Source of the DNA: Malacoraja senta
Lineage: Eukaryota
Reading direction: 5' to 3'
DNA: 64,000 nucleotides
Assembly (NCBI GenBank): GCA_038087875.1
Contig: CM075989.1
Span: 23,066,001-23,130,000 of the forward strand
Below the pieces are notes generated by a model. That model had not been told where the DNA came from, made no database searches, and saw only the letters and a program-made list of their open reading frames with translations. A program made the translations under genes and the position numbers. Position 1 is the first letter of the stretch. Each line of letters begins with the position of its first letter. Of this stretch, positions 1 through 64,000 are shown one piece after another.

Positions 1-267
1 GTCACGCACTGCCAGACTCAAGAACAGCTTTTACCCATCAGCAATCTTGGAACTGAACTCTGTCTCGGGAGCGGGTTATGGGGAAGGAGGGGGGGTGGGA
101 GACAGTGTTAATTTATGTAAATGTGAATCCATGGGTGGGTTTGGGGAGGGAGTGAGTGTAAAAAGTTTGAGTATGTGAATGTTTTAAGTTCTTTTAAATG
201 GAGAGACACAGTAATCTCGTTGTATGTGATACATGCAATGACAATAAAGCATTCTGATTCTGATTCT
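1..267 (+). mobile_element. 3' end of a Rex1/Babar-like LINE
   Basis: Encodes RTARLKNSFYPSAILELN; ends AATAAAGC(ATTCTG)n. Confidence 0.65.
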
Positions 268-2489
268 AACTAGCATAAAATATGCCAAAGTGTGCAGAAA
301 TAGGCCAATATATATCATTCCTTGCACTTGCCTGCGGTGATATTTGGGAATAATCAAAATATACCAAATATTAATGTTACAAAAACTACTAACAGAATGC
401 ATATAAATGTTGATAGTTGGATACATTTTGTGGCTCCTATTTCTTAGAAATAAACGCACGTGTGAAATGTGGAAGTATGTACGTCTAGCAAACCTTGAAA
501 TACAAATGCTTCACTTTGGTTTCTGTTGCTGAAAAGAAACTGTTTTGGTAGATTCCATCCACTCATGTTCTCAACATACAACTTATTAAAATATAAAGCA
601 GTTAGGATAGCCCACAAGGGGAATAGTATGGCAAAATCAACTAGTACTCCTCTTACACACATGCTAGTTTTGGACGTTAACTACACTATATTCCATTGAC
701 ATGGACCTTTGGCTAGTCAGAAGGGATAAAGAGACAGACTGTCTTAAATATTCTCAACAAATCCAGACAAAAACAAATTGCTGTGGCAATGTCTTACTGG
801 TATAAGTCTTTGCAGGTTTTCTGGTAAAGTGCACTTTTACAGTAAACAGTGCACAGTTTTAACCACACTTACTGGAAAGTCCCAGGCTTGAGATTTATGA
901 ACTGTAATTCAACCACGGAGCTCAATGAGAGATATAAAATCCTTTCATCTACAAAACCACGATGCAGACAAAACATGTGAATTTATAACTTCACATCCTC
1001 GATGACTCAGATGTTTTGGTATGGTTCCCAATTTTCCTATATCTGTACTTTAAATGCAGGGTGCACAGGAAACTAGAGAATAATACAGCTGATGCCAAAA
1101 TCATAACTGTCTTTCATAGCTCAATGGACCAATGTATTAAACTGCAGGAAAATGAAAGATGACGACATTTCAATTGAATATATTCATGTTGTACTATGAA
1201 AATACTAATTCACTACTGATTAAACTTCTTAGCAATTTTACATCTTTTATGTCTTCACCAAAACAAAATTAAGACATTCACAAATGAAGGATAAACCAAA
1301 TTCACATACTTTTCTGCAATTACCTTCAGTGTGTTGTTATTTTACAACACACATATCGCCAAAATAAATAAAATGATCCTAATTAAGACACACTACCTTT
1401 GCCCTGAAGTCACTTGTCATAATCATATCTGTCTTGGCCATTGGAAATTGATACCTTGCTCTTTTCTGCACCCTATTCGAAAGATATGCTGACAAAATTG
1501 GATGGGAAGAAACTCCCGTGGAACATAAAAACACCAGGAAAGATCAGGATAGAACTGACTGGGCATGAGGCCTATTTCTCTGCTGTATATATCATAACCT
1601 CATGATTCATATATGTGTTGCTAACTAAGGGGAAGACTAACAACACTACACAGTAACACCACTTCAAACCTTCTCTCCACCCTTCACCAAAATTACATCT
1701 GAAACCATTAAATCATCCAACGTCAGGTACTACATCAGCTGATACAAACTCATTACATCCGAATTAAAATTAGATTTTAATTTTTGTTACATTTTTAATC
1801 AGGCTATGATCACCCACCATACACCAGCCTGGAGAACATCAATCCATTATCCTGAATCTTTTTTAAATTTTTAAATTTTTTTTTAAAGGAAATGAAATAT
1901 ATGTTTTAAACATTTAAACACCAATGTAATGATAAATTTGGGTTGATCTTTGGTTATGTTATTTTATTATTATATGCTAATTCTTTCTATTTTTCAGCTT
2001 GACTCGTGCAACACAATCATCACACAGTTCTCTCGGAATTGATGAAAAAACCCAATACCAATTCACCAATTTAAAAAAACATATCTAGCAGATTTTTCCA
2101 TTGAATTAGCTCTGCTGATCTTCAAGGATAAAACAAGGATAATCTTCAATAAATGATCTGGAAAGTATTTTTGATAATGTGCTCAGATGAAAAAATTGAT
2201 TTTGAGGAGCTGGATAAAAATAAACCTCAACATTAGATTGCAACAATTTGTGAGTGTGGTACATGTTTGCACGCAGCATTAATACCCATAGGTAGACCCT
2301 AAAAAACAGGTTGTTTTTTAGGGTCTACCAAATCTTTGTTTTAATGAAGTGTTATTATAATTTCACACATTAAGAAACATTAAAACCCAAACGACACATT
2401 TCATACACAATTGCTTGCTAGTCAAGGATGAAACAATATCATTCCTGCACACTCAGTTATTCCGTACTGACATTATTATTCAGTGCTAT

Positions 2490-2870
2490 CCTGGTGTTGG
2501 AGCACAGGGGGTTAAGAGATGACCTTACCTTATGGAGATGTATAAGATCATGAAGGGAATAGATAGGGTAAATGCACAGTCTTTTACAGAGGGTAGGGGA
2601 ATCAAAAACAAGAGGACATTTGTTAAAAGCGAGGGGGTAAGACTTAATATGAATATGAGGGGCAAATGTTTCACTCAAATGGTGGTGGGTATATGGAACG
2701 AGCTGCCAGAGGAGGTCCTGAGGTAAATATTATAACATTTAAAAGACACTTGGACAGGTAAAGGGATTTGGGCCAAATGTTGGCAAATGGAATAGCTTAG
2801 ATCGGGCATCATGGTCGGCTTGGACGAGTTGGAATGAAGGGGCTGTTTCCATGCTGCATGAGTCGATGAC
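2490..2870 (+). mobile_element. CR1-like LINE 3' fragment
   Basis: EMYKIMKGIDRV...FTQMVVGIWNELPEEV plus family 3'UTR. Confidence 0.85.
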
Positions 2871-4633
2871 AAAATTTCTTCATGGCAACCTCAAGCCACC
2901 ATATACATAAGATCAAAGGAGAAGGGTGAAGTCATGAAAAATAGGTGTGGGAGGGAGAATATGCGGTTGGAGCAGGTGCAGTACCACAAGGAGACTCCCC
3001 CTGAGCAAGGAACAGAACCAGTCTTGCCTTGTGGCCACTGGTCCTATGGCCTGGTCTGATCAGCAGCAGCAACAGCACCACTAATTTGTGAACAGCAGTT
3101 ATTAATTTATAGAAGCCTCAGTTTTTACCAGGATATGTTGGTAAGAAAGCTTAATATAAAAAAGGGGTGATTTTCAACATATAAAAATGATATCCCAGGA
3201 AGATACCATAAATCACGCGTTCACATCTGCTGTGGTGATGTAAATAATAAGATTTGTGCATATTGATAATATTATCACATTTGCTCAACAACTGGGAAAT
3301 GATATCAGTGTCAGGATGAATCACGTACAAAGCGTTTGATACAATTTCCCGATGGACAGGATTCCACAAGAAAATGTATGTAAACGCTGTAAGACATGCC
3401 CCAAATCAAATATTATCTGTTATTTACTCATTAACAAACAAGCACAAATGTATGATCTTACATCAAATTTCCTTTTCCCTGGAAGGCAAAACAAAATATT
3501 AAAGGAGAATTATGAATTATTTTGGGTGTCATTTTTATAATAGAAATGTAAAACTAGTTTTCATCTTTCCTTCTCTATCAAATATCACAGCAACAAAAAC
3601 CTGTTAATAAAAGATTGCTGCTTCAGTAAGCACATATTACAACCTCAGTAGAACAGTGATATAAGCTGTTTCTACTGTAAGTGAAACTAACATTTATGTG
3701 CACACACAGACAGCGTGAACACTGTAGATTTCCCCAACACTCCATTCTATCTCCACTGCTGTATCCCAACACTACGATTTGCAGGACAAATCGCCAGTGC
3801 TGGATTGCAGGTACTTTTCCAAAATCCATTTATCCCTCCAGTCCTGCTATCGTAGGACTTAAATAAAGACCTGTCACATTCTTGCCTCCCTGGAATAAAA
3901 TTCACTTAATCTAAGGAGACATGATGTTAACCTCAGCATATATGAAACCATGATTTAATGAGCGCATTATGTTGAGGTAGCAGTGTACCGGAATATAAGA
4001 TTTTCAATTTGAAACAAAATACCATTTAGTGTAAAAAAAGACACAAAGTGCTGGCGTAACTGAGCAACTCCGTGGGTCAGGCAGCCTCTCTAGAGAACAT
4101 GGATAGGTAGTGTTTTGGGTTTAGACCCTTCTTCAGTCCTTTGTGTCATTTTGTGTATTAACCAGCTTCTGCAGTTCCTGGTTTCTACTATTTGGTGTAA
4201 TAAGTTCAATATGGTTGTAAAACCTTTTGCCTATGAGAATTTGAGACAACAGTCTACGGGACCTTTTCAAAAGATCAATCAATTAAAATTTGCCATTTGT
4301 TTCATTAACAGCATGATTGCTATCTGCCCACATGATTTGGTTATTTGAGCCACCTTTGCCTTTCAATACAGTATCATGTCTGAGCTTCTACATCTATCTT
4401 CCCACAAGATTCTCCTTATTCCTAATTCCTTCATAATTCAAAGTCTATTTTCCAAAATATGCATTCAATCTTCTAAGGTAGAGAATTACAAGGATTCATT
4501 GCCATACAGAATTTTCCCCTCATTTCAGTTCTAAATAGTTTTTACTGTAAAAACAAAGAAAAGGGTCTCGAACCAAAATGTCATCAGCCATGTTCTCCAG
4601 AGATGCTGCCTGACCCGCTGAGTTACTTTATTT

Positions 4634-4827
4634 GGACTTCCGGTGGCGTCATGTTAGACTAACAGACGTGCACCCAGCTCCTCTCCCGAAAAACTTCACG
4701 ATTTATCGTGTAAAACGGGTCCGAAAATCGGGATTGTTTTTAAAAACCTTACCGGAGCTTCTGGTTACCGCGCTGATGACGTCATCGTTAAACGCGATGT
4801 TTTAAACGGTGGTTTGAAGCCCTTTAA
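4634..4827 (+). promoter_or_regulatory. L1 5'UTR / putative internal promoter
   Basis: Begins GGACTTCCGGT (ETS-type CCGGAAGT on the minus strand); palindromic CRE GATGACGTCATC at 4775-4786; CpG-rich relative to flanks. Confidence 0.6.
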
Positions 4828-5898
4828 ATGAGTAAATTGACTCCAGCTGTGAGCCCTCAGAGAGCTGTGAATAAACTGTCGAAACAGTTCGAAACTGAAG
4901 TTACCTCTGAAGTCTCTGAAGTGGCTGCAGAAATGGATACAAGATCTAAGAAAGACTTTGATGACTTGAAAAAATCAATGAAAAATTTGAAAGATGAGAT
5001 CTCGGATAATAGGGTGGAAGATAAGAAGGAAATGAAGGAAAATTCGGCAAAAATGATGGAAGGAATGCAGAAGATGATGAAGGATTTAAATGCTGGTAAC
5101 CAGAAGAATATGACGGATTTACTGGACACTATGAATAAACGAATTGATGAGGTGAAAGATGGACTATCAGAGAAAATGGATAAGATGGATGTAATTACTA
5201 CGGATAAGTTCACGGCTGTACTTGAAACAGTAGCTGCAAGTATGCAGACAATTACGGAATTGGAGAAAAATACGGCACGACTGGTTGAAGACATGGCGAA
5301 ATTGAGGCAAGAACATGAGCAAATGAGGCGAGAAAACGAACAAGCATCACTACAAATGGGGACTCAATTAGAGAAAGTCTCATTCAAATGCCTGGACCTG
5401 GAAGCTCGTTCTAGACGCCAGAATCTGAGGATTCTTGGTGTTTCAGAGGGGGCAGAAGGGGAACAGGTACGTGAATTTGCCATGGGCTTGTTGAAACAAC
5501 TGTTGAATCTTCCCAAGGAACCGAAAATCGAAGTGGCTCATCGTGTCCCAAGATTTGGAAAAAGATTTGATGCGGGAAAAGCTTATCCACGACATATTAT
5601 AGTGAAATTTCGAGACACTGCAGAACTGGAATATGTTATGACAAAAATCAAATATGGTGTACAATTACGGCTGGACAAAGACACTATTAAGATATTCAGG
5701 GACTACCCACATGAAATTGTGCAAAAAAGAAACAAATTTGATAAGGTTAAAGATCTTTTAAGAGGGAGAGAAGGGGTCAGATTCGGGGTTTTTTATCCCG
5801 CTAAAATGCGTATTTCTTTTAATGGTCTTGAAAAGTCATTTGTTAAGCCTGAAGACGCTTTCAAATATGCCCAAACGATTGTTGAAAGACAGAAATAA
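4828..5898 (+). CDS. L1 ORF1p (coiled coil + RRM + CTD; Transposase_22-like), 356 aa
   Basis: Heptad-rich N-terminal half, then LEARSRRQNLRILGVSE, IEVAHRVP, PRHIIVKF, IFRDY and YPAKMRI, typical of vertebrate L1 ORF1. Confidence 0.95.
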   Translation: MSKLTPAVSPQRAVNKLSKQFETEVTSEVSEVAAEMDTRSKKDFDDLKKSMKNLKDEISDNRVEDKKEMKENSAKMMEGMQKMMKDLNAGNQKNMTDLLDTMNKRIDEVKDGLSEKMDKMDVITTDKFTAVLETVAASMQTITELEKNTARLVEDMAKLRQEHEQMRRENEQASLQMGTQLEKVSFKCLDLEARSRRQNLRILGVSEGAEGEQVREFAMGLLKQLLNLPKEPKIEVAHRVPRFGKRFDAGKAYPRHIIVKFRDTAELEYVMTKIKYGVQLRLDKDTIKIFRDYPHEIVQKRNKFDKVKDLLRGREGVRFGVFYPAKMRISFNGLEKSFVKPEDAFKYAQTIVERQK

Positions 5899-6703
5899 AA
5901 GGGAGCTTTGGCAGATCCGAATAATTCTCAGCTATGTTTTGTCTGGGGATAGTTACATTGTTATCTCCGGAATGTTGAAGCAAGGACATTTTCTGTTCAA
6001 AACGTGTAAACAACTTTATAACGGGATATGAATTAGAAAATAATTGCTTATTGATTAAAATGTTATAACCAATTGTAAGAACTTATCCTATTAACAACTT
6101 TAAAAGTTATGCAGGTTAGATTAGAATACTAACAAAAAAAACAAAAAAATAATGAACTAACATACTAATATGAATTTTTAATAAATTGTAACCTTGTCTA
6201 TAAGCGGGAGGAGGGGATGAGAAACGAGCTCCTGGCTTATGTCCAGGAGCACGTCTCGTTAACCCCTTCAACCAACAGCTGATTCTTATTGAAATCAAAA
6301 ATATTGGTTTAATAATTAAACTCTGATATATATATATGTTATAAGGAAATATCAGGGTAAAATTGTATTATATATATGAATGTGAGGCCTCGTTTTAATA
6401 TTTTAATATGTTATGATTAACTAAGAGAGCGGAGCGAGTTGAGCAACAACGCAATGGAAGTCAAAATAAGGTTTTTTCCCACCTACAGGTGGGTCACTTG
6501 CTACAGTGCCGACTATAGACACTGTAGCCTCACTTTTTTAGTTTTTTTTTTATTACATAAAATCACTTGTTTGTGTTTTGTGTTTAGTGATAAGAATAAT
6601 ATGGACATACCAACAAAAGTTAATAATTCAAAAACTCCCCCAATACCTAAAGACCTGGGATATGGACGCACCACAAGATTCAAAGGTACTATAATTATTC
6701 AAA

Positions 6704-9700
6704 ATGCATGACACCACACAAAAGAACCTAGGAGGAGTCTCATTTTGTAGTTGGAATATAAGAGGTATTAATGAACCTATCAAAAGGGGTAAGATATTAG
6801 CTCAGCTAAAAATGTATAATTCTGACATTACCTTCCTACAAGAAACACACCTAAAACCTCAGGACCAAGTTAGGCTGAGGGCGAAATGGATAGGTCAAAC
6901 ATACCACTCTTCATTCACTTCAAAATCTAGAGGCACGTCAATTATCATAAGAAAAGGTATACCATTTAAAGCAAAGAATATTATAACAGATATAGAAGGG
7001 AGATACCTAATAGTTAATGGAGAAATCCATGACACTCCACTTACTTTGGTAAATATATATGCCCCTAACTTTGATAACCCCCACTTTTTCAATAAAATCT
7101 TCAATATAATTGCAGAGTCAAACTATCAAAATGTTATAATAGGCGGAGACTTTAACTGTGTTTTAGACCCGTACTTAGATAAATCAAGTCAAAAACAGAG
7201 AGGGAATATGAAATCGAAAACTGGGGAACTCCTCAATACCTACATAAACAACACTAATATAGCAGATGTTTGGAGAATTGTGAATCCAACTGGCAGGGAA
7301 TATTCGTTTTACTCAATGGTACATAAGACATACTCACGTATAGACTACTTTCTGCTGGATACAAAATTAATCCCCCAAACATCTAATGCAATATATCATA
7401 CAAATTCAATTTCAGACCATTCTCCACTAACTTTCTTTTTAAAACTGGAAGGATTGTCTAAGAATAATTCATTCTGGAGATTTAACTCTCAAATTTTAAA
7501 AGATCCACAAGCGAGTATATATTTAAAAGAACAAATGGAGGTCTTTTTTCAAACAAATGATACTTCAGATATATCGCCTACTTTACTTTGGGAATCTTTT
7601 AAAGCATACATTAGGGGTATTATAATTTCATATCAAGCTTTTCAAAATAAAAAGAATAAGAATGAACAAAGACAGTTAGAAGAACTTATTAGACAAATGG
7701 ATATAGATAATGCTAAAGATCCATCAATAGATAAACATAATAAAATAATAATTTTAAAATTTAAATTAAATAAATTATTATCTGCCAAACTTATAAGACT
7801 TTTTCAAATTACAAAACAAGAGCACTTTGAATTTGGGGATAAACCGCATAAACTTTTGGCTCGCCAGCTAAAAAAACGAGAAAAGGAACATACTATACCA
7901 AAGATCAAATCAGATAAAGGGGAATTATTAACAACACCGAAGGATATTAATAAAAGATTTGCGCAATTTTACGAGAATTTGTATACATCTAAAACGATAA
8001 TTGATTCCAATAATATCACAAAGTTCTTGGATACCTGTAATCTTCCAAAGTTAGAGCTGAAGGAACAAGAGGAACTGGGTGCACAAATCTCAATTAAGGA
8101 ATTAGAAGATACAATAAACTCACTAAAAAATGGAAAAACACCAGGCCCTGATGGATTTACTAATGAATTTTATAAAAACTTTTATGATAAAATAATACCA
8201 AGATTACAAAAAATGTACCAATACGCTTTTAAAAAACGAATACTACCTGATACATTAGCGGAATCAACGATTACATTAATACCTAAGAAAAATAAGGATT
8301 TAGAAGAACCTGGCTCATATAGAGCTATAGCATTGTTAAACACAGATCAAAAAATATTAGCGAAAACATTAGCCAGAAGATTAAGTAAATACATTAGTAA
8401 ATTAATAAACCCAGATCAGACAGGGTTTATCCCTAAGAGATACTCTTCTAATAATATGAGACGTCTACTCAACATAATGCACTCACACAAATCTGAAGAT
8501 CAAGAATTATCAATTATTTCGCTGGATGCTGAAAAAGCATTTGATCAAGTAGAATGGAATTATATGGATAAAGTATTACAAAAATTTCAACTGGGAGAGA
8601 ATTTTATTTTATGGATTAAGTTACTATATAACAAACCTACAGCTAGAATACTTACTAATAACATATTATCCTCGAAATTTCAACTATCAAGGGGAAATAG
8701 ACAAGGATGCTCATTATCACCACAGCTGTTTGCTCTCATTATTGAACCGCTAGCAGAAAAAATTAGAATACACCCTGATATTCATGGATATAATACTAAA
8801 GACTCATATAATAAAATATCTTTATACGCGGATGATATATTATTGTATATTACAAAACCTCAAATCACTATACCAAATATATTAAATTTAATTGAAGACT
8901 TCGGATCTTTTTCTGGATATAGAATAAATTGGAATAAAAGTGAAATTATGTCAATAAAACCGAAAGATTCAACACATCTTTTAAAATTCCCTTTTAAAAT
9001 AGCTACAGAAAAATTTAAATATTTGGGAATCGAAATTACCAGAGCATATCAAGGTATGCTCAGGGCAAATTTTGACCCCCTACTTAAACTGAATACATTA
9101 ATTAAATTCTGGAAAACGCTTCCGATGTCTTTAATAGGCCGAATAAACGCAATAAAAATGATCTTTTTACCACAAATTTTATACCTATTTCAATCAATTC
9201 CTATATACTTACCTAAGAAGTTTTTTAAAAAACTCGACTCGGATATCACTAATTTTATATGGGACTATAAATCACATAGAATACAAAAAACCCATCTGAA
9301 TAAATCTAAAGTATTGGGGGGTCTAGCACTACCCAATTTTATGTATTATTATTGGTCAGTAAATATTAAAAACATGATTCAACTGATGGATAACTCCGCC
9401 CAGCAAGTAGACTGGATTGTAATGGAGAAAGAGGATTGCTCCTCTAGAAACATTGGAGCGATCCTCCTCTCTCCAATGAAATTGAATAACATAAACTATA
9501 ATAAGAACCCAATTATTCATAGTACAATCCGTATTTGGAAACAAATAAAACAAAATTTAAAATTAAGAAACTTATCACTTTTATTACCTATAGTCAATAA
9601 CCCTTCGTTTAGTCCTTCTATTATAGATAAAGCTTATACACAATGGGATAGACTAGGAATTAAAACGCTTGGTGACTTGTATGAAACTGGAAAATTACTT

Positions 9701-10492
9701 TCATTTCAACAATTACAAATAAAATATAAACTCGGAAATAATCAATATTTTAAATACTTTCAAATATGCGACTATTTGAAAAAATATATAAAAGATCATC
9801 ATAATAACCCAGCAGATGTACTGGACGAGGCAATGCAGATAAAAGCGGAATCAGCAAACTTAATATCATATTTGTACAATATTATCTTAAATGTACAAAT
9901 ACCATCTACGGAGGGTATCAGAAGAGACTGGGAACAAGAGTTAGCTATTAAAATTTCAAAGGAAAGTTGGAATGAATACTTATTAAAAGTACATAAATGC
10001 TCGATTAATGTAAGACACACTTTAATACAATTTAAAATTTTACATAGATTATATTATTCGAAAACTAAAATTCATAAAATTTTCCCAAACGTATCATCTA
10101 TTTGTGATAAATGTCAATCCCAAGAAGCAACTATAGCGCACTCATTTGTCTTTTGTACAAAAATTCAAAAATTTTGGAATGAAATTTTTGAAATCTTTAC
10201 AAAGTTATTTAAAACAAGACTGATACCCAAAGCAGAATGGATTATCTTCGGAATAACGGAAGATGATCCAGAACTAAATGTGTTTCAAAAGAAATTAATG
10301 GATTATGGGTTAATAACTGGAAAAAAGCTAATTCTAAAATTTTGGAAGAAGGCTCCAATACCAACTATAAATATGTGGATTTCAAATATGTTTGAAACAC
10401 TACACCTTGAAGAGATAAGACTCCTCCTAGCAGGTAAACCAGATCACTTCCACCTGACGTGGTCTGCATTTATAGAATTATTACAAACATAG
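6704..10492 (+). CDS. L1 ORF2p: APE endonuclease + reverse transcriptase + C-terminal zinc-knuckle, 1262 aa
   Basis: EN motifs SWNIRG, LQETH, IYAPN, GGDFN, SRIDY, SDH; RT motifs PGPDG, SLDAEKAFD, RQGCSLSP, LYADD, KYLGI; CDKC...H....C knuckle. Confidence 0.98.
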   Translation: MHDTTQKNLGGVSFCSWNIRGINEPIKRGKILAQLKMYNSDITFLQETHLKPQDQVRLRAKWIGQTYHSSFTSKSRGTSIIIRKGIPFKAKNIITDIEGRYLIVNGEIHDTPLTLVNIYAPNFDNPHFFNKIFNIIAESNYQNVIIGGDFNCVLDPYLDKSSQKQRGNMKSKTGELLNTYINNTNIADVWRIVNPTGREYSFYSMVHKTYSRIDYFLLDTKLIPQTSNAIYHTNSISDHSPLTFFLKLEGLSKNNSFWRFNSQILKDPQASIYLKEQMEVFFQTNDTSDISPTLLWESFKAYIRGIIISYQAFQNKKNKNEQRQLEELIRQMDIDNAKDPSIDKHNKIIILKFKLNKLLSAKLIRLFQITKQEHFEFGDKPHKLLARQLKKREKEHTIPKIKSDKGELLTTPKDINKRFAQFYENLYTSKTIIDSNNITKFLDTCNLPKLELKEQEELGAQISIKELEDTINSLKNGKTPGPDGFTNEFYKNFYDKIIPRLQKMYQYAFKKRILPDTLAESTITLIPKKNKDLEEPGSYRAIALLNTDQKILAKTLARRLSKYISKLINPDQTGFIPKRYSSNNMRRLLNIMHSHKSEDQELSIISLDAEKAFDQVEWNYMDKVLQKFQLGENFILWIKLLYNKPTARILTNNILSSKFQLSRGNRQGCSLSPQLFALIIEPLAEKIRIHPDIHGYNTKDSYNKISLYADDILLYITKPQITIPNILNLIEDFGSFSGYRINWNKSEIMSIKPKDSTHLLKFPFKIATEKFKYLGIEITRAYQGMLRANFDPLLKLNTLIKFWKTLPMSLIGRINAIKMIFLPQILYLFQSIPIYLPKKFFKKLDSDITNFIWDYKSHRIQKTHLNKSKVLGGLALPNFMYYYWSVNIKNMIQLMDNSAQQVDWIVMEKEDCSSRNIGAILLSPMKLNNINYNKNPIIHSTIRIWKQIKQNLKLRNLSLLLPIVNNPSFSPSIIDKAYTQWDRLGIKTLGDLYETGKLLSFQQLQIKYKLGNNQYFKYFQICDYLKKYIKDHHNNPADVLDEAMQIKAESANLISYLYNIILNVQIPSTEGIRRDWEQELAIKISKESWNEYLLKVHKCSINVRHTLIQFKILHRLYYSKTKIHKIFPNVSSICDKCQSQEATIAHSFVFCTKIQKFWNEIFEIFTKLFKTRLIPKAEWIIFGITEDDPELNVFQKKLMDYGLITGKKLILKFWKKAPIPTINMWISNMFETLHLEEIRLLLAGKPDHFHLTWSAFIELLQT

Positions 10493-10881
10493 GGTGCAAA
10501 AGTACTTTAAAAAAATAAAAAATTGAGGTCGGGTAAGGGGGGATGATAGTTGAAGAGTTGGTATGTCCTATTTACGTGATGCTCAAAAAAAAACATTTGT
10601 TTTTCTTTTTTTCTCTTTCTCTTTTCTTTTCTTAGGGCCTATTTCTTAACTCTTTTTCTTTTTGTTTTTAATTTCGCTCTCATAGGGTCTTCGTCCTTTT
10701 TTGTTGTTACATTTTCTACACTTTTCTACACTTGCACTTTTTCCTTCACTTTCTTCTCTCTTTCAATCTTTTCTTTCTTTAGTGTAAAAAAATAAATAAA
10801 GGGAGTACATTAATTGTAAGAAGATATAAATGACGAGTATTAATGTATGTGGCTGTGATGTAATGTACTTCTAATAAATAA

Positions 10882-10915
<34 letters not shown>

Positions 10916-12310
10916 TTACTTTATTTGGTATAAATCAGCATCTGTTGTTCATTGTTATTAGCTTTTACTCTGTGATTGCAACTCTCCAGGTAAGGAAAGC
11001 ATACTCCAGCAAGAACTTTCAGATCCTTTTAAGAAAATTGCTTCAAGAAGATCCTCTATTACTTTTTAGCACTCTAGAAAATATGGACCTGGTCTACTCA
11101 GCCTTCCTCATTCCGGAATGCAATTTTAGGAATATTCATTATATATACTGTACACACATCCATCATAAATATATTTAAAAAAACATACACAATAGAGACT
11201 GAAGAAGTGTCCCAACCTGACCAGAAAAGTCACCTATCCATGTCCTCTCAAGATGCTGCCTGACTCGCTGAGTTACTCCAGCACTTTGTGTTTTACGTAA
11301 AGTTCCAGCATCTGCAGTTCCTTGTTTGCACAGTAGTCTTGACATGGTCAAAACAAGGCCCTGATTAACTTTGAGAAGTCTTATGCATTCGTACCATCTA
11401 ATCCTTTTTGTAATGAAGGCTAACATAAGATTTGCTTTCCTAACATATGACTGCACCAGTTTTTAACTTTCTGCAATTAACACCAATAATATCTAAAATA
11501 TCATTAAAATGTAAAATGTCATATTTCTTCACATTATCTTCAATATGCTATATTAACCATTCACATTATTAATCAGCCCATATGTTTTTGCAGCCAGAAT
11601 CTCTCTCACAGCTTCTTTTCACATTTTTACATAAATTATCTGCATTCCCGTAATTCTCTTGAATAGGGAATTCCAGGGTTTAGACTCAGCACTAAATAAA
11701 GTCAATGTATTACAGTGGATGATTTGAAGTGGAACCTGCAGGCAGTGGTTACACCATGCATTTGCTGTTCATATCCTACAAGTTGGTATAGAACATGGTT
11801 TTGGATGTGGGTTGTTGGAGAAGCTTTGTTTAGCTGGTAGACACAAAATGCTGGAGTAACTCGTGGGACAGGCAGCATCTCTGGAGAGAAGGAATGGATG
11901 ACGTTTCGGGTTGAGATCCTCCTTCAGACTGATGTCAGGGGAGTGGGCGGGACAGGCAGAATGTAGTTGGAGACAGAAATACTGGCGGGAGAACTGGTAA
12001 GGGGGAGGGAATGGAGAGAGAGTGAAAGCAAGGGCTATTAGTTGGTGCAGTGTAATATTTTTTGTGGATTGAACACACTGTAGACAGGGTTAACTATACA
12101 AGTGCTTAGGTTGGTGAAAGGAGTGCCAATCATGAGAGCTGCTTTGTGTTGGATGGTGTTAAGCTTCTTAAGTATTGTTAGAACTGCACCCGGCAAATGG
12201 AAAGTATGCTATTGAACTCCTAATACTTTGAATATTAAAAAGCTTTTGTATATGAGGAACGTGTATTCAAAGCAAAGTCTTGAAACATTGATAGATTTAT
12301 AGAAATCTAC

Positions 12311-12435
12311 CTTATTAGCTGTCTCCGTATCAGTTGTTTTTCTTCGTCGTTGTATCCAGGCCAATCCTGTTGAATTTCTTTGTAGAGTTCATCCCTTAAT
12401 GTGTAGCTGTTGTCTTTTACATTTAATTTTGCCAC
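12311..12435 (-). CDS. ELL2-like: ELL-family coding exon 6 (VAKLNVKDNSYTLRDELYKEIQQDWPGYNDEEKQLIRRQLI), 125 nt; gene continues beyond
   Basis: VA.LN.KD.SYTL...KE.Q.DWPGY motif; ctgtag acceptor and gtagat donor; phase 0/2. Confidence 0.95.
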
Positions 12436-14330
12436 CTACAGTGAGAGTGAAAACACATGCTCAGAGAAAATTAATTTAAATAAGCTTATATCAAAACAAA
12501 CAGTTTGAAATAACAATTTTTTTATTTCAATTAGAGGTACCTATTTATAGCACAATATTCGGTGTGTGGGAAAAATTAAAGAAAGTTATGCTGATAAGAC
12601 TGGTCCATTGTGCAGTTCCAGAGTGTATTCAGCTTCAATATCACAATAAAGTTAGTCTTATATCAATGAAATCATTAGATGCAAATTCATCCAGAGAAAT
12701 ACAATAATATTCTCAAGTCATGTAAAACAACTTCAGCACTGGAAAAATACTAAAGAGGTAATCGTTTTCACAGTTTAAATTCACTGCAACACAGCAGTCC
12801 TCATTCTACAAACCTAATTACTAATTGAATTCGGGAATTCAATTAGTAATTATGAAATTACATTAAATGAATGTTATTATATAAAATATTTGAATCGGTT
12901 ACCAGAAGGTATGCATTTAAGGTAAATATGGGCAAATAACAATGATTTTGTTTTATCCACAGAATTATTAGGTCATTATGCATTCATCCATGGCACATTT
13001 AGCAGACCACAACCAATTATTTGGATTAAAGAAAATACGATCCAATCAATAGGTTTTCCTTCAGTGGCAAATTAAAATAATGTTAAATGGGTTCCAAATT
13101 TTAATCCAAATGAGTTCAAACAAAATATATTGTTCATTTCCTAATTATCATCATAACAGGATAAGAATCCTATTTGAATGAGGATTGCAACAAGCAAATC
13201 TTAAAATGGAATGTGAACTTGGAGCCAGTTGAACATTAAGCACAAGATCTACAGCATTACTGTATCTTGTGGTAGGTGATGGCACCAAAACTGGCAACCA
13301 ACAGCTAAAAGCGTCATATTCAGTTTGGAGAAGGATCTTGACCCGAAACATCACCCATTTCTTCTCTACAGAGATGCTGCCTGTCCCGCTGAGTTACTCC
13401 AGCATTTTGTGTCTACCTTCGATTTAAACCAGCATCTGCAGTCATTCGGAGTCAAATTGAGAACAGATGGATTGTTAACTATTTCCAGATAAACTCCAAA
13501 TCCGTAAAAAGGACTATCAAATCTTACATCTATGGTGTTGCTGTACAAAAATAATTTGCATTGAGTTATTGAATGATCCTATTGGCAATTAGTTTCTTCT
13601 TCCACATTACATCCCCTTTGAGATCAATTTGTGTTAATTAATTATGCGACCTACCAATTAGCCTTGTTTTTTTTCTATTAAGGTTTCTTAATAGCCTGTC
13701 AGCACATCTGTATCTTCTAAAAATAGACTTCCACTAAATGATTTGATCAATCCAACCAGCACACCTGCAACATTATTTTTCGAAAAATAGAAACCATTTT
13801 GTAACATGATTATATTTAAAGAACTCTTAATGTGAATGACGTGCAAATTGCTCCAGCATTGAGAATCAGTAAGTTATTGTACCTGTGTGTAGCTAGCTAC
13901 ACCAGGTTAACAAATCGAGCTGTACCCAAGGCAAAATTTCCCAATAGCCCTAAAATAAATTATTTAATTTCTTAAATATTAAAAAAACTGAAACAGTTCG
14001 AGCAGTTAATCCTACACAATAATATAGACTGAATGGAATGCATGAAGAAATTGAGAAAACATTTGTTTGTAACGATCGTCTCAAAAACACTTGGTAATGG
14101 TACACAATGACAAACAAAAGATTGTGTTCAACAAATTAATTCCAACACCAACGTACATTACACCGAATTGTGCAATGTATTCATACCACCCACATTCTGC
14201 CACTTGGAATTATATGCCAAACTACACAGAATCAGTTTCCCATGGGATGTGAATTGTAGGCCTCCAAATTAACACATTAAGCCCAAATGTACTGTGATGA
14301 ACCTTGGGTTAATTCTTTGTTCTTTCTCAC

Positions 14331-14596
14331 CTGGTCCAATATACATGACAGTTCAGCCTTGTCCTTTGGGTTAGCTTTCTCTCTCTCCAACCATACAATA
14401 AGCTCAGGCTTCTGATACGGCTTCAAAGCCAAAAGGTGGGTGATACGATCTCTCAGTGGCTTTTGGGTAATGGAAGGGACATGATTTTTCTTCACCCCAA
14501 GGCATAGATTGCTAGTAGGAGAGTGTTTTCGAACCGGAACACCATCAGTCGCCGGACTTGTTGTTTGCTTTCGAACACTGATTGGTTTGCGTGTAC
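14331..14596 (-). CDS. ELL2-like: ELL-family coding exon 5 (...QKPLRDRITHLLALKPYQKPELIVWLEREKANPKDKAELSCILDQ), 266 nt
   Basis: RDR..HLLALK.Y.KPEL motif within ORF 14277..14651; ttttttttgcag acceptor and gtgaga donor; phase 1/0. Confidence 0.95.
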
Positions 14597-15627
14597 CTGC
14601 AAAAAAAAGATGGATTTTAAATGATGATACACAAGTTGGGTAATAAGACATAGTGCCTACTTTAAATTGCAGAAAGTAATAATACTTTCATGATTCACTG
14701 GACTATTAAGTGGACATGCACTGTAAAGCTACAGTAAAAGATAAAATTCAAGCATGCCAGACAAAGTATGGCTTATTTTAGAAATTAGTTAAACAAACAT
14801 TTAATGACTTCAAAATAATGCTTTCAGATTTGGTGCAGAAACCTACAAATGTTCATACATTATAATGCGAATTAAAGTTACTTTTGTACATGGAAATACA
14901 TAATACACAATATCATATTTTATATGAGCATCAACATTTTCAATTAAAAAAATACCATGGCAGTTTTATGAACAAGCTCAACTTGCTCAAACTTTCGAGG
15001 GGTGAAGTTAGGGAACTGAGTAGCGTACGATGGGGAGAGAAAGATCAAAGGGCAGGTCAACATGTGTTTCAGGCAGATTCTTGATGTGGTAGGAGAAACT
15101 TGGAGTGTAGCCCAAAGCGTTTGTTGAGTGATGACTGGAATATGACTGGCTGTATGGTGGAGGAAGTGGGGCGAGTTTAGGGGATTGGCTGCATTTGAAT
15201 GGGGACGGGATGCGGGATGTGGAATGGGGGAGTCAGGCAATTGGTCCCTTATAGAATGACGATGCTTAACAGCACATGTCCCTAAATAGTCCTGTGGGAT
15301 TAAAGCCAAAATGTCCAATGGATGTTCAGCCACAGGTGTCCCAGACAAATACTCCTGAAATCCTCCAGAAGACATGTTGCATTGGCATTAATGTTACCCC
15401 CGTGTCTCTGATGCTGCAATGACTCTTGGGTTCCAAAGGTGTCACTCACACACTCTCACACACACTCAGCACAATTATCTTTGAATCAATTTACCATGCC
15501 ATAGATTTGGTAAATACATAAAAGTTAAATTCCAGCAGAAATTCTCGAATGTATTGCCTGATAGAACTGTACAATTGCAGTACTGTACCTGTACTGAGAC
15601 CACTACTCTGTTTTACGGTGTTTTTAC

Positions 15628-15791
15628 CTTGATATGACGACCCTGGTTTAATTTCTATAGTTGCTCGACTCCACGACTCCTTCTCAACCTGTGACATGCG
15701 GTCTCGGGTCATCTGGTAGGAGTCATCAGTGGCACAAACTGTAATTTTATCTTGAATGCTTCCAAGGCACTCAAGTTGGTTTCTTTCAAAA
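15628..15791 (-). CDS. ELL2-like: ELL-family coding exon 4 ([54 protein letters not shown]), 164 nt
   Basis: Highly conserved [17 protein letters not shown] motif; ccag acceptor and gtaaaa donor; phase 2/1. Confidence 0.96.
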
Positions 15792-16480
15792 CTGGTTTAA
15801 ACAACAAAAGCAAGACTCAGCAATGTAACATTCAACTAAAAGGTTTAGCGCTATTAAAATATATTATTTGATTAAACTTCTCATAGAGCAAGAAAATCTG
15901 TACTTTCAGATGTGTAAAATATGGTTAGATATCACAAAGGAAATGAAGCCACCAGAATATAGAAAGTTTTAAAAGTGATATAGTTATAGCTCAGACCAAT
16001 CTAATTTTCAACATCCTATATTCTGGTGTGTCCTTTTGCAATGTTTAATGTTCACATTGTAATGCCCATATAAAGATAACATATTGACTTCATTGTACAG
16101 ATGTTGTCATGTAAGCATGTTCTAATCCCTTGAGCAGGGAGTGGATCTATCTTTATCACTTAGAATATCATCATGTTGGCTTTGGGAACGGATCTGCCAG
16201 CTCCGGGGTTTCAGAGCCCTGCCTGCAGGCAGCAAATTCAACCTGACGATCGCGATGAGGTCGCGATCAGCCGCCTTTTTACCCCGCCGAGGCACCGAAG
16301 GGGGTCTTCCAGGGGGAGGGATCTCAAATGTGCTCTCGTAATTTTATCCGGATTAAAGGAGGGGCCGGACCACCAGTTGCCAGAAAATGGGTTGTGGACC
16401 AGTATTTTAAATATTACATATTGCCTGAGTAAATGTGTACTCAACACCACTTGACTGATCCATTGAGTTTAAAATGCATT

Positions 16481-17086
16481 TGTAATGTGATGACATCCTG
16501 GACTTCAGATGCATTTAAATACTTTACTTAAAATGAAAATGATATTTTATGCCTTAACCACAATTCCCATGCGTCTTTTAAGGAGTTGCAAACACGGACA
16601 CTGGACAAATAGATGAGCCAAATAGCAGATCTTTGTAATGGTGAAACAATGTTCTACTGTGAAATTTGTGATAGCACCTGGGACAGTCTGATTTAAATGT
16701 GAGAATTAATTCCCTGCATTAATTCCAATCCCTTTTTCTTTCTGATTTTTAAAATCACCCTGTAAGCAATTATTGCCGTAAGAAACTAACTTTTAAGTGT
16801 AATTATATTATTTTGTCCCATACACCACAAAGGAACAACATATTCTTAAATACTCCTAACTCATACATTCACTGACTCAAGACTGTCTCAAGAAAAGCTG
16901 TGAAGTTGGGAGATACCAACTATAAGGTGGACACAGATCTCCCTTAACTAACCTCGTCTATTTGTACCAGGATTAGTGATTTCGAAGTCCTTAAAAGACA
17001 CTTGGGAATTGTGGTTAAGTCATATAATATTATTTTCATTTTAAGTATTTAAATGCATCTGAGGGCCAAGATGTCATCACATTCCA
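16481..17086. repeat. Long imperfect inverted repeat (arms about 16481-16593 and 16980-17086); probable old MITE or foldback element
   Basis: AATGTGATGACATC...CAGATGCATTTAAATACT...TTAACCACAATTCCCA recurs in reverse complement. Confidence 0.75.
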
Positions 17087-20000
17087 CCCAATCTTAAAAT
17101 AATATCTGGTAAAAGTAAAATACATAATTACATTTCTACAATCAATGCGTGAGAAACAACAACAGGACCGCGAGTCTAGCTGTTGTTTCATAAAGCTCCA
17201 CATATTTATTCTTAATTCACAAAAGGGAAGCTGGGCTTACTGATTTACAGTTCCATTGGACTTCTGTTAGAAATCTTATAGACATCTTTGATCAATTTTA
17301 AACCTTAATTACTCCAGTACTTCATTGGCCAGCTTCCCAGCTCGATGATCTCAGCACATCAAAAGTTCAGCTGCTTGTGCCTTTGCACAAGTTCAGTCAA
17401 CCAGCAACCAGTTTCCTTGCTGACCCGAGTTGAATCACGTACACTGAACTACTCTCTTTCTTTCCTCTAGTCTGATAGACCATCACATCCCTCCTGCTGC
17501 CACTGAACACTCCAACTGACGAATCCTGTGCATTCTTCCTCTTTAAATCCATGAGCACCAGCTATTCTTTAGGGTGCCACTATAATTTTCTGCTTGAACC
17601 CCATGTTCATTCCAACTTTAAGACATTTTTAATATATTTATTTCATCAAGTTTTTGGTCACACCCCATGGTCAGTCCTTCTTTGGTCCATTAACTACTTT
17701 AGTGCGATCATGCCTCCTTGTTACACGTCTTGGTCCTGAATTTACAAAAAGTTCCCCCAGTTGATATAAATTCCCCCAAGTCTGAATAAAATAATATTAT
17801 TCACTTCATGGGATCTCCTACCACTTTAATTTTGCATCTGACATACACCTCCGAAATGAAAACTAGCCTGGGTTAATTTTCTGAAGGAAACGGAATAGAA
17901 GTCAATGCCTCTGGTGACATTTTTGGACCAGGCACAAAATGCACAAACTGACCTAATCCTTCACCACGCAAACACCTCCCCCACATGCTAAAATAACTAT
18001 TTGTTTTAGCTGACGAACCAACAAAATCCTGAAACTTGTATTTTCAGGTGTCCAGTTACTCAATAAATCTGCCAACAGTTGTTAACTCTAAACCACCGTT
18101 TTCCAAGTTGCAGCAGTTATTACTCTTTATATCTTTCCATATGTCAATAGTGACATCTTGTTCAAAGCCGTAGGCCTAGAACATTGGTAAATAGGTTTAA
18201 AGAGTCCCTTGCTTCTGTGAGATATGATCTAGTGCAGACAGGCAGTAGCAGCCTGCTGCCCATTTTACAACTTTGATTTAAAACTGCTATCTGTCACCCC
18301 CTGAGACAAAATGGATTAGGGCACCCTGAAATGATATAGGGTAACTATTAGGCTCGATATTGTGGAAGTTGACTCATTTTTCTGATTTATGGGGGCCCAG
18401 ATGAAAGAATTTATTGATCTAATAGGAAAAATTGATCTGAAAACAATGTGTCCAGAAACAAAATGATTCAATTGCTAAACTAATTGAGGCAAATTAATTT
18501 TGTAAACTAAACCGTAACCAATGCCATCAAAGATATTTTTTTACATAATAAAAATCTAAAATTGTATGTGAAGAAATCAAAAAGGGAGCAACAGAAGTCA
18601 TGTCAGGACATGATTCTTGAGTTCGCAGGTAGATACTTTAATAAGCTGATAGAACAAGTAGTTATATTATGCAGCAGTCTGACTAGAAAAAGCACTTGAT
18701 ACCAAGAGTGAATACACTTGGTGGTGAATCAGGTAAAATTAATAAACCTCCCCTTTAAAAGCAATCTACACGTATTATTCAAATCATTAGACGGATGTTG
18801 ATCACCTCATTGACAATATTATATTTTCATTGAAACATGAAACATATTGGAAATCAGCCTGATTTGATCAAAATCATCTAAAAAGCCAATAAAAATGTAT
18901 AAGATTATAACAAATGCCAGATAATTGTCCAAAAAGAACCAAAAAAAAACTCAAAGGTAAGTGATGACTAGTTTTTTTCTCAAATTGTAATTCCAGCTAA
19001 TATCCTGATTTTCATTTCTAGATTCGATCTGTTTTATTTCAGCCTTGTTCCTATTCACATTTGACTATATATTCAAACCTGGTATCCAAGGTTCTGTATC
19101 AGATATGTGCCTCAAGGCATGTTTACCATGCAATGCAAGAGTGTTGACAGGAAAATTCATACTCTTGGTTTTGACATGCAGCCGTCATTAAGGATTCTCA
19201 GTGTATGCCGTTTTTAAAGTGTTGCTATCATTACTGAAGAGTGCTTTGAAGATTTGCACCCTGAGCAGATTCCAGCCTGGTAGAGGACACCTGACTCAGA
19301 TAGGTTTACTTTAATTTACTTATTCACTTGGCATTCTTTTGGTTTCTCAGCACTACCCATCCAACTCCACCTCATGGTGGTCATCCATCCGCATTTACCA
19401 ATCTCAATATTTATTTACACCCACTAGCTCTAAACTCCCAGGCCCTATCCAACAACCTAGCCTTTGGAATGTCCTCTAGAATAATAATTTCACGCTGCTG
19501 GATCTGGGCCTTCCTCGATCACAAAGGAACAGTCAGCAAAGGAACTTGTGCTAGCGCTATACACGAGCACCTGACACCTTCAATTTCACAAACTAAGATT
19601 TTTTTTCTTACGCAACGGACCCATGATCATGTTAAATAAACCAATGTGATCTTTTGGTGACTATAAATGCTTTCGGCCATCACTTTTCAGATGTAACATT
19701 CAACTGGCTATCTGTTTTATCAATGAGGTAAAAGATTATATTAACTCCAACCAATAATTAACTATGCATCTACCATTGACATCCTCAATATTTAATTGTA
19801 GCACTTGAAAAATGATTCTACTAACTAACCTGCCAACAGTAAATGAAGTTTGTACGTGACTGAATGTGGAAAACCACCACAAAATAATATTGATTTCCAG
19901 CCTCTGCATTTAATCAACAAGCAATTAAAAAGAGACTTTGAGATCGCCTGGAGAACGTTTATGAGAATAAACAGGAAGAAGAAAGAACATTGGAGTGATA

Positions 20001-20090
20001 CATTTAAGCTCCTTACACTAAGGGAACTTGACTTGAAACAACTGCAACATATAAAAGAATTTGCCTTAACTGCTATATATTTTATTGTAC

Positions 20091-20218
20091 CTAGAAACAT
20101 ACTGATGGATGCAGTCAAAACTTGCTTGAGGCTTGTCTTTGCTGTCAGTTGACAGGTAGAATGAAAAACACCGCACACCATCATGGCACTCTGATTTAGG
20201 AGCAGGTATTTTGATGTA
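20091..20218 (-). CDS. ELL2-like: ELL-family coding exon 3 (YIKIPAPKSECHDGVRCFSFYLSTDSKDKPQASFDCIHQYVS), 128 nt
   Basis: Contains the ELL motif F.FYLS...KD.PQ.SFDCI.Q; tagcag acceptor and gtacaa donor; phase 0/2. Not present in this frame in the ORF track. Confidence 0.93.
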
Positions 20219-23200
20219 CTGCTACAAGAAAAAAGATAACCATGCTTCAATGACTTAATTTTTATCACAATACACAAATGTGGTGCAGTGCAATTACTGT
20301 AAATGATTAATGTTATAACACAAGAGAAATCACTGCATTTATGATTTGCCTCAACATTTAAAAGTGCCACATTTCCAGCGTAATAAATGGTTTATGTGAG
20401 TATAATTAAATGACACAGAATTCTTAAATACAGAGCAGTACAGTGCAGCACAGAAACAGTCCCTTCAGCCCACAATGTCTGTGTTGAATATGATGCCAAG
20501 TTAACTAGCATTATTAACAATATTAAACACAAACATAATATATATTCCATATACCCTCCACCTGCTATGTGAAAATGTTCCTTTTTAAACCTTTCCTTGT
20601 TCACTTTAAATCTATACCCTCTAGTTTTAGACTCGTCTACGGAAAAAAGACCTGTAACATCCACTTGATCTACCAGCCATTTGCTGAAGCACTAGCAACG
20701 CAGCAAACATTGGCATCACCAAGAAAATTCAGAGTTCAGGGAAAGTAAATTTCCAGATGATGTCAGAATGAACAAAAATAAACAATATCAGAGCGCACAG
20801 TGACCTAAACATTTAATACAGTAACCTTAGGCATACCAGTGTGTATACAGATCACATAAAAATGTGTAGAATGAAAACTGACATAAGCACAGCGTACTGC
20901 GCTTAGCTCAATATTCACATCTCTAAAATACTTTAAAGTGCAATTTATTTAATACCGTAAATCAATAAAAAGTAAATTTGTAAATTGGATAGGCTTTTTA
21001 TCTGTTTTTTTTGGGGGGGATAGCACGTTAATAAATAAGGGCAAAACAATTAAACAGGATTAAAAAACTTAAGATATAAAGCCGAAGGTCACACAAACAG
21101 ATATTATATGCAACATCTGCCGTAATATGAACAGCAAGTAGCTCAGCTTTAGGGAGGTGTTCATGTTTATGGATAGGCTTCCACTTGCAAAATTCTGTGG
21201 CAAGTTATCCTAGGTTATGACACTAGCACCCAACTACAACAGTTTTTACACTTCTTTTGATGAACCGAAATGTGTATATTTCCGTCTCACAACTTGTTAC
21301 TATAGTAATTGTAAATATTCAAACAAACTTTAGTATTTTCTTTTGAAAGCAATTGACTTGTATCTCATCAATTACCGATGGCTGTAATAGCTCTCAGTAA
21401 ATCTGTCACTATACTGGACAGCAGAAATTCTGGAAAGACCTTCCACCCACCCAAATCAACTATGTGCAGTAACCCAGTTCCACTGAGAGATTACCCATCT
21501 AAAGGTTGAGGCATTTCTCCTCTACATTTTGCATGATTCAATGGGTATTTCCAGACATTTGTTCTTTTTTCAAGTATGGACACATCTGTAAACAATTTAA
21601 ACAATCCTTTTTTTTAAGGGAGCATCAGGATTGAATTTCTTTTCACAACAATAAATGTACTCCAAGCAACAAATGTCCAAAGTATTACAGGCACTGGGAA
21701 TATTTTTCCCTTGGGCAAGTTGCAAGAAGTCCAGGTTATACATTGAATGTTTTAAATACCCAAATCTCGCAATTTAGTCATAGATTCTTACAGCATAAAA
21801 AGAGGCCCTTCAGTCTAACATGTCACGTTGGCCAAGATGTCGTTCAAAGCAAGCTCCATTGGCCTGCATTTGGCCCATATCCCTTTAAGCCTTTTCTATC
21901 CATGAACATGTCCAAATGTCTTTTAAACTTTGTTGGTGTATCCATTCTGCAGCTTCCTCCAGTCTAACAGCTCATTTCATATACCCTCCACCTGCTATGT
22001 GAAAATGTTTTCCCTCAGATCATTTTAAAATCTTTCTTTGTTCACTTTAAATCTATGCTCTCTAGCTTTATAGTCACCTACCCTGGAAAAAGACCTGTAA
22101 CATCCACCTGATCGCCTTTGTGATTCTATTTGCCTCTACAAGATCACTCCTTACTACTTTCACTTCAAACATTTGGCAAACTGCTGACAAAGGGAGCAAA
22201 TTCTTCAGTCTATCATTGTCTTAGAAGGTATAGGCACATCGATGACCAGACAATACTCAGACAGCAACAAATATTCCCTTAGATTTACAAATGAACTGTT
22301 CTAAAAAGGTTTTAAACGTAAAATTCTAATGCATTCAGTTATCATATTGTTATGCAGCTATGTTTTGCATGTTAGAAATGTCCAAGCAATAACTTCCTAA
22401 AATTATTTTGGAATAGAACACTCTGCTTAGAGCCTTTATTTTATGCTCTGCATGAGAATATGTATAAGAATACAAAGCAAAACTTAAAAAAATTATTCAT
22501 ATCCAGTTAGATTTTCAAATAATGTTTCCACAGCAAGAACCATTTTATGAGACTGATCTCATACCAATGAAATCTGACAATGTAGCTTGGAATACATTTT
22601 CTCCACTTGTGTAGCACAAAGCTTATGATCTACAGAACAAAACTTGTTTTGCTTTTGGGGTACAGATTTGACGTCCAAGCAAGATAGTATGTTGAACTAC
22701 AATTTTTTACGCTGAGCAGATATATTTAAATCAAAGCATGTTAGACAGATCAGAAAATAAATCATGAGGGCAGGAGGCAATGGTATGATGAAAGGGTTGT
22801 GGCCAATATAGCAACCACCAATTGTAACTACACTTGGGAAAGAACAAAGTCTGGAATAGTACCAGTACTTGTGGTACAAGAGTAGATACAGCCTTCACTG
22901 GATTTCTCAACAACTATCAATCTCTCAACTATTCTACTAGATATAACCCAAAAAACTCCAATCCATGTATTTTTGTGTCTCCTTCTGTGAAGACAGTGAA
23001 AAGTAACTTATTTTTCCCTGCCATTTTCATAATCCTCATTATGAAAACTTCCATTTCTGTGCATAAGAGATCCACATTTGCCCCGCTAGTCTTTTACTTT
23101 TTCCCACACGTGTAATATCTTACAATCTTTTTTTAATGTTTCCTGCTAATGTATTCTCATTTTCTTTTTCCTTTCTTCATTAATTTCCTGGCTATCCCTT

Positions 23201-26200
23201 AGATTTACAAATGAACTGTAACTCTTAAATCCACCCAATCCGAAGTCTGACCACTTTTTCTGGCAACTTAAAACACATTCTCCTTTGATTTAAATGTTTA
23301 ATTCCAACTATTACTGATGGCTGGATAATTTTTCCCCGGTGTTTTTGTGCCTTGAAGGAAAATATATTAGTTGCAATTGCATTATACGTTAATAACCAAT
23401 GCTATTTACTGTCATACCCTTTCAATTTTCCAATGTGCCACAGCCTATGTTCTCCTTATACTTTGCCACAGCCTATGTTCTCCTTAGCCTGCTCCTTACA
23501 TGGTTCTTCACTATGCTAGTCGCATATATATTCCAGAAATTCATCCTAAACATTGTTAGTACTCATTTGATTTGCCTAGTCTATATGTAAATAAAAGTCC
23601 CTTGTGATTGCAGAATTATCCATTACATGCATTATTATTTTCGGGATTTATACCATGTCCTACATCATAACTACTAATCGGAGGCTGATAAACAGCTCTT
23701 AATAATGTTCTCTGTCCCCAGCCACTTCACAGCTCCACCTAAATTGATCTTATTCCTAAACCACCTATTCTATGTCAATCCTCCTTGACGATGTTTGCTT
23801 TTCCTTTTCACTTGCCTTTCCGAAGTGATAAATATTCTAGAATATTTTGTTTCTCATTCTGGTCATTCAGCTGCCATATTTCTATAATGGCAATTAGATC
23901 ATATCCATATACGACTATATGTGCTGTAATTTGTCCACTAGAACACTGAGTTGGATAAGTCATTGAGATAGGATGTCTACTGAAGCATTTGAATGCAAAG
24001 AAAGCATTTAAGCAACAAATAGCCAGGACTTGCTGCTGATGATGAATTAGTTGTCTTCATTCAATGCCCATCTACTAAGTATGACATTGTCGTTTCTGGA
24101 TCAGGTGATGTCAACTTGTTGCCAAAAGCTGCCCCAATTAGCCTTACTGGACAAAAAAAACAACAAGTGATTGGGCTAGAACAAGCTTTACCACAAACAT
24201 GTGAGGAAAAACTAAAACCAACTAAAGTCAGCTGTCAAGTGCACTGAATGGTCCCAACATTTATAAACATTCAGACTAAAAAATAATGAATGAAATCTAT
24301 CATTAAAATATCTAAAATATAAATTAACAATTGAAAACACATATGTAAAGACCTAACACTTCTTAATACAAGATACAAGTCAACTTCCAAACAGCAAGAC
24401 TGTCAATAGTACAAGGTAAATGAGAGAAAACGTTTATTAAAATAGTTCAATCAGTTTGCCAACTAGGTATGTTTTAAAAGTTCACAATCTGTAATAATTC
24501 CTGATTTTTTTTAAATTCAGTGCACTTCAGCCAAGACCAGGATCACAATCAGATAAGACAACCTTCCACATTCAAACGTGGCAATCGTGTGTAGTTCCAC
24601 ACATAATGGAGTTTCCTCTTCTTGGAATTCTATCTAAACTTAGCGTTCTCATAGGATCTATTTCCTGTCTTCCCATACAATGGACAATTTGCAGAACAAA
24701 AACAATTACATATGAATTCTGATACTTATGGCAAGGTTTCAATATTGTCCTTTGCTTTCATATCATAAATTCTGTGGAGATATTGCATTTGATATCACAC
24801 ATACAGTAATGTCAGGCGATCTCTGTCCACCATGATTTTCATAATCTCAAGCCACTTGTTCTTCCTTTAAATAAACTCAGTATTATCCAGAGAAGAACGA
24901 ACAAGAATATTTTCTCATATCTAGAGAGCTGTTATATTCTGCTAATTCCCTGTATAGAGCCATACAGGACAGAAACAAGCCCTTCAACTTATCATGCCCA
25001 TCAAGTCTCATCAACACTAATCCCATTTACTAGCATTTGGTCTGTAGCCTATCATGCCTTGGCAATTCAAGTGTTCATTTAGACGTTTCTGAAATGTGAG
25101 CGTACCTGCCTCTACCACCTTCCCAGGCAGTACAATCCAAATTATAACACCCTCTGGGGGGAAATAATCCTCCTCAGATTCCCTTTATAAATATACATCT
25201 CACTTTAAACCTACAACCTATCGAGTTGTAAGGAAATGTTTCTAATCATCTACCCTTACTCTCATGTTTTGTATATCTCTATCAGGTCAGATCCTCTCTC
25301 AGCCTCCTCTAATTCAAAGGAAACAAACCCAACCTACTAAGGTTTCTCCCCATAACCAAAATAAGCCATCCCTGTGTTCATTTGTAAGCTTATCTGTACC
25401 ACACCATTCTAAAGAACAGAGTCTATAAAAATGCAAAGCATTAAAATATAATCCAGAGTATTTTAAACAGTGCAAGGACAATCAAAAATGTTAAATAAGA
25501 TGTGAAGTATTTTTTCAACCCCAAATGAAAATTTTAAGCAGCAATGTTGTAAGAAACTTTGCAATTGTTTTTCTGAAAAATAAATGCTTGAGGAACCTGA
25601 TTGTTGTTGTTACAAGCTTATGCTCTATTCTGTTTCTGCATGTCAGGTATAGTGCCACTCCTCCCGGCGACTGGTTTGCATGAATAGCTTTTGTTATCAG
25701 CACAATTCCCTAGCCAGATTTCTTCTTTAAATAGCAACTGAAAGCACACCCATGGGCTTTTCTTGTCAAACAGATTATACAAAACATCATTCCATCAAAG
25801 AGGCTTTTAAAACTAATCAATTAAAAGTGTAGAAACCATGCCAGAAGTTAGATGGCAACAATTAATATTTTACTGAGATATTTTATTTTGTTCAACTTTT
25901 GCTCTTTGTAAAGTGTGCTCATCCTTTACTGAGCCTCTTATTAAAATTAAGTTATTGCACAAAAGGCCCAGCTGATTAAATTGGTGAGCAGCTGAGTCTC
26001 AAGATCAAGTAAATCCCAGGTTCCTAACGTGTGCCAAGCCTGATCCCAGCTTGAACAGCAGCAGGGGCCCTATTATTTTCTTCAGGGTCCTGGATAGAGA
26101 AACAAAACAGTATATATATAGGTTTCTTAAATTAACCCATGGTTCCCTCAGTCAATGATCTGTTTGTACAGGTGCCAGGTGAGAATATGATCCATGATTT

Positions 26201-26560
26201 TTACAACGAAAAAAAAATCACACATAGGATGAGGGCATCGCAGGCAAATCCAGTGTTTACTGCCAATTCCTCCTTGTTTTTGAAAGAATCGTGGTGAAGC
26301 ACCACCTTAAATAACCACAGTCCTTGTTGTGAAGTGCTGACTAACGAGATATTCTGCCCCAGTTCTGACCAAACCACAACCATTCAATTCAGGGTGTTGT
26401 AGAAAGGGCGGTGGCATTTCTACATTTCAGCTTCACCTTGTACCTGTGAAGAAGGCACAGTTGGTATGGGAGAGGCTGACTGTCAAATGAGTTACTAGGA
26501 TCTTCCAAATGTTCTGTGTGAAATAGCACTGATTTTCCAATCTTACATACAAAAAATGGT

Positions 26561-26762
26561 GAAGATAGGTATAAAATGCTGGAGTAACTCAGCCGGACAG
26601 GCAGCATCTCTGGAGAAAAGGAGAGACTGACTCAATCTGAAGAAGGGTCTTGACCCTAAACGTCACCCATTCCTGCTCGCCAGAGATGCTACTGTCTCGC
26701 TGAGTTACTCCAACATTTTGCGTCTATCTTCAACGTAAACCAGCATCTAAAGTTCCTTCCTA
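26561..26762. mobile_element. Palindromic PLE-derived insertion in ELL intron 2
   Basis: Inverted arms GAAGATAG...TCTCTGG / CCAGAGATG...CTATCTTC; flanking ATACAAAwAATGG duplication. Confidence 0.75.
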
Positions 26763-29457
26763 TACAAATAATGGCAACTTCCAAACAGGGAATACAACAG
26801 CAATTGTGACTTATTTTATCTTCTGTATTGCAGCCACCAAATAAGGACTCAAACACAAAAACTATGTTTTTTCATGAACTTAAATGAATCATAAATTAAT
26901 TAATAAATATTGAAGATCTAGTTATTATGTCATGACAAGTCCACATATTGTGGTGGTATTAACATAACAATGAACATGGTTGTTCTTATGAAATTAACAG
27001 AAATTTCAGGATTTGCTCAAATTCCAGGATTTACAGAAAATCCTTCGGCCGATATCAGCATTTCCGAGATAAATTATTTGCAAGACATTACATGAAATCA
27101 CATTTAATTTATTTATTAATTTCAGAAAACATTATTATTTCATTGTAAAAATAATAAATAATTATGATTGCCATGCAAAGTGTCTCTGATTCTCTTTGGT
27201 TTGTGTGAAGGAGGACATACTTGCTAGTACTGCAGCTCAGCACTTGACCCTGTTCAGCAACTGCACTTGTTATGAATGTCACTACAAACATATTCGCAGA
27301 CCACAGTTTATTTGAAACTCGGTTCATCTCAGAATTTGGAATAATTAAATAATTACTTAATATTTTGAAATAAAATCCGCTTTTTTAAAAATCATAAAAA
27401 TATGAAAAATAATAAATTTACAAACTAGCCATTCAGTAATTACCCTGAAAATTGTTTGGTAGGCAAGGCCTGAGCGAAATGATTATGCGAAGCTATTTCT
27501 TTAAAAATACAATAATGGTGTGTTATGTGAAAAAGCTGGTCCAGGAACAGTAATTGTCTATGAGCACATTTTATTCCAAATGTCATTATCTCACAAATAT
27601 GTGGGAATTTGAAATATGCTTTACATGGTTCGTGGTATTTAAGCTCCTACTTCTATTGCATACTTTTCAGATATTTAAAACACTAGCAAAAATTCTGCCC
27701 TTTTATGCCATTATGTTCAAATGTACGGGATTTCTGAAACTAAAAGCAAGTTGCACACAATTTGCTGCTCAGTTTTATAGTTGGAAACCTGCCTGTTTAT
27801 TTCATAGTCAGCAACCTATTTTTGGCACACCTGTTAGTTTTAAGAAGTTACTTGATTTGCACAAAATGTTACAGAAAAGTTAATTATGGTAACTAATAGC
27901 AAAGGTATCCCACTGAAAATGTAATAATTGTAAGTTGCTGTCGACTGATCCCTCTATTCAAAAAGAGAATATAACAGAATTATTAAAACAAAAGTGGCAG
28001 CTATTTGGTCCACACAATCTATGCTAGCTCTTGGTAGAGCAATCCCATTACCCCACTCATTCATGATGAGAGTTCCAGAGAGAGATACAGCTATTGAGAA
28101 ATTGAGATATACAATGTGACTTTTCATCTGATGTTAACTTTGTCTACAGATGGCCAGATTTTAATTGGAGCATGTAAACAGATATTTTCTTTATTTTTAA
28201 ACTGAATTCTAGCTGTCCTGGCTGTATTTGTATGGATAGCATTTTGGGGTTAGGATTACTTTACTTCACAGAGGTAACTACATTCTGTATCAAACGGACC
28301 TAGTACTGTATGGTCCTGTGTCTTAGTATTACCTACTGTAAATGGCAATATACACGAGCATAGAAACTGAGTTAGGCGAAACGGTGAGGATGGGAGAGAG
28401 GGGGGGGGGGAACAGGGGTGGAGTGGGAACAACAGAGGAAAGATAGAGAGGCTGCTTGGGGTAGGAGAGAAAGGATGGCCAGAGGTAGAGTAGAAAATTA
28501 AATGAAACATAAGACAAGTGAAAACTGGGATTGTGTCATGAAGCAGTGTATGGAAAGTTGTAATCAATGTCTAACTTTACATTACCTGCACTGACAATGT
28601 TTGATGAAACAACATAGAAAGCACTTTACTCTGCCTTGAGTTTATTCTGTACTGCATTTGAAACAATAATGAAAAAAGGGCTTTATTTTTCAACTAACAT
28701 ATCTTGGAAATATTTAATGAGACGGTACAGAAAACATTTTGTTTATAACATTATTCAGAAGATGTAAAGATGTGACATTAGGTTAGGGAGGGTGAATCTG
28801 TTTTAAATGTCCTAGTGCTGTAACATTACCAAATGGCAACAATGAGCAACATTAATAGTGACAATGCTGTACCTTAAATGGAGAAGTAAACTAAATATTT
28901 CAAACTGACTATTGTTCCACTGAGGGCAGCAGACAGGAACACAGAAGACTACAGGTACTGGATTCTGGAGCAAAAATAGTGATCCGTTGGAAGAACTCAA
29001 CAGGTCAGGCAGAATCTGTGGAAATAAATTGATAGTCGACGATCGGATCGGGACCCTTCATCTGGACCAGTCCACTGATGCTGCCTGACCTGCTGAATTC
29101 CTCCAGCAGCTCTCCCATTTTTGCACATAGGCAGTTTCATATGTCTTCTTACACTCAAGATCTCTTCAAACTTGTAGGTAGGTCTAAGTTTTAAATTAAG
29201 TCACAGAACAAAATATTTATTCCAGCTCCAACCTGAAAATTCAGTTCATCGTGTGCCAATGATTTAACTGTTCAAATTGCAAAACATGCCATGCATGCAG
29301 GGGTGAGAAGTAACATGCATTACATAATACAAGTACAAAGGTTGACAAACATACACAAAGCTAGTGGGTTATGCCAAGCAAGTTAAAATCCAACATGATC
29401 AATGTTTTATGAATGCTTTTTACACACTCTGAGTTTGGATGATCAAAAGTACACTTA

Positions 29458-29668
29458 AGGGCCTGTCCCACTTGGGCGTCATTTGCGCGTCATTTACGCA
29501 TCATGACGCGCACGTGATGCTCGCATGGTGCGCATTACGCACGCATGGTGCATGGTGATGTAGGCAGTGACGCGGGGTCACGCACGGCGCCCCAGGATTT
29601 TGGGATGTACAAAATCTTCGAGCGCCATCTGCATGACGCGCAAATGACGCCCAAGTGGGACAGGCCCT
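29458..29668. mobile_element. PIF/Harbinger-type MITE, 211 bp
   Basis: Perfect 36-bp TIR AGGGCCTGTCCCACTTGGGCGTCATTTGCGCGTCAT; TTA TSD at 29455-29457 and 29669-29671. Confidence 0.9.
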
Positions 29669-31332
29669 TTAGTGCCTTCAGCAATATACCAGAGCTTCAC
29701 TAATTATTCAATTCCTTCCAGGTGCAAGGCAAAGATTTTCTAAAGGTCTACAGCATACATGAACAATATTGCAGATCAAGATTTTCTGTAAATGTAAATG
29801 TAATTCTTTACTGATTTTGTCAGAGAATATAAATTTTCTGTGATATCTGCCTAAGACATAAGTACAGCAATGAAAGACTACACACAGAATAGATCTATTT
29901 TATCTTGTAATAACATATCTATACCACCTCATTAATAAGTATATAATTTAACAGACAATTACACTTTGATCTTATTTAAAGTAATAACATAAATGAGCGT
30001 GAGGCATGTGCACTAAAGTGCTCGAGGCACAGTTGCACAACTAAAGGGTGCAGAGAATCAACAAGGCAAACTCACTACATACAGTTGCTTCAGGCAGGCT
30101 CTGCTGAATACTGACATCAATTCCAAACACAGAACCAGTACTGGCACAATCCATCCCTTTGTAAACTTTTATAATAAGATTATTTAATAAGCTTTTATAA
30201 ACTTCCAGGCATTCCCCTTCCATAAATATGAACCAACAGGCTCCCCTTGCAAGTGGGAAAATGTAAAAAGATGCAAGGTGAGAGAATTAATGACAACTGC
30301 CTTAGTGTATCCTGTGTCAAGTTAATTAGTCTCTGCTATTAATGGTCTGTTATGAAATTCAATGAATGAACATTTGGCAGCAATATATTACCGTCAAATT
30401 CATTCATTTTTTGAAGAATGAAGTGAATTCTATGTGAACTACCAGTACTTAAACTCTAAAATATGGCAGTATGTTATGAAAACAGAAATTATTTACATTC
30501 CCAAAAGTGAATTTATTATTAACTAATAAGAAATGAGTTAACATACTCCAGATTTGCAGAATCAATTGCAACATAGTCTTTTTTGTCTGCACAGGCCTGA
30601 AAGTTTTTTTTCCAAATGGAGTTAATTTGGCTGCCTCAAGCAAGTTCTCTTAAACTTTCTGGCATGCAGATACCGGAAATGGAAGATGTTGAAGGGAGAG
30701 CTCAAAATGGATAAGATATTGAAAATCATTGGTTTGATGGGTTTGTAGGCACTGTATTGTAATAAAATTAAGTATAATCTCACATGACCAAGATTTTTGA
30801 GGATTTCCTTTGTATTAAAACAGAAATTTGGTAAGCATATTTAATCACGGTCATATTTGCATCCATTATTAAAATTATTAAATCATTATTTTTTTATATC
30901 ACACTTTACTCTTAAAGATGACCAATTCAGACTTTGGAGCTCTGAGCTATACAAGCTTTGTTGATCAGCTATGTTGTCTTCATTTCTTTCCAAAGTCTTG
31001 TCCCTGCCTTTTTAAAAAGTTATCAAAATCATTACATTGTGTACACTGATACATTTGTACAGCTGCAATATATATAACTACTTTTCGGATTACAACCACC
31101 ATTGGGCTATTAAACACTACAACCTCCAAATAAGCTCTGAACTACATAGATTTGGGGGGCCATTGTTTTTGGCTTTGCACTATTACTGTTTGTTCATTTA
31201 AAAAAAATATATTGAACGTTTTTGCTGTTTATTGGTGTTTACAGAGTACTATGTTTGCATATTTGTTGTGCTACTGCAAGTCAGAATTTAATTGTTCCGT
31301 TTTAGAACAATAAAACATTCTTGATGACTTTT

Positions 31333-31787
31333 TTTTTTTTTTTTTTTAATATTTTTATTTTATTAGAAGTACAATTGTATACAATAATACCTTTTATGTA
31401 CAGCTTCTTATTTAAAAATTTTTTTGAAATAAAGAAGAAAAAGAAAAAAGTTAGATAATGAAAAATAGAAAAATGTGAGATATATAGTGTGTGAAAAAGA
31501 AAAATAAAGAATGAAATAAGAAAGTTGAGACATAGAAAATAGAAGAAAGAGAATAAATGAAAAGAAAAGAAGAAAAGAAAATAGAAGGAGATCATTTATA
31601 ATCTTGACCATCCGCAGTCACGGATTAGCTTTTACACCTGTTTTGCACCATACGTTTCCAAAAAGACGACAAATGGAGACCAACTCGTTATGAATTGGTC
31701 AAATTTATCTATTAGGAGGAATCGCATTTCCTCAAGATGTGCGGTATCCAACATACTTGCAATCCACATTTTGAGCGTTGGTATTGG
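31333..31787 (-). mobile_element. 5'-truncated L1, second subfamily
   Basis: PolyT at 31329 onward; encodes PIPTLKMWIASMLDTAHLEEMRFLL...WSPF, homologous to the ORF2 C-terminus; TSD TTCTTGATGACTTTT at 31318-31332 and 31788-31802; canonical TT/AAAA target. Confidence 0.92.
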
Positions 31788-31806
31788 TTCTTGATGACTT
31801 TTAACA

Positions 31807-32011
31807 GAAGATAGACACAAAAAGCTGGAGTAACTAAGCTGGACAGGCAGCATCTCTGGAGAAAAAGGAATGGGTGACGTTTCGGGTCGAGAGACGGGTC
31901 ATACCAAAATGTCACCAATTCCTTCTATCCAGAGATGCTGTCTGCCCAGCTGAGTTACTCCCGCTTTTTGTGCCGATCATCGGTGTAAACCAGCATCTGC
32001 AGTTCCTCCTA
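31807..32011. mobile_element. Palindromic PLE-derived insertion between two truncated L1s
   Basis: Same family, inverted arms, 3' tail AAACCAGCATCTGCAGTTCC. Confidence 0.75.
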
Positions 32012-32025
32012 CAGACTTGACTTTT

Positions 32026-32923
32026 TATTTTTTTATTTTTTTTTATTTAAATTTTTATTAGAGGTATCTGCATAGTCCAAACCAATACAAACTTTGTTTA
32101 ACGATAACATATTAAATATCCAGGATTCCGGGGATCCAGTTACCAAAGTAGCTGGGGTCCTCCTTTATCGGTTACATATTAACATTACCTCTAATTATTT
32201 ATTTATGTTTATAGATAAGAAAAATAAAGAAATAAAGAGAAGAAATTAGAAAAATAAGATAAACTATCAATAATACAACTTAGGAGATAGGTCCGCAGGT
32301 CAGAAAACATAACTATTCATCTAGTCCTGGGTTCAGGTTTCAGTTAGGCCTCCGTGCCGGCCGAGTCTACCCCTTCAAATAATCTATAAATGGAGACCAT
32401 ATTTTAATAAATAATTCTGGTTTGTCAATTAAGACATATCTAATTTTTTCCAAATGTAAGGTCTCCGACATCTCCATAATCCACATCTTAATTGTGGGGG
32501 TTGCAGGATTTTTCCAATATTAATTTTTTCCCAATTATTATACTGTAAACAAGGAAATTTCTTTGGTTTGTTGTAAGTTTTAGGTATTGTTCTGATATGC
32601 CCAATATTATTAATTTAGGATCGGGATCCAGTTGAGTATTAACAACTACAGAGATTATTTTTAAAATATCCATCCAGTAATTTTTAATTTTTATACAATT
32701 TACAAAAGTATGGGTTAAATTAGCCGCCGAGTATTGGCATTTATCACAGATAGGAGAGATATTAGGAAAGATTCTATTTAATTTTGTTTTAGAATAATGC
32801 AGTCTATCGAGTACTTTAAATTGTATTAAAGAATGTCTGGTATTTAATGAGCATTGATGTATATGTTGTAGATTTTCATCCCAAATATCTTTTGTTATGG
32901 GTTGGGCTAATTCCTTCCCAACC
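32026..32923 (-). mobile_element. 5'-truncated, decayed L1, third subfamily
   Basis: T-rich tail; ORF2 C-terminal homology (..IILGISE...IIIGKKLIL); TSD CAGACTTGACTTTT at 32012-32025 and 32924-32937. Confidence 0.9.
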
Positions 32924-33699
32924 CAGACTTGACTTTTGACAGACTAGATGTCAGGAACCTGGTTATATGTAATAAAAGGTCAATAAGTAACTTGCCCACA
33001 TTATGGTTCTGGTATTTTTTTCACAATGTAATTTAATTAGGCTGCCATTGCCTCTTCATAAGTTGAAAATGTAAGACATTAATCATAATCAATCACATTC
33101 AGCACAATCAATGTGCTACCTTTAAAGTTGTTAAAGATCTTGAGTCAGTGTTTTCCACAATTCTGAAATCTTCCAAAGATCTTCTTAAATTTGATGCATC
33201 CTTCAGCCTTACATCCAAACTCTTGTAACCATCATGTTCATGTTCCTTTCTGGTCACCACTACGATCCATACTTTCAGTCTTGCATGTTTTGGATAACCC
33301 TCTATAAAGGTATTAATCTGCCCGAGTCATGTTGTTTGTTTTTTCTCCTCATTTGTCCCCTCTGGGAGTGAAGGACATGCCCAGACTGACCTGTCTAGCA
33401 GGTCTTTCAGCTCTGCATTTTGCAACTACATACTACCAGCCTGCTCAATCTCTCCATTTAGCTCAGACCCTCAACTCCTGGCAACATCCATGTATGTCTT
33501 CTCTGCACGCTTTCTACATAGAGGATGTCTTCAAATCGTTGCAAGGGTGGGAAAGTGTATTCAAGTTTTCAAGTATTCAAGTTTTATCAAATGATCAAAA
33601 CTCTTAACAACGCCAATTGAATGTTGGTCACAACAAAAAACAATAACCCCCAAAATGTTTTGCAGCATCCTGAAAAGCGCTATATAAATAAAATGTATT

Positions 33700-34420
33700 A
33701 TTATTATTATACAAGGAATTTGATTTGCCATACAGTCATACCAATAAAAAGAAACAAAACACACAAAATACATTTTAACAAACATCCACCACAGTGACTC
33801 CTCCACATTCCTCACTGTAATGGGAGGTGGAAAAAAAGTTCAATCTCTTCCCCTCTGTTCTCCCGCAGTCGGGGGCCTCGAGCCTTCCGTTGTTGGGGCG
33901 ATATCGGCTTCGGTAGCCGGTGGTCGGGCCCTCCGTGTTGGGGTGATCAAGCTCCCGCATCGGGGGGGATCTTAGCTCCCCCGCGCCAGGCGATCGGACC
34001 CCGGGTCGGGGCTAGTCGAACCTCCTGCGGCTTTGGTGCTTCCCGACATCCAGTCTCTATCCGAGACTGCGAGCTCCTCGATGCTGAAATCCGCAGGCCG
34101 CTGTTGGAGCGTCGATCCCAGGCTCTGATGGTAAGTCCACGGCGCCGCGGTGGGGGCTCAAGTCAGTCTCCAGCAAGGCCTCCAGCTCCATGATGTTATG
34201 CCGCAGAGCGACCGGAGATACGATCCGGAAAACAATTGCATCTCCGGCAAGGTAAGAGATTGCAAAAAGTTTCCCTCGGCCCTCTCCCCTACCCCCCACA
34301 TAAAACAAACCAGAGAACATTAACAGAAACTTTATAAAGCACACTAAAAATAACAAAAAAGACGAAAAGACAGACAGGCCGTTGGCGAGGCTGCCATCGC
34401 TGACGGCGCCACCAGGTGGA
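33700..34420 (-). mobile_element. Unclassified CpG-rich interspersed repeat
   Basis: Abrupt GC/CpG-rich block in an AT-rich intron, with a LINE-like 3' tail; no recognisable protein. Confidence 0.5.
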
Positions 34421-35855
34421 TGAGATTGTTCCAAAATATGTTTAAAAACTTAAAAATAGAGTTTTCAATGTGTCTAGATTGTTAAAGTTTAGTTAACAGG
34501 GTAGCAGGGTTAAGTTCCATGAGTAATTCTGTTGAATAAGAACCTGGGCAAGTGCCAGTAATTCAGGTAGAAAGCTGGTCTGCCAGCTTACAGCTACTTC
34601 CATGACAGTGGCTGTTTCATAAATCTACTCAAATAAGGGCTGCAGGTTTAACAAAACTGCTGTGAAAATGCAGAAGTGCAGAATTTAATATTTCATTTGT
34701 ATTACAATGATCCTGGCCTCTGTGAATTTAAAGCAATTTTGGAGCACAATGCCTTATGATGGGGTAGGATGAGGTTAAATGATCCAAAAAGAGCATAATG
34801 GTTTCATACTTTTCATCTGATAGCTAACAATTTAAAATTGTTGGACTCTTCCTCAGTAACTGCAGATGTTATTGCATTGTGATTTATTTCATTTCCAATG
34901 CACGACTCCAGGTGGTAATCTCACCTGAAGTCACCCCCAAAAATTTAAGTTAGCCTGGGAGGTTGATATCAAGATCAAAGACTATGCCTACCATTGGAGC
35001 CAACAGGAAAGTTGCCAAAAAAGATGGGCCTAAAAATTCTGGTACACCCACATGGTATGGGTGTGTCTAGCCAATGGTTATTTCCGTCATAAATCTGCCA
35101 TCGCAAGCTTCTGTACGGCCCAAAGCTCAAGGCATCATTGGTATTTAAAAGGAATTTCATATTTGCTATTGTTCAAAGTGTGCAAACCAGTCTCAAAGGG
35201 ACCCAATGACCCAGGGTGGGAAGGGAGGGAGTGAGGGCCAATGACCAGAGGTCTAATTGGTGCCATGGAATGTTTTGCTCAACAGATTAAGTGACTGAGG
35301 GAGGGAATGATTGTGAAAGGAATTTTACAAGCCAGATCCAGGGCCAGGAGGGAGTCATTGTGGTGTCAGTTGAGTTTAGGTGTGGATCTGAAAATAAGAT
35401 CGTAACTTGTAAATGAAGGATCAGCAAGGACCTAGTGGTGGAGTGATAGAGAAGAATAAGAGCAGCAAATCTATGCTTATCATCTGGGTCAGGATCCAGA
35501 ATAGGATTCGGGTCAGCAATGCTGAGGAAAAAGGGATAACAATAAAAATTCCAAGAATCACTGAGCAAGTCGGACAGCATCAATTGAGAGAAACAGAGCT
35601 ATCACTTCAGGTTAATGACTTTTCATCAGAAAGAAGTGGCTCATCGGAGACTGGTCCCAGTTCAGCAATGTAGAAACAAAAAACTGCAGATGCTGGTTAA
35701 TACACAAAAGGATACAAAGTGCTGGAGTAAATCAGCAAGTCAGGCAGCATCACCAGATAACATGGATAGGTGACATTTCGGGTCGAGACCCTACTTCAGA
35801 CTTCAGCCTTTTTCTATGGGAAGGTGTCCTCTCCAGTTTAACGGATGTTGACCTT

Positions 35856-36121
35856 AAACGTCACCTACCCATTTTCTCCAGAGATGCTGCCTGACCCGCT
35901 GAGTTACTCCAGCACTCAGTGAAACGTCACCCATCCATGTTCTCCAGAGATGCTGCCTGACCCGCTGAGTTACTCCAGCACTCACTGAAACGTCACCCAT
36001 CCATGTTCTCCAGAGATGCTGCCTGACCCGCTGAGTTACTCCAGCACTCTGTGCAATGTCACCTACCCATGTTCTCCAGAGATGCTGCCTGACCCGCTGA
36101 GTTACTCCAGAACTTTGTGTC
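35856..36121 (+). repeat. Tandem array, 4 x 66 bp, of the PLE terminal-repeat segment
   Basis: Units start at 35856, 35922, 35988 and 36054 ((G)AAACGTCACC...GAGTTACTCCAGCACT); an inverted copy lies at about 35672-35802. Confidence 0.9.
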
Positions 36122-37441
36122 CCAGTCAAGCATTGTGTGTGAAGGCTTATTTGTATAAGTACACACAATGAACACTCCCAGGAAAACTTTCCTCCACAAT
36201 GCTTCAAAATGTTTGTAAGTTTTGGTCATGATAACATCCCATCAGTGACCGACATGAAAGTGCAATAATGACGAAGGGAAATGAAGCAACCTACTAATAT
36301 ATGTGCAAAACTGATTAGAAGGTTGGAGATACAATGTAGACATTAAAGCTTTGTATTTCAATTGACAGAATATTCGAGATCAAGATGCAATGCCTACATT
36401 TAGTTTAGGCTCATTCTGGAGGCAAATGGTAAACAGAAATTTCAAATGGTTTTCTCTCATCTCACAAACACACACAAGCAAACAAAAAAACACTCAAGGC
36501 ACAATCAATTAAAGATTTCTAAACTCTGGTTGATATTTGTTGTTAGTTAAAGAAGACAGATAGATGGGAGTTCAGGTACAGGTTAACTAGTTATTTTGAT
36601 GGTTTACATATTGAATATTCTTTGACTATAATCATAAATTTAAATAAAGTTAATAACTAACTTGGCAAACTGACCAAATGCAAATGAATTATATTCCTAC
36701 TAAGAGTTTCCCAAATATATTTATACACATATTTTTCTACTCTGTGGTTATCTAACAGGACAGGGACTATTCTGCCACAAGTCTATCAGCCGCAATGACA
36801 ATTTTGCATAAAGCGGTGAGGTAAAAGAAATGAAGTGTTCAACATACATCGATTCAGATTGAATTTCACCAATAGGAATTTTTATTTTCTTCTCTGAACT
36901 CACTTTATTCCCAATGCTGCTATCTCTACTTGATTTCCTATGCACTACAATAACTTGTTTATACCTCATCTCAGAACCATTCTAATTTCTGACCATCAGA
37001 CTTGTTACAAGTACAGCAATACCCTTGGCATCAAAATCAACGAATCAAAATCTCAGCTGCTTTTTTAAATTCAGAATTATATTTAATATCATAGGGCACT
37101 GAAATTAAAATATGATTTGGAGAAGTTCTCCAATGCCCTGTGCAGCTTTTCTTTCTCAGCCAACATCATCAAACGCAAATTACCTGGCTACCCATTTGTA
37201 AAATATTTGTGGTGCAAACTGGCAGCTGAATTTGCCTATTGTAAAAACACATAATTCAAAGTAATTAATTCCGTGTTGATGGTTTGGGATGCCCGTCATG
37301 ATTGGTCTTACATTATATCATGCTGATATTACGTACAAACAGAATTAAATGTGCAACTTTCCCATCAGAAAATTCACCAAAATTAGCACATTTAAAAAGC
37401 TGAAGAGTTAACTGAAGAAAATATTTAAAGATGGTACTTAC

Positions 37442-37489
37442 TCCCTGTTTTCCTTGAAAGCAGATGACAGGTTGATTTGGTAAGGAAGC
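37442..37489 (-). CDS. ELL2-like: ELL-family coding exon 2 (ASLPNQPVICFQGKQG), 48 nt
   Basis: ttctttcctag acceptor and gtaagt donor; 16 codons resembling ELL exon 2 (P.I.FQG..G); phase 0/0 fits both neighbours. Confidence 0.9.
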
Positions 37490-40400
37490 CTAGGAAAGAA
37501 AGTAACTTTTAGTTTTAAAGAATCCAAGTTTTTAAAAGAGTTGTACAACATGATAGGAGAACCTTCGGTCAACTTTCCCCAAAATGATAGGTTAAATTTA
37601 TCTTTGTAGGTTTGAACAATTACAATGTTTCACCTTCAAAATGCTATCAGAATTACACGCAGCCATGGATAATGTCTAAGAGAAGACTGAAATAGATTGG
37701 TCATAGTGGCATTTATGTTAAATGCTTTCTGTACGTATGTACCAAAGATACGTACTAGAAAACATACTTCAATGGTTCTGAGTTTATGGATGAATTATTA
37801 AATCAAGGTTCTACCTGCCTGTTAAATTCTTGTTCAACATTCCTATCTCAATTCACATCATAAAAAGATTCAACTTTCATTCATCTCATAGCAATCTGGA
37901 TGCCCTATATCTTACCAACTTCCAAAATAAATGCTTATTCCTGTGAAATGCTTGAGATATTTTGTTAGAAAAATATTAAATTCCTATTCTAAATTCCATT
38001 TTTAATGTGCAGAACAGATTACTTATTCAATGGATAGTATGTATTTCTCTCCCAGACCAATGCAAGGAAAACTAAAACTCATTAATAAACGAAAATATTT
38101 TTCTGTAATCTTAAAGTCCATTGGGCAACTTTACCACCACAAAATGTAGAATTAATTTTCGTCTCCTCTATTTAAAGATTACAACGGAAATCTGAAAAAT
38201 AAAATTTGAGCCCTTAGCTGCAAAACACATCCAAACTAAATATTTCAATGTGAACTCTCTTAGATCCTTTGCACGTGCCATTTGTTACGAGTACCCAATA
38301 TTCTGAACTTCCCATGTGTATAGCTATGATTGATTACAGTGTAAGCTAATCTGAAGAACTGTTTCCATTTTACTGAGGCAAAATTCACGAGCAAACATCA
38401 AGCAAATATTTTTTACGGCTAAAAGCAGAGTGCAACAAGGCAACTGTATTTCTGAGTGAAATCCTGCATAATGCACAATTAGACCTATTTCAGGTCAAAT
38501 AGCATATGACGAAAAAGCTGAAATTCCAAATGTTTCTCTACATATGACTTTGGCCAACAACCAACAGCAAATAGTGTAACAAGTCTTCACTGACGCTCAG
38601 AGTAATTTTATTACACAACATAAATATTGAGCCACAAAATTTACAGTTTATACAGCAATAATTAAAATTCACCTCAGAATTTGTGTACTAGAAAATAAAA
38701 AACAAAGCCTGGATTACTGCCATTTGATCTTTTGATCTGTAATAACTGATTTACTAAACAAAATAGAAGTCTAAAAACAAACACAGAATCAGATATATTT
38801 ACGATGTTCCTCCAGTTGAAAAGCCAATTTACCTTCAGTCTCCATTTAAATATGCCACGGAATTAAGATTGTAAATAAAAGGGCAATTTTCTCAGATAAC
38901 AATAGTTGCTAAAAATTTACATAAATATTGAGAATGCAGGTGAGTTCAATATTTAACAGTTAAAATTGGAGCCAAGTGAAAATTCATAACCACATCACAG
39001 ATCCCGACTACTAAATGAATCATTTTACCAAAAACAATTGTCCTAATTTTTTTCTTTCATTCTATTTGATTCATTAGAAACTGTGAACTTCTTTAACTCA
39101 AAATAAGCAAACTTTCGGTTTGGAGGAGAGGATAGAGAAGTTCGAAAGCATCAACTAAACATTCCGTTTCACCAACATTTTCGAACACTGGGTGAATCTG
39201 GCAGTCTTTCTATACTGAAACCTGCTTTATCCCAATTTGTGGCACAACTCCTGAAGTTTTAGGTGTGCAATGTGTATTATCCTGGTGAAAAGATTTCACG
39301 GTGAAAATTTAATTTAATTAGGAACATGCAGAAATAATTAAAGATAATTGAGCAAGCCAATTATATCCTAGTTTTTTAATGCAAGCACAATTTTCACATC
39401 AACACAGATTTGTGCTCTGAATAAAAACCAGAATCAACATGAAATCAGTGGTAAATAAAAACAGAAAACACTAACTCAGTGGGTCAGGCAGTATCTTTAT
39501 CCATCTATGCCACCTGAGCCGACGGGTGTTTCCACCACTTTCTGTTTTTACTTTGGATTTCCACCATCTGTGTTTTCATTTTTATTTTCACTGAATCAAG
39601 TTATTTCGTTAACCGAGCCAGCGTTGCTACAAAAATACTTTTCTTTTTAAAATCAAGACCTATTTATATGGCACGCTTATTTTTGTGTACTTTTTATGCT
39701 GTTGCCCTGAAAGTAATGCTCCCTTAACTGTACCACACCATCGTTCTAAAATTAGTGCTCCATGTCTGAATCACAATGGTAAAGAGCAGATTTCAATGGT
39801 AAATAGCACAATGATAAATATCAGAGGGACACTGGATGGACGTGCTCAAAAATAAGGGAAGCATTTTTGGCTCAATGTTCTCAGCTTACATGCCTGTATA
39901 TTTCCAATATGGATGATTTTTTTCCTTTTACATTTTTCCTTTTAAATTGCTCTTTTTCCTTGAGAGCAATAGCAGTCTTGTTCAAGAAACCATGAAGGAG
40001 ATGAATTGAATCACTTTTGAATGTGTTCCTAACTATCTCTGGATAATCTATCAATGGTCTTTACCAGCTGAAGCAAATGATAACTCTGTTACAGTTTAAA
40101 AGCACAGCCAAGGAAATCTCACTAAGGGGAGCCGTTATGAACAAATAGAAAATTCCAATTACAATGTAAATGACGGCACTTCAGATAGAAATGTGAAAGC
40201 ATATTGTTTAAATTAAACATTAAATCATTTGAAAACATAATCATAAAATTGTCAGATAGATCTTTTAACAAACATGGACTTGATCAATATCAGCAGTCAT
40301 TTGGACACATGTGAATTGATTAGGGAAGGCAGAATTTGTTTGTTAAAGATAAACTTAAATAATGAGAATTTTTTTTTGTTGAGATAACCACGAGGAAAAT

Positions 40401-40687
40401 CCAGTTGATGTTTTACACATGTATTTCACCGAAGTGTCACATCAAGATTGAACCCCATGCAATACAAAGTGAGGTGGCAATATGGATAAAAGCTTTTCCC
40501 CTCTAACCTTAAAGCTATGTGCCCTTCAGTGTTTTATCTTTCCACATGGCAAAAAGGCTCTAACTGTCCACACTATCTCTGCCTCTCATGATCTCATAAA
40601 CTTCCATCAGGTCTGTCCTCATTCCTCCAACACTCCAGAAAGCATCCACATCATTCCTGTAATGGGTTGACCAGAACGGGCACATTA

Positions 40688-41222
40688 AAGGCCTGTCCCA
40701 TGGGCAGGCTGTTACTGGCGGTGTAGCAGGAAGTTGGGACCGCGTGTGGACTGCTAGAGACCTCACATGGCCCGCGGGGTCGGTCCCACCCAGACCGCCG
40801 GGACCGTATGTAGTTGGTCCCGACACCGTGCGGTGCTCAGAAAAGCTGACACTGTTTAAAAAATCTCAGCCGACTGCCCAACCGCCGCCTCTTCGCCGCG
40901 TGCATCTCCAGTGCGCCGCGAGCACTGCCTGTACGCCGCGAGCTGTCTTGACGTCATCGCGTAGCGCGTTGCGCGATGACGTCATCACCCGACGCCGCGC
41001 GACGTCCATTCCAGTCGGCCCGTGGGACAGGCCGTGCGGTGACCACCCGGGATACGTGCGGCAACAGCTTCCGGTAAGATTTAACTTACCGCATGCTCGT
41101 GGGACGCATCCGAGCGGCGCTCCCGCGGCATACGCGCGGTGCTCCAGCGGTAGCCGCGCGGTCCCCGCTTCCGGGACGCCGCGCTTCACCGGCAGTAACC
41201 GCCTGCCCGTGGTACAGGGCCA
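40688..41222. mobile_element. PIF/Harbinger-type non-autonomous element, CpG-rich, inserted in a CR1 fragment
   Basis: Imperfect 36-bp TIRs (29/36 by eye) related to the 29458 MITE; TTA at 40685-40687 and 41223-41225; flanks rejoin as CR1-like sequence. Confidence 0.8.
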
Positions 41223-42172
41223 TTATACTCCAAATGTGGCCTCACCAAAGTTTTATAAAGCTGAAATATGTCTTCCTGACTCTTAAACTCAAAGCCTCGA
41301 ATGATGCGCAGCTAAATACTTAAGCAATTTGAGAGTATCTATATTTCCTATCCTTTAACTGAAACTCATCTCCTCTGGTCACAGCCACTTCCACAAAGTT
41401 GAAAGGTTTCTCACCATCTGCTCAATCAATGCCCCTCAATTTTCTACACCTCAATCCGAGCTCCCCCAGGCTTCTCCACTCCACAGAAAAAAAACAGACC
41501 ACCTATGTTTTCCTCACAGCTGAAACACTTCACCCCAGGTAGCATTCTGGTGATTTTCCTCTGTACCCTGATTAAAGAAGGCAAGTGACCATTCTAAGGT
41601 TATTAATGTATATAACAAACAAAGGATACCAGCACCAATCCCAACACAACTGACCATAGGCATTCCATGGCTAAAACAGCCCTGCAACATCACACTTTGC
41701 CTCATCATTAGGCCAATGTTAATATAATTTGATAAAATGCCCAGGACTCTAATAGATTCACCCTTTTAATTACTTTCTCTTACTACCATCACCCCTCAAT
41801 ATATATTTTACTCTTAGAGTGACTCTGTTTTCAGTTCTCTAAACCTGCTACAAAGTAAATTTTATTTCTCATCCAATTCTTGACATCTAGCTGCCTTCAA
41901 GATTTATGTTTATTTATTTAATTTTATTTCAATGAACATTTTGATGGCGATCAGTTTCAACTTTTATCAAAGCTTTTACATTTAATTAATTTGCTGAAAT
42001 AAACAAGATACATCTTCCACAAAACAGCTAATGACTGACAAACTGTGAGTTTCTGATTCCAAGACCTTTATTGCTATGGCAGGAGTTTAAAGAACTATAC
42101 ATAACATACAAAACATCCAATTGAAAACAGTGAATATGGTGAAACAAGGATTCAAGGAACCTGTAGTAAACA

Positions 42173-42560
42173 TTAGACACAAAAAACTGGAGTAACTCAA
42201 CGGGTCAGGCAGCATCTCTGGAGAAAAGGAATAGGTGACTTTTTGCGACAAGACCCTTCTTCAGACTGAGTCAGGGGAAAGGAAAACGAGAGATATAGAC
42301 GGTGATAGAGATAAAGAATAAATGAATTAAAGATATACAAAAAAAGTAACGATGATCAAGGAAATGGGCCATTGTTGGCTGAGGGCTCAACAGGACGATG
42401 ATGATGTGGGGAAGAGAGGGTATTGCAAGGGCCACTTGAATTATACCATTGGGTTGTAAGCTCCAAAGAAATATAAGGAAACAAAGCCAATTGTGAATCA
42501 GGAGCAAATTGACCAACTGGAAGCAGAATAAATTGGGAACCACAATTTAACTGAATAATA
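42173..42560 (-). mobile_element. Penelope-like element 3' portion (decayed GIY-YIG C-terminus, 3'UTR and terminal repeat)
   Basis: LIFLWSLQPNG in ORF 42271..42543 resembles the PLE C-terminal IF.L..L.P.G.N motif; followed by the same terminal repeat; 3'UTR shared with 49772-50050. Confidence 0.65.
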
Positions 42561-42887
42561 GTCAGAGAACAGGTAAGAATGGGAATGGAAGAGGCTATCT
42601 GAAAGTGACCGATGGAGATGGGTGTGGGTATGGGTTCAGGTTCGGGGATGGGTGCGGTTAAGGAGGGATGGGTGAGGGGAGACGCGTGCGGGTGATGAAA
42701 ATTGAGATGGGTGGAATGGAGCTGGATGCAGTTGAGGGTGGGCTCTGCTGATTGCATGGGTGGGGATGAGGTGAGATGGGTGCCGGTGATGGGGGAGATG
42801 AGATGGGTGCCGGTGAGAGGGACATGGATCACAACCAGTTCGACAGTCGGGATACCGGGGCAGACACCAAGTAACTCCGTGGAAGCT

Positions 42888-44270
42888 CGGGGGGGGGGGG
42901 GGAGGTGAGTGTGGGGGGGGGGGGAGGTGAGTGTGGGGGGGGGGGGAGGTGAGTGTGGGGGGGGGGGGAGAGAGAGTGACGGTGGGGGGTGAGAGTGTGA
43001 GGGGGGGAAGAGTGTGAGGGGGGGGAAGAGCGTGAGGGGGGGAGAGCGTGAAGGGGGGGAGAAGAGTGTGAGGGGGGAGAAGAGTGTGAGGAGGGGAAGA
43101 GTGTGGGGGGGGGAGAAGAGTGTGAGGGGGGGAACAGTGATGGGGGGGGGAGAGTGATGAGGGGGGGGAGAGTGTGAGGGGGGAGAGTGTGAGGGGGGAA
43201 GTGTGTGAGGGGGGGGAAGAGTGTGAGGGGGGGGAAGAGTGTGAGGGGGGGAGAAGAGTGTGAGGGGGGGAACAGTGATGGGGGGGGGGAGAGTGATGAG
43301 GGGGGGGAAGAGTGATGAGGGGGGGAGAAGAGTGTGAGGGGGAGAAGAGTGTGATGAGGGGGGGGGAGAGAGTGTGAGGGGGGAAGAGTGTGAGGGGGGG
43401 GAAGAGTGTGAGGGGGAGTAGAGTGTGAGGGGGGGAAGAGTGATGAGGGGGGAAGAGTGATGAGGGGGAGAGAAGAGTGTGAGGGGGAGAAGAGTGTGAG
43501 GGGGAGAAGAGTGTGATGAGGGGGGGGGAGAGAGTGTGAGGGGGGAAGAGTGTGAGGGGGGGGAAGAGTGTGAGGGGGAGTAGAGTGTGAGGGGGGGAAG
43601 AGTGATGGGGGGGTAAGAGTGATGAGGGGGGGAGAGTGAGAGGGGGAGAAGAGTGTGAGGGGGGGAAGAGTGTGAGGGGGGAAGAGTGTGTGGGGGGGGT
43701 GTGAGGGGGGAAGAGTGTGAGGGGGGGAAGAGTGTGTGGGGGGGGGTGTGAGGGGGGAAGAGTGTGAGGGGGGAAGAGTGCGAGGGGGGAAGAGCGTGAG
43801 GGGGGAAGAGCGTGAGGGGGTGGAAGAGTGATGAGGGGGGAAGAGTGATGAGGGGGGGAAGAGTGATGAGGGGGGGAAGAGTGATGAGGGGGAGAAGAGT
43901 GATGAGGGGGAGAAGAGTGTGTGGGGGGGGTGTGAGGGGGGAAGAGTGTGTGGGGGGGGTGTGAGGGGGGAAGAGTGTGAGGGGGGGAGAAGAGTGTGAG
44001 GGGGGAAGAGTGTGTGGGGGGGGTGTGAGGGGGGAAGAGTGCGAGGGGGGAAGAGCGTGAGGGGGGGAAGAGCGTGAGGGGGTGGAAGAGTGATGAGTTG
44101 GAGAAGAGTGATGAGGGGGAGAAGAGTGATGAGGGGGTGGAAGAGTGATGAGGGGGTGGAAGAGTGATGAGGGGGGAAGAGTGATGAGGGGGAGAAGAGT
44201 GATGAGGGGGGGAAGAGTGATGAGGGGGAGAAGAGTGATGAGGGGGGGGGGGGAAGAGTGAGGGGAAGAG
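42888..44270. repeat. G-rich minisatellite, about 17-bp unit GAAGAGTG(TG/ATG)AGGGGGG
   Basis: About 1.4 kb directly visible; begins about 50 bp inside ELL intron 1. Confidence 0.97.
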
Positions 44271-44640
44271 CGCTCCCCGGTTACCAGACGGGCTCCGGCC
44301 GCCCACCCACCCACTCACTCACCGCCAGCCGCTCATACGCCTCGAGTGCCCGCAGCGCCGTGTCGGTGAGCTTGAGGTGGTAGATGGAGAGGCGCTGACG
44401 GCAGCCCACCCGCCGCCCGCACGACAGTCCGAAGCGCCGCTCCTCGCCCAGCGCCGCCGCCGCCATCTTACAGCAGCGAGAGAACGAGCGAGCGAGCGAG
44501 CGCCGCCTCCTCCTCCTCCTCCCGCTCCCGGAGCCCGGACCCGCTCCTCCTGCTCCTCGTCCTCGTCCTCGCGCTCCAGCAGCAGCCGCTCACTCACTCA
44601 CTCACTCACTCACCCAGCCCAGCCCGGGAGCGCTGTCACT
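44270..44640 (-). promoter_or_regulatory. CpG island / 5'UTR-promoter of the ELL-family gene; YY1-type AAGATGGCGG motif overlapping the start codon
   Basis: Dense CpG, GCG and GAG repeats around exon 1; plus-strand ccgccatctt spans the ATG. TSS not determinable. Confidence 0.75.
44323..44466 (-). CDS. ELL2-like: ELL-family Pol II elongation factor, coding exon 1 (MAAAALGEERRFGLSCG...YHLKLTDTALRALEAYERLA), 144 nt, phase 0
   Basis: Resembles the ELL/ELL2 N-terminus (GLSCG...HVKLT.TA.RA.E.Y). ATG in AAGATGG context within a CpG island; GTGAGT donor at 44322-44317. Paralog (ELL2-like vs ELL3) cannot be resolved without phylogeny or synteny. Confidence 0.93.
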
Positions 44641-44785
44641 CAATGCACCGGGGGGGGGGGTAGATAGGGCAATGCAAACTGTCACTTCATGCACCGGGGA
44701 GGAGAGTTTAACTTATTGCAACCTGCCGCTCGTTGCACCGGGAGGACAATGAAACTGTGTCGGGGAGGGCAGTGCAACCTGTCAT

Positions 44786-44926
44786 TCAATGCACGGGGAG
44801 GGCAGTCGCTCAATGCACCGGGGAGGGCAGTCGCTCAATGCACCGGGGAGGGCAGTCGCTCAATGCACCGGGGAGGGCAGTCGCTCAATGCACCGGGGAG
44901 GGCAGTCGCTCAATGCACCGGGGGAG
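44786..44926. repeat. 25-bp minisatellite TCGCTCAATGCACCGGGGAGGGCAG (about 5.5 copies)
   Basis: TCGCT recurs at 44806, 44831, 44856, 44881 and 44906. Confidence 0.93.
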
Positions 44927-45248
44927 GACAGTGCAATGCAAACTGTCACTTAATGCAACAGGAACTTAATGCAACTGTGTCGGGAAGGGCAGTGCAATCT
45001 GGCGAGGGCGGTGCAACCTATCACTGAATGCACCGGGGAGGGAAATACAAACTGTCACTTAGTGCACCCGGGAACTTAATGCAACTGTGTCGGGAAGGGG
45101 CAATGAAACTGTCACAATGCACCGGGGAGGGCAATACAACTGTATCGGGAAGGGCAGTGCAACCCGTCAGTCAATGCACGGGAGAGCTGTCACCCAATGC
45201 ACCCGGACGGCAGTGCAAACCATCACTCAACGCAGCGGGCGGGGAATG

Positions 45249-45611
45249 CACTTAATGCATCGAGAGGGCGATGCAACCCGGCACTTAATGCATCGAGAGG
45301 GCGATGCAACCTGGCACTTAATGCATAGAGAGGGCGATGCAACCTGGCACTTAATGCATAGAGAGGGCGATGCAACCTGGCACTTAATGCATAGAGAGGG
45401 CGATGCAACCTGGCACTTAATGCATAGAGAGGGCGATGCAACCTGGCACTTAATGCATCGAGAGGGCGATGCAACCTGGCACTTAATGCATAGAGAGGGC
45501 GATGCAACCTGGCACTTAATGCATAGAGAGGGCGATGCAACCTGGCACTTTATGCATCGAGAGGGCGATGCAACCTGGCACTTAATGCATAGAGAGGGCG
45601 ATGCAACCTGC
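45249..45611. repeat. 33-bp minisatellite CACTTAATGCATAGAGAGGGCGATGCAACCTGG (11 copies)
   Basis: Visible directly; gives the 11-aa periodic ORFs. Confidence 0.95.
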
Positions 45612-47768
45612 CAGTCCATTCACGGCCACCCAGCTCCACAATCGATGCAACATCACGGGGGGGGGGGGGGCGGCAGAGCAAACTCTCATTCCAAGCCACA
45701 GCGTCTGCACTGCACATCTCTCACTCTGTGTCGGGGCGATGGGAACTCGGTGAGACCTATCGGCCAGCACACTGCCTTCTGTCACAGAATACAACGGAAA
45801 CATATAGTCTTTCACTCAATATCCCGTGAATATAAACACATCAGCAACCTGTCATTGATAAAACACTGAATAGTTTACTCAAAGATAGGGAGCACACAGT
45901 ATTCTGTAACACAGTATACCTAAAACAGACAGACAAAACATGTCTTATCACTCAGTGGACTTGAAATAATTCGTGCAAAGTTACACAAAGTGCTGGAGTA
46001 ACTCATAAAGTCATAAGGAATAGGAGTTGAATTAGGCCATTCAGCCCATCAAGACTTCGCCATTCAATCGTGGTTGATCTATCTCTCCCTCCTAACCCAT
46101 TCTCCTGCCTTCTCCCATAACCTCTAACACCTGTACTAATCAAGAATCCATCCATCTCTGCCTGAAAAATATCCACTGACTTGGCCTCCACAGCCTTCTG
46201 TGGCAATGAATTCCACAGATTCACCACCCTCAGAGATAGATCAGCCATGATTGAATGGCAGAGTAGACTTGATGGGCCAAATGGCCTAATTCTCCTACAA
46301 TCATTTATGACCTAATATATGGTACTGACATCACCATGTGTGAAAGCATTGCAGCACTCTCACTGATGTGCTGGGGCCATTGTATTCAGCGATGCATGCA
46401 CTGGAAATAATTTGCAGAAAACAGCAAGAAGGCGCCTTGCAATGTTACCTAATGCAATGGGACTTGTACGTGCATAGAAATCGGGTATCCTGTGGATTAA
46501 GAGCAGCATATAATTGGGGAGGGAGGACACCATGTCCCCTGTCACCCTACACAGCTGCAACAATGTGTATACAGTGAAAAATAACACCTGTTAACCAGTC
46601 ACTTACTGAACCTTAGATAAGAGGTAATATTCTGTCAATGTATAGGCAAGGAGAATGGCCGGCAACCAACAATCCAGGGACAGTGTTTACCAATGGACCA
46701 AGGGTATCATCAAACAAGCTGCTCGTCCCCCAAGGACTGGAGAGGGGGACAGAGGGAGCCTGCAACTGCGGAATCAAGAGCAAGGGGGGTAAAAGGGTGA
46801 ACCAGGGTCTTACCTTCTGCTCCCTCGAGGTCGGTTGCAGGAGGAGCCCCCCTCCACGGGGCACGGAGGCTGAAGGGGGCCGGGTGAGGAGAGGAGAGGG
46901 ACGACGGTTCATGGGACGACCCGGACGGAGGCGACGGTTGGAGGCCCTGCAGCAGCCTGGGGCTCGCCTGGATCAGACACCGCTCCAGGAGACCGAGCGC
47001 ACTGGACTTGGAAAATAGTGGGATAATCTGGGATTGTGCTTGGGTACTGAATTGTACTTTATTGTACTGTACTTCAGATACTTTACTGAACTGCATTAAT
47101 GAAAACCATTGAACCATATTCTGACAAAGGACTAAAACTGAATTGCATTATGAGACTATCTTTACCAAAAGGATTGCAGTGGTTCAAGAATGCATCTCTC
47201 CTAAGGGCAATTGGGAATGGATGATACAGTAAATGCTAGTCATATCAGCAACACTTAGATCTTAAAAATGAATGATACAAAATGGGCAAGACACAAAATG
47301 CTGGAGTAACTCAGTGAGTCAGACAGACAATAGACAATAAACAATAGGTGCAGGAGTACTCCATTCGGCCCTTCGAGCCAGCACCGCCATTCAATGTGAT
47401 CATGGCTGATCATCCCCAATCAGTATCCCGTTCCTGCCTTCTCCCCGCTATATTTAAGAGCCCTATCTAGCTCTCTCATGAAAGCATCCAGAGAACCAGC
47501 CTCCACCGCTCTCTGAGGCAGAGAATTCCACTGGCAGCATCTCTGGAGAAAAGGAATAGGTGACGTTTCAGGTCGAGACCCCACGTCTGACTGAGAGACA
47601 GGGTAAAAAAGGGCTATTTAGTGACTGAACTGTCAGTCACAGGAGTTCAGGATGAGCAGGATGCATCAGCACCACATCTGTGTAGCCAAGGATAGGAGTT
47701 AACAGTTAACATGCCAGGTACCTTGAAATCTTCTGAATGCTATTAAAAAAATCTTTATCCTTTAAAGA

Positions 47769-47910
47769 GGGGGTGGGAGATTGCAACCTTCACGTGGTCG
47801 GCCCTGTTTCGACGAATGCAATCAACCTGGCGTGCACAATCAAATAAGATCAAATAGAACAAGTTGTCCTACAATTTTAGGCTGTGCACGCCATACGCAA
47901 GAAGAAGAAG
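47769..47910 (+). mobile_element. Short 3' end of a non-LTR retroposon with (GAA)n tail (Ingi/Vingi-like, inferred)
   Basis: Perfect TSD ATCCTTTAAAGA at 47757-47768 and 47911-47922; 11-bp stem at 47828-47838 / 47883-47893. Confidence 0.75.
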
Positions 47911-48533
47911 ATCCTTTAAAGATAGTGGTAAATTTGCAAAATTGTTTCCCCAGTTCACGTTCAAATTTGCCGTAATATATTTCTATATTTCAGGCAAATA
48001 ATGCAACATCAATTAAAAAATTGACGACAGATATTAATATTGTGTCAAATAAATATTATTTACCAAATATCAGACCCCGCTGCATAAATGGCAATAAACA
48101 ACAAAATCGATATGTATAATATGGATGATCATTCATACAGTAATCATTAAATTAACAAATGTCTTGCAGCTGGATATTCATTGACCTAACATCATCTAAA
48201 ACTTCATTAACTTAAACTCTCGTAAGATTTCGGCAGTAAAGTTGTGCAATCTGTAACTATTTAATGATGTGATACTTATTGATCTGCTGAACACTATACA
48301 TCCAGCCAGGTGTTATTTATTGGCGTAGCTAGTATTGATCCAAGCTGCAGAGCACGATCTGTATTTCATTCGACTATTGAATTATGTTAATTGGACTGAA
48401 ATACATTTTTTTTCTGGCACTTGCCACAATGTTAATTCAAAAGACTTGCATTTATAACAACTTTGGGGAACAGGGCCATAGGCTATGAAATTCCATTCAG
48501 AAGTTCTCTGAGCCTCTGTAAAACATATATATG

Positions 48534-48792
48534 TGAAGATAGACACAAAATGCTGGAGTAACTCAGTGGGTCAGGCAGCATCTCTGAAGAGAAGGAATAG
48601 GTGACGTTTCGGGTCGGGACCCTTCTTCAGACTGAGAGTCAGAGGAGCCGGGAAACCAGAGGTATTAAAATACACAGGGTACCTGTGGTTTCCTCTATTC
48701 TTTATCTCCAGGGATGCCTCCTAACCCACTGAGTTACTCCAGCATTTTGTGTCTATCTTCAGTGTAAACCAGCATCTGCAGTTCCTTCCTAA
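48534..48792. mobile_element. Palindromic PLE-derived insertion
   Basis: Inverted arms TGAAGATAGACACAAAATGCTGGAGTAACTCAG / CTGAGTTACTCCAGCATTTTGTGTCTATCTTCA. Confidence 0.8.
48603..48630 (-). ncRNA. Hammerhead ribozyme core motif
   Basis: Reverse complement reads CTGAAGAAGGGTCCCGACCCGAAACGTC. Confidence 0.6.
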
Positions 48793-48974
48793 ACATACAT
48801 CTGTAAAGGTTGTATTTATATCGCGTTCTTTGGCTGTGTTTTAGTTTTAAAGATAAAGCATGGAAACCGCCCCTGCTGTCCGCCAAGTCCACAGACCATC
48901 ATAAGGAGAACATGCGAACTCCACATAGACAGTGTTATGGTTAACACTGTCTATGTGTTATAGACAGACGATGG

Positions 48975-49272
48975 TTAGTTTAGAGACACAGCATGGGAAC
49001 AGGCCCTTTGCCCATCGAGTCTACACTGATGATTGATCACCTGTCATCATTAGTTCCATGGTATTCCACTCTACCCATTTGGGGCAATGTTACAGAGGGC
49101 CAATTAACCTACAAATCTGCATGGGTTTGGGATGTGGGAGGTAATCGGAGCACCCGAAGGAAAAGCACGCGGTCACAGAAAGAACATGCATACTCCACAC
49201 GGACACTATCTGAGGTTGGGATCGAACCCGGGTCTCTGGCACTGCGAGGCAGCAGCTCTACCCGCTGCGCCA
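48975..49272 (-). mobile_element. tRNA-derived SINE (HE1-like), diverged
   Basis: GGGATCGAACCC box B and family body. Confidence 0.7.
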
Positions 49273-50830
49273 ATTCCCATTCTGCGTGAATTTTGGTCTA
49301 TGCTTCGTGGAACAACCGATGACAAGAACTATGTAAATGCAAATAGTTTTTTGATGCTGTCAAGGAAATTTTAACGTCACAATTTTGAACAGTCTTCAGT
49401 CAGTATTAACATGAAATGCATGAAAAACATAAAAGCATGCAAAAAATAGTATTTTCTTCGGCAAAATGAATGAAGTGTGGCAATGGTTTCACATGGACCA
49501 GATTTGTTTACATACTGCTCCTCTCAATGACACTGACTCAGTTAGCTCCTGCTGAGCTGTTTGTATTTAGCTTCACAGTTGTCCAATCAGTAGGACAATT
49601 ACTATTTTAGCATTTTAATTGATCCTGAAGGAAAATGCTATAGAGACAGGTATCTGAAATTTAAAAAACAGAGAATACTGCATATTCTCAGCAGGACAAA
49701 CAGCATCAAGAGAGAGAACTAGAGAATGAACATTTCAGGTGACAAATGTTTTACCCAAACTGCAGAAAGGTTAGACGCAAAGTGCTGGATTAACTCAGCG
49801 GATCAGGCAGCATCTCTGGAGAAAAGGAATAGGTGACGTTTTGGGTCGAGACCATTCTTCAGACTGAGAGTCGGGGAAAGGGAAATGAGAGATATAGATG
49901 GTAATATGGAGAGATATTGAACAAATGAATGAAAGATATGAAAATGTAACAATGATCAAGGAAAAGTGGATCATCATTACTTTTTTTGCATATCTTTCAT
50001 TCACTTGTTTTATATCTCTCTATATCACCGTCTACAGTATATCTCTCATTTCTGCCTGCCAAGGATAGACATAGTCAACCACAGCAGAGATGTAACAACA
50101 GATGAAACAGTCCCCCATCCAAGCAGGACAACGTCAAAGCTGCACCATCATCTCCCGCAGATGGGCAGATGCCAGTTTCAGTTCCAGTTCAGTGGAGGTA
50201 CAGTGAAAAGCTTTTGTTGCATGCTATCCAGTCAGCGGAAAGACAACACATGATTACAATCGAGCCATTTTCAGTGTACAGATACATGATAAGGGAATAA
50301 CATTTAGTGCAAGGTAAAGCCAGTTAAGTCCGATCAAAGGTACAGCGAGGGTCACAACTATGCATATTAACTGAAAAGCCGCCTTCCTTGCTATGATGTT
50401 GCATGATTCAATTAAAACGTGCAATAATTTCCAAAGCAAACAGTTCTATAAACAGTGACTCTCACTGACTATTGCAATATTCAATGAATTAACCCTCTTG
50501 AAATGGCCTTTTATGTTCAGAATCAATTTGCTCAATCTCATGAAAAGCAGCTGTGCACATTTCATACATCAGGGCGAAAATTTACAACCAAATAAACTAG
50601 CTGGGCTGATATTCTAAATAAAAGTAAGAATGTTTGCAGCTGGTAAATTCTCTGCACAAATGACATCTGATTTTTGCAGTGTTTAATCATTGATTATTCG
50701 GGTACAGGTATTGCTTGGATGGATCCCCTATGTTAGCATTGGGCCTGGCTCATAGAGTCCATAAGGTCATTCAGCACAGAAACAGCCCCTTCATCCCACC
50801 ATGTCCATGCTGACCATGAACACCTATCTA

Positions 50831-51008
50831 AGGTAGACAAAAATGCTGGAGAAACTCAGCGGGTGAGGCAGCATCTATGGAGCGAAGGAATAGGTGACGT
50901 TTCAGGTCCATAGATTCCTTCGCTCCATAGATGCTGCCTCACCTGCTGAGTTTCTCCAGCATTTTTGTCTACCTTCGATTTTTCCAGCATCTGCAGTTCT
51001 TTCTTAAA
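50831..51008. mobile_element. Palindromic PLE-derived short insertion
   Basis: About 60-bp inverted arms; perfect TSD CATGAACACCTATCTA at 50815-50830 and 51009-51024. Confidence 0.85.
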
Positions 51009-51237
51009 CATGAACACCTATCTATACTTCTCCCACTCACCACTGGTCCATTGCTAGCTATCTCTTGGCGCTTTGAATATTAAACTTATACATAAGTTTA
51101 AGGTGAAGGGGATACGATTTAATAGGAACCTGAGGGGTAATTTCTTCACACAAAGGGTGGTGGGTGTATGGAACGAGCTGCCTCAGGAGAGCGATATATA
51201 TAGATATTTATGTATCTCCCTCTCCCCTGACATCAGT

Positions 51238-51265
51238 CTGAAGAAGGGTCTTGACCCGAAACGTC
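51238..51265 (+). ncRNA. Hammerhead ribozyme core motif
   Basis: CTGAAGAAGGGTCTTGACCCGAAACGTC. Confidence 0.6.
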
Positions 51266-52080
51266 ACCCATTCCTTCTTTACAGAGATGCTGCCTGTCCG
51301 GCTGAGTTACTCCAGCATTTTGTGACTATCTTCGGCTTAAACCAGCATCTGCAGTTCCTTCCTACATAATTGAGACAGGGACTATCCCAACTTTTAAGAA
51401 ACAATTAGACAGGTTCATGGATAGATCAGGTTTGGAGGGATATGGGCTAAACGCTGGTGGGTGGGACAAATGTTGCTGGGGCATGTTGGCCGGTGTGGGC
51501 AAGTTGGGCCGAAGGGCCTGTTTCCACACTGTATCTCTCTATGACTCTATAAAAAATCTAGAGAAAATATTGCAGACTTGTGGACCTCACAATAACTCAC
51601 TTTACCTTGAAGTTGTATTGTTTAGCACAGTTAGACATTATGCAACTTTAAAGAATTTAAAAGCTTATATAGCAGTCATATTTGAAATGAGTCATGACGG
51701 AGTAATTCAGACAGCATAGTTGTTCATTTACCATCTCATTTAAAGTTGTAGCCAACAGAAGAATCTACTGATAAAATATTTTAATGAGGGTGTGACCTCG
51801 TTAGACCAGATTGATTATGATACCTATTAACAAAAATAAACTCTGGAGTGAGGATTGATGAGATAAAACTGAAGATGTTGCAGGCATCTGTGGAGAGAGG
51901 AGATGATCAAAACTGGAAAACGAGGAAACCAACATGCTTTAAGTTGTAGAGATGGGGACCAGTACCGACCAGCGTTCACCCCGTACACTAGCACTAGCCT
52001 GCACACCAGGGACAATTTACAACCTTTCCCAGGATCATTCACAATTTTTTTTACTGAAGCCAATTAACCTACAAACCTGT

Positions 52081-52225
52081 TTAAGAAGGAACTGCAGATG
52101 CTGGAAAATCGAAGGTAGACAAAAATGCTGGAGAAACTCAGCGGGTGCAGCAGCATCTATGGAGCGAAGGAAATAGGCAACGTTTCGGGCCGAAACCCTT
52201 CAGACTGAAGACTAACCTGAAGACA
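52081..52225 (-). mobile_element. Single-arm PLE-derived insertion within a SINE
   Basis: Perfect TSD TAACCTACAAACCTGT at 52065-52080 and 52226-52241. Confidence 0.8.
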
Positions 52226-52714
52226 TAACCTACAAACCTGTATGTCTCTGGTGCTGTAGGGTAGCAACTCTACCACTGCTCCACTGTGCCGCCCCTTAGA
52301 GTAGAGAGAAGAGATGGAATGTCAATTGTATAGAACAGTACAGCACAGGAACGGGCCCTTCGCCCCTCAATGTTTGTGCTAAACATGATGCCAGGTTAAA
52401 CTGCTCTCATGTGCCTGCACGCGATCCATATCCCTCTATCCCCTGCACTTCCATGTGCCTGTCTAAAAGCCTCTTAAATGGCACCATCATATCTGCCTCC
52501 ACCACCACCCCTGGCAGTGTGTTCCAGGCCCCCACCACTCTCTGTGATTCCACATTTATTGAAGCCCGAGGTTGCTCACGTCACACAACTGTTTATTGTG
52601 TTATCTAGTTAGTGGATGAATGGGGGCTGTCAGAGAAAATGGAACAAAAAAAAGTAACATGAGATGCAGAACACAGTTATTCACATTGATTGAAGGTAGT
52701 TGCTGAGGAAGTTG

Positions 52715-53180
52715 GGGACAGCACAATGGCGCAGCGGTAGAGTTCCTGCCTCATAGCGCCAGAGACCCAGGTTCGATCCTGACTAGGGGTGCTGTCTGTA
52801 TGGAGTTTGCACGTCCTCCCTGTAACCGCGCGGGTTCTCTCCAGGTTTTCCGGTTTCCTCCCACATCCCAAATCCCAAAGACGGATTTGTCCGTTAATTG
52901 GCTTTGGTAAAACTTGTAACTTGTAAAGGGGCTAGTGGACTCAAGGGATATGGGGAAAAGGCAGGCACGGGTTATTGATTGGGGACGATCAGCCATGATC
53001 ACAATCAATGGCGGTGCTGGCTCGAAAGGGCCTCCTGCACCTAGTTTCTATGTTTCTATGTTTCTATGTCCCGAGTGTGTAGGATGGTGTTAGTGTGCGG
53101 GGATCGCTGGTCGACACGGACTTGTTGGCTGAAGGGTCTGTTTCCACGTTGTATCTCTAAACTAAACTAAACTAAACTAA
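52715..53180 (+). mobile_element. tRNA-derived SINE (HE1/V-SINE-like) with a nested CR1-like 3' end
   Basis: Box A TGGCGCAGCGG at 52727, box B GGTTCGATCC at 52770, V-domain-like TGTATGGAGTTTGCACG...TTTCCTCCCAC, (ACTAA)n tail. Confidence 0.8.
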
Positions 53181-53357
53181 TTGTTCAGTCTGGGTTGTAA
53201 ATAATCATTGCGAATTTGTTCTGTTCATGGGCTGGATGTGTGCCATCTCACACACACACTTACAGATTTATTTCAGCACTCCTTGGGAGTTTTCATGTTA
53301 CACTCGTGCACTCCTAGACAATTCAATAGTTTCACAGCCACCTCTGAGCAACTCTCA

Positions 53358-53679
53358 AAGGTAGACACAAAGTGCTGGAGTAATTCAGCCGGTCAGGCAG
53401 CGCCTCCAGAGAAAAAGGATAGGTAATGTTTCAGGTCAGGACCCTTCTTCAGTCTTATTATTCCAGGTGAGTTTGAGGGTAGGGTGGAAGTTAATGGTGG
53501 AGTTAATAAAGGCTAATGCAGGAGATAGCCCCGATGCAGTCATCAATGTAGCGGAGAAAGAGTTGGGAGATAGGGCGAGAGTACACCTGGAATAAGGACT
53601 GTTCGACGTACCAGACAAAAAGGCTGGTATAACTGGGGCCCATGTGAGCTCCCATGGCTACACCTTTAATTTGGAGTAA
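53358..53679 (-). mobile_element. Penelope-like element fragment: RT remnant joined to the hammerhead-bearing terminal repeat
   Basis: Minus-strand translation of about 53679-53520: LQIKGVAMGAHMGPSYTSLFVWYVEQSLF...LFLRYIDDCIG, then after a frameshift FINSTINFHPTLKLTW. These are PLE-type RT motifs, followed directly by the abundant repeat at 53358-53453. Confidence 0.85.
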
Positions 53680-53696
53680 CCATCATTTCAATTTTT

Positions 53697-54005
53697 TTAG
53701 TTTAGTTTAGAGATACAGAGAGGCAACAGGTCGTTCAGCACCAAGTCCACAATGACCAGCGATTCCTGCACATTAACAGTATCCAGCACACACTAGGGCC
53801 AATTGTTACATTTATACCAAGCCGATTAAACCTACAAGCGTGTATGTCTTTGGAGTGTGGGAGGAAATTGAAGATCTCGGAGAAAACCCATGCGGTCAGG
53901 GGGAGAACGTACAAACTCCGTACAGGCAGCACCCCGTGGTCGGGATCGAACCCGGGTCTCTGGTGCTGCAAGGCAGCAACTCTACCGCTGCGACATCGTG
54001 ACGCC
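53697..54005 (-). mobile_element. tRNA-derived SINE (HE1-like)
   Basis: Reverse copy with A/B boxes and (TTTAG)n tail. Confidence 0.8.
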
Positions 54006-54759
54006 CGCGGTTTCCTTCCCGAGTCCTTTCAAACATTGCAGTTAGCAGAGAGTGATGATCAGCGGTTGGGTGGAGATACACACTGTGCTCCACAGCAATT
54101 AGTTTTAAGCAGCTAAACATACAGCTGTTCGTTTTAGTGCCGGCAGGTAAGCTTAAACCTTGTAAACATGGAATAGCCCCAAAACCATTGGCTTAAAACC
54201 AGATTAACAAGCAGGCACATCTAATTAGAGCAGCACCCAACTAGCATCTGTTTGCAATCTTTCACCACAATAACCCCAATGGGATTAGACAAATATTGCT
54301 AAGTGACACTAAAATAGATGGTAGCATAGACTGTGGAGATAGTTATCAAGAATTACTAAAGGTACACACCACTGCCCCGATCAACTCAGCAAGTGGGCTG
54401 AGGAGTGGCAGATGGAGTTTAATTCAGATACGTGTAAGGCGTTGCACTTTGAGAAATCGAACCAGTGTAGGATCTCCACGGTGAATGGTAGGGTACTGGT
54501 AGTGTAGAGCAGAAGGATCTAGGAGCGTAGGTACTGTGGTGGCCTATGACAGGGGCAGGGACCACCCACATCAGTACTCAGATCCACAGATAGCAAATCA
54601 GTGAACAACAAGAATTGAATGTGGACTGCAGATGCTGGTTTATACCAAAGATAGACAATGGAGTAACTCAGTGTGTCAGGAAGCATCTCTGGAGAAAAAG
54701 GATGGGGTAACATTTTGGGTCAGAACCCTTTCTTTCTTGTGCACCTTTTTAGTTCCGTT

Positions 54760-55048
54760 TTTAGTTTAGAGATATGGTGTGGAAGCAGGCCATTCGGCCC
54801 ACTGAGTCCACACTGACCAGTGATCCCCATACACTATCCTATACAATATCAACAATTTACAATCTTTACCAAAGCCAATTAACCCTCAAACCTGTACATC
54901 TTTGGAGTGTGGGAGGAAAGCGGAGCACCCGGAGAAAGCCCACGCAGGTCACGGGGAGAACGTACAAACTCCATACAGACAGCACCCGTAGTGAGGATCG
55001 AACGTGGGTCTCTGGCGCTGTGAGGCAGCAACTCTACCGCTGTGCCAG
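54760..55048 (-). mobile_element. tRNA-derived SINE (HE1-like)
   Basis: Same family as 52715. Confidence 0.8.
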
Positions 55049-56064
55049 ATGTGCAAGCAAAGATGTACATCTAATGCTGTGACATTCACTGCAGTCTGGT
55101 TTACGTAGTCAGTTCAAACTACAATAAACCTTGTCCTTTGAATTGACTTGCTCTTCGTTTGACATCCGTGCCACCCATCTTTCATAAGAAATGATTAGAT
55201 GTGTTCATGTAGAGACAAAACTATGACGTGAATAGGTCACATCCAACCTCTCAGCTGCAGATAAAGGTGAGTCATGAGATATTGCCAGATGTATCAGCGA
55301 TGACTCAGTGACAAGCATAGTTAGTCAGGAGTCTGTAGGTTCAAGTCTCAAACACAAGTTCACAAGTTATAGGAGTAGAATTAAGCCATTCGGCCCATCA
55401 ACTCTACTCCGCCATTAAATCATGGCTGATCTCTGCCACCTAATCCCATTTTCCTGCCTTCTCCCCATAACCTTTGGCTCCCATTCTAATCCAGAACTTG
55501 TCTATCTCTGCCTTTAAAATATCCACTGATTTGGCCTCCACAGCCCTCTAGATCTAGGCTGGGCATTGTGTAGGATGCTGGGGGGGGGTTTTAGACAACC
55601 GATATATTCTGCCCCCATTTGAAGAATAGAAGAGGAATCGACCATGCAGCAAATAGCAAAACGCCGCAGATGCAGAAAATCTGAAAAGTCATCTTTTTTA
55701 TTCATTCAGAGCCAGGGGGTTTTGTAGGCTGAGCCAGCATTTAGTCTGGCATTTAATTGTTTATGAAGAAGGGTCTCGACCCGAAACGTCACTCATTCCT
55801 TCTCTCCAGAGATGCTGCCTGTCCCGCCGAGTTACTCAAGCTTTTTGTGTCTATCTACCGTTCCTTATTCAACAGTTTCAGGTGCCCTGGTGATATGTTG
55901 CCAAGAAAAGATGGTGTGTTACTTGGAAGACAACTCCAGGTGGAGGTGTTGAGATCCTTAGGCCTATTGCGTCTGTGTTGACCATCGACCACCCATTTAC
56001 ACTGATGCTACCTTAATCCCATTATTCTCCATGCATTCCCGTCAACTTTCTACCTCCCATCCCC

Positions 56065-56235
56065 CAGTCATTTACACGGGGTGACGCCTGTATGATGGTG
56101 AGTAGTCGCCCAAAGAGTCGTACCATTTTCTGGTCGCCACTGGATTTTCAACATGTTGAAAATTTTCGCCCTCCTGCTGCGACTATGACGGGTGCTGGCA
56201 GTCGCCGAAAAAATCGCATAAGTGGGACAGGCCCT
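56065..56235. mobile_element. Truncated Harbinger-type MITE (one end only)
   Basis: Ends AAGTGGGACAGGCCCT like the 29458 element; internal palindrome TTTCAACATGTTGAAA. Confidence 0.65.
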
Positions 56236-56524
56236 TGAGGATGATTCACAATGGCCAATCAAGCTACCAACCCACATGCCTTTGGGATGTGGAAGGAAAC
56301 TGGATTGCCAAGTAGTCACAGCGAAAACATGCAAACTCCACACACACAGCACCAGAGGTCAGGACTGAGCATGGATCTATGTCACGGCGAGGCAGCAGCC
56401 CTGCTGATGGTTTTATAGTTTAGCTTATTGTCACATGTACTGAGGTGCAGTGAAAAGCCATTGGTGGCAAGAAATTAGTAAAAGTATCGGATATTGTTCT
56501 TAGATTTTAATTTAGTTAATTATT

Positions 56525-56820
56525 ATAGAAACATGGAAACATAGAAAATAGGTGCAGGAGGCCATTCGGCCCTTCAAGCCAGCACCGCCATTCATTGCAA
56601 TCATGGCTGATCGTCCCCAATCAATAACCCATGCCTGACTTCTCCCCATATCCCTTGACTCCACTAGCCCCTAGAGCTCTATCTAACTCTCTCTTAAATC
56701 CATCCAGTGACTTGGCCTCCATTGCCCTCTGTGGCAGGGAATTCCACAAATTCACAACTCTCTGGGTGAAAAAGTTTTTTCTCACCTCAGTCTTAAATGG
56801 CCTCCCCTTTATTCTAAGAA
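56525..56820 (-). mobile_element. CR1-like LINE 3' end (similar copies near 46005-46310, 47325-47530, 55355-55548, 57472-57730 and 59605-59762)
   Basis: Shared GGCCATTCGGCCC...CCGCCATTCA..ATCATGGCTGATC end with short tandem tails. Confidence 0.75.
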
Positions 56821-57764
56821 TATTGTCACATGTACCGACATACTGTGAAAAGCTATTATGCTGCTCGTTATCCAGCTATCATATATTGCTGCACCTTTCA
56901 CAAGCACACTAATGCATCAACACAACAAATAAATATAAAATGTACATTAGCATAATAAATTATCAATAGTTTAGTTTATTGGCATGTTTACTGAGGTACG
57001 ATGAAAAGCTTGTTTGCTGCATGCTATCCAGTCAGCGAAAAGGCTATACATAATACAATAAAGCTGTTCACAGTGTACAGATATGGGACAAATGGAATAA
57101 AGTCCAGTAAAGTCCGATTAAAGATAGTCAAAGGATCTCCAATAAGGTAGATAAGAGGTCAAGACCACTCTGAGGAACACTAGTCTGATCTTCATTGGTA
57201 TCAACTCAATGGTTGCTCTCATCCCAGCCCAGTAAGTTGTTTTGCAGTTTGTGGGCACTCCTAGTTCATTTAATAAGGCCTTCAGCCAAGTTAAAAATAA
57301 ACTGAATACATTTTGTGGTTGTAAATTCTCTGGTTAAGATATGTTACATCTCACATTCCACTTGATGTTGTTACCGGTACTGAATATTGATGGGTTTGTA
57401 CTTCCAGCAGCCACTGTGTGTACTCCACTTAAACATCGATAAGCCCAAAGGCAAATGTCTCCCCCTTATAAATTCATGTTCCAGGAGCAGAATTAGGCCA
57501 TTCGGCCCGTCATGTCTACTCCGCCATTCAATCATGGCTGATCTATCTTTCCCTCTCAACCCCATTCTCCTGCCTTCTCCCCGTAACCCCCGACACCCTT
57601 ATTAATCAAGAATCTGACAATCTCCGCCTTAAAAATACCCAATGACCTGACCCCCACCGGCGTCTGTGGCAGTGAATTCTACAGATTCACTACCTCTGAC
57701 TAAAGAAATTCCTCCTCAACTCCTTTCTAATAGTGCATTCTTTAATATTATTCCATACCTTTTA

Positions 57765-57927
57765 TTTCTGTGGAGTGTGGGAGAAACCCGAAGATCTCAG
57801 CGAAAACCCACACTGGTCAAGGGGAGAACGTACAAACTTCATTCAGACAGCACCCAAAGTCAGGATTGAACCCGTGTCTCTGGCGCTGTAAGGCAGCAAC
57901 TCTACCACTGCGACACCGTGCCGCCCT
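57765..57927 (-). mobile_element. tRNA-derived SINE 5' half
   Basis: Same family. Confidence 0.7.
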
Positions 57928-58597
57928 GTTGTGAGAAGAGGAATGCTTGGTGGAGATGGAAGTGTGGACCTTTCCGACGGCTAAAATGTCAGGTGGTCTG
58001 CTTTCTCTTGTCTGCATCAGAACTAATTCTGTCTTAAGGTTATTCATCTGAGATATTAACAATTTCTTTCAGACACTGCCTGATGTGTTGGCTATTTCCC
58101 GCATTCCACTTTTGGTTTCCTTTCTCCACAGCCACTCATTAATCCATCAACCCTAACAACCAAACACTTCATAAACAACTTACCATCACCACAACTCTTA
58201 CCTCTTGCTATCAGCAACATCCCGTTTTCCAGTACACCCTTCCCCACCCTCACCGTGACTTACAGCTAATTTGTTACCACACTCTTCCATTTCCAATGAA
58301 GGGACTTTGACCTGAAATGTGAGCTTTGATTCTCCTTCTGTATCTACTGAGTGGTTCTAGCTTGTATGTTTTAGGCTTCCAGCATATGTGGTTGTATGAC
58401 TTGTCACAATGTTTGCAGTTGGGTTCTTGCAGACTTGTGCCATACTTGCTTCTGTTGCCTCCATAGTGGTCATTGGGAGGTCATGTTCATAAGTTCATAA
58501 GATATAGGAGTAGAATTAAACCATTCAGCCCATCAAGTCTACTTCATCAATCATGGCTGATCCATCTCTCCGTATCAACCCCAATCTCCTCCCATCT

Positions 58598-59072
58598 CCA
58601 CATGCTGCAGTTATATAAGTCAATAGTGAGGCCACGTTTACACTATTGTGTTCAGTTTTGGCCATCATGTTGTAGGAAAGATATTGTCAAGCCGGAAAGG
58701 GTGCAGAGAAGATATACCAGGATGTTGCCTGGACTCGAGGACCTGAGCTATATGGAGAGGTTGAGCAGGCTAGGAATTTATTCCTTGGGATGCAGGAGGA
58801 TGAGGGGTGATCTTACAGAGCCGTACAAAATCATGAGAGGAATAGATCGGGTGAGTCGTTTGCCCAAAGTAGGGGAATTGAAAACCAGAACCAGAATGCA
58901 TAGGTTTAAGGTGAGGGGTGAGGGGAGGGGGGGGGGGGGGGGATTTAATAGGAACCTGAAGGATAACTTTTTTTACACAAAGGGTGGTAGGTGTATGGAA
59001 CAAACTGTCAGAGGCGATAGTTGAGGCAGGTATAATCACAAAGTTTAAGAAACATTCAGAGAGGTACATGGA
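58598..59072 (+). mobile_element. CR1 (HER1-like) LINE 3' fragment
   Basis: LYKSIVRPRLHYCVQFW...ERVQRRYTRMLPGLEDLSYMERLSRLG...RRMRGDL, the CR1 ORF2 C-terminus. Confidence 0.9.
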
Positions 59073-60552
59073 TTGGAAAAGTCGCCAATTCCTTCTCTCC
59101 ATAAATGCTGCCTCACCCGCTGAGTTTCTCCAGCATTTTTTTTTGTCTACCTACTGTTTGTTTCCTCTCCTTTTCATCTCGCCCGTCTCAGGAGGATATC
59201 TCAGTCAGCAAAACAGTGGAAAATAACAAGATTTCTTTGGGGATTTTTTTTCAGCTGTGTTTTTTACACGGCAGGGATCGTACATTAGCCGCCCTCCCAC
59301 CATTATCAACAACTCTCTCCCACCACCTTGTCCTCATCTCTCTTCCCTTCTCTCCCTCACCTTCACTGCCAGCCAATGACAACGACCCAACTGCACAATT
59401 GGACCATTCTCCCAGGAGAGTTGCAGTAGTGTCCACTTGGCCTTCAAATGTCACACAAATGCTACTTACACATAACCTGAGACTCTGGTCTGATTGAAAC
59501 AAAGGCTAAAGTCCAAATGCTCTCAAGCTTCAAGCCTAGTTCTCCTGGAGCAAAGTCACCCATTCAACCCAGGTCCCAACCTGAAATGTCACCCATCCAT
59601 TTTGCAGACAATAGACAATAGGTCCAGGAGTAGGCCATTCGGCCCTTCGAGCCAGCACCGCCATTCACTGTGATCATGGCTGATCATCCACAATCAGTAC
59701 CCCGTTCCTGCCTTCTCCCCATATCCCTTGACTGCTCTATCTTTAAGAGCTCCATCTAACTCATTTTCTCCAGAGATGCTGCCTGACCTGCAGGAGTTAC
59801 TCCAATACTTTGTGTCTATCTTTAGCCATTCAGCCCCTATACTCCAGCACTTTACAATTTACATTGGAACATGGCAACAATATCTGTATAGCCTCTGTAT
59901 GTAGAAGTGCTCAAAACCATGATACAGACCAAGAGGGTAGTTCCCAATCCCAGTGGGACCACAGGAGGTTGGCAGAAGATGGTTTCCAACAGGAACAAGA
60001 ATCCTTGGTGATGATCCAAGAACAGTGCAAAACATTTTATCTCACAAGAAGAAACACCGTCAGGACAACAAGCCTTTATGACCAGCTGCAGCTTGGACTT
60101 GGAAAATGGTGCCAAAACCTGGCGACTCTTGGATATGGTCTCAGTGGGCTATTCCTGTACACTTTGTACTTAATCTGGGATCGTGCTCAGGCATAGTAAT
60201 AACTTACTGAAATGTGTGCAAAAAAATAGAATGTCACTGTACCTTGGTACATGTGATAATAAAGAACTATTGAATCAGGCTTGAGGTATGTGATCCTATT
60301 CAATTGGTTGTTATTTTTGTTTCACTGAAATATCATAATACTTTAAGATGGCCTATTTGTTTGATTTGCAATAAAATCAATTTCTACATGGGTGCTGTGA
60401 CCTTATTTGAGCAGTGATTTACACAGCAATAACTTAAATTAACCAGCTGAAAGTGTTGAAATCTATGCAGCTCTAAATGTCAGCTGAACGACACAAACAA
60501 ATGTACAATGATAGGCAGAAGGTTGGGAAAGCAAACCGGGATCAGTTTATAG

Positions 60553-61008
60553 AGTCATAGAGACTTACAGCGAGGAAACAGGTCCTTTGGCCCAGCTAGC
60601 CCACAAGTTGTGAATGGCCCCTAGTGTGTTGGATGTGAATAGTGGGATAACAGAGAACTATGGTGATCGATGGTGATCAACGTGTCCCATCTACATTAGT
60701 CCCACCTGCCTGCATTTGGCCCATACCCCTCTAAACCTGTCCTATCCATGTACTTGTCCAGATATTTCTTAATCATTGCGATAGTCCCATCCTCAACTAC
60801 CTCCTCTGGCAGCTCGTTCCATACACCCACCATCCTTTGTGTGAAAACGTTACCCCTTAGGTTCCTATTAATTCTTTCCCCCCTCATCTTAAACATATGT
60901 CCTCTGGTTCTCGAATCCCCTACTCTGGGCAAGAGACTCTGTGAGTCTACCCGATCTATTCCTCTCATGATTTTGTGCACCTCTATAAGATCATACCTCA
61001 TCCTCCTG
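60553..61008 (-). mobile_element. CR1-like LINE 3' fragment
   Basis: RRMRYDLIEVHKIMRGIDRV...FTQRMVGVWNELPEEVVE. Confidence 0.88.
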
Positions 61009-61634
61009 CGGAATAGAGTCCGAGGCTTTTTAGTGAACCAGTTGGTTGTTGTACGACAAAATGACAGATTGAAATATGCGTATCTTGGCAACTAGCAAGA
61101 TTATTGACAACAGCCTGAACAGACTTGGACTATCAGTCTCTGAATTGTAAATGAAATTCCTAAACTGTCAAGATATGCGGGCAGCAATAGGCAATAGTTG
61201 ATTAGTGTCCGGTTTTGCCATTAACTTGAGAGCTGAGTATATTTGTTTGTAACTGTTTGCAAATTCTAACAGAGTAGATTTAGTTTAGCTTAGAGATGGA
61301 ACAGTCTCTTCGGCCCACTGAGTCCGCACCCACCTATACACGTTCCATCCTATAGAGCCATGGAGTTGTACAGCGGGCCCACAATAACCAACATACCCGA
61401 TCTACTCTAGTCTCACGCCTTCATTTGGCCCATATCCCTCTAAACCTGTCCTATCCATGTACCTGCCATGTCCCTGTCTAAATGCTTTTTAAATGTGATA
61501 GTGCCTGCTAATATCTGTCCATCCTATACACTGGGGACAATTTACAGAGGCCAATTAACCTACAAACCAGCACGTCTTTGGAGTGTGGGAGGAAACTGGA
61601 GCACCAGGAGAAAACCCACGCAGGTCATGGGGAG

Positions 61635-61871
61635 GTAGACACAAAATGCTGGAGTAACTCAGCGGGTGAAGCAGCATCATTGGAGAGAAGGAATGGGCGA
61701 CGTTTCGGGACGAGACCCTCCTTTAGTCTTCAGACTGCTTCAGTCTGAAGAAGGGTCTCAACCCGAAACGTCGCCCATTCCTTCTCTCCAGAGATGCTTC
61801 CTCACCCGCTGAGTTACTCCAGCATTTTGTGTCTACCTTCCACTTAAACCAGCATCCGCAGTTCTTTCTTA
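61635..61871. mobile_element. Palindromic PLE-derived insertion nested in a tRNA-derived SINE
   Basis: Inverted arms; host SINE duplicated at 61617-61634 and 61872-61889, with two CpG-type transitions. Confidence 0.8.
61745..61772 (+). ncRNA. Hammerhead ribozyme core motif
   Basis: CTGAAGAAGGGTCTCAACCCGAAACGTC (one stem II mismatch). Confidence 0.55.
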
Positions 61872-62481
61872 CACACAGGTCACGGGGAGAACGTACAAAC
61901 TCCATACAAACAGCACCCATAGTCAGGATTGAACCTGTGTCTCTGGCGCTGTGAGGCGACAACTCTACCGCTGCGCCATCGTGATGTGTTGTTTACACAG
62001 TTAATCAAGATGTGCAAATGTGTTGTGGTGATGGACTAATTGGTTAATTGGCCTCTGTGATTTGCCCCCAGTGTGTAGGATGTGAAAGGAGAATTACACA
62101 GAGAACTAGTGTACGGGTGATCAATGGCTGACATGGACCCGGTGGGCTGAGGGACCTTCTTCCACGCTGTATCTCTAAATAAAAGTAGCCAGAATGTTAC
62201 AGGGGTTGAAAAATATAATGGAATATCCTGACTGCGATCGCTGTCTGATCCACTGCATATTTAGTTACTCTCATTGATATATTCACATGGAAGGTATGCC
62301 ATTGGAAAGATAACAACTCAAACATGTGATGCATATCCTGACCGATGGAATTAGGACATATATAGTCCAAGAAATAGAACACCATCCCATTTTCCTGGCT
62401 TCCTCAGACTCGTGCAATAAGGAATTTTCCAGGTGTTTTTTTTTAGCCTGATTTAGAAATCTTACAAGATATAAATCGGAG

Positions 62482-62687
62482 ATAGATACAAAAAGCTGAA
62501 GTAACTCAGCTGGTCAGACAGCAACTCTGGAGAAAAGGAATAGGTGACGTTTCAGGTCTGAAGAAGGGTCTCGACCCGAAACGTCACCTATTCCTTCTCT
62601 CCAGCAATGCTGTCTGACCCGCCGAGTTACTCCAGCTTTTTATGTCTAACTTTGGTTTTAACCAGCATCTGCAATTCCTTCCTGCAC
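62482..62687. mobile_element. Palindromic PLE-derived insertion
   Basis: Inverted arms; TSD ATATAAATC(G/A)GAG at 62469-62481 and 62688-62700. Confidence 0.8.
62554..62589 (+). ncRNA. Minimal type-I hammerhead ribozyme motif in the PLE-derived repeat
   Basis: AGGT-CTGAAGA-A-GGGTC(TC)GACCC-GAA-ACGT-C-ACCT: core, stem II, palindromic stem III, GUC site and 4-bp stem I. Activity untested. Confidence 0.65.
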
Positions 62688-62994
62688 ATATAAATCAGAG
62701 TGTTGGCTCAGCGATGATCCACTTGTCTCTGAGTTAGATGGTTGTTTCTTCAAATTCGTGGAAAGGTCTTGAGTCTAAAATCGATGCCAATACACTGGAG
62801 GAATAGCGTGGCAGCACTGCACAGCCTAAAGCTGCCATATATTTGACAGGACATTAAACTAGACATCTATCTAATCTCACAGTTTCTGCACAAAGATCCC
62901 ATGGAAACCATGGGCTGAGAGCAGTCTTCCTTCCCCAGTAGAGCTGATTATGCTCAGGACAGAAAATAGCTGAGAATAAAAAAAAGACATTTTA

Positions 62995-63205
62995 ATTTAG
63001 TCTAGAGATATATGTGGAAACAGGCCCTTTGGCCCACCAAGTCCACGCCGACCAGCGATCACCCATACACTAGTTCTGCCCTACACACTAGGGACAATTT
63101 TCAGAAGAGTGGAGGGAGGAAACCGGAGCACCCGGAGGAAACCCACGCTGCCACAGGGGGAACGTACAAACTTCGTGCAGACAGCACCCGTAGTCAGGAT
63201 TCGTA
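62995..63205 (-). mobile_element. tRNA-derived SINE fragment
   Basis: Same family. Confidence 0.7.
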
Positions 63206-63769
63206 CCCATTCCTACCAATGCTTTAGCTGTGAACGCGGTTTAAATATACAAATCAACTAAAAGCTAAACTGCAGAGCCAACAGTAAATTCTTTGGATGA
63301 ATTTCTCTCATTAGTAACAGTGGTGTGGAATAAGTAGAGGCAGAACATTAAAAATGCACAGGGTTCTTGAGATCTTTTTATTGATCTATTTTTATTATGA
63401 TAATCGCTGCTAGTTTTAAATCATATTGGAATGACTTGAGATTGTACAAGGTTCTTTGTAAAATAAATAGCTATCTATTGTTCTGAGAAAAGGCCTGGAA
63501 CAAATCCCGATTGAAAATAGCTCTCAGTTTCAGTGTGTTTTACGTGGTTTCCCAGCTCCTTGGGGTGAAGGGTGTTATACCAGATTCAATGCTAAATAGT
63601 TGTGGTCTCTGTGAGCCTGAGTCCAAGCCGTAGGGAGGTGGTGTTGCTCTATCCTCCTATGTGTCAAGATCTGTTTCTGTCAACACTGTCCCTGGAATGG
63701 CCTCACAGTGACAGTACCTTTACCCTCCAGAACAGACCCCCTCCTCCATCCTGACCCTGTATCACCTCT

Positions 63770-64000
63770 GTAGGAAGGAACCGCAGATGCCGGTTAACAA
63801 CGAAGATAGACACAAAATGCTGGAGGAACTCAGCGGGACAGGCAGCATCTCTGGAGAGAAGGAATGGGTGACGTTTTAGGTCGAGACCCTTCCTCAGATT
63901 AGTCAGGGGTCTGACTAGTCTGACGAGTCTGAAGAAGGGTCTCGACCCGAAACGTCACCCATTCCTTCTCTCCAGAGATGCTGCCTGTCCTGCTGAGCTA
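63770..64000. mobile_element. Palindromic PLE-derived insertion (runs off the window)
   Basis: Minus and plus copies of the repeat back to back. Confidence 0.75.
63929..63956 (+). ncRNA. Hammerhead ribozyme core motif
   Basis: CTGAAGAAGGGTCTCGACCCGAAACGTC. Confidence 0.6.

What the first reader, a model, noticed from the sequence alone, without database searches (positions are those of the whole stretch)
62554..62589. The dominant short repeat of this region carries a minimal hammerhead ribozyme
Seen: about 25 copies of the AGATGCTGCCTG...GAGTTACTCCAGC repeat, many preceded by CTGAAGA-A-GGGTC-nn-GACCC-GAAACGTC. The best cores are at 48603-48630(-), 51238-51265, 61745-61772, 62558-62585 and 63929-63956; in most of these the loop varies while stem II is kept. 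Established: CUGANGA...GAAA...UH is the hammerhead core, Penelope-like elements carry minimal type-I hammerheads with short palindromic stem III thought to act as dimers, and an extra A after A9 is tolerated in the CChMVd hammerhead. Inference: this genome holds a very high-copy family of ribozyme-bearing non-autonomous retroelements (retrozyme-like). Stem III here is a loop-less ACGU palindrome that could form only in a dimer. Stem I is weak in most copies.
Basis: partly seen in the sequence, partly recalled or inferred. Interest (0 to 1): 0.82.

Follow-up and report, generated by a model that had tools for sequence, protein, structure and literature searches.

The report
Penelope retroelement tails with minimal hammerheads
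The repeat is the tail end of a hugely amplified Penelope-like jumping gene that carries the small hammerhead ribozyme motif already described for such elements; the motif is predicted to cut only when two copies pair, and this copy is likely an inert relic, so the catch is right but the kind is known.

Summary
The 28-base motif CTGAAGA-A-GGGTC-nn-GACCC-GAAACGTC occurs 13 times in the window at 3 or fewer mismatches (0 expected). It occurs 22,936 times exactly in the 1.94-Gb genome (0 for the reversed pattern).

It is not a free-standing ribozyme family. In 11 of 12 loci found with the endonuclease protein, the motif lies 107-129 bases after the end of a GIY-YIG endonuclease reading frame. One such copy has reverse-transcriptase remnants upstream. 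This is the 3' end of a Penelope-like element (PLE).

The copies show the PLE signatures:
- an optional ~35-base 3' extension;
- partial tandems;
- head-to-head inverted copies (63 pairs against 2 tail-to-tail).

The motif meets the published features of PLE "minimal hammerheads": both catalytic boxes, the extra base after A9, G10.1-C11.1 and the ACGU palindrome. Helix I has only 2 pairs.

About 277 relics lie in 600 kb of arbitrary sample (4.75% of bases). Most are short units starting within about 10 bases of the motif. Copies decay neutrally; the core is no better kept than the tail. No Rfam hammerhead model matches, and cleavage was not testable.

Verdict: a new member of a known kind. The retrozyme reading is only partly supported.

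The parts
62558..62585 (+). Minimal hammerhead motif of the finding. Box CTGAAGA 62558-62564; extra A 62565; stem II/loop GGGTCTCGACCC 62566-62577; GAAA 62578-62581; C15.2-G16.2 62582-62583; U16.1 62584; C17 62585. The predicted cut lies between 62585 and 62586.
   Evidence: Sequence read; exact pattern match; passes the strict min-HHR descriptor.
62556..62688 (+). Right arm: a short unit of the Penelope-like tail (profile positions 102-234) with the long 3' extension.
   Evidence: nhmmer E 1.2e-33.
62470..62559 (-). Left arm: an inverted, 5'-truncated copy (profile positions 118-207) that starts inside the 3' half of stem II. With the right arm it forms a near-perfect long hairpin.
   Evidence: nhmmer E 4.6e-19. 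Folds of 62490-62650: -103 kcal/mol (z -15.9) on + and -120.4 kcal/mol (z -19.1) on -.
11834..12028 (-). Longest copy in the window: it also holds the pyrimidine-rich stretch that follows the endonuclease ORF in full elements (profile positions 3-198).
   Evidence: nhmmer E 1.4e-47. Its upstream part matches the post-ORF sequence of L022-L033.
51209..51367 (+). Single copy (not in an inverted pair) with intact boxes (core 51238-51265) and the long 3' extension.
   Evidence: Fold z -1.74, and the hammerhead fold is not the minimum-energy fold.
48535..48795 (.). Head-to-head pair: 48535-48653(-) with an exact core at 48603-48630, and 48688-48795(+).
61632..61875 (.). Head-to-head pair with a core on each strand: 61699-61726(-) with 3 mismatches, 61745-61772(+) with 1 mismatch.
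63768..63999 (.). Head-to-head pair with a core on each strand: 63870-63897(-) and 63929-63956(+, exact). The right arm runs off the window.
35842..36121 (+). Tandem array of 66-base units of the same tail. The units lack the CTGAAGA box and stem II.
   Evidence: Tandem Repeats Finder: 35856-36114, period 66, 3.9 copies, 94% matches.

Best explanation
The motif is the minimal hammerhead motif carried in the 3' terminal region of a massively amplified Penelope-like retroelement (reverse transcriptase plus GIY-YIG endonuclease). It is predicted to cleave after GUC only when two copies pair through their ACGU palindrome. The copy at 62558-62585 is likely an inert relic.

Shown here:
- The motif and the ~100-130-base tail behind it follow the endonuclease ORF of the element.
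- Copies carry the structural signatures of Penelope-like insertion.
- Most copies are short units whose homology starts within about 10 bases upstream of the motif.
- Genomic copies decay neutrally.

Inferred:
- In an RNA with two motifs (partial tandems, the pseudo-LTR arrangement), the two cores would form a double hammerhead with a shared 4-bp helix III and would trim the precursor RNA.
- With a helix I of only 2 pairs, any activity would be low and may need helpers, as published for other metazoan elements.
- The element's reverse transcriptase would start at one of two sites in the tail, giving the short and long 3' ends.
- Template switching at the RNA's 5' end would give the head-to-head pairs.
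For: Link to the element:
- In L021 a 203-aa frame with GIY-YIG (PF01541, E 4.5e-7) ends 110 bases before the motif, and the same tail follows.
- 11 of 12 loci found with that protein carry the motif 107-129 bases after the ORF end.
- In L097 two frameshifted fragments upstream give sub-threshold RVT_1 hits (E 0.026 and 0.079), and one carries a YIDD motif.
- Two L097 ORF fragments (one RT, one linker-plus-endonuclease) align colinearly to an intact 759-aa RT + GIY-YIG ORF of another family in this genome (E 2e-14 and 4e-33; Pfam of that ORF).

Penelope signatures in 664 kb (window plus 60 arbitrary 10-kb loci, 314 copies):
- 3' ends are bimodal: 126 at profile positions 191-205 and 126 at 221-235. 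This matches the optional 30-40-bp 'tail' and two RT start sites described in PMC8557442 and PMC11167929 (passages read).
- 63 head-to-head pairs against 2 tail-to-tail.
- Partial tandems in L006 and L007.

Motif:
- 26 strict descriptor matches, all with the extra base, against 0 in reversed sequence.
- The catalytic boxes are identical in the three subfamily consensuses. The consensus letters differ only in loop II and its closing pairs (U-A to U-G, C-G to U-G), at position 17 (C or U) and at 1.1.
- The features match those listed in PMC4209133 (main text parts 1-2 of 4 read).
Against: - No Rfam hammerhead model matches, at gathering score over the window or at E up to 10 over 61400-64000.
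- Helix I has only 2 pairs in 21 of 28 box-intact copies.
- Stem II has 4-5 pairs, shorter than the 6-8 reported for most Penelope hammerheads.
- Compensatory double changes in stem II are barely above expectation: 7 vs 2.7, 4 vs 1.1, 3 vs 1.5, 1 vs 1.0, 3 vs 6.7.
- Within subfamilies the core's non-CpG divergence (0.09-0.13) is no lower than the tail's (0.06-0.11).
- Only 6 of 314 copies start in profile positions 131-140, which hold the predicted cut site, so cleaved RNA is not the usual template.
- The hammerhead fold is not the minimum-energy fold of a single copy, and in this inverted pair it competes with a -103 kcal/mol hairpin.
- In the one Penelope element studied in vitro, hammerhead mutants did not affect insertion and no RNA-seq reads ended at the site (PMC11167929, passages read).
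- Cleavage could not be tested here.
Confidence: 0.85

Rival explanations
1. The motif descends from Penelope hammerheads but is kept in this family for a non-catalytic job. One candidate is part of an internal core promoter or transcription start; another is a recognition structure for the element's reverse transcriptase. Self-cleavage would play no part in its spread.
For: - Homology of single copies ends 0-9 bases upstream of GAAGAAGGG in 86 of 112 cases, with 36 of 112 at 3-5 bases.
- TCAGTCT is conserved there in all subfamilies, well beyond the 2 bases helix I needs. It fits the initiator consensus YYANWYY (recalled, not from a call).
- Helix I has 2 pairs.
- Hammerhead mutants do not affect insertion of the Anolis element in vitro (PMC11167929, passages read).
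- Clades without canonical hammerheads proliferate as well (PMC8557442, passages read).
Against: - All catalytic positions and the extra base are kept in every subfamily consensus.
- The same architecture recurs in Penelope elements of distant animals, some of which cleave in vitro (PMC4209133, PMC11167929).
- No RNA 5'-end data could be obtained.
- The 5' ends are spread over about 10 bases, not at one base.
Confidence: 0.2
2. The short repeat is a retrozyme: a non-autonomous element that lives as tandem repeats, is cut twice by its hammerheads, circularises and is copied back from circular RNA.
For: - A discrete short unit dominates: 120 of 314 copies start at profile positions 96-105.
- Vertebrate non-LTR retrozymes are reported to derive from Penelope pLTRs (bioRxiv 10.64898/2026.07.22.740005; abstract and part 1 of 2 of the Results read).
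- A few tandems exist (window 35856-36114, L007).
Against: - Only 16 same-strand neighbour pairs within 80 bases among 314 copies, against 63 head-to-head pairs.
- The window's tandem array lacks box 1 and stem II.
- Units begin upstream of the predicted cut instead of being permuted around it.
- The same tail is attached to RT/endonuclease ORFs.
Confidence: 0.07
3. The palindromic look at 62490-62650 marks a DNA transposon (MITE or foldback element), and the hammerhead resemblance is chance.
For: The near-perfect hairpin of about 150 bases. Weak miRNA-model hits, which merely reflect hairpins.
Against: - The arms are two copies of a retroelement tail with 3' ends outward and variable 5' truncation points.
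- 188 of 314 copies are not in such pairs.
- The tail follows an RT/endonuclease ORF.
- My own estimate from the descriptor's fixed positions (no call) puts the chance of a full min-HHR match in one ~130-base family at about 1e-6.
Confidence: 0.02

Closest known systems
Minimal hammerheads (min-HHR) in the pseudo-LTRs of metazoan Penelope-like elements (Cervera and De la Pena 2014, PMC4209133)
   Same: - CUGANGA and GAAA boxes; one unpaired base between A9 and G10.1; G10.1-C11.1.
- No helix III loop, with a palindromic 15.2-16.2 (ACGU).
- Position in the terminal repeat region of an RT + GIY-YIG element.
- Thousands of dispersed, mostly solitary copies.
- Pairs of motifs close together on opposite strands.
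   Different: - Helix II has 4-5 pairs instead of the usual 6-8.
- Helix I has 2 pairs, as in the D. virilis variant, not 4-5.
- Copy number is far higher than the 4,000-9,000 quoted for coelacanth and Xenopus.
- One sequence superfamily dominates, rather than many covarying families.
Poseidon element of Anolis carolinensis, PAc (Frangieh et al. 2024, PMC11167929)
   Same: A hammerhead in the pLTR. Two 3' end classes about 35 bases apart, matching two internal RT start sites and the optional 'tail'.
   Different: In PAc the ORF starts inside the hammerhead. Here the motif is seen 107-129 bases after the ORF end, and the upstream pLTR of a full-length copy was not recovered. The linker Cys motif (C-x4-C-x2-C before GIY-YIG) points to the Neptune/Nematis side rather than Poseidon (inference from PMC8557442).
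Non-LTR retrozymes of animals (Cervera and de la Pena 2020, PMC7229834, search listing only; Li, Clavereau and Pollet 2026, bioRxiv 10.64898/2026.07.22.740005)
   Same: Short non-coding units with type-I hammerheads, derived from Penelope pLTRs.
   Different: Retrozymes are tandem arrays that give circular RNAs. Here the copies are dispersed monomers and head-to-head pairs.
CChMVd hammerhead with an extra A after A9 (De la Pena and Flores 2001, as cited in PMC4209133)
   Same: An extra unpaired base between A9 and stem II.
   Different: A viroid ribozyme with full helices and loop-loop contacts; no relation by descent is claimed.

Membership tests
Minimal hammerhead of Penelope-like elements | Catalytic boxes CUGANGA and GAAA in type-I order | tested here: met
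   The boxes are identical in the three subfamily consensuses.
Minimal hammerhead of Penelope-like elements | One unpaired nucleotide between A9 and G10.1 | tested here: met
   A in 94% of copies at that column. All 26 strict matches have it.
Minimal hammerhead of Penelope-like elements | G10.1-C11.1 pair closing a helix II of 4 or more pairs | tested here: met
   GGGU/ACCC plus a possible C-G. This is shorter than the 6-8 pairs typical of the family.
Minimal hammerhead of Penelope-like elements | No helix III loop; palindromic 15.2-16.2; U16.1; H17 | tested here: met
   GAAA-CG-U-C in subfamilies A and C, GAAA-CG-U-U in D.
Minimal hammerhead of Penelope-like elements | Helix I of 4-5 pairs | tested here: not met
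   2 pairs in 21 of 28 box-intact copies. A 2-pair helix I is described for the D. virilis variant.
Minimal hammerhead of Penelope-like elements | Compensatory covariation in the helices among families | tested here: inconclusive
   Only one-sided changes between subfamilies. Double changes are barely above expectation.
Minimal hammerhead of Penelope-like elements | Self-cleavage at H17, as a dimer | not testable with these tools
   No RNA runs with raw reads. This needs a bench assay.
Penelope-like element (endonuclease-positive) | One ORF with reverse transcriptase followed by a C-terminal GIY-YIG endonuclease | tested here: met
   GIY-YIG E 4.5e-7. Frameshifted RT pieces (RVT_1 E 0.026 and 0.079, below Pfam's cut-off) plus a YIDD motif. 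Colinear alignments to an intact 759-aa RT + GIY-YIG ORF. No intact full-length copy of this family was recovered.
Penelope-like element (endonuclease-positive) | 5' truncation, partial tandems (pLTR), adjacent inverted 5'-truncated copy, optional 30-40-bp tail | tested here: met
   Features as listed in PMC8557442.
Non-LTR retrozyme | Head-to-tail tandem arrays of hammerhead-bearing units | tested here: not met
   16 same-strand neighbour pairs among 314 copies. The window's array lacks the box and stem II.
Non-LTR retrozyme | Circular RNA of unit length | not testable with these tools
   No RNA holder on record.
Rfam hammerhead families | Match to a curated hammerhead covariance model | tested here: not met
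   No hit at gathering score or at E up to 10 on 61400-64000. A motif without a helix III hairpin is not expected to fit those models (inference).

The most novel reading that the evidence does not exclude
The roughly 0.9 million short units are not random truncations. They are a self-contained 'start-to-start' module: transcription begins at a conserved initiator-like TCAGTCT that abuts the hammerhead box. The element's reverse transcriptase starts internally about 95 or 130 bases downstream. Any solo tail could then re-seed itself, with the hammerhead box doubling as core-promoter sequence.
Probability: 0.15. Interest if true: 0.6.

Novelty: new member of a known kind. Interest (0 to 1): 0.3.

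Why it matters
It adds one more, very large, case to the rule that Penelope-like elements carry minimal hammerheads. A 600-kb sample is 4.75% tail relics, and the genome holds about 23,000 letter-perfect cores.

Three points go beyond a plain confirmation:
- Most copies are a discrete short unit that starts at the motif.
- 40% of copies sit in head-to-head pairs that would fold into long perfect hairpins if transcribed.
- Almost no copies start at the predicted cut site, which argues that cleaved RNA is not the usual template.

These bear on the open question of what the hammerhead does for these elements. They do not settle it.

Tried and rejected
- Rfam scans found no hammerhead. Only weak miRNA-like hits appeared, and these reflect the inverted pairs.
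- RNA evidence: no RNA holder is listed for the stretch.
- I laid the Logan contigs of four coded runs (kind only guessed as RNA) on 62300-62900. Only 62468-62698 is covered, by thousands of repeat-bearing contigs from four coded organisms. Many of them diverge just before 62556. Contigs cannot show RNA ends, so this says nothing on cleavage or expression.
- Same-strand motif pairs 3-4.5 kb apart on contig 1 (L001-L005) were tried as full elements. The family is so dense that such pairs are chance. The one ORF of 150 aa or more that was scanned (L001, 584 aa) gave RVT_1 only.
- The window's own large ORF (6695-10492) is an L1-like LINE, not the carrier.
- The best GIY-YIG hits in the genome belong to another Penelope family, with a different box.
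- An intron reading of the pyrimidine-rich post-ORF stretch was dropped. The GT after the ORF is part of alternating AAG-TAA / AAA-TAG stop codons.
- Literature search for the sequence strings returned nothing.
- The Atlas look-up gave only generic animal transposon clusters.

Full report
**Observation.** The stretch 62558-62585 reads CTGAAGA-A-GGGTC-TC-GACCC-GAAA-CG-T-C.
- The pattern with free loop letters has 13 matches in the window at 3 or fewer mismatches, against none in 100 shuffles. Four are exact (48603-, 51238+, 62558+, 63929+). 61745+ has one mismatch.
- In the window's own genome (1.94 Gb; the window is contig 13, 23,066,001-23,130,000) the exact pattern occurs 11,423 + 11,513 times. 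The reversed control occurs 0 times.

**What carries it.**
- The window has no Penelope ORF; its one large ORF is an L1-like LINE.
- A GIY-YIG search of the genome led to L021. There a 203-aa frame with GIY-YIG (E 4.5e-7) stops 110 bases before the motif. The motif is followed by exactly the window's repeat, down to ...CAGCATCTGCAGTTCTTTCTTACACA.
- That protein has 107,298 first-look candidates in the genome. All 150 that were scored match at E below 1e-77 and 69-100% identity; the 100% row is the query's own locus and the other 149 are 69-80%.
- In 11 of the 12 loci returned, the motif lies 107-129 bases after the ORF end. The twelfth, L027, has none.
- Copies with longer frames are 5'-truncated 1.0-1.9 kb from the tail.
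- L097 keeps frameshifted reverse-transcriptase pieces with a YIDD motif. Their RVT_1 hits are E 0.026 and 0.079, below Pfam's cut-off.
- Two L097 ORF fragments (one RT, one linker-plus-endonuclease) align colinearly to an intact 759-aa RT + GIY-YIG ORF of a second family in this genome: E 2e-14 over residues 355-445 and 4e-33 over 436-758.
- The linker has C-x4-C-x2-C before GIY-YIG. According to PMC8557442 (passages read) this marks the Neptune and Nematis clades; that placement is an inference.

**Penelope signatures.** I built a 234-position profile: post-ORF stretch 1-103, motif 104-131, tail 132-234. I ran it on the window plus 60 ten-kb loci placed at round coordinates without regard to content.
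- It finds 314 copies. Of these, 277 lie in the 600 kb of arbitrary loci and cover 4.75% of those bases. That extrapolates to roughly 0.9 million relics.
- 3' ends fall into two equal classes: 126 at positions 191-205 and 126 at 221-235. This matches the optional 30-40-bp 'tail' of Penelope-like insertions and the two internal RT start sites shown for the Anolis element (PMC8557442 and PMC11167929, passages read).
- 63 head-to-head pairs hold 126 of the 314 copies, against 2 tail-to-tail pairs. This is the 'inverted 5'-truncated copy at the 5' end' of the literature.
- L006 is a partial tandem: the motif plus 7 bases is joined to the 3' end of the endonuclease ORF. L007 has a 38-base tandem duplication of the motif.

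**A discrete short unit.**
- Profile starts are not spread as random truncation would give. 120 of 314 start at positions 96-105 and only 59 start before 91.
- In copies outside inverted pairs, homology ends 0-9 bases upstream of GAAGAAGGG in 86 of 112 cases, with 36 of 112 at 3-5 bases. Unrelated DNA follows.
- The same boundary appears in contigs of four other coded organisms (table 7).
- Only 6 of 314 copies start in positions 131-140, which hold the predicted cut site.
- So most copies are units of about 95 or about 130 bases that begin at the motif, and cleaved RNA is not their usual template.
- TCAGTCT is conserved at this boundary in every subfamily. It fits the initiator consensus as I recall it. 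This is a lead, not a result.

**Is it a hammerhead?** Against the features that Cervera and De la Pena give for Penelope minimal hammerheads (PMC4209133, parts 1-2 of 4 of the main text read):
- Met: both boxes, the extra base between A9 and G10.1, G10.1-C11.1, and the palindromic 15.2-16.2 with U16.1-H17.
- A strict descriptor finds 26 matches in 664 kb, all with the extra base, and none in reversed sequence.
- Three subfamilies appear among 180 full-span copies (n = 72, 26, 17). Their boxes are identical. Their consensus letters differ only where a hammerhead may differ: loop II and its closing pairs (U-A to U-G, C-G to U-G), C17 to U17, and position 1.1.
- Against: helix I has 2 pairs in 21 of 28 box-intact copies.
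- Against: stem II is short, and compensatory doubles are barely above expectation.
- Against: no Rfam hammerhead model matches.
- Against: a single copy does not fold into the hammerhead by minimum energy. AGAAGG pairs instead with CCUUCU downstream (z -1.74).
- Per-column agreement of non-CpG core positions (0.85-0.95) equals that of the tail.
- Within subfamilies the core diverges as much as the tail: 0.09-0.13 against 0.06-0.11. CpG sites decay two to three times faster than other sites in subfamilies A and C, but not in the youngest, D (0.058 against 0.069). Genomic copies are therefore dead and drifting. The test says little about the source elements.

**The copy of the finding.** 62556-62688(+) is a short unit with the long tail. 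62470-62559(-) is an inverted copy truncated inside stem II. Together they fold into a near-perfect hairpin: -103 kcal/mol (z -15.9) on the + strand and -120.4 kcal/mol (z -19.1) on the - strand. This hairpin buries GAAACGUC. Its four-pair 'helix I' is supplied by the neighbour arm. I take this copy to be inert.

**Mechanism, with status.**
- Shown: the motif belongs to the tail of an RT + GIY-YIG element that spread by Penelope-type insertion.
- Inferred from the literature: two motifs in one precursor RNA pair through ACGU into a double hammerhead and cut after GUC, weakly and perhaps with helpers.
- Published work leaves the role open. Hammerhead mutants did not change insertion of the Anolis element in vitro (PMC11167929), and clades without canonical hammerheads spread as well (PMC8557442).
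- My data add that copies almost never start at the cut site.

**Comparison and novelty.**
- This is the known class of minimal hammerheads of Penelope-like elements, in a further genome and at very high copy number. Notes of this scan on other genomes reached the same verdict. They are not independent evidence.
- The sequence strings are absent from the searchable literature. I did not open the supplements of PMC4209133, and those of the 2026 preprint are closed, so the family may already be listed there.
- It is not a retrozyme as defined, because tandems are rare.

Noticed in passing
window 35856-36114: Array of 3.9 units of 66 bases made from the same tail (GAAACGTC... to ...CTCCAGCACTCAGT). 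The units lack the CTGAAGA box and stem II. A similar junction occurs in L042 near 6142.
   Followed up: partly
G000 contig 14 at 18.24-18.41 Mb and many small contigs (L018-L020): A second Penelope-like family with intact 759-aa RT + GIY-YIG ORFs, standing in tandem arrays. About 350 bases before the ORF it carries CTGACGA-A-GCTA-CAGTGA-TAGC-GAAAC. That is the same box layout and extra A, with a wholly different stem II, but no clear helix III or GUH site. No Rfam hit.
   Followed up: partly
window 62470-62688, 61632-61875, 63768-63999, 48535-48795, 50826-51010, 31800-32011, 26561-26766: Head-to-head pairs would give long, near-perfect RNA hairpins if transcribed. 40% of all copies in the 664-kb sample sit in such pairs. 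They draw weak hits to unrelated miRNA models.
   Followed up: partly
profile positions 98-104, e.g. window 51232-51238: TCAGTCT directly before the hammerhead box is conserved in all subfamilies, beyond what a 2-pair helix I needs. It coincides with the 5' ends of the short units and is initiator-like by recall.
   Followed up: partly
window 4828-5898 and 6695-10492 (+): An L1-like LINE with an open 1265-aa frame (endonuclease, RT, zf-RVT). It is preceded by a 356-aa frame with a weak L1 ORF1-like hit.
   Followed up: partly
window 42891-44265: A G-rich minisatellite (18/36-base units such as GGGGGGGAAGAGTGTGA, about 1.3 kb). It keeps all three frames of the minus strand open.
   Followed up: partly
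window 44786-44932: A tandem repeat of 25-base units, 5.9 copies, 97% matches.
   Followed up: no
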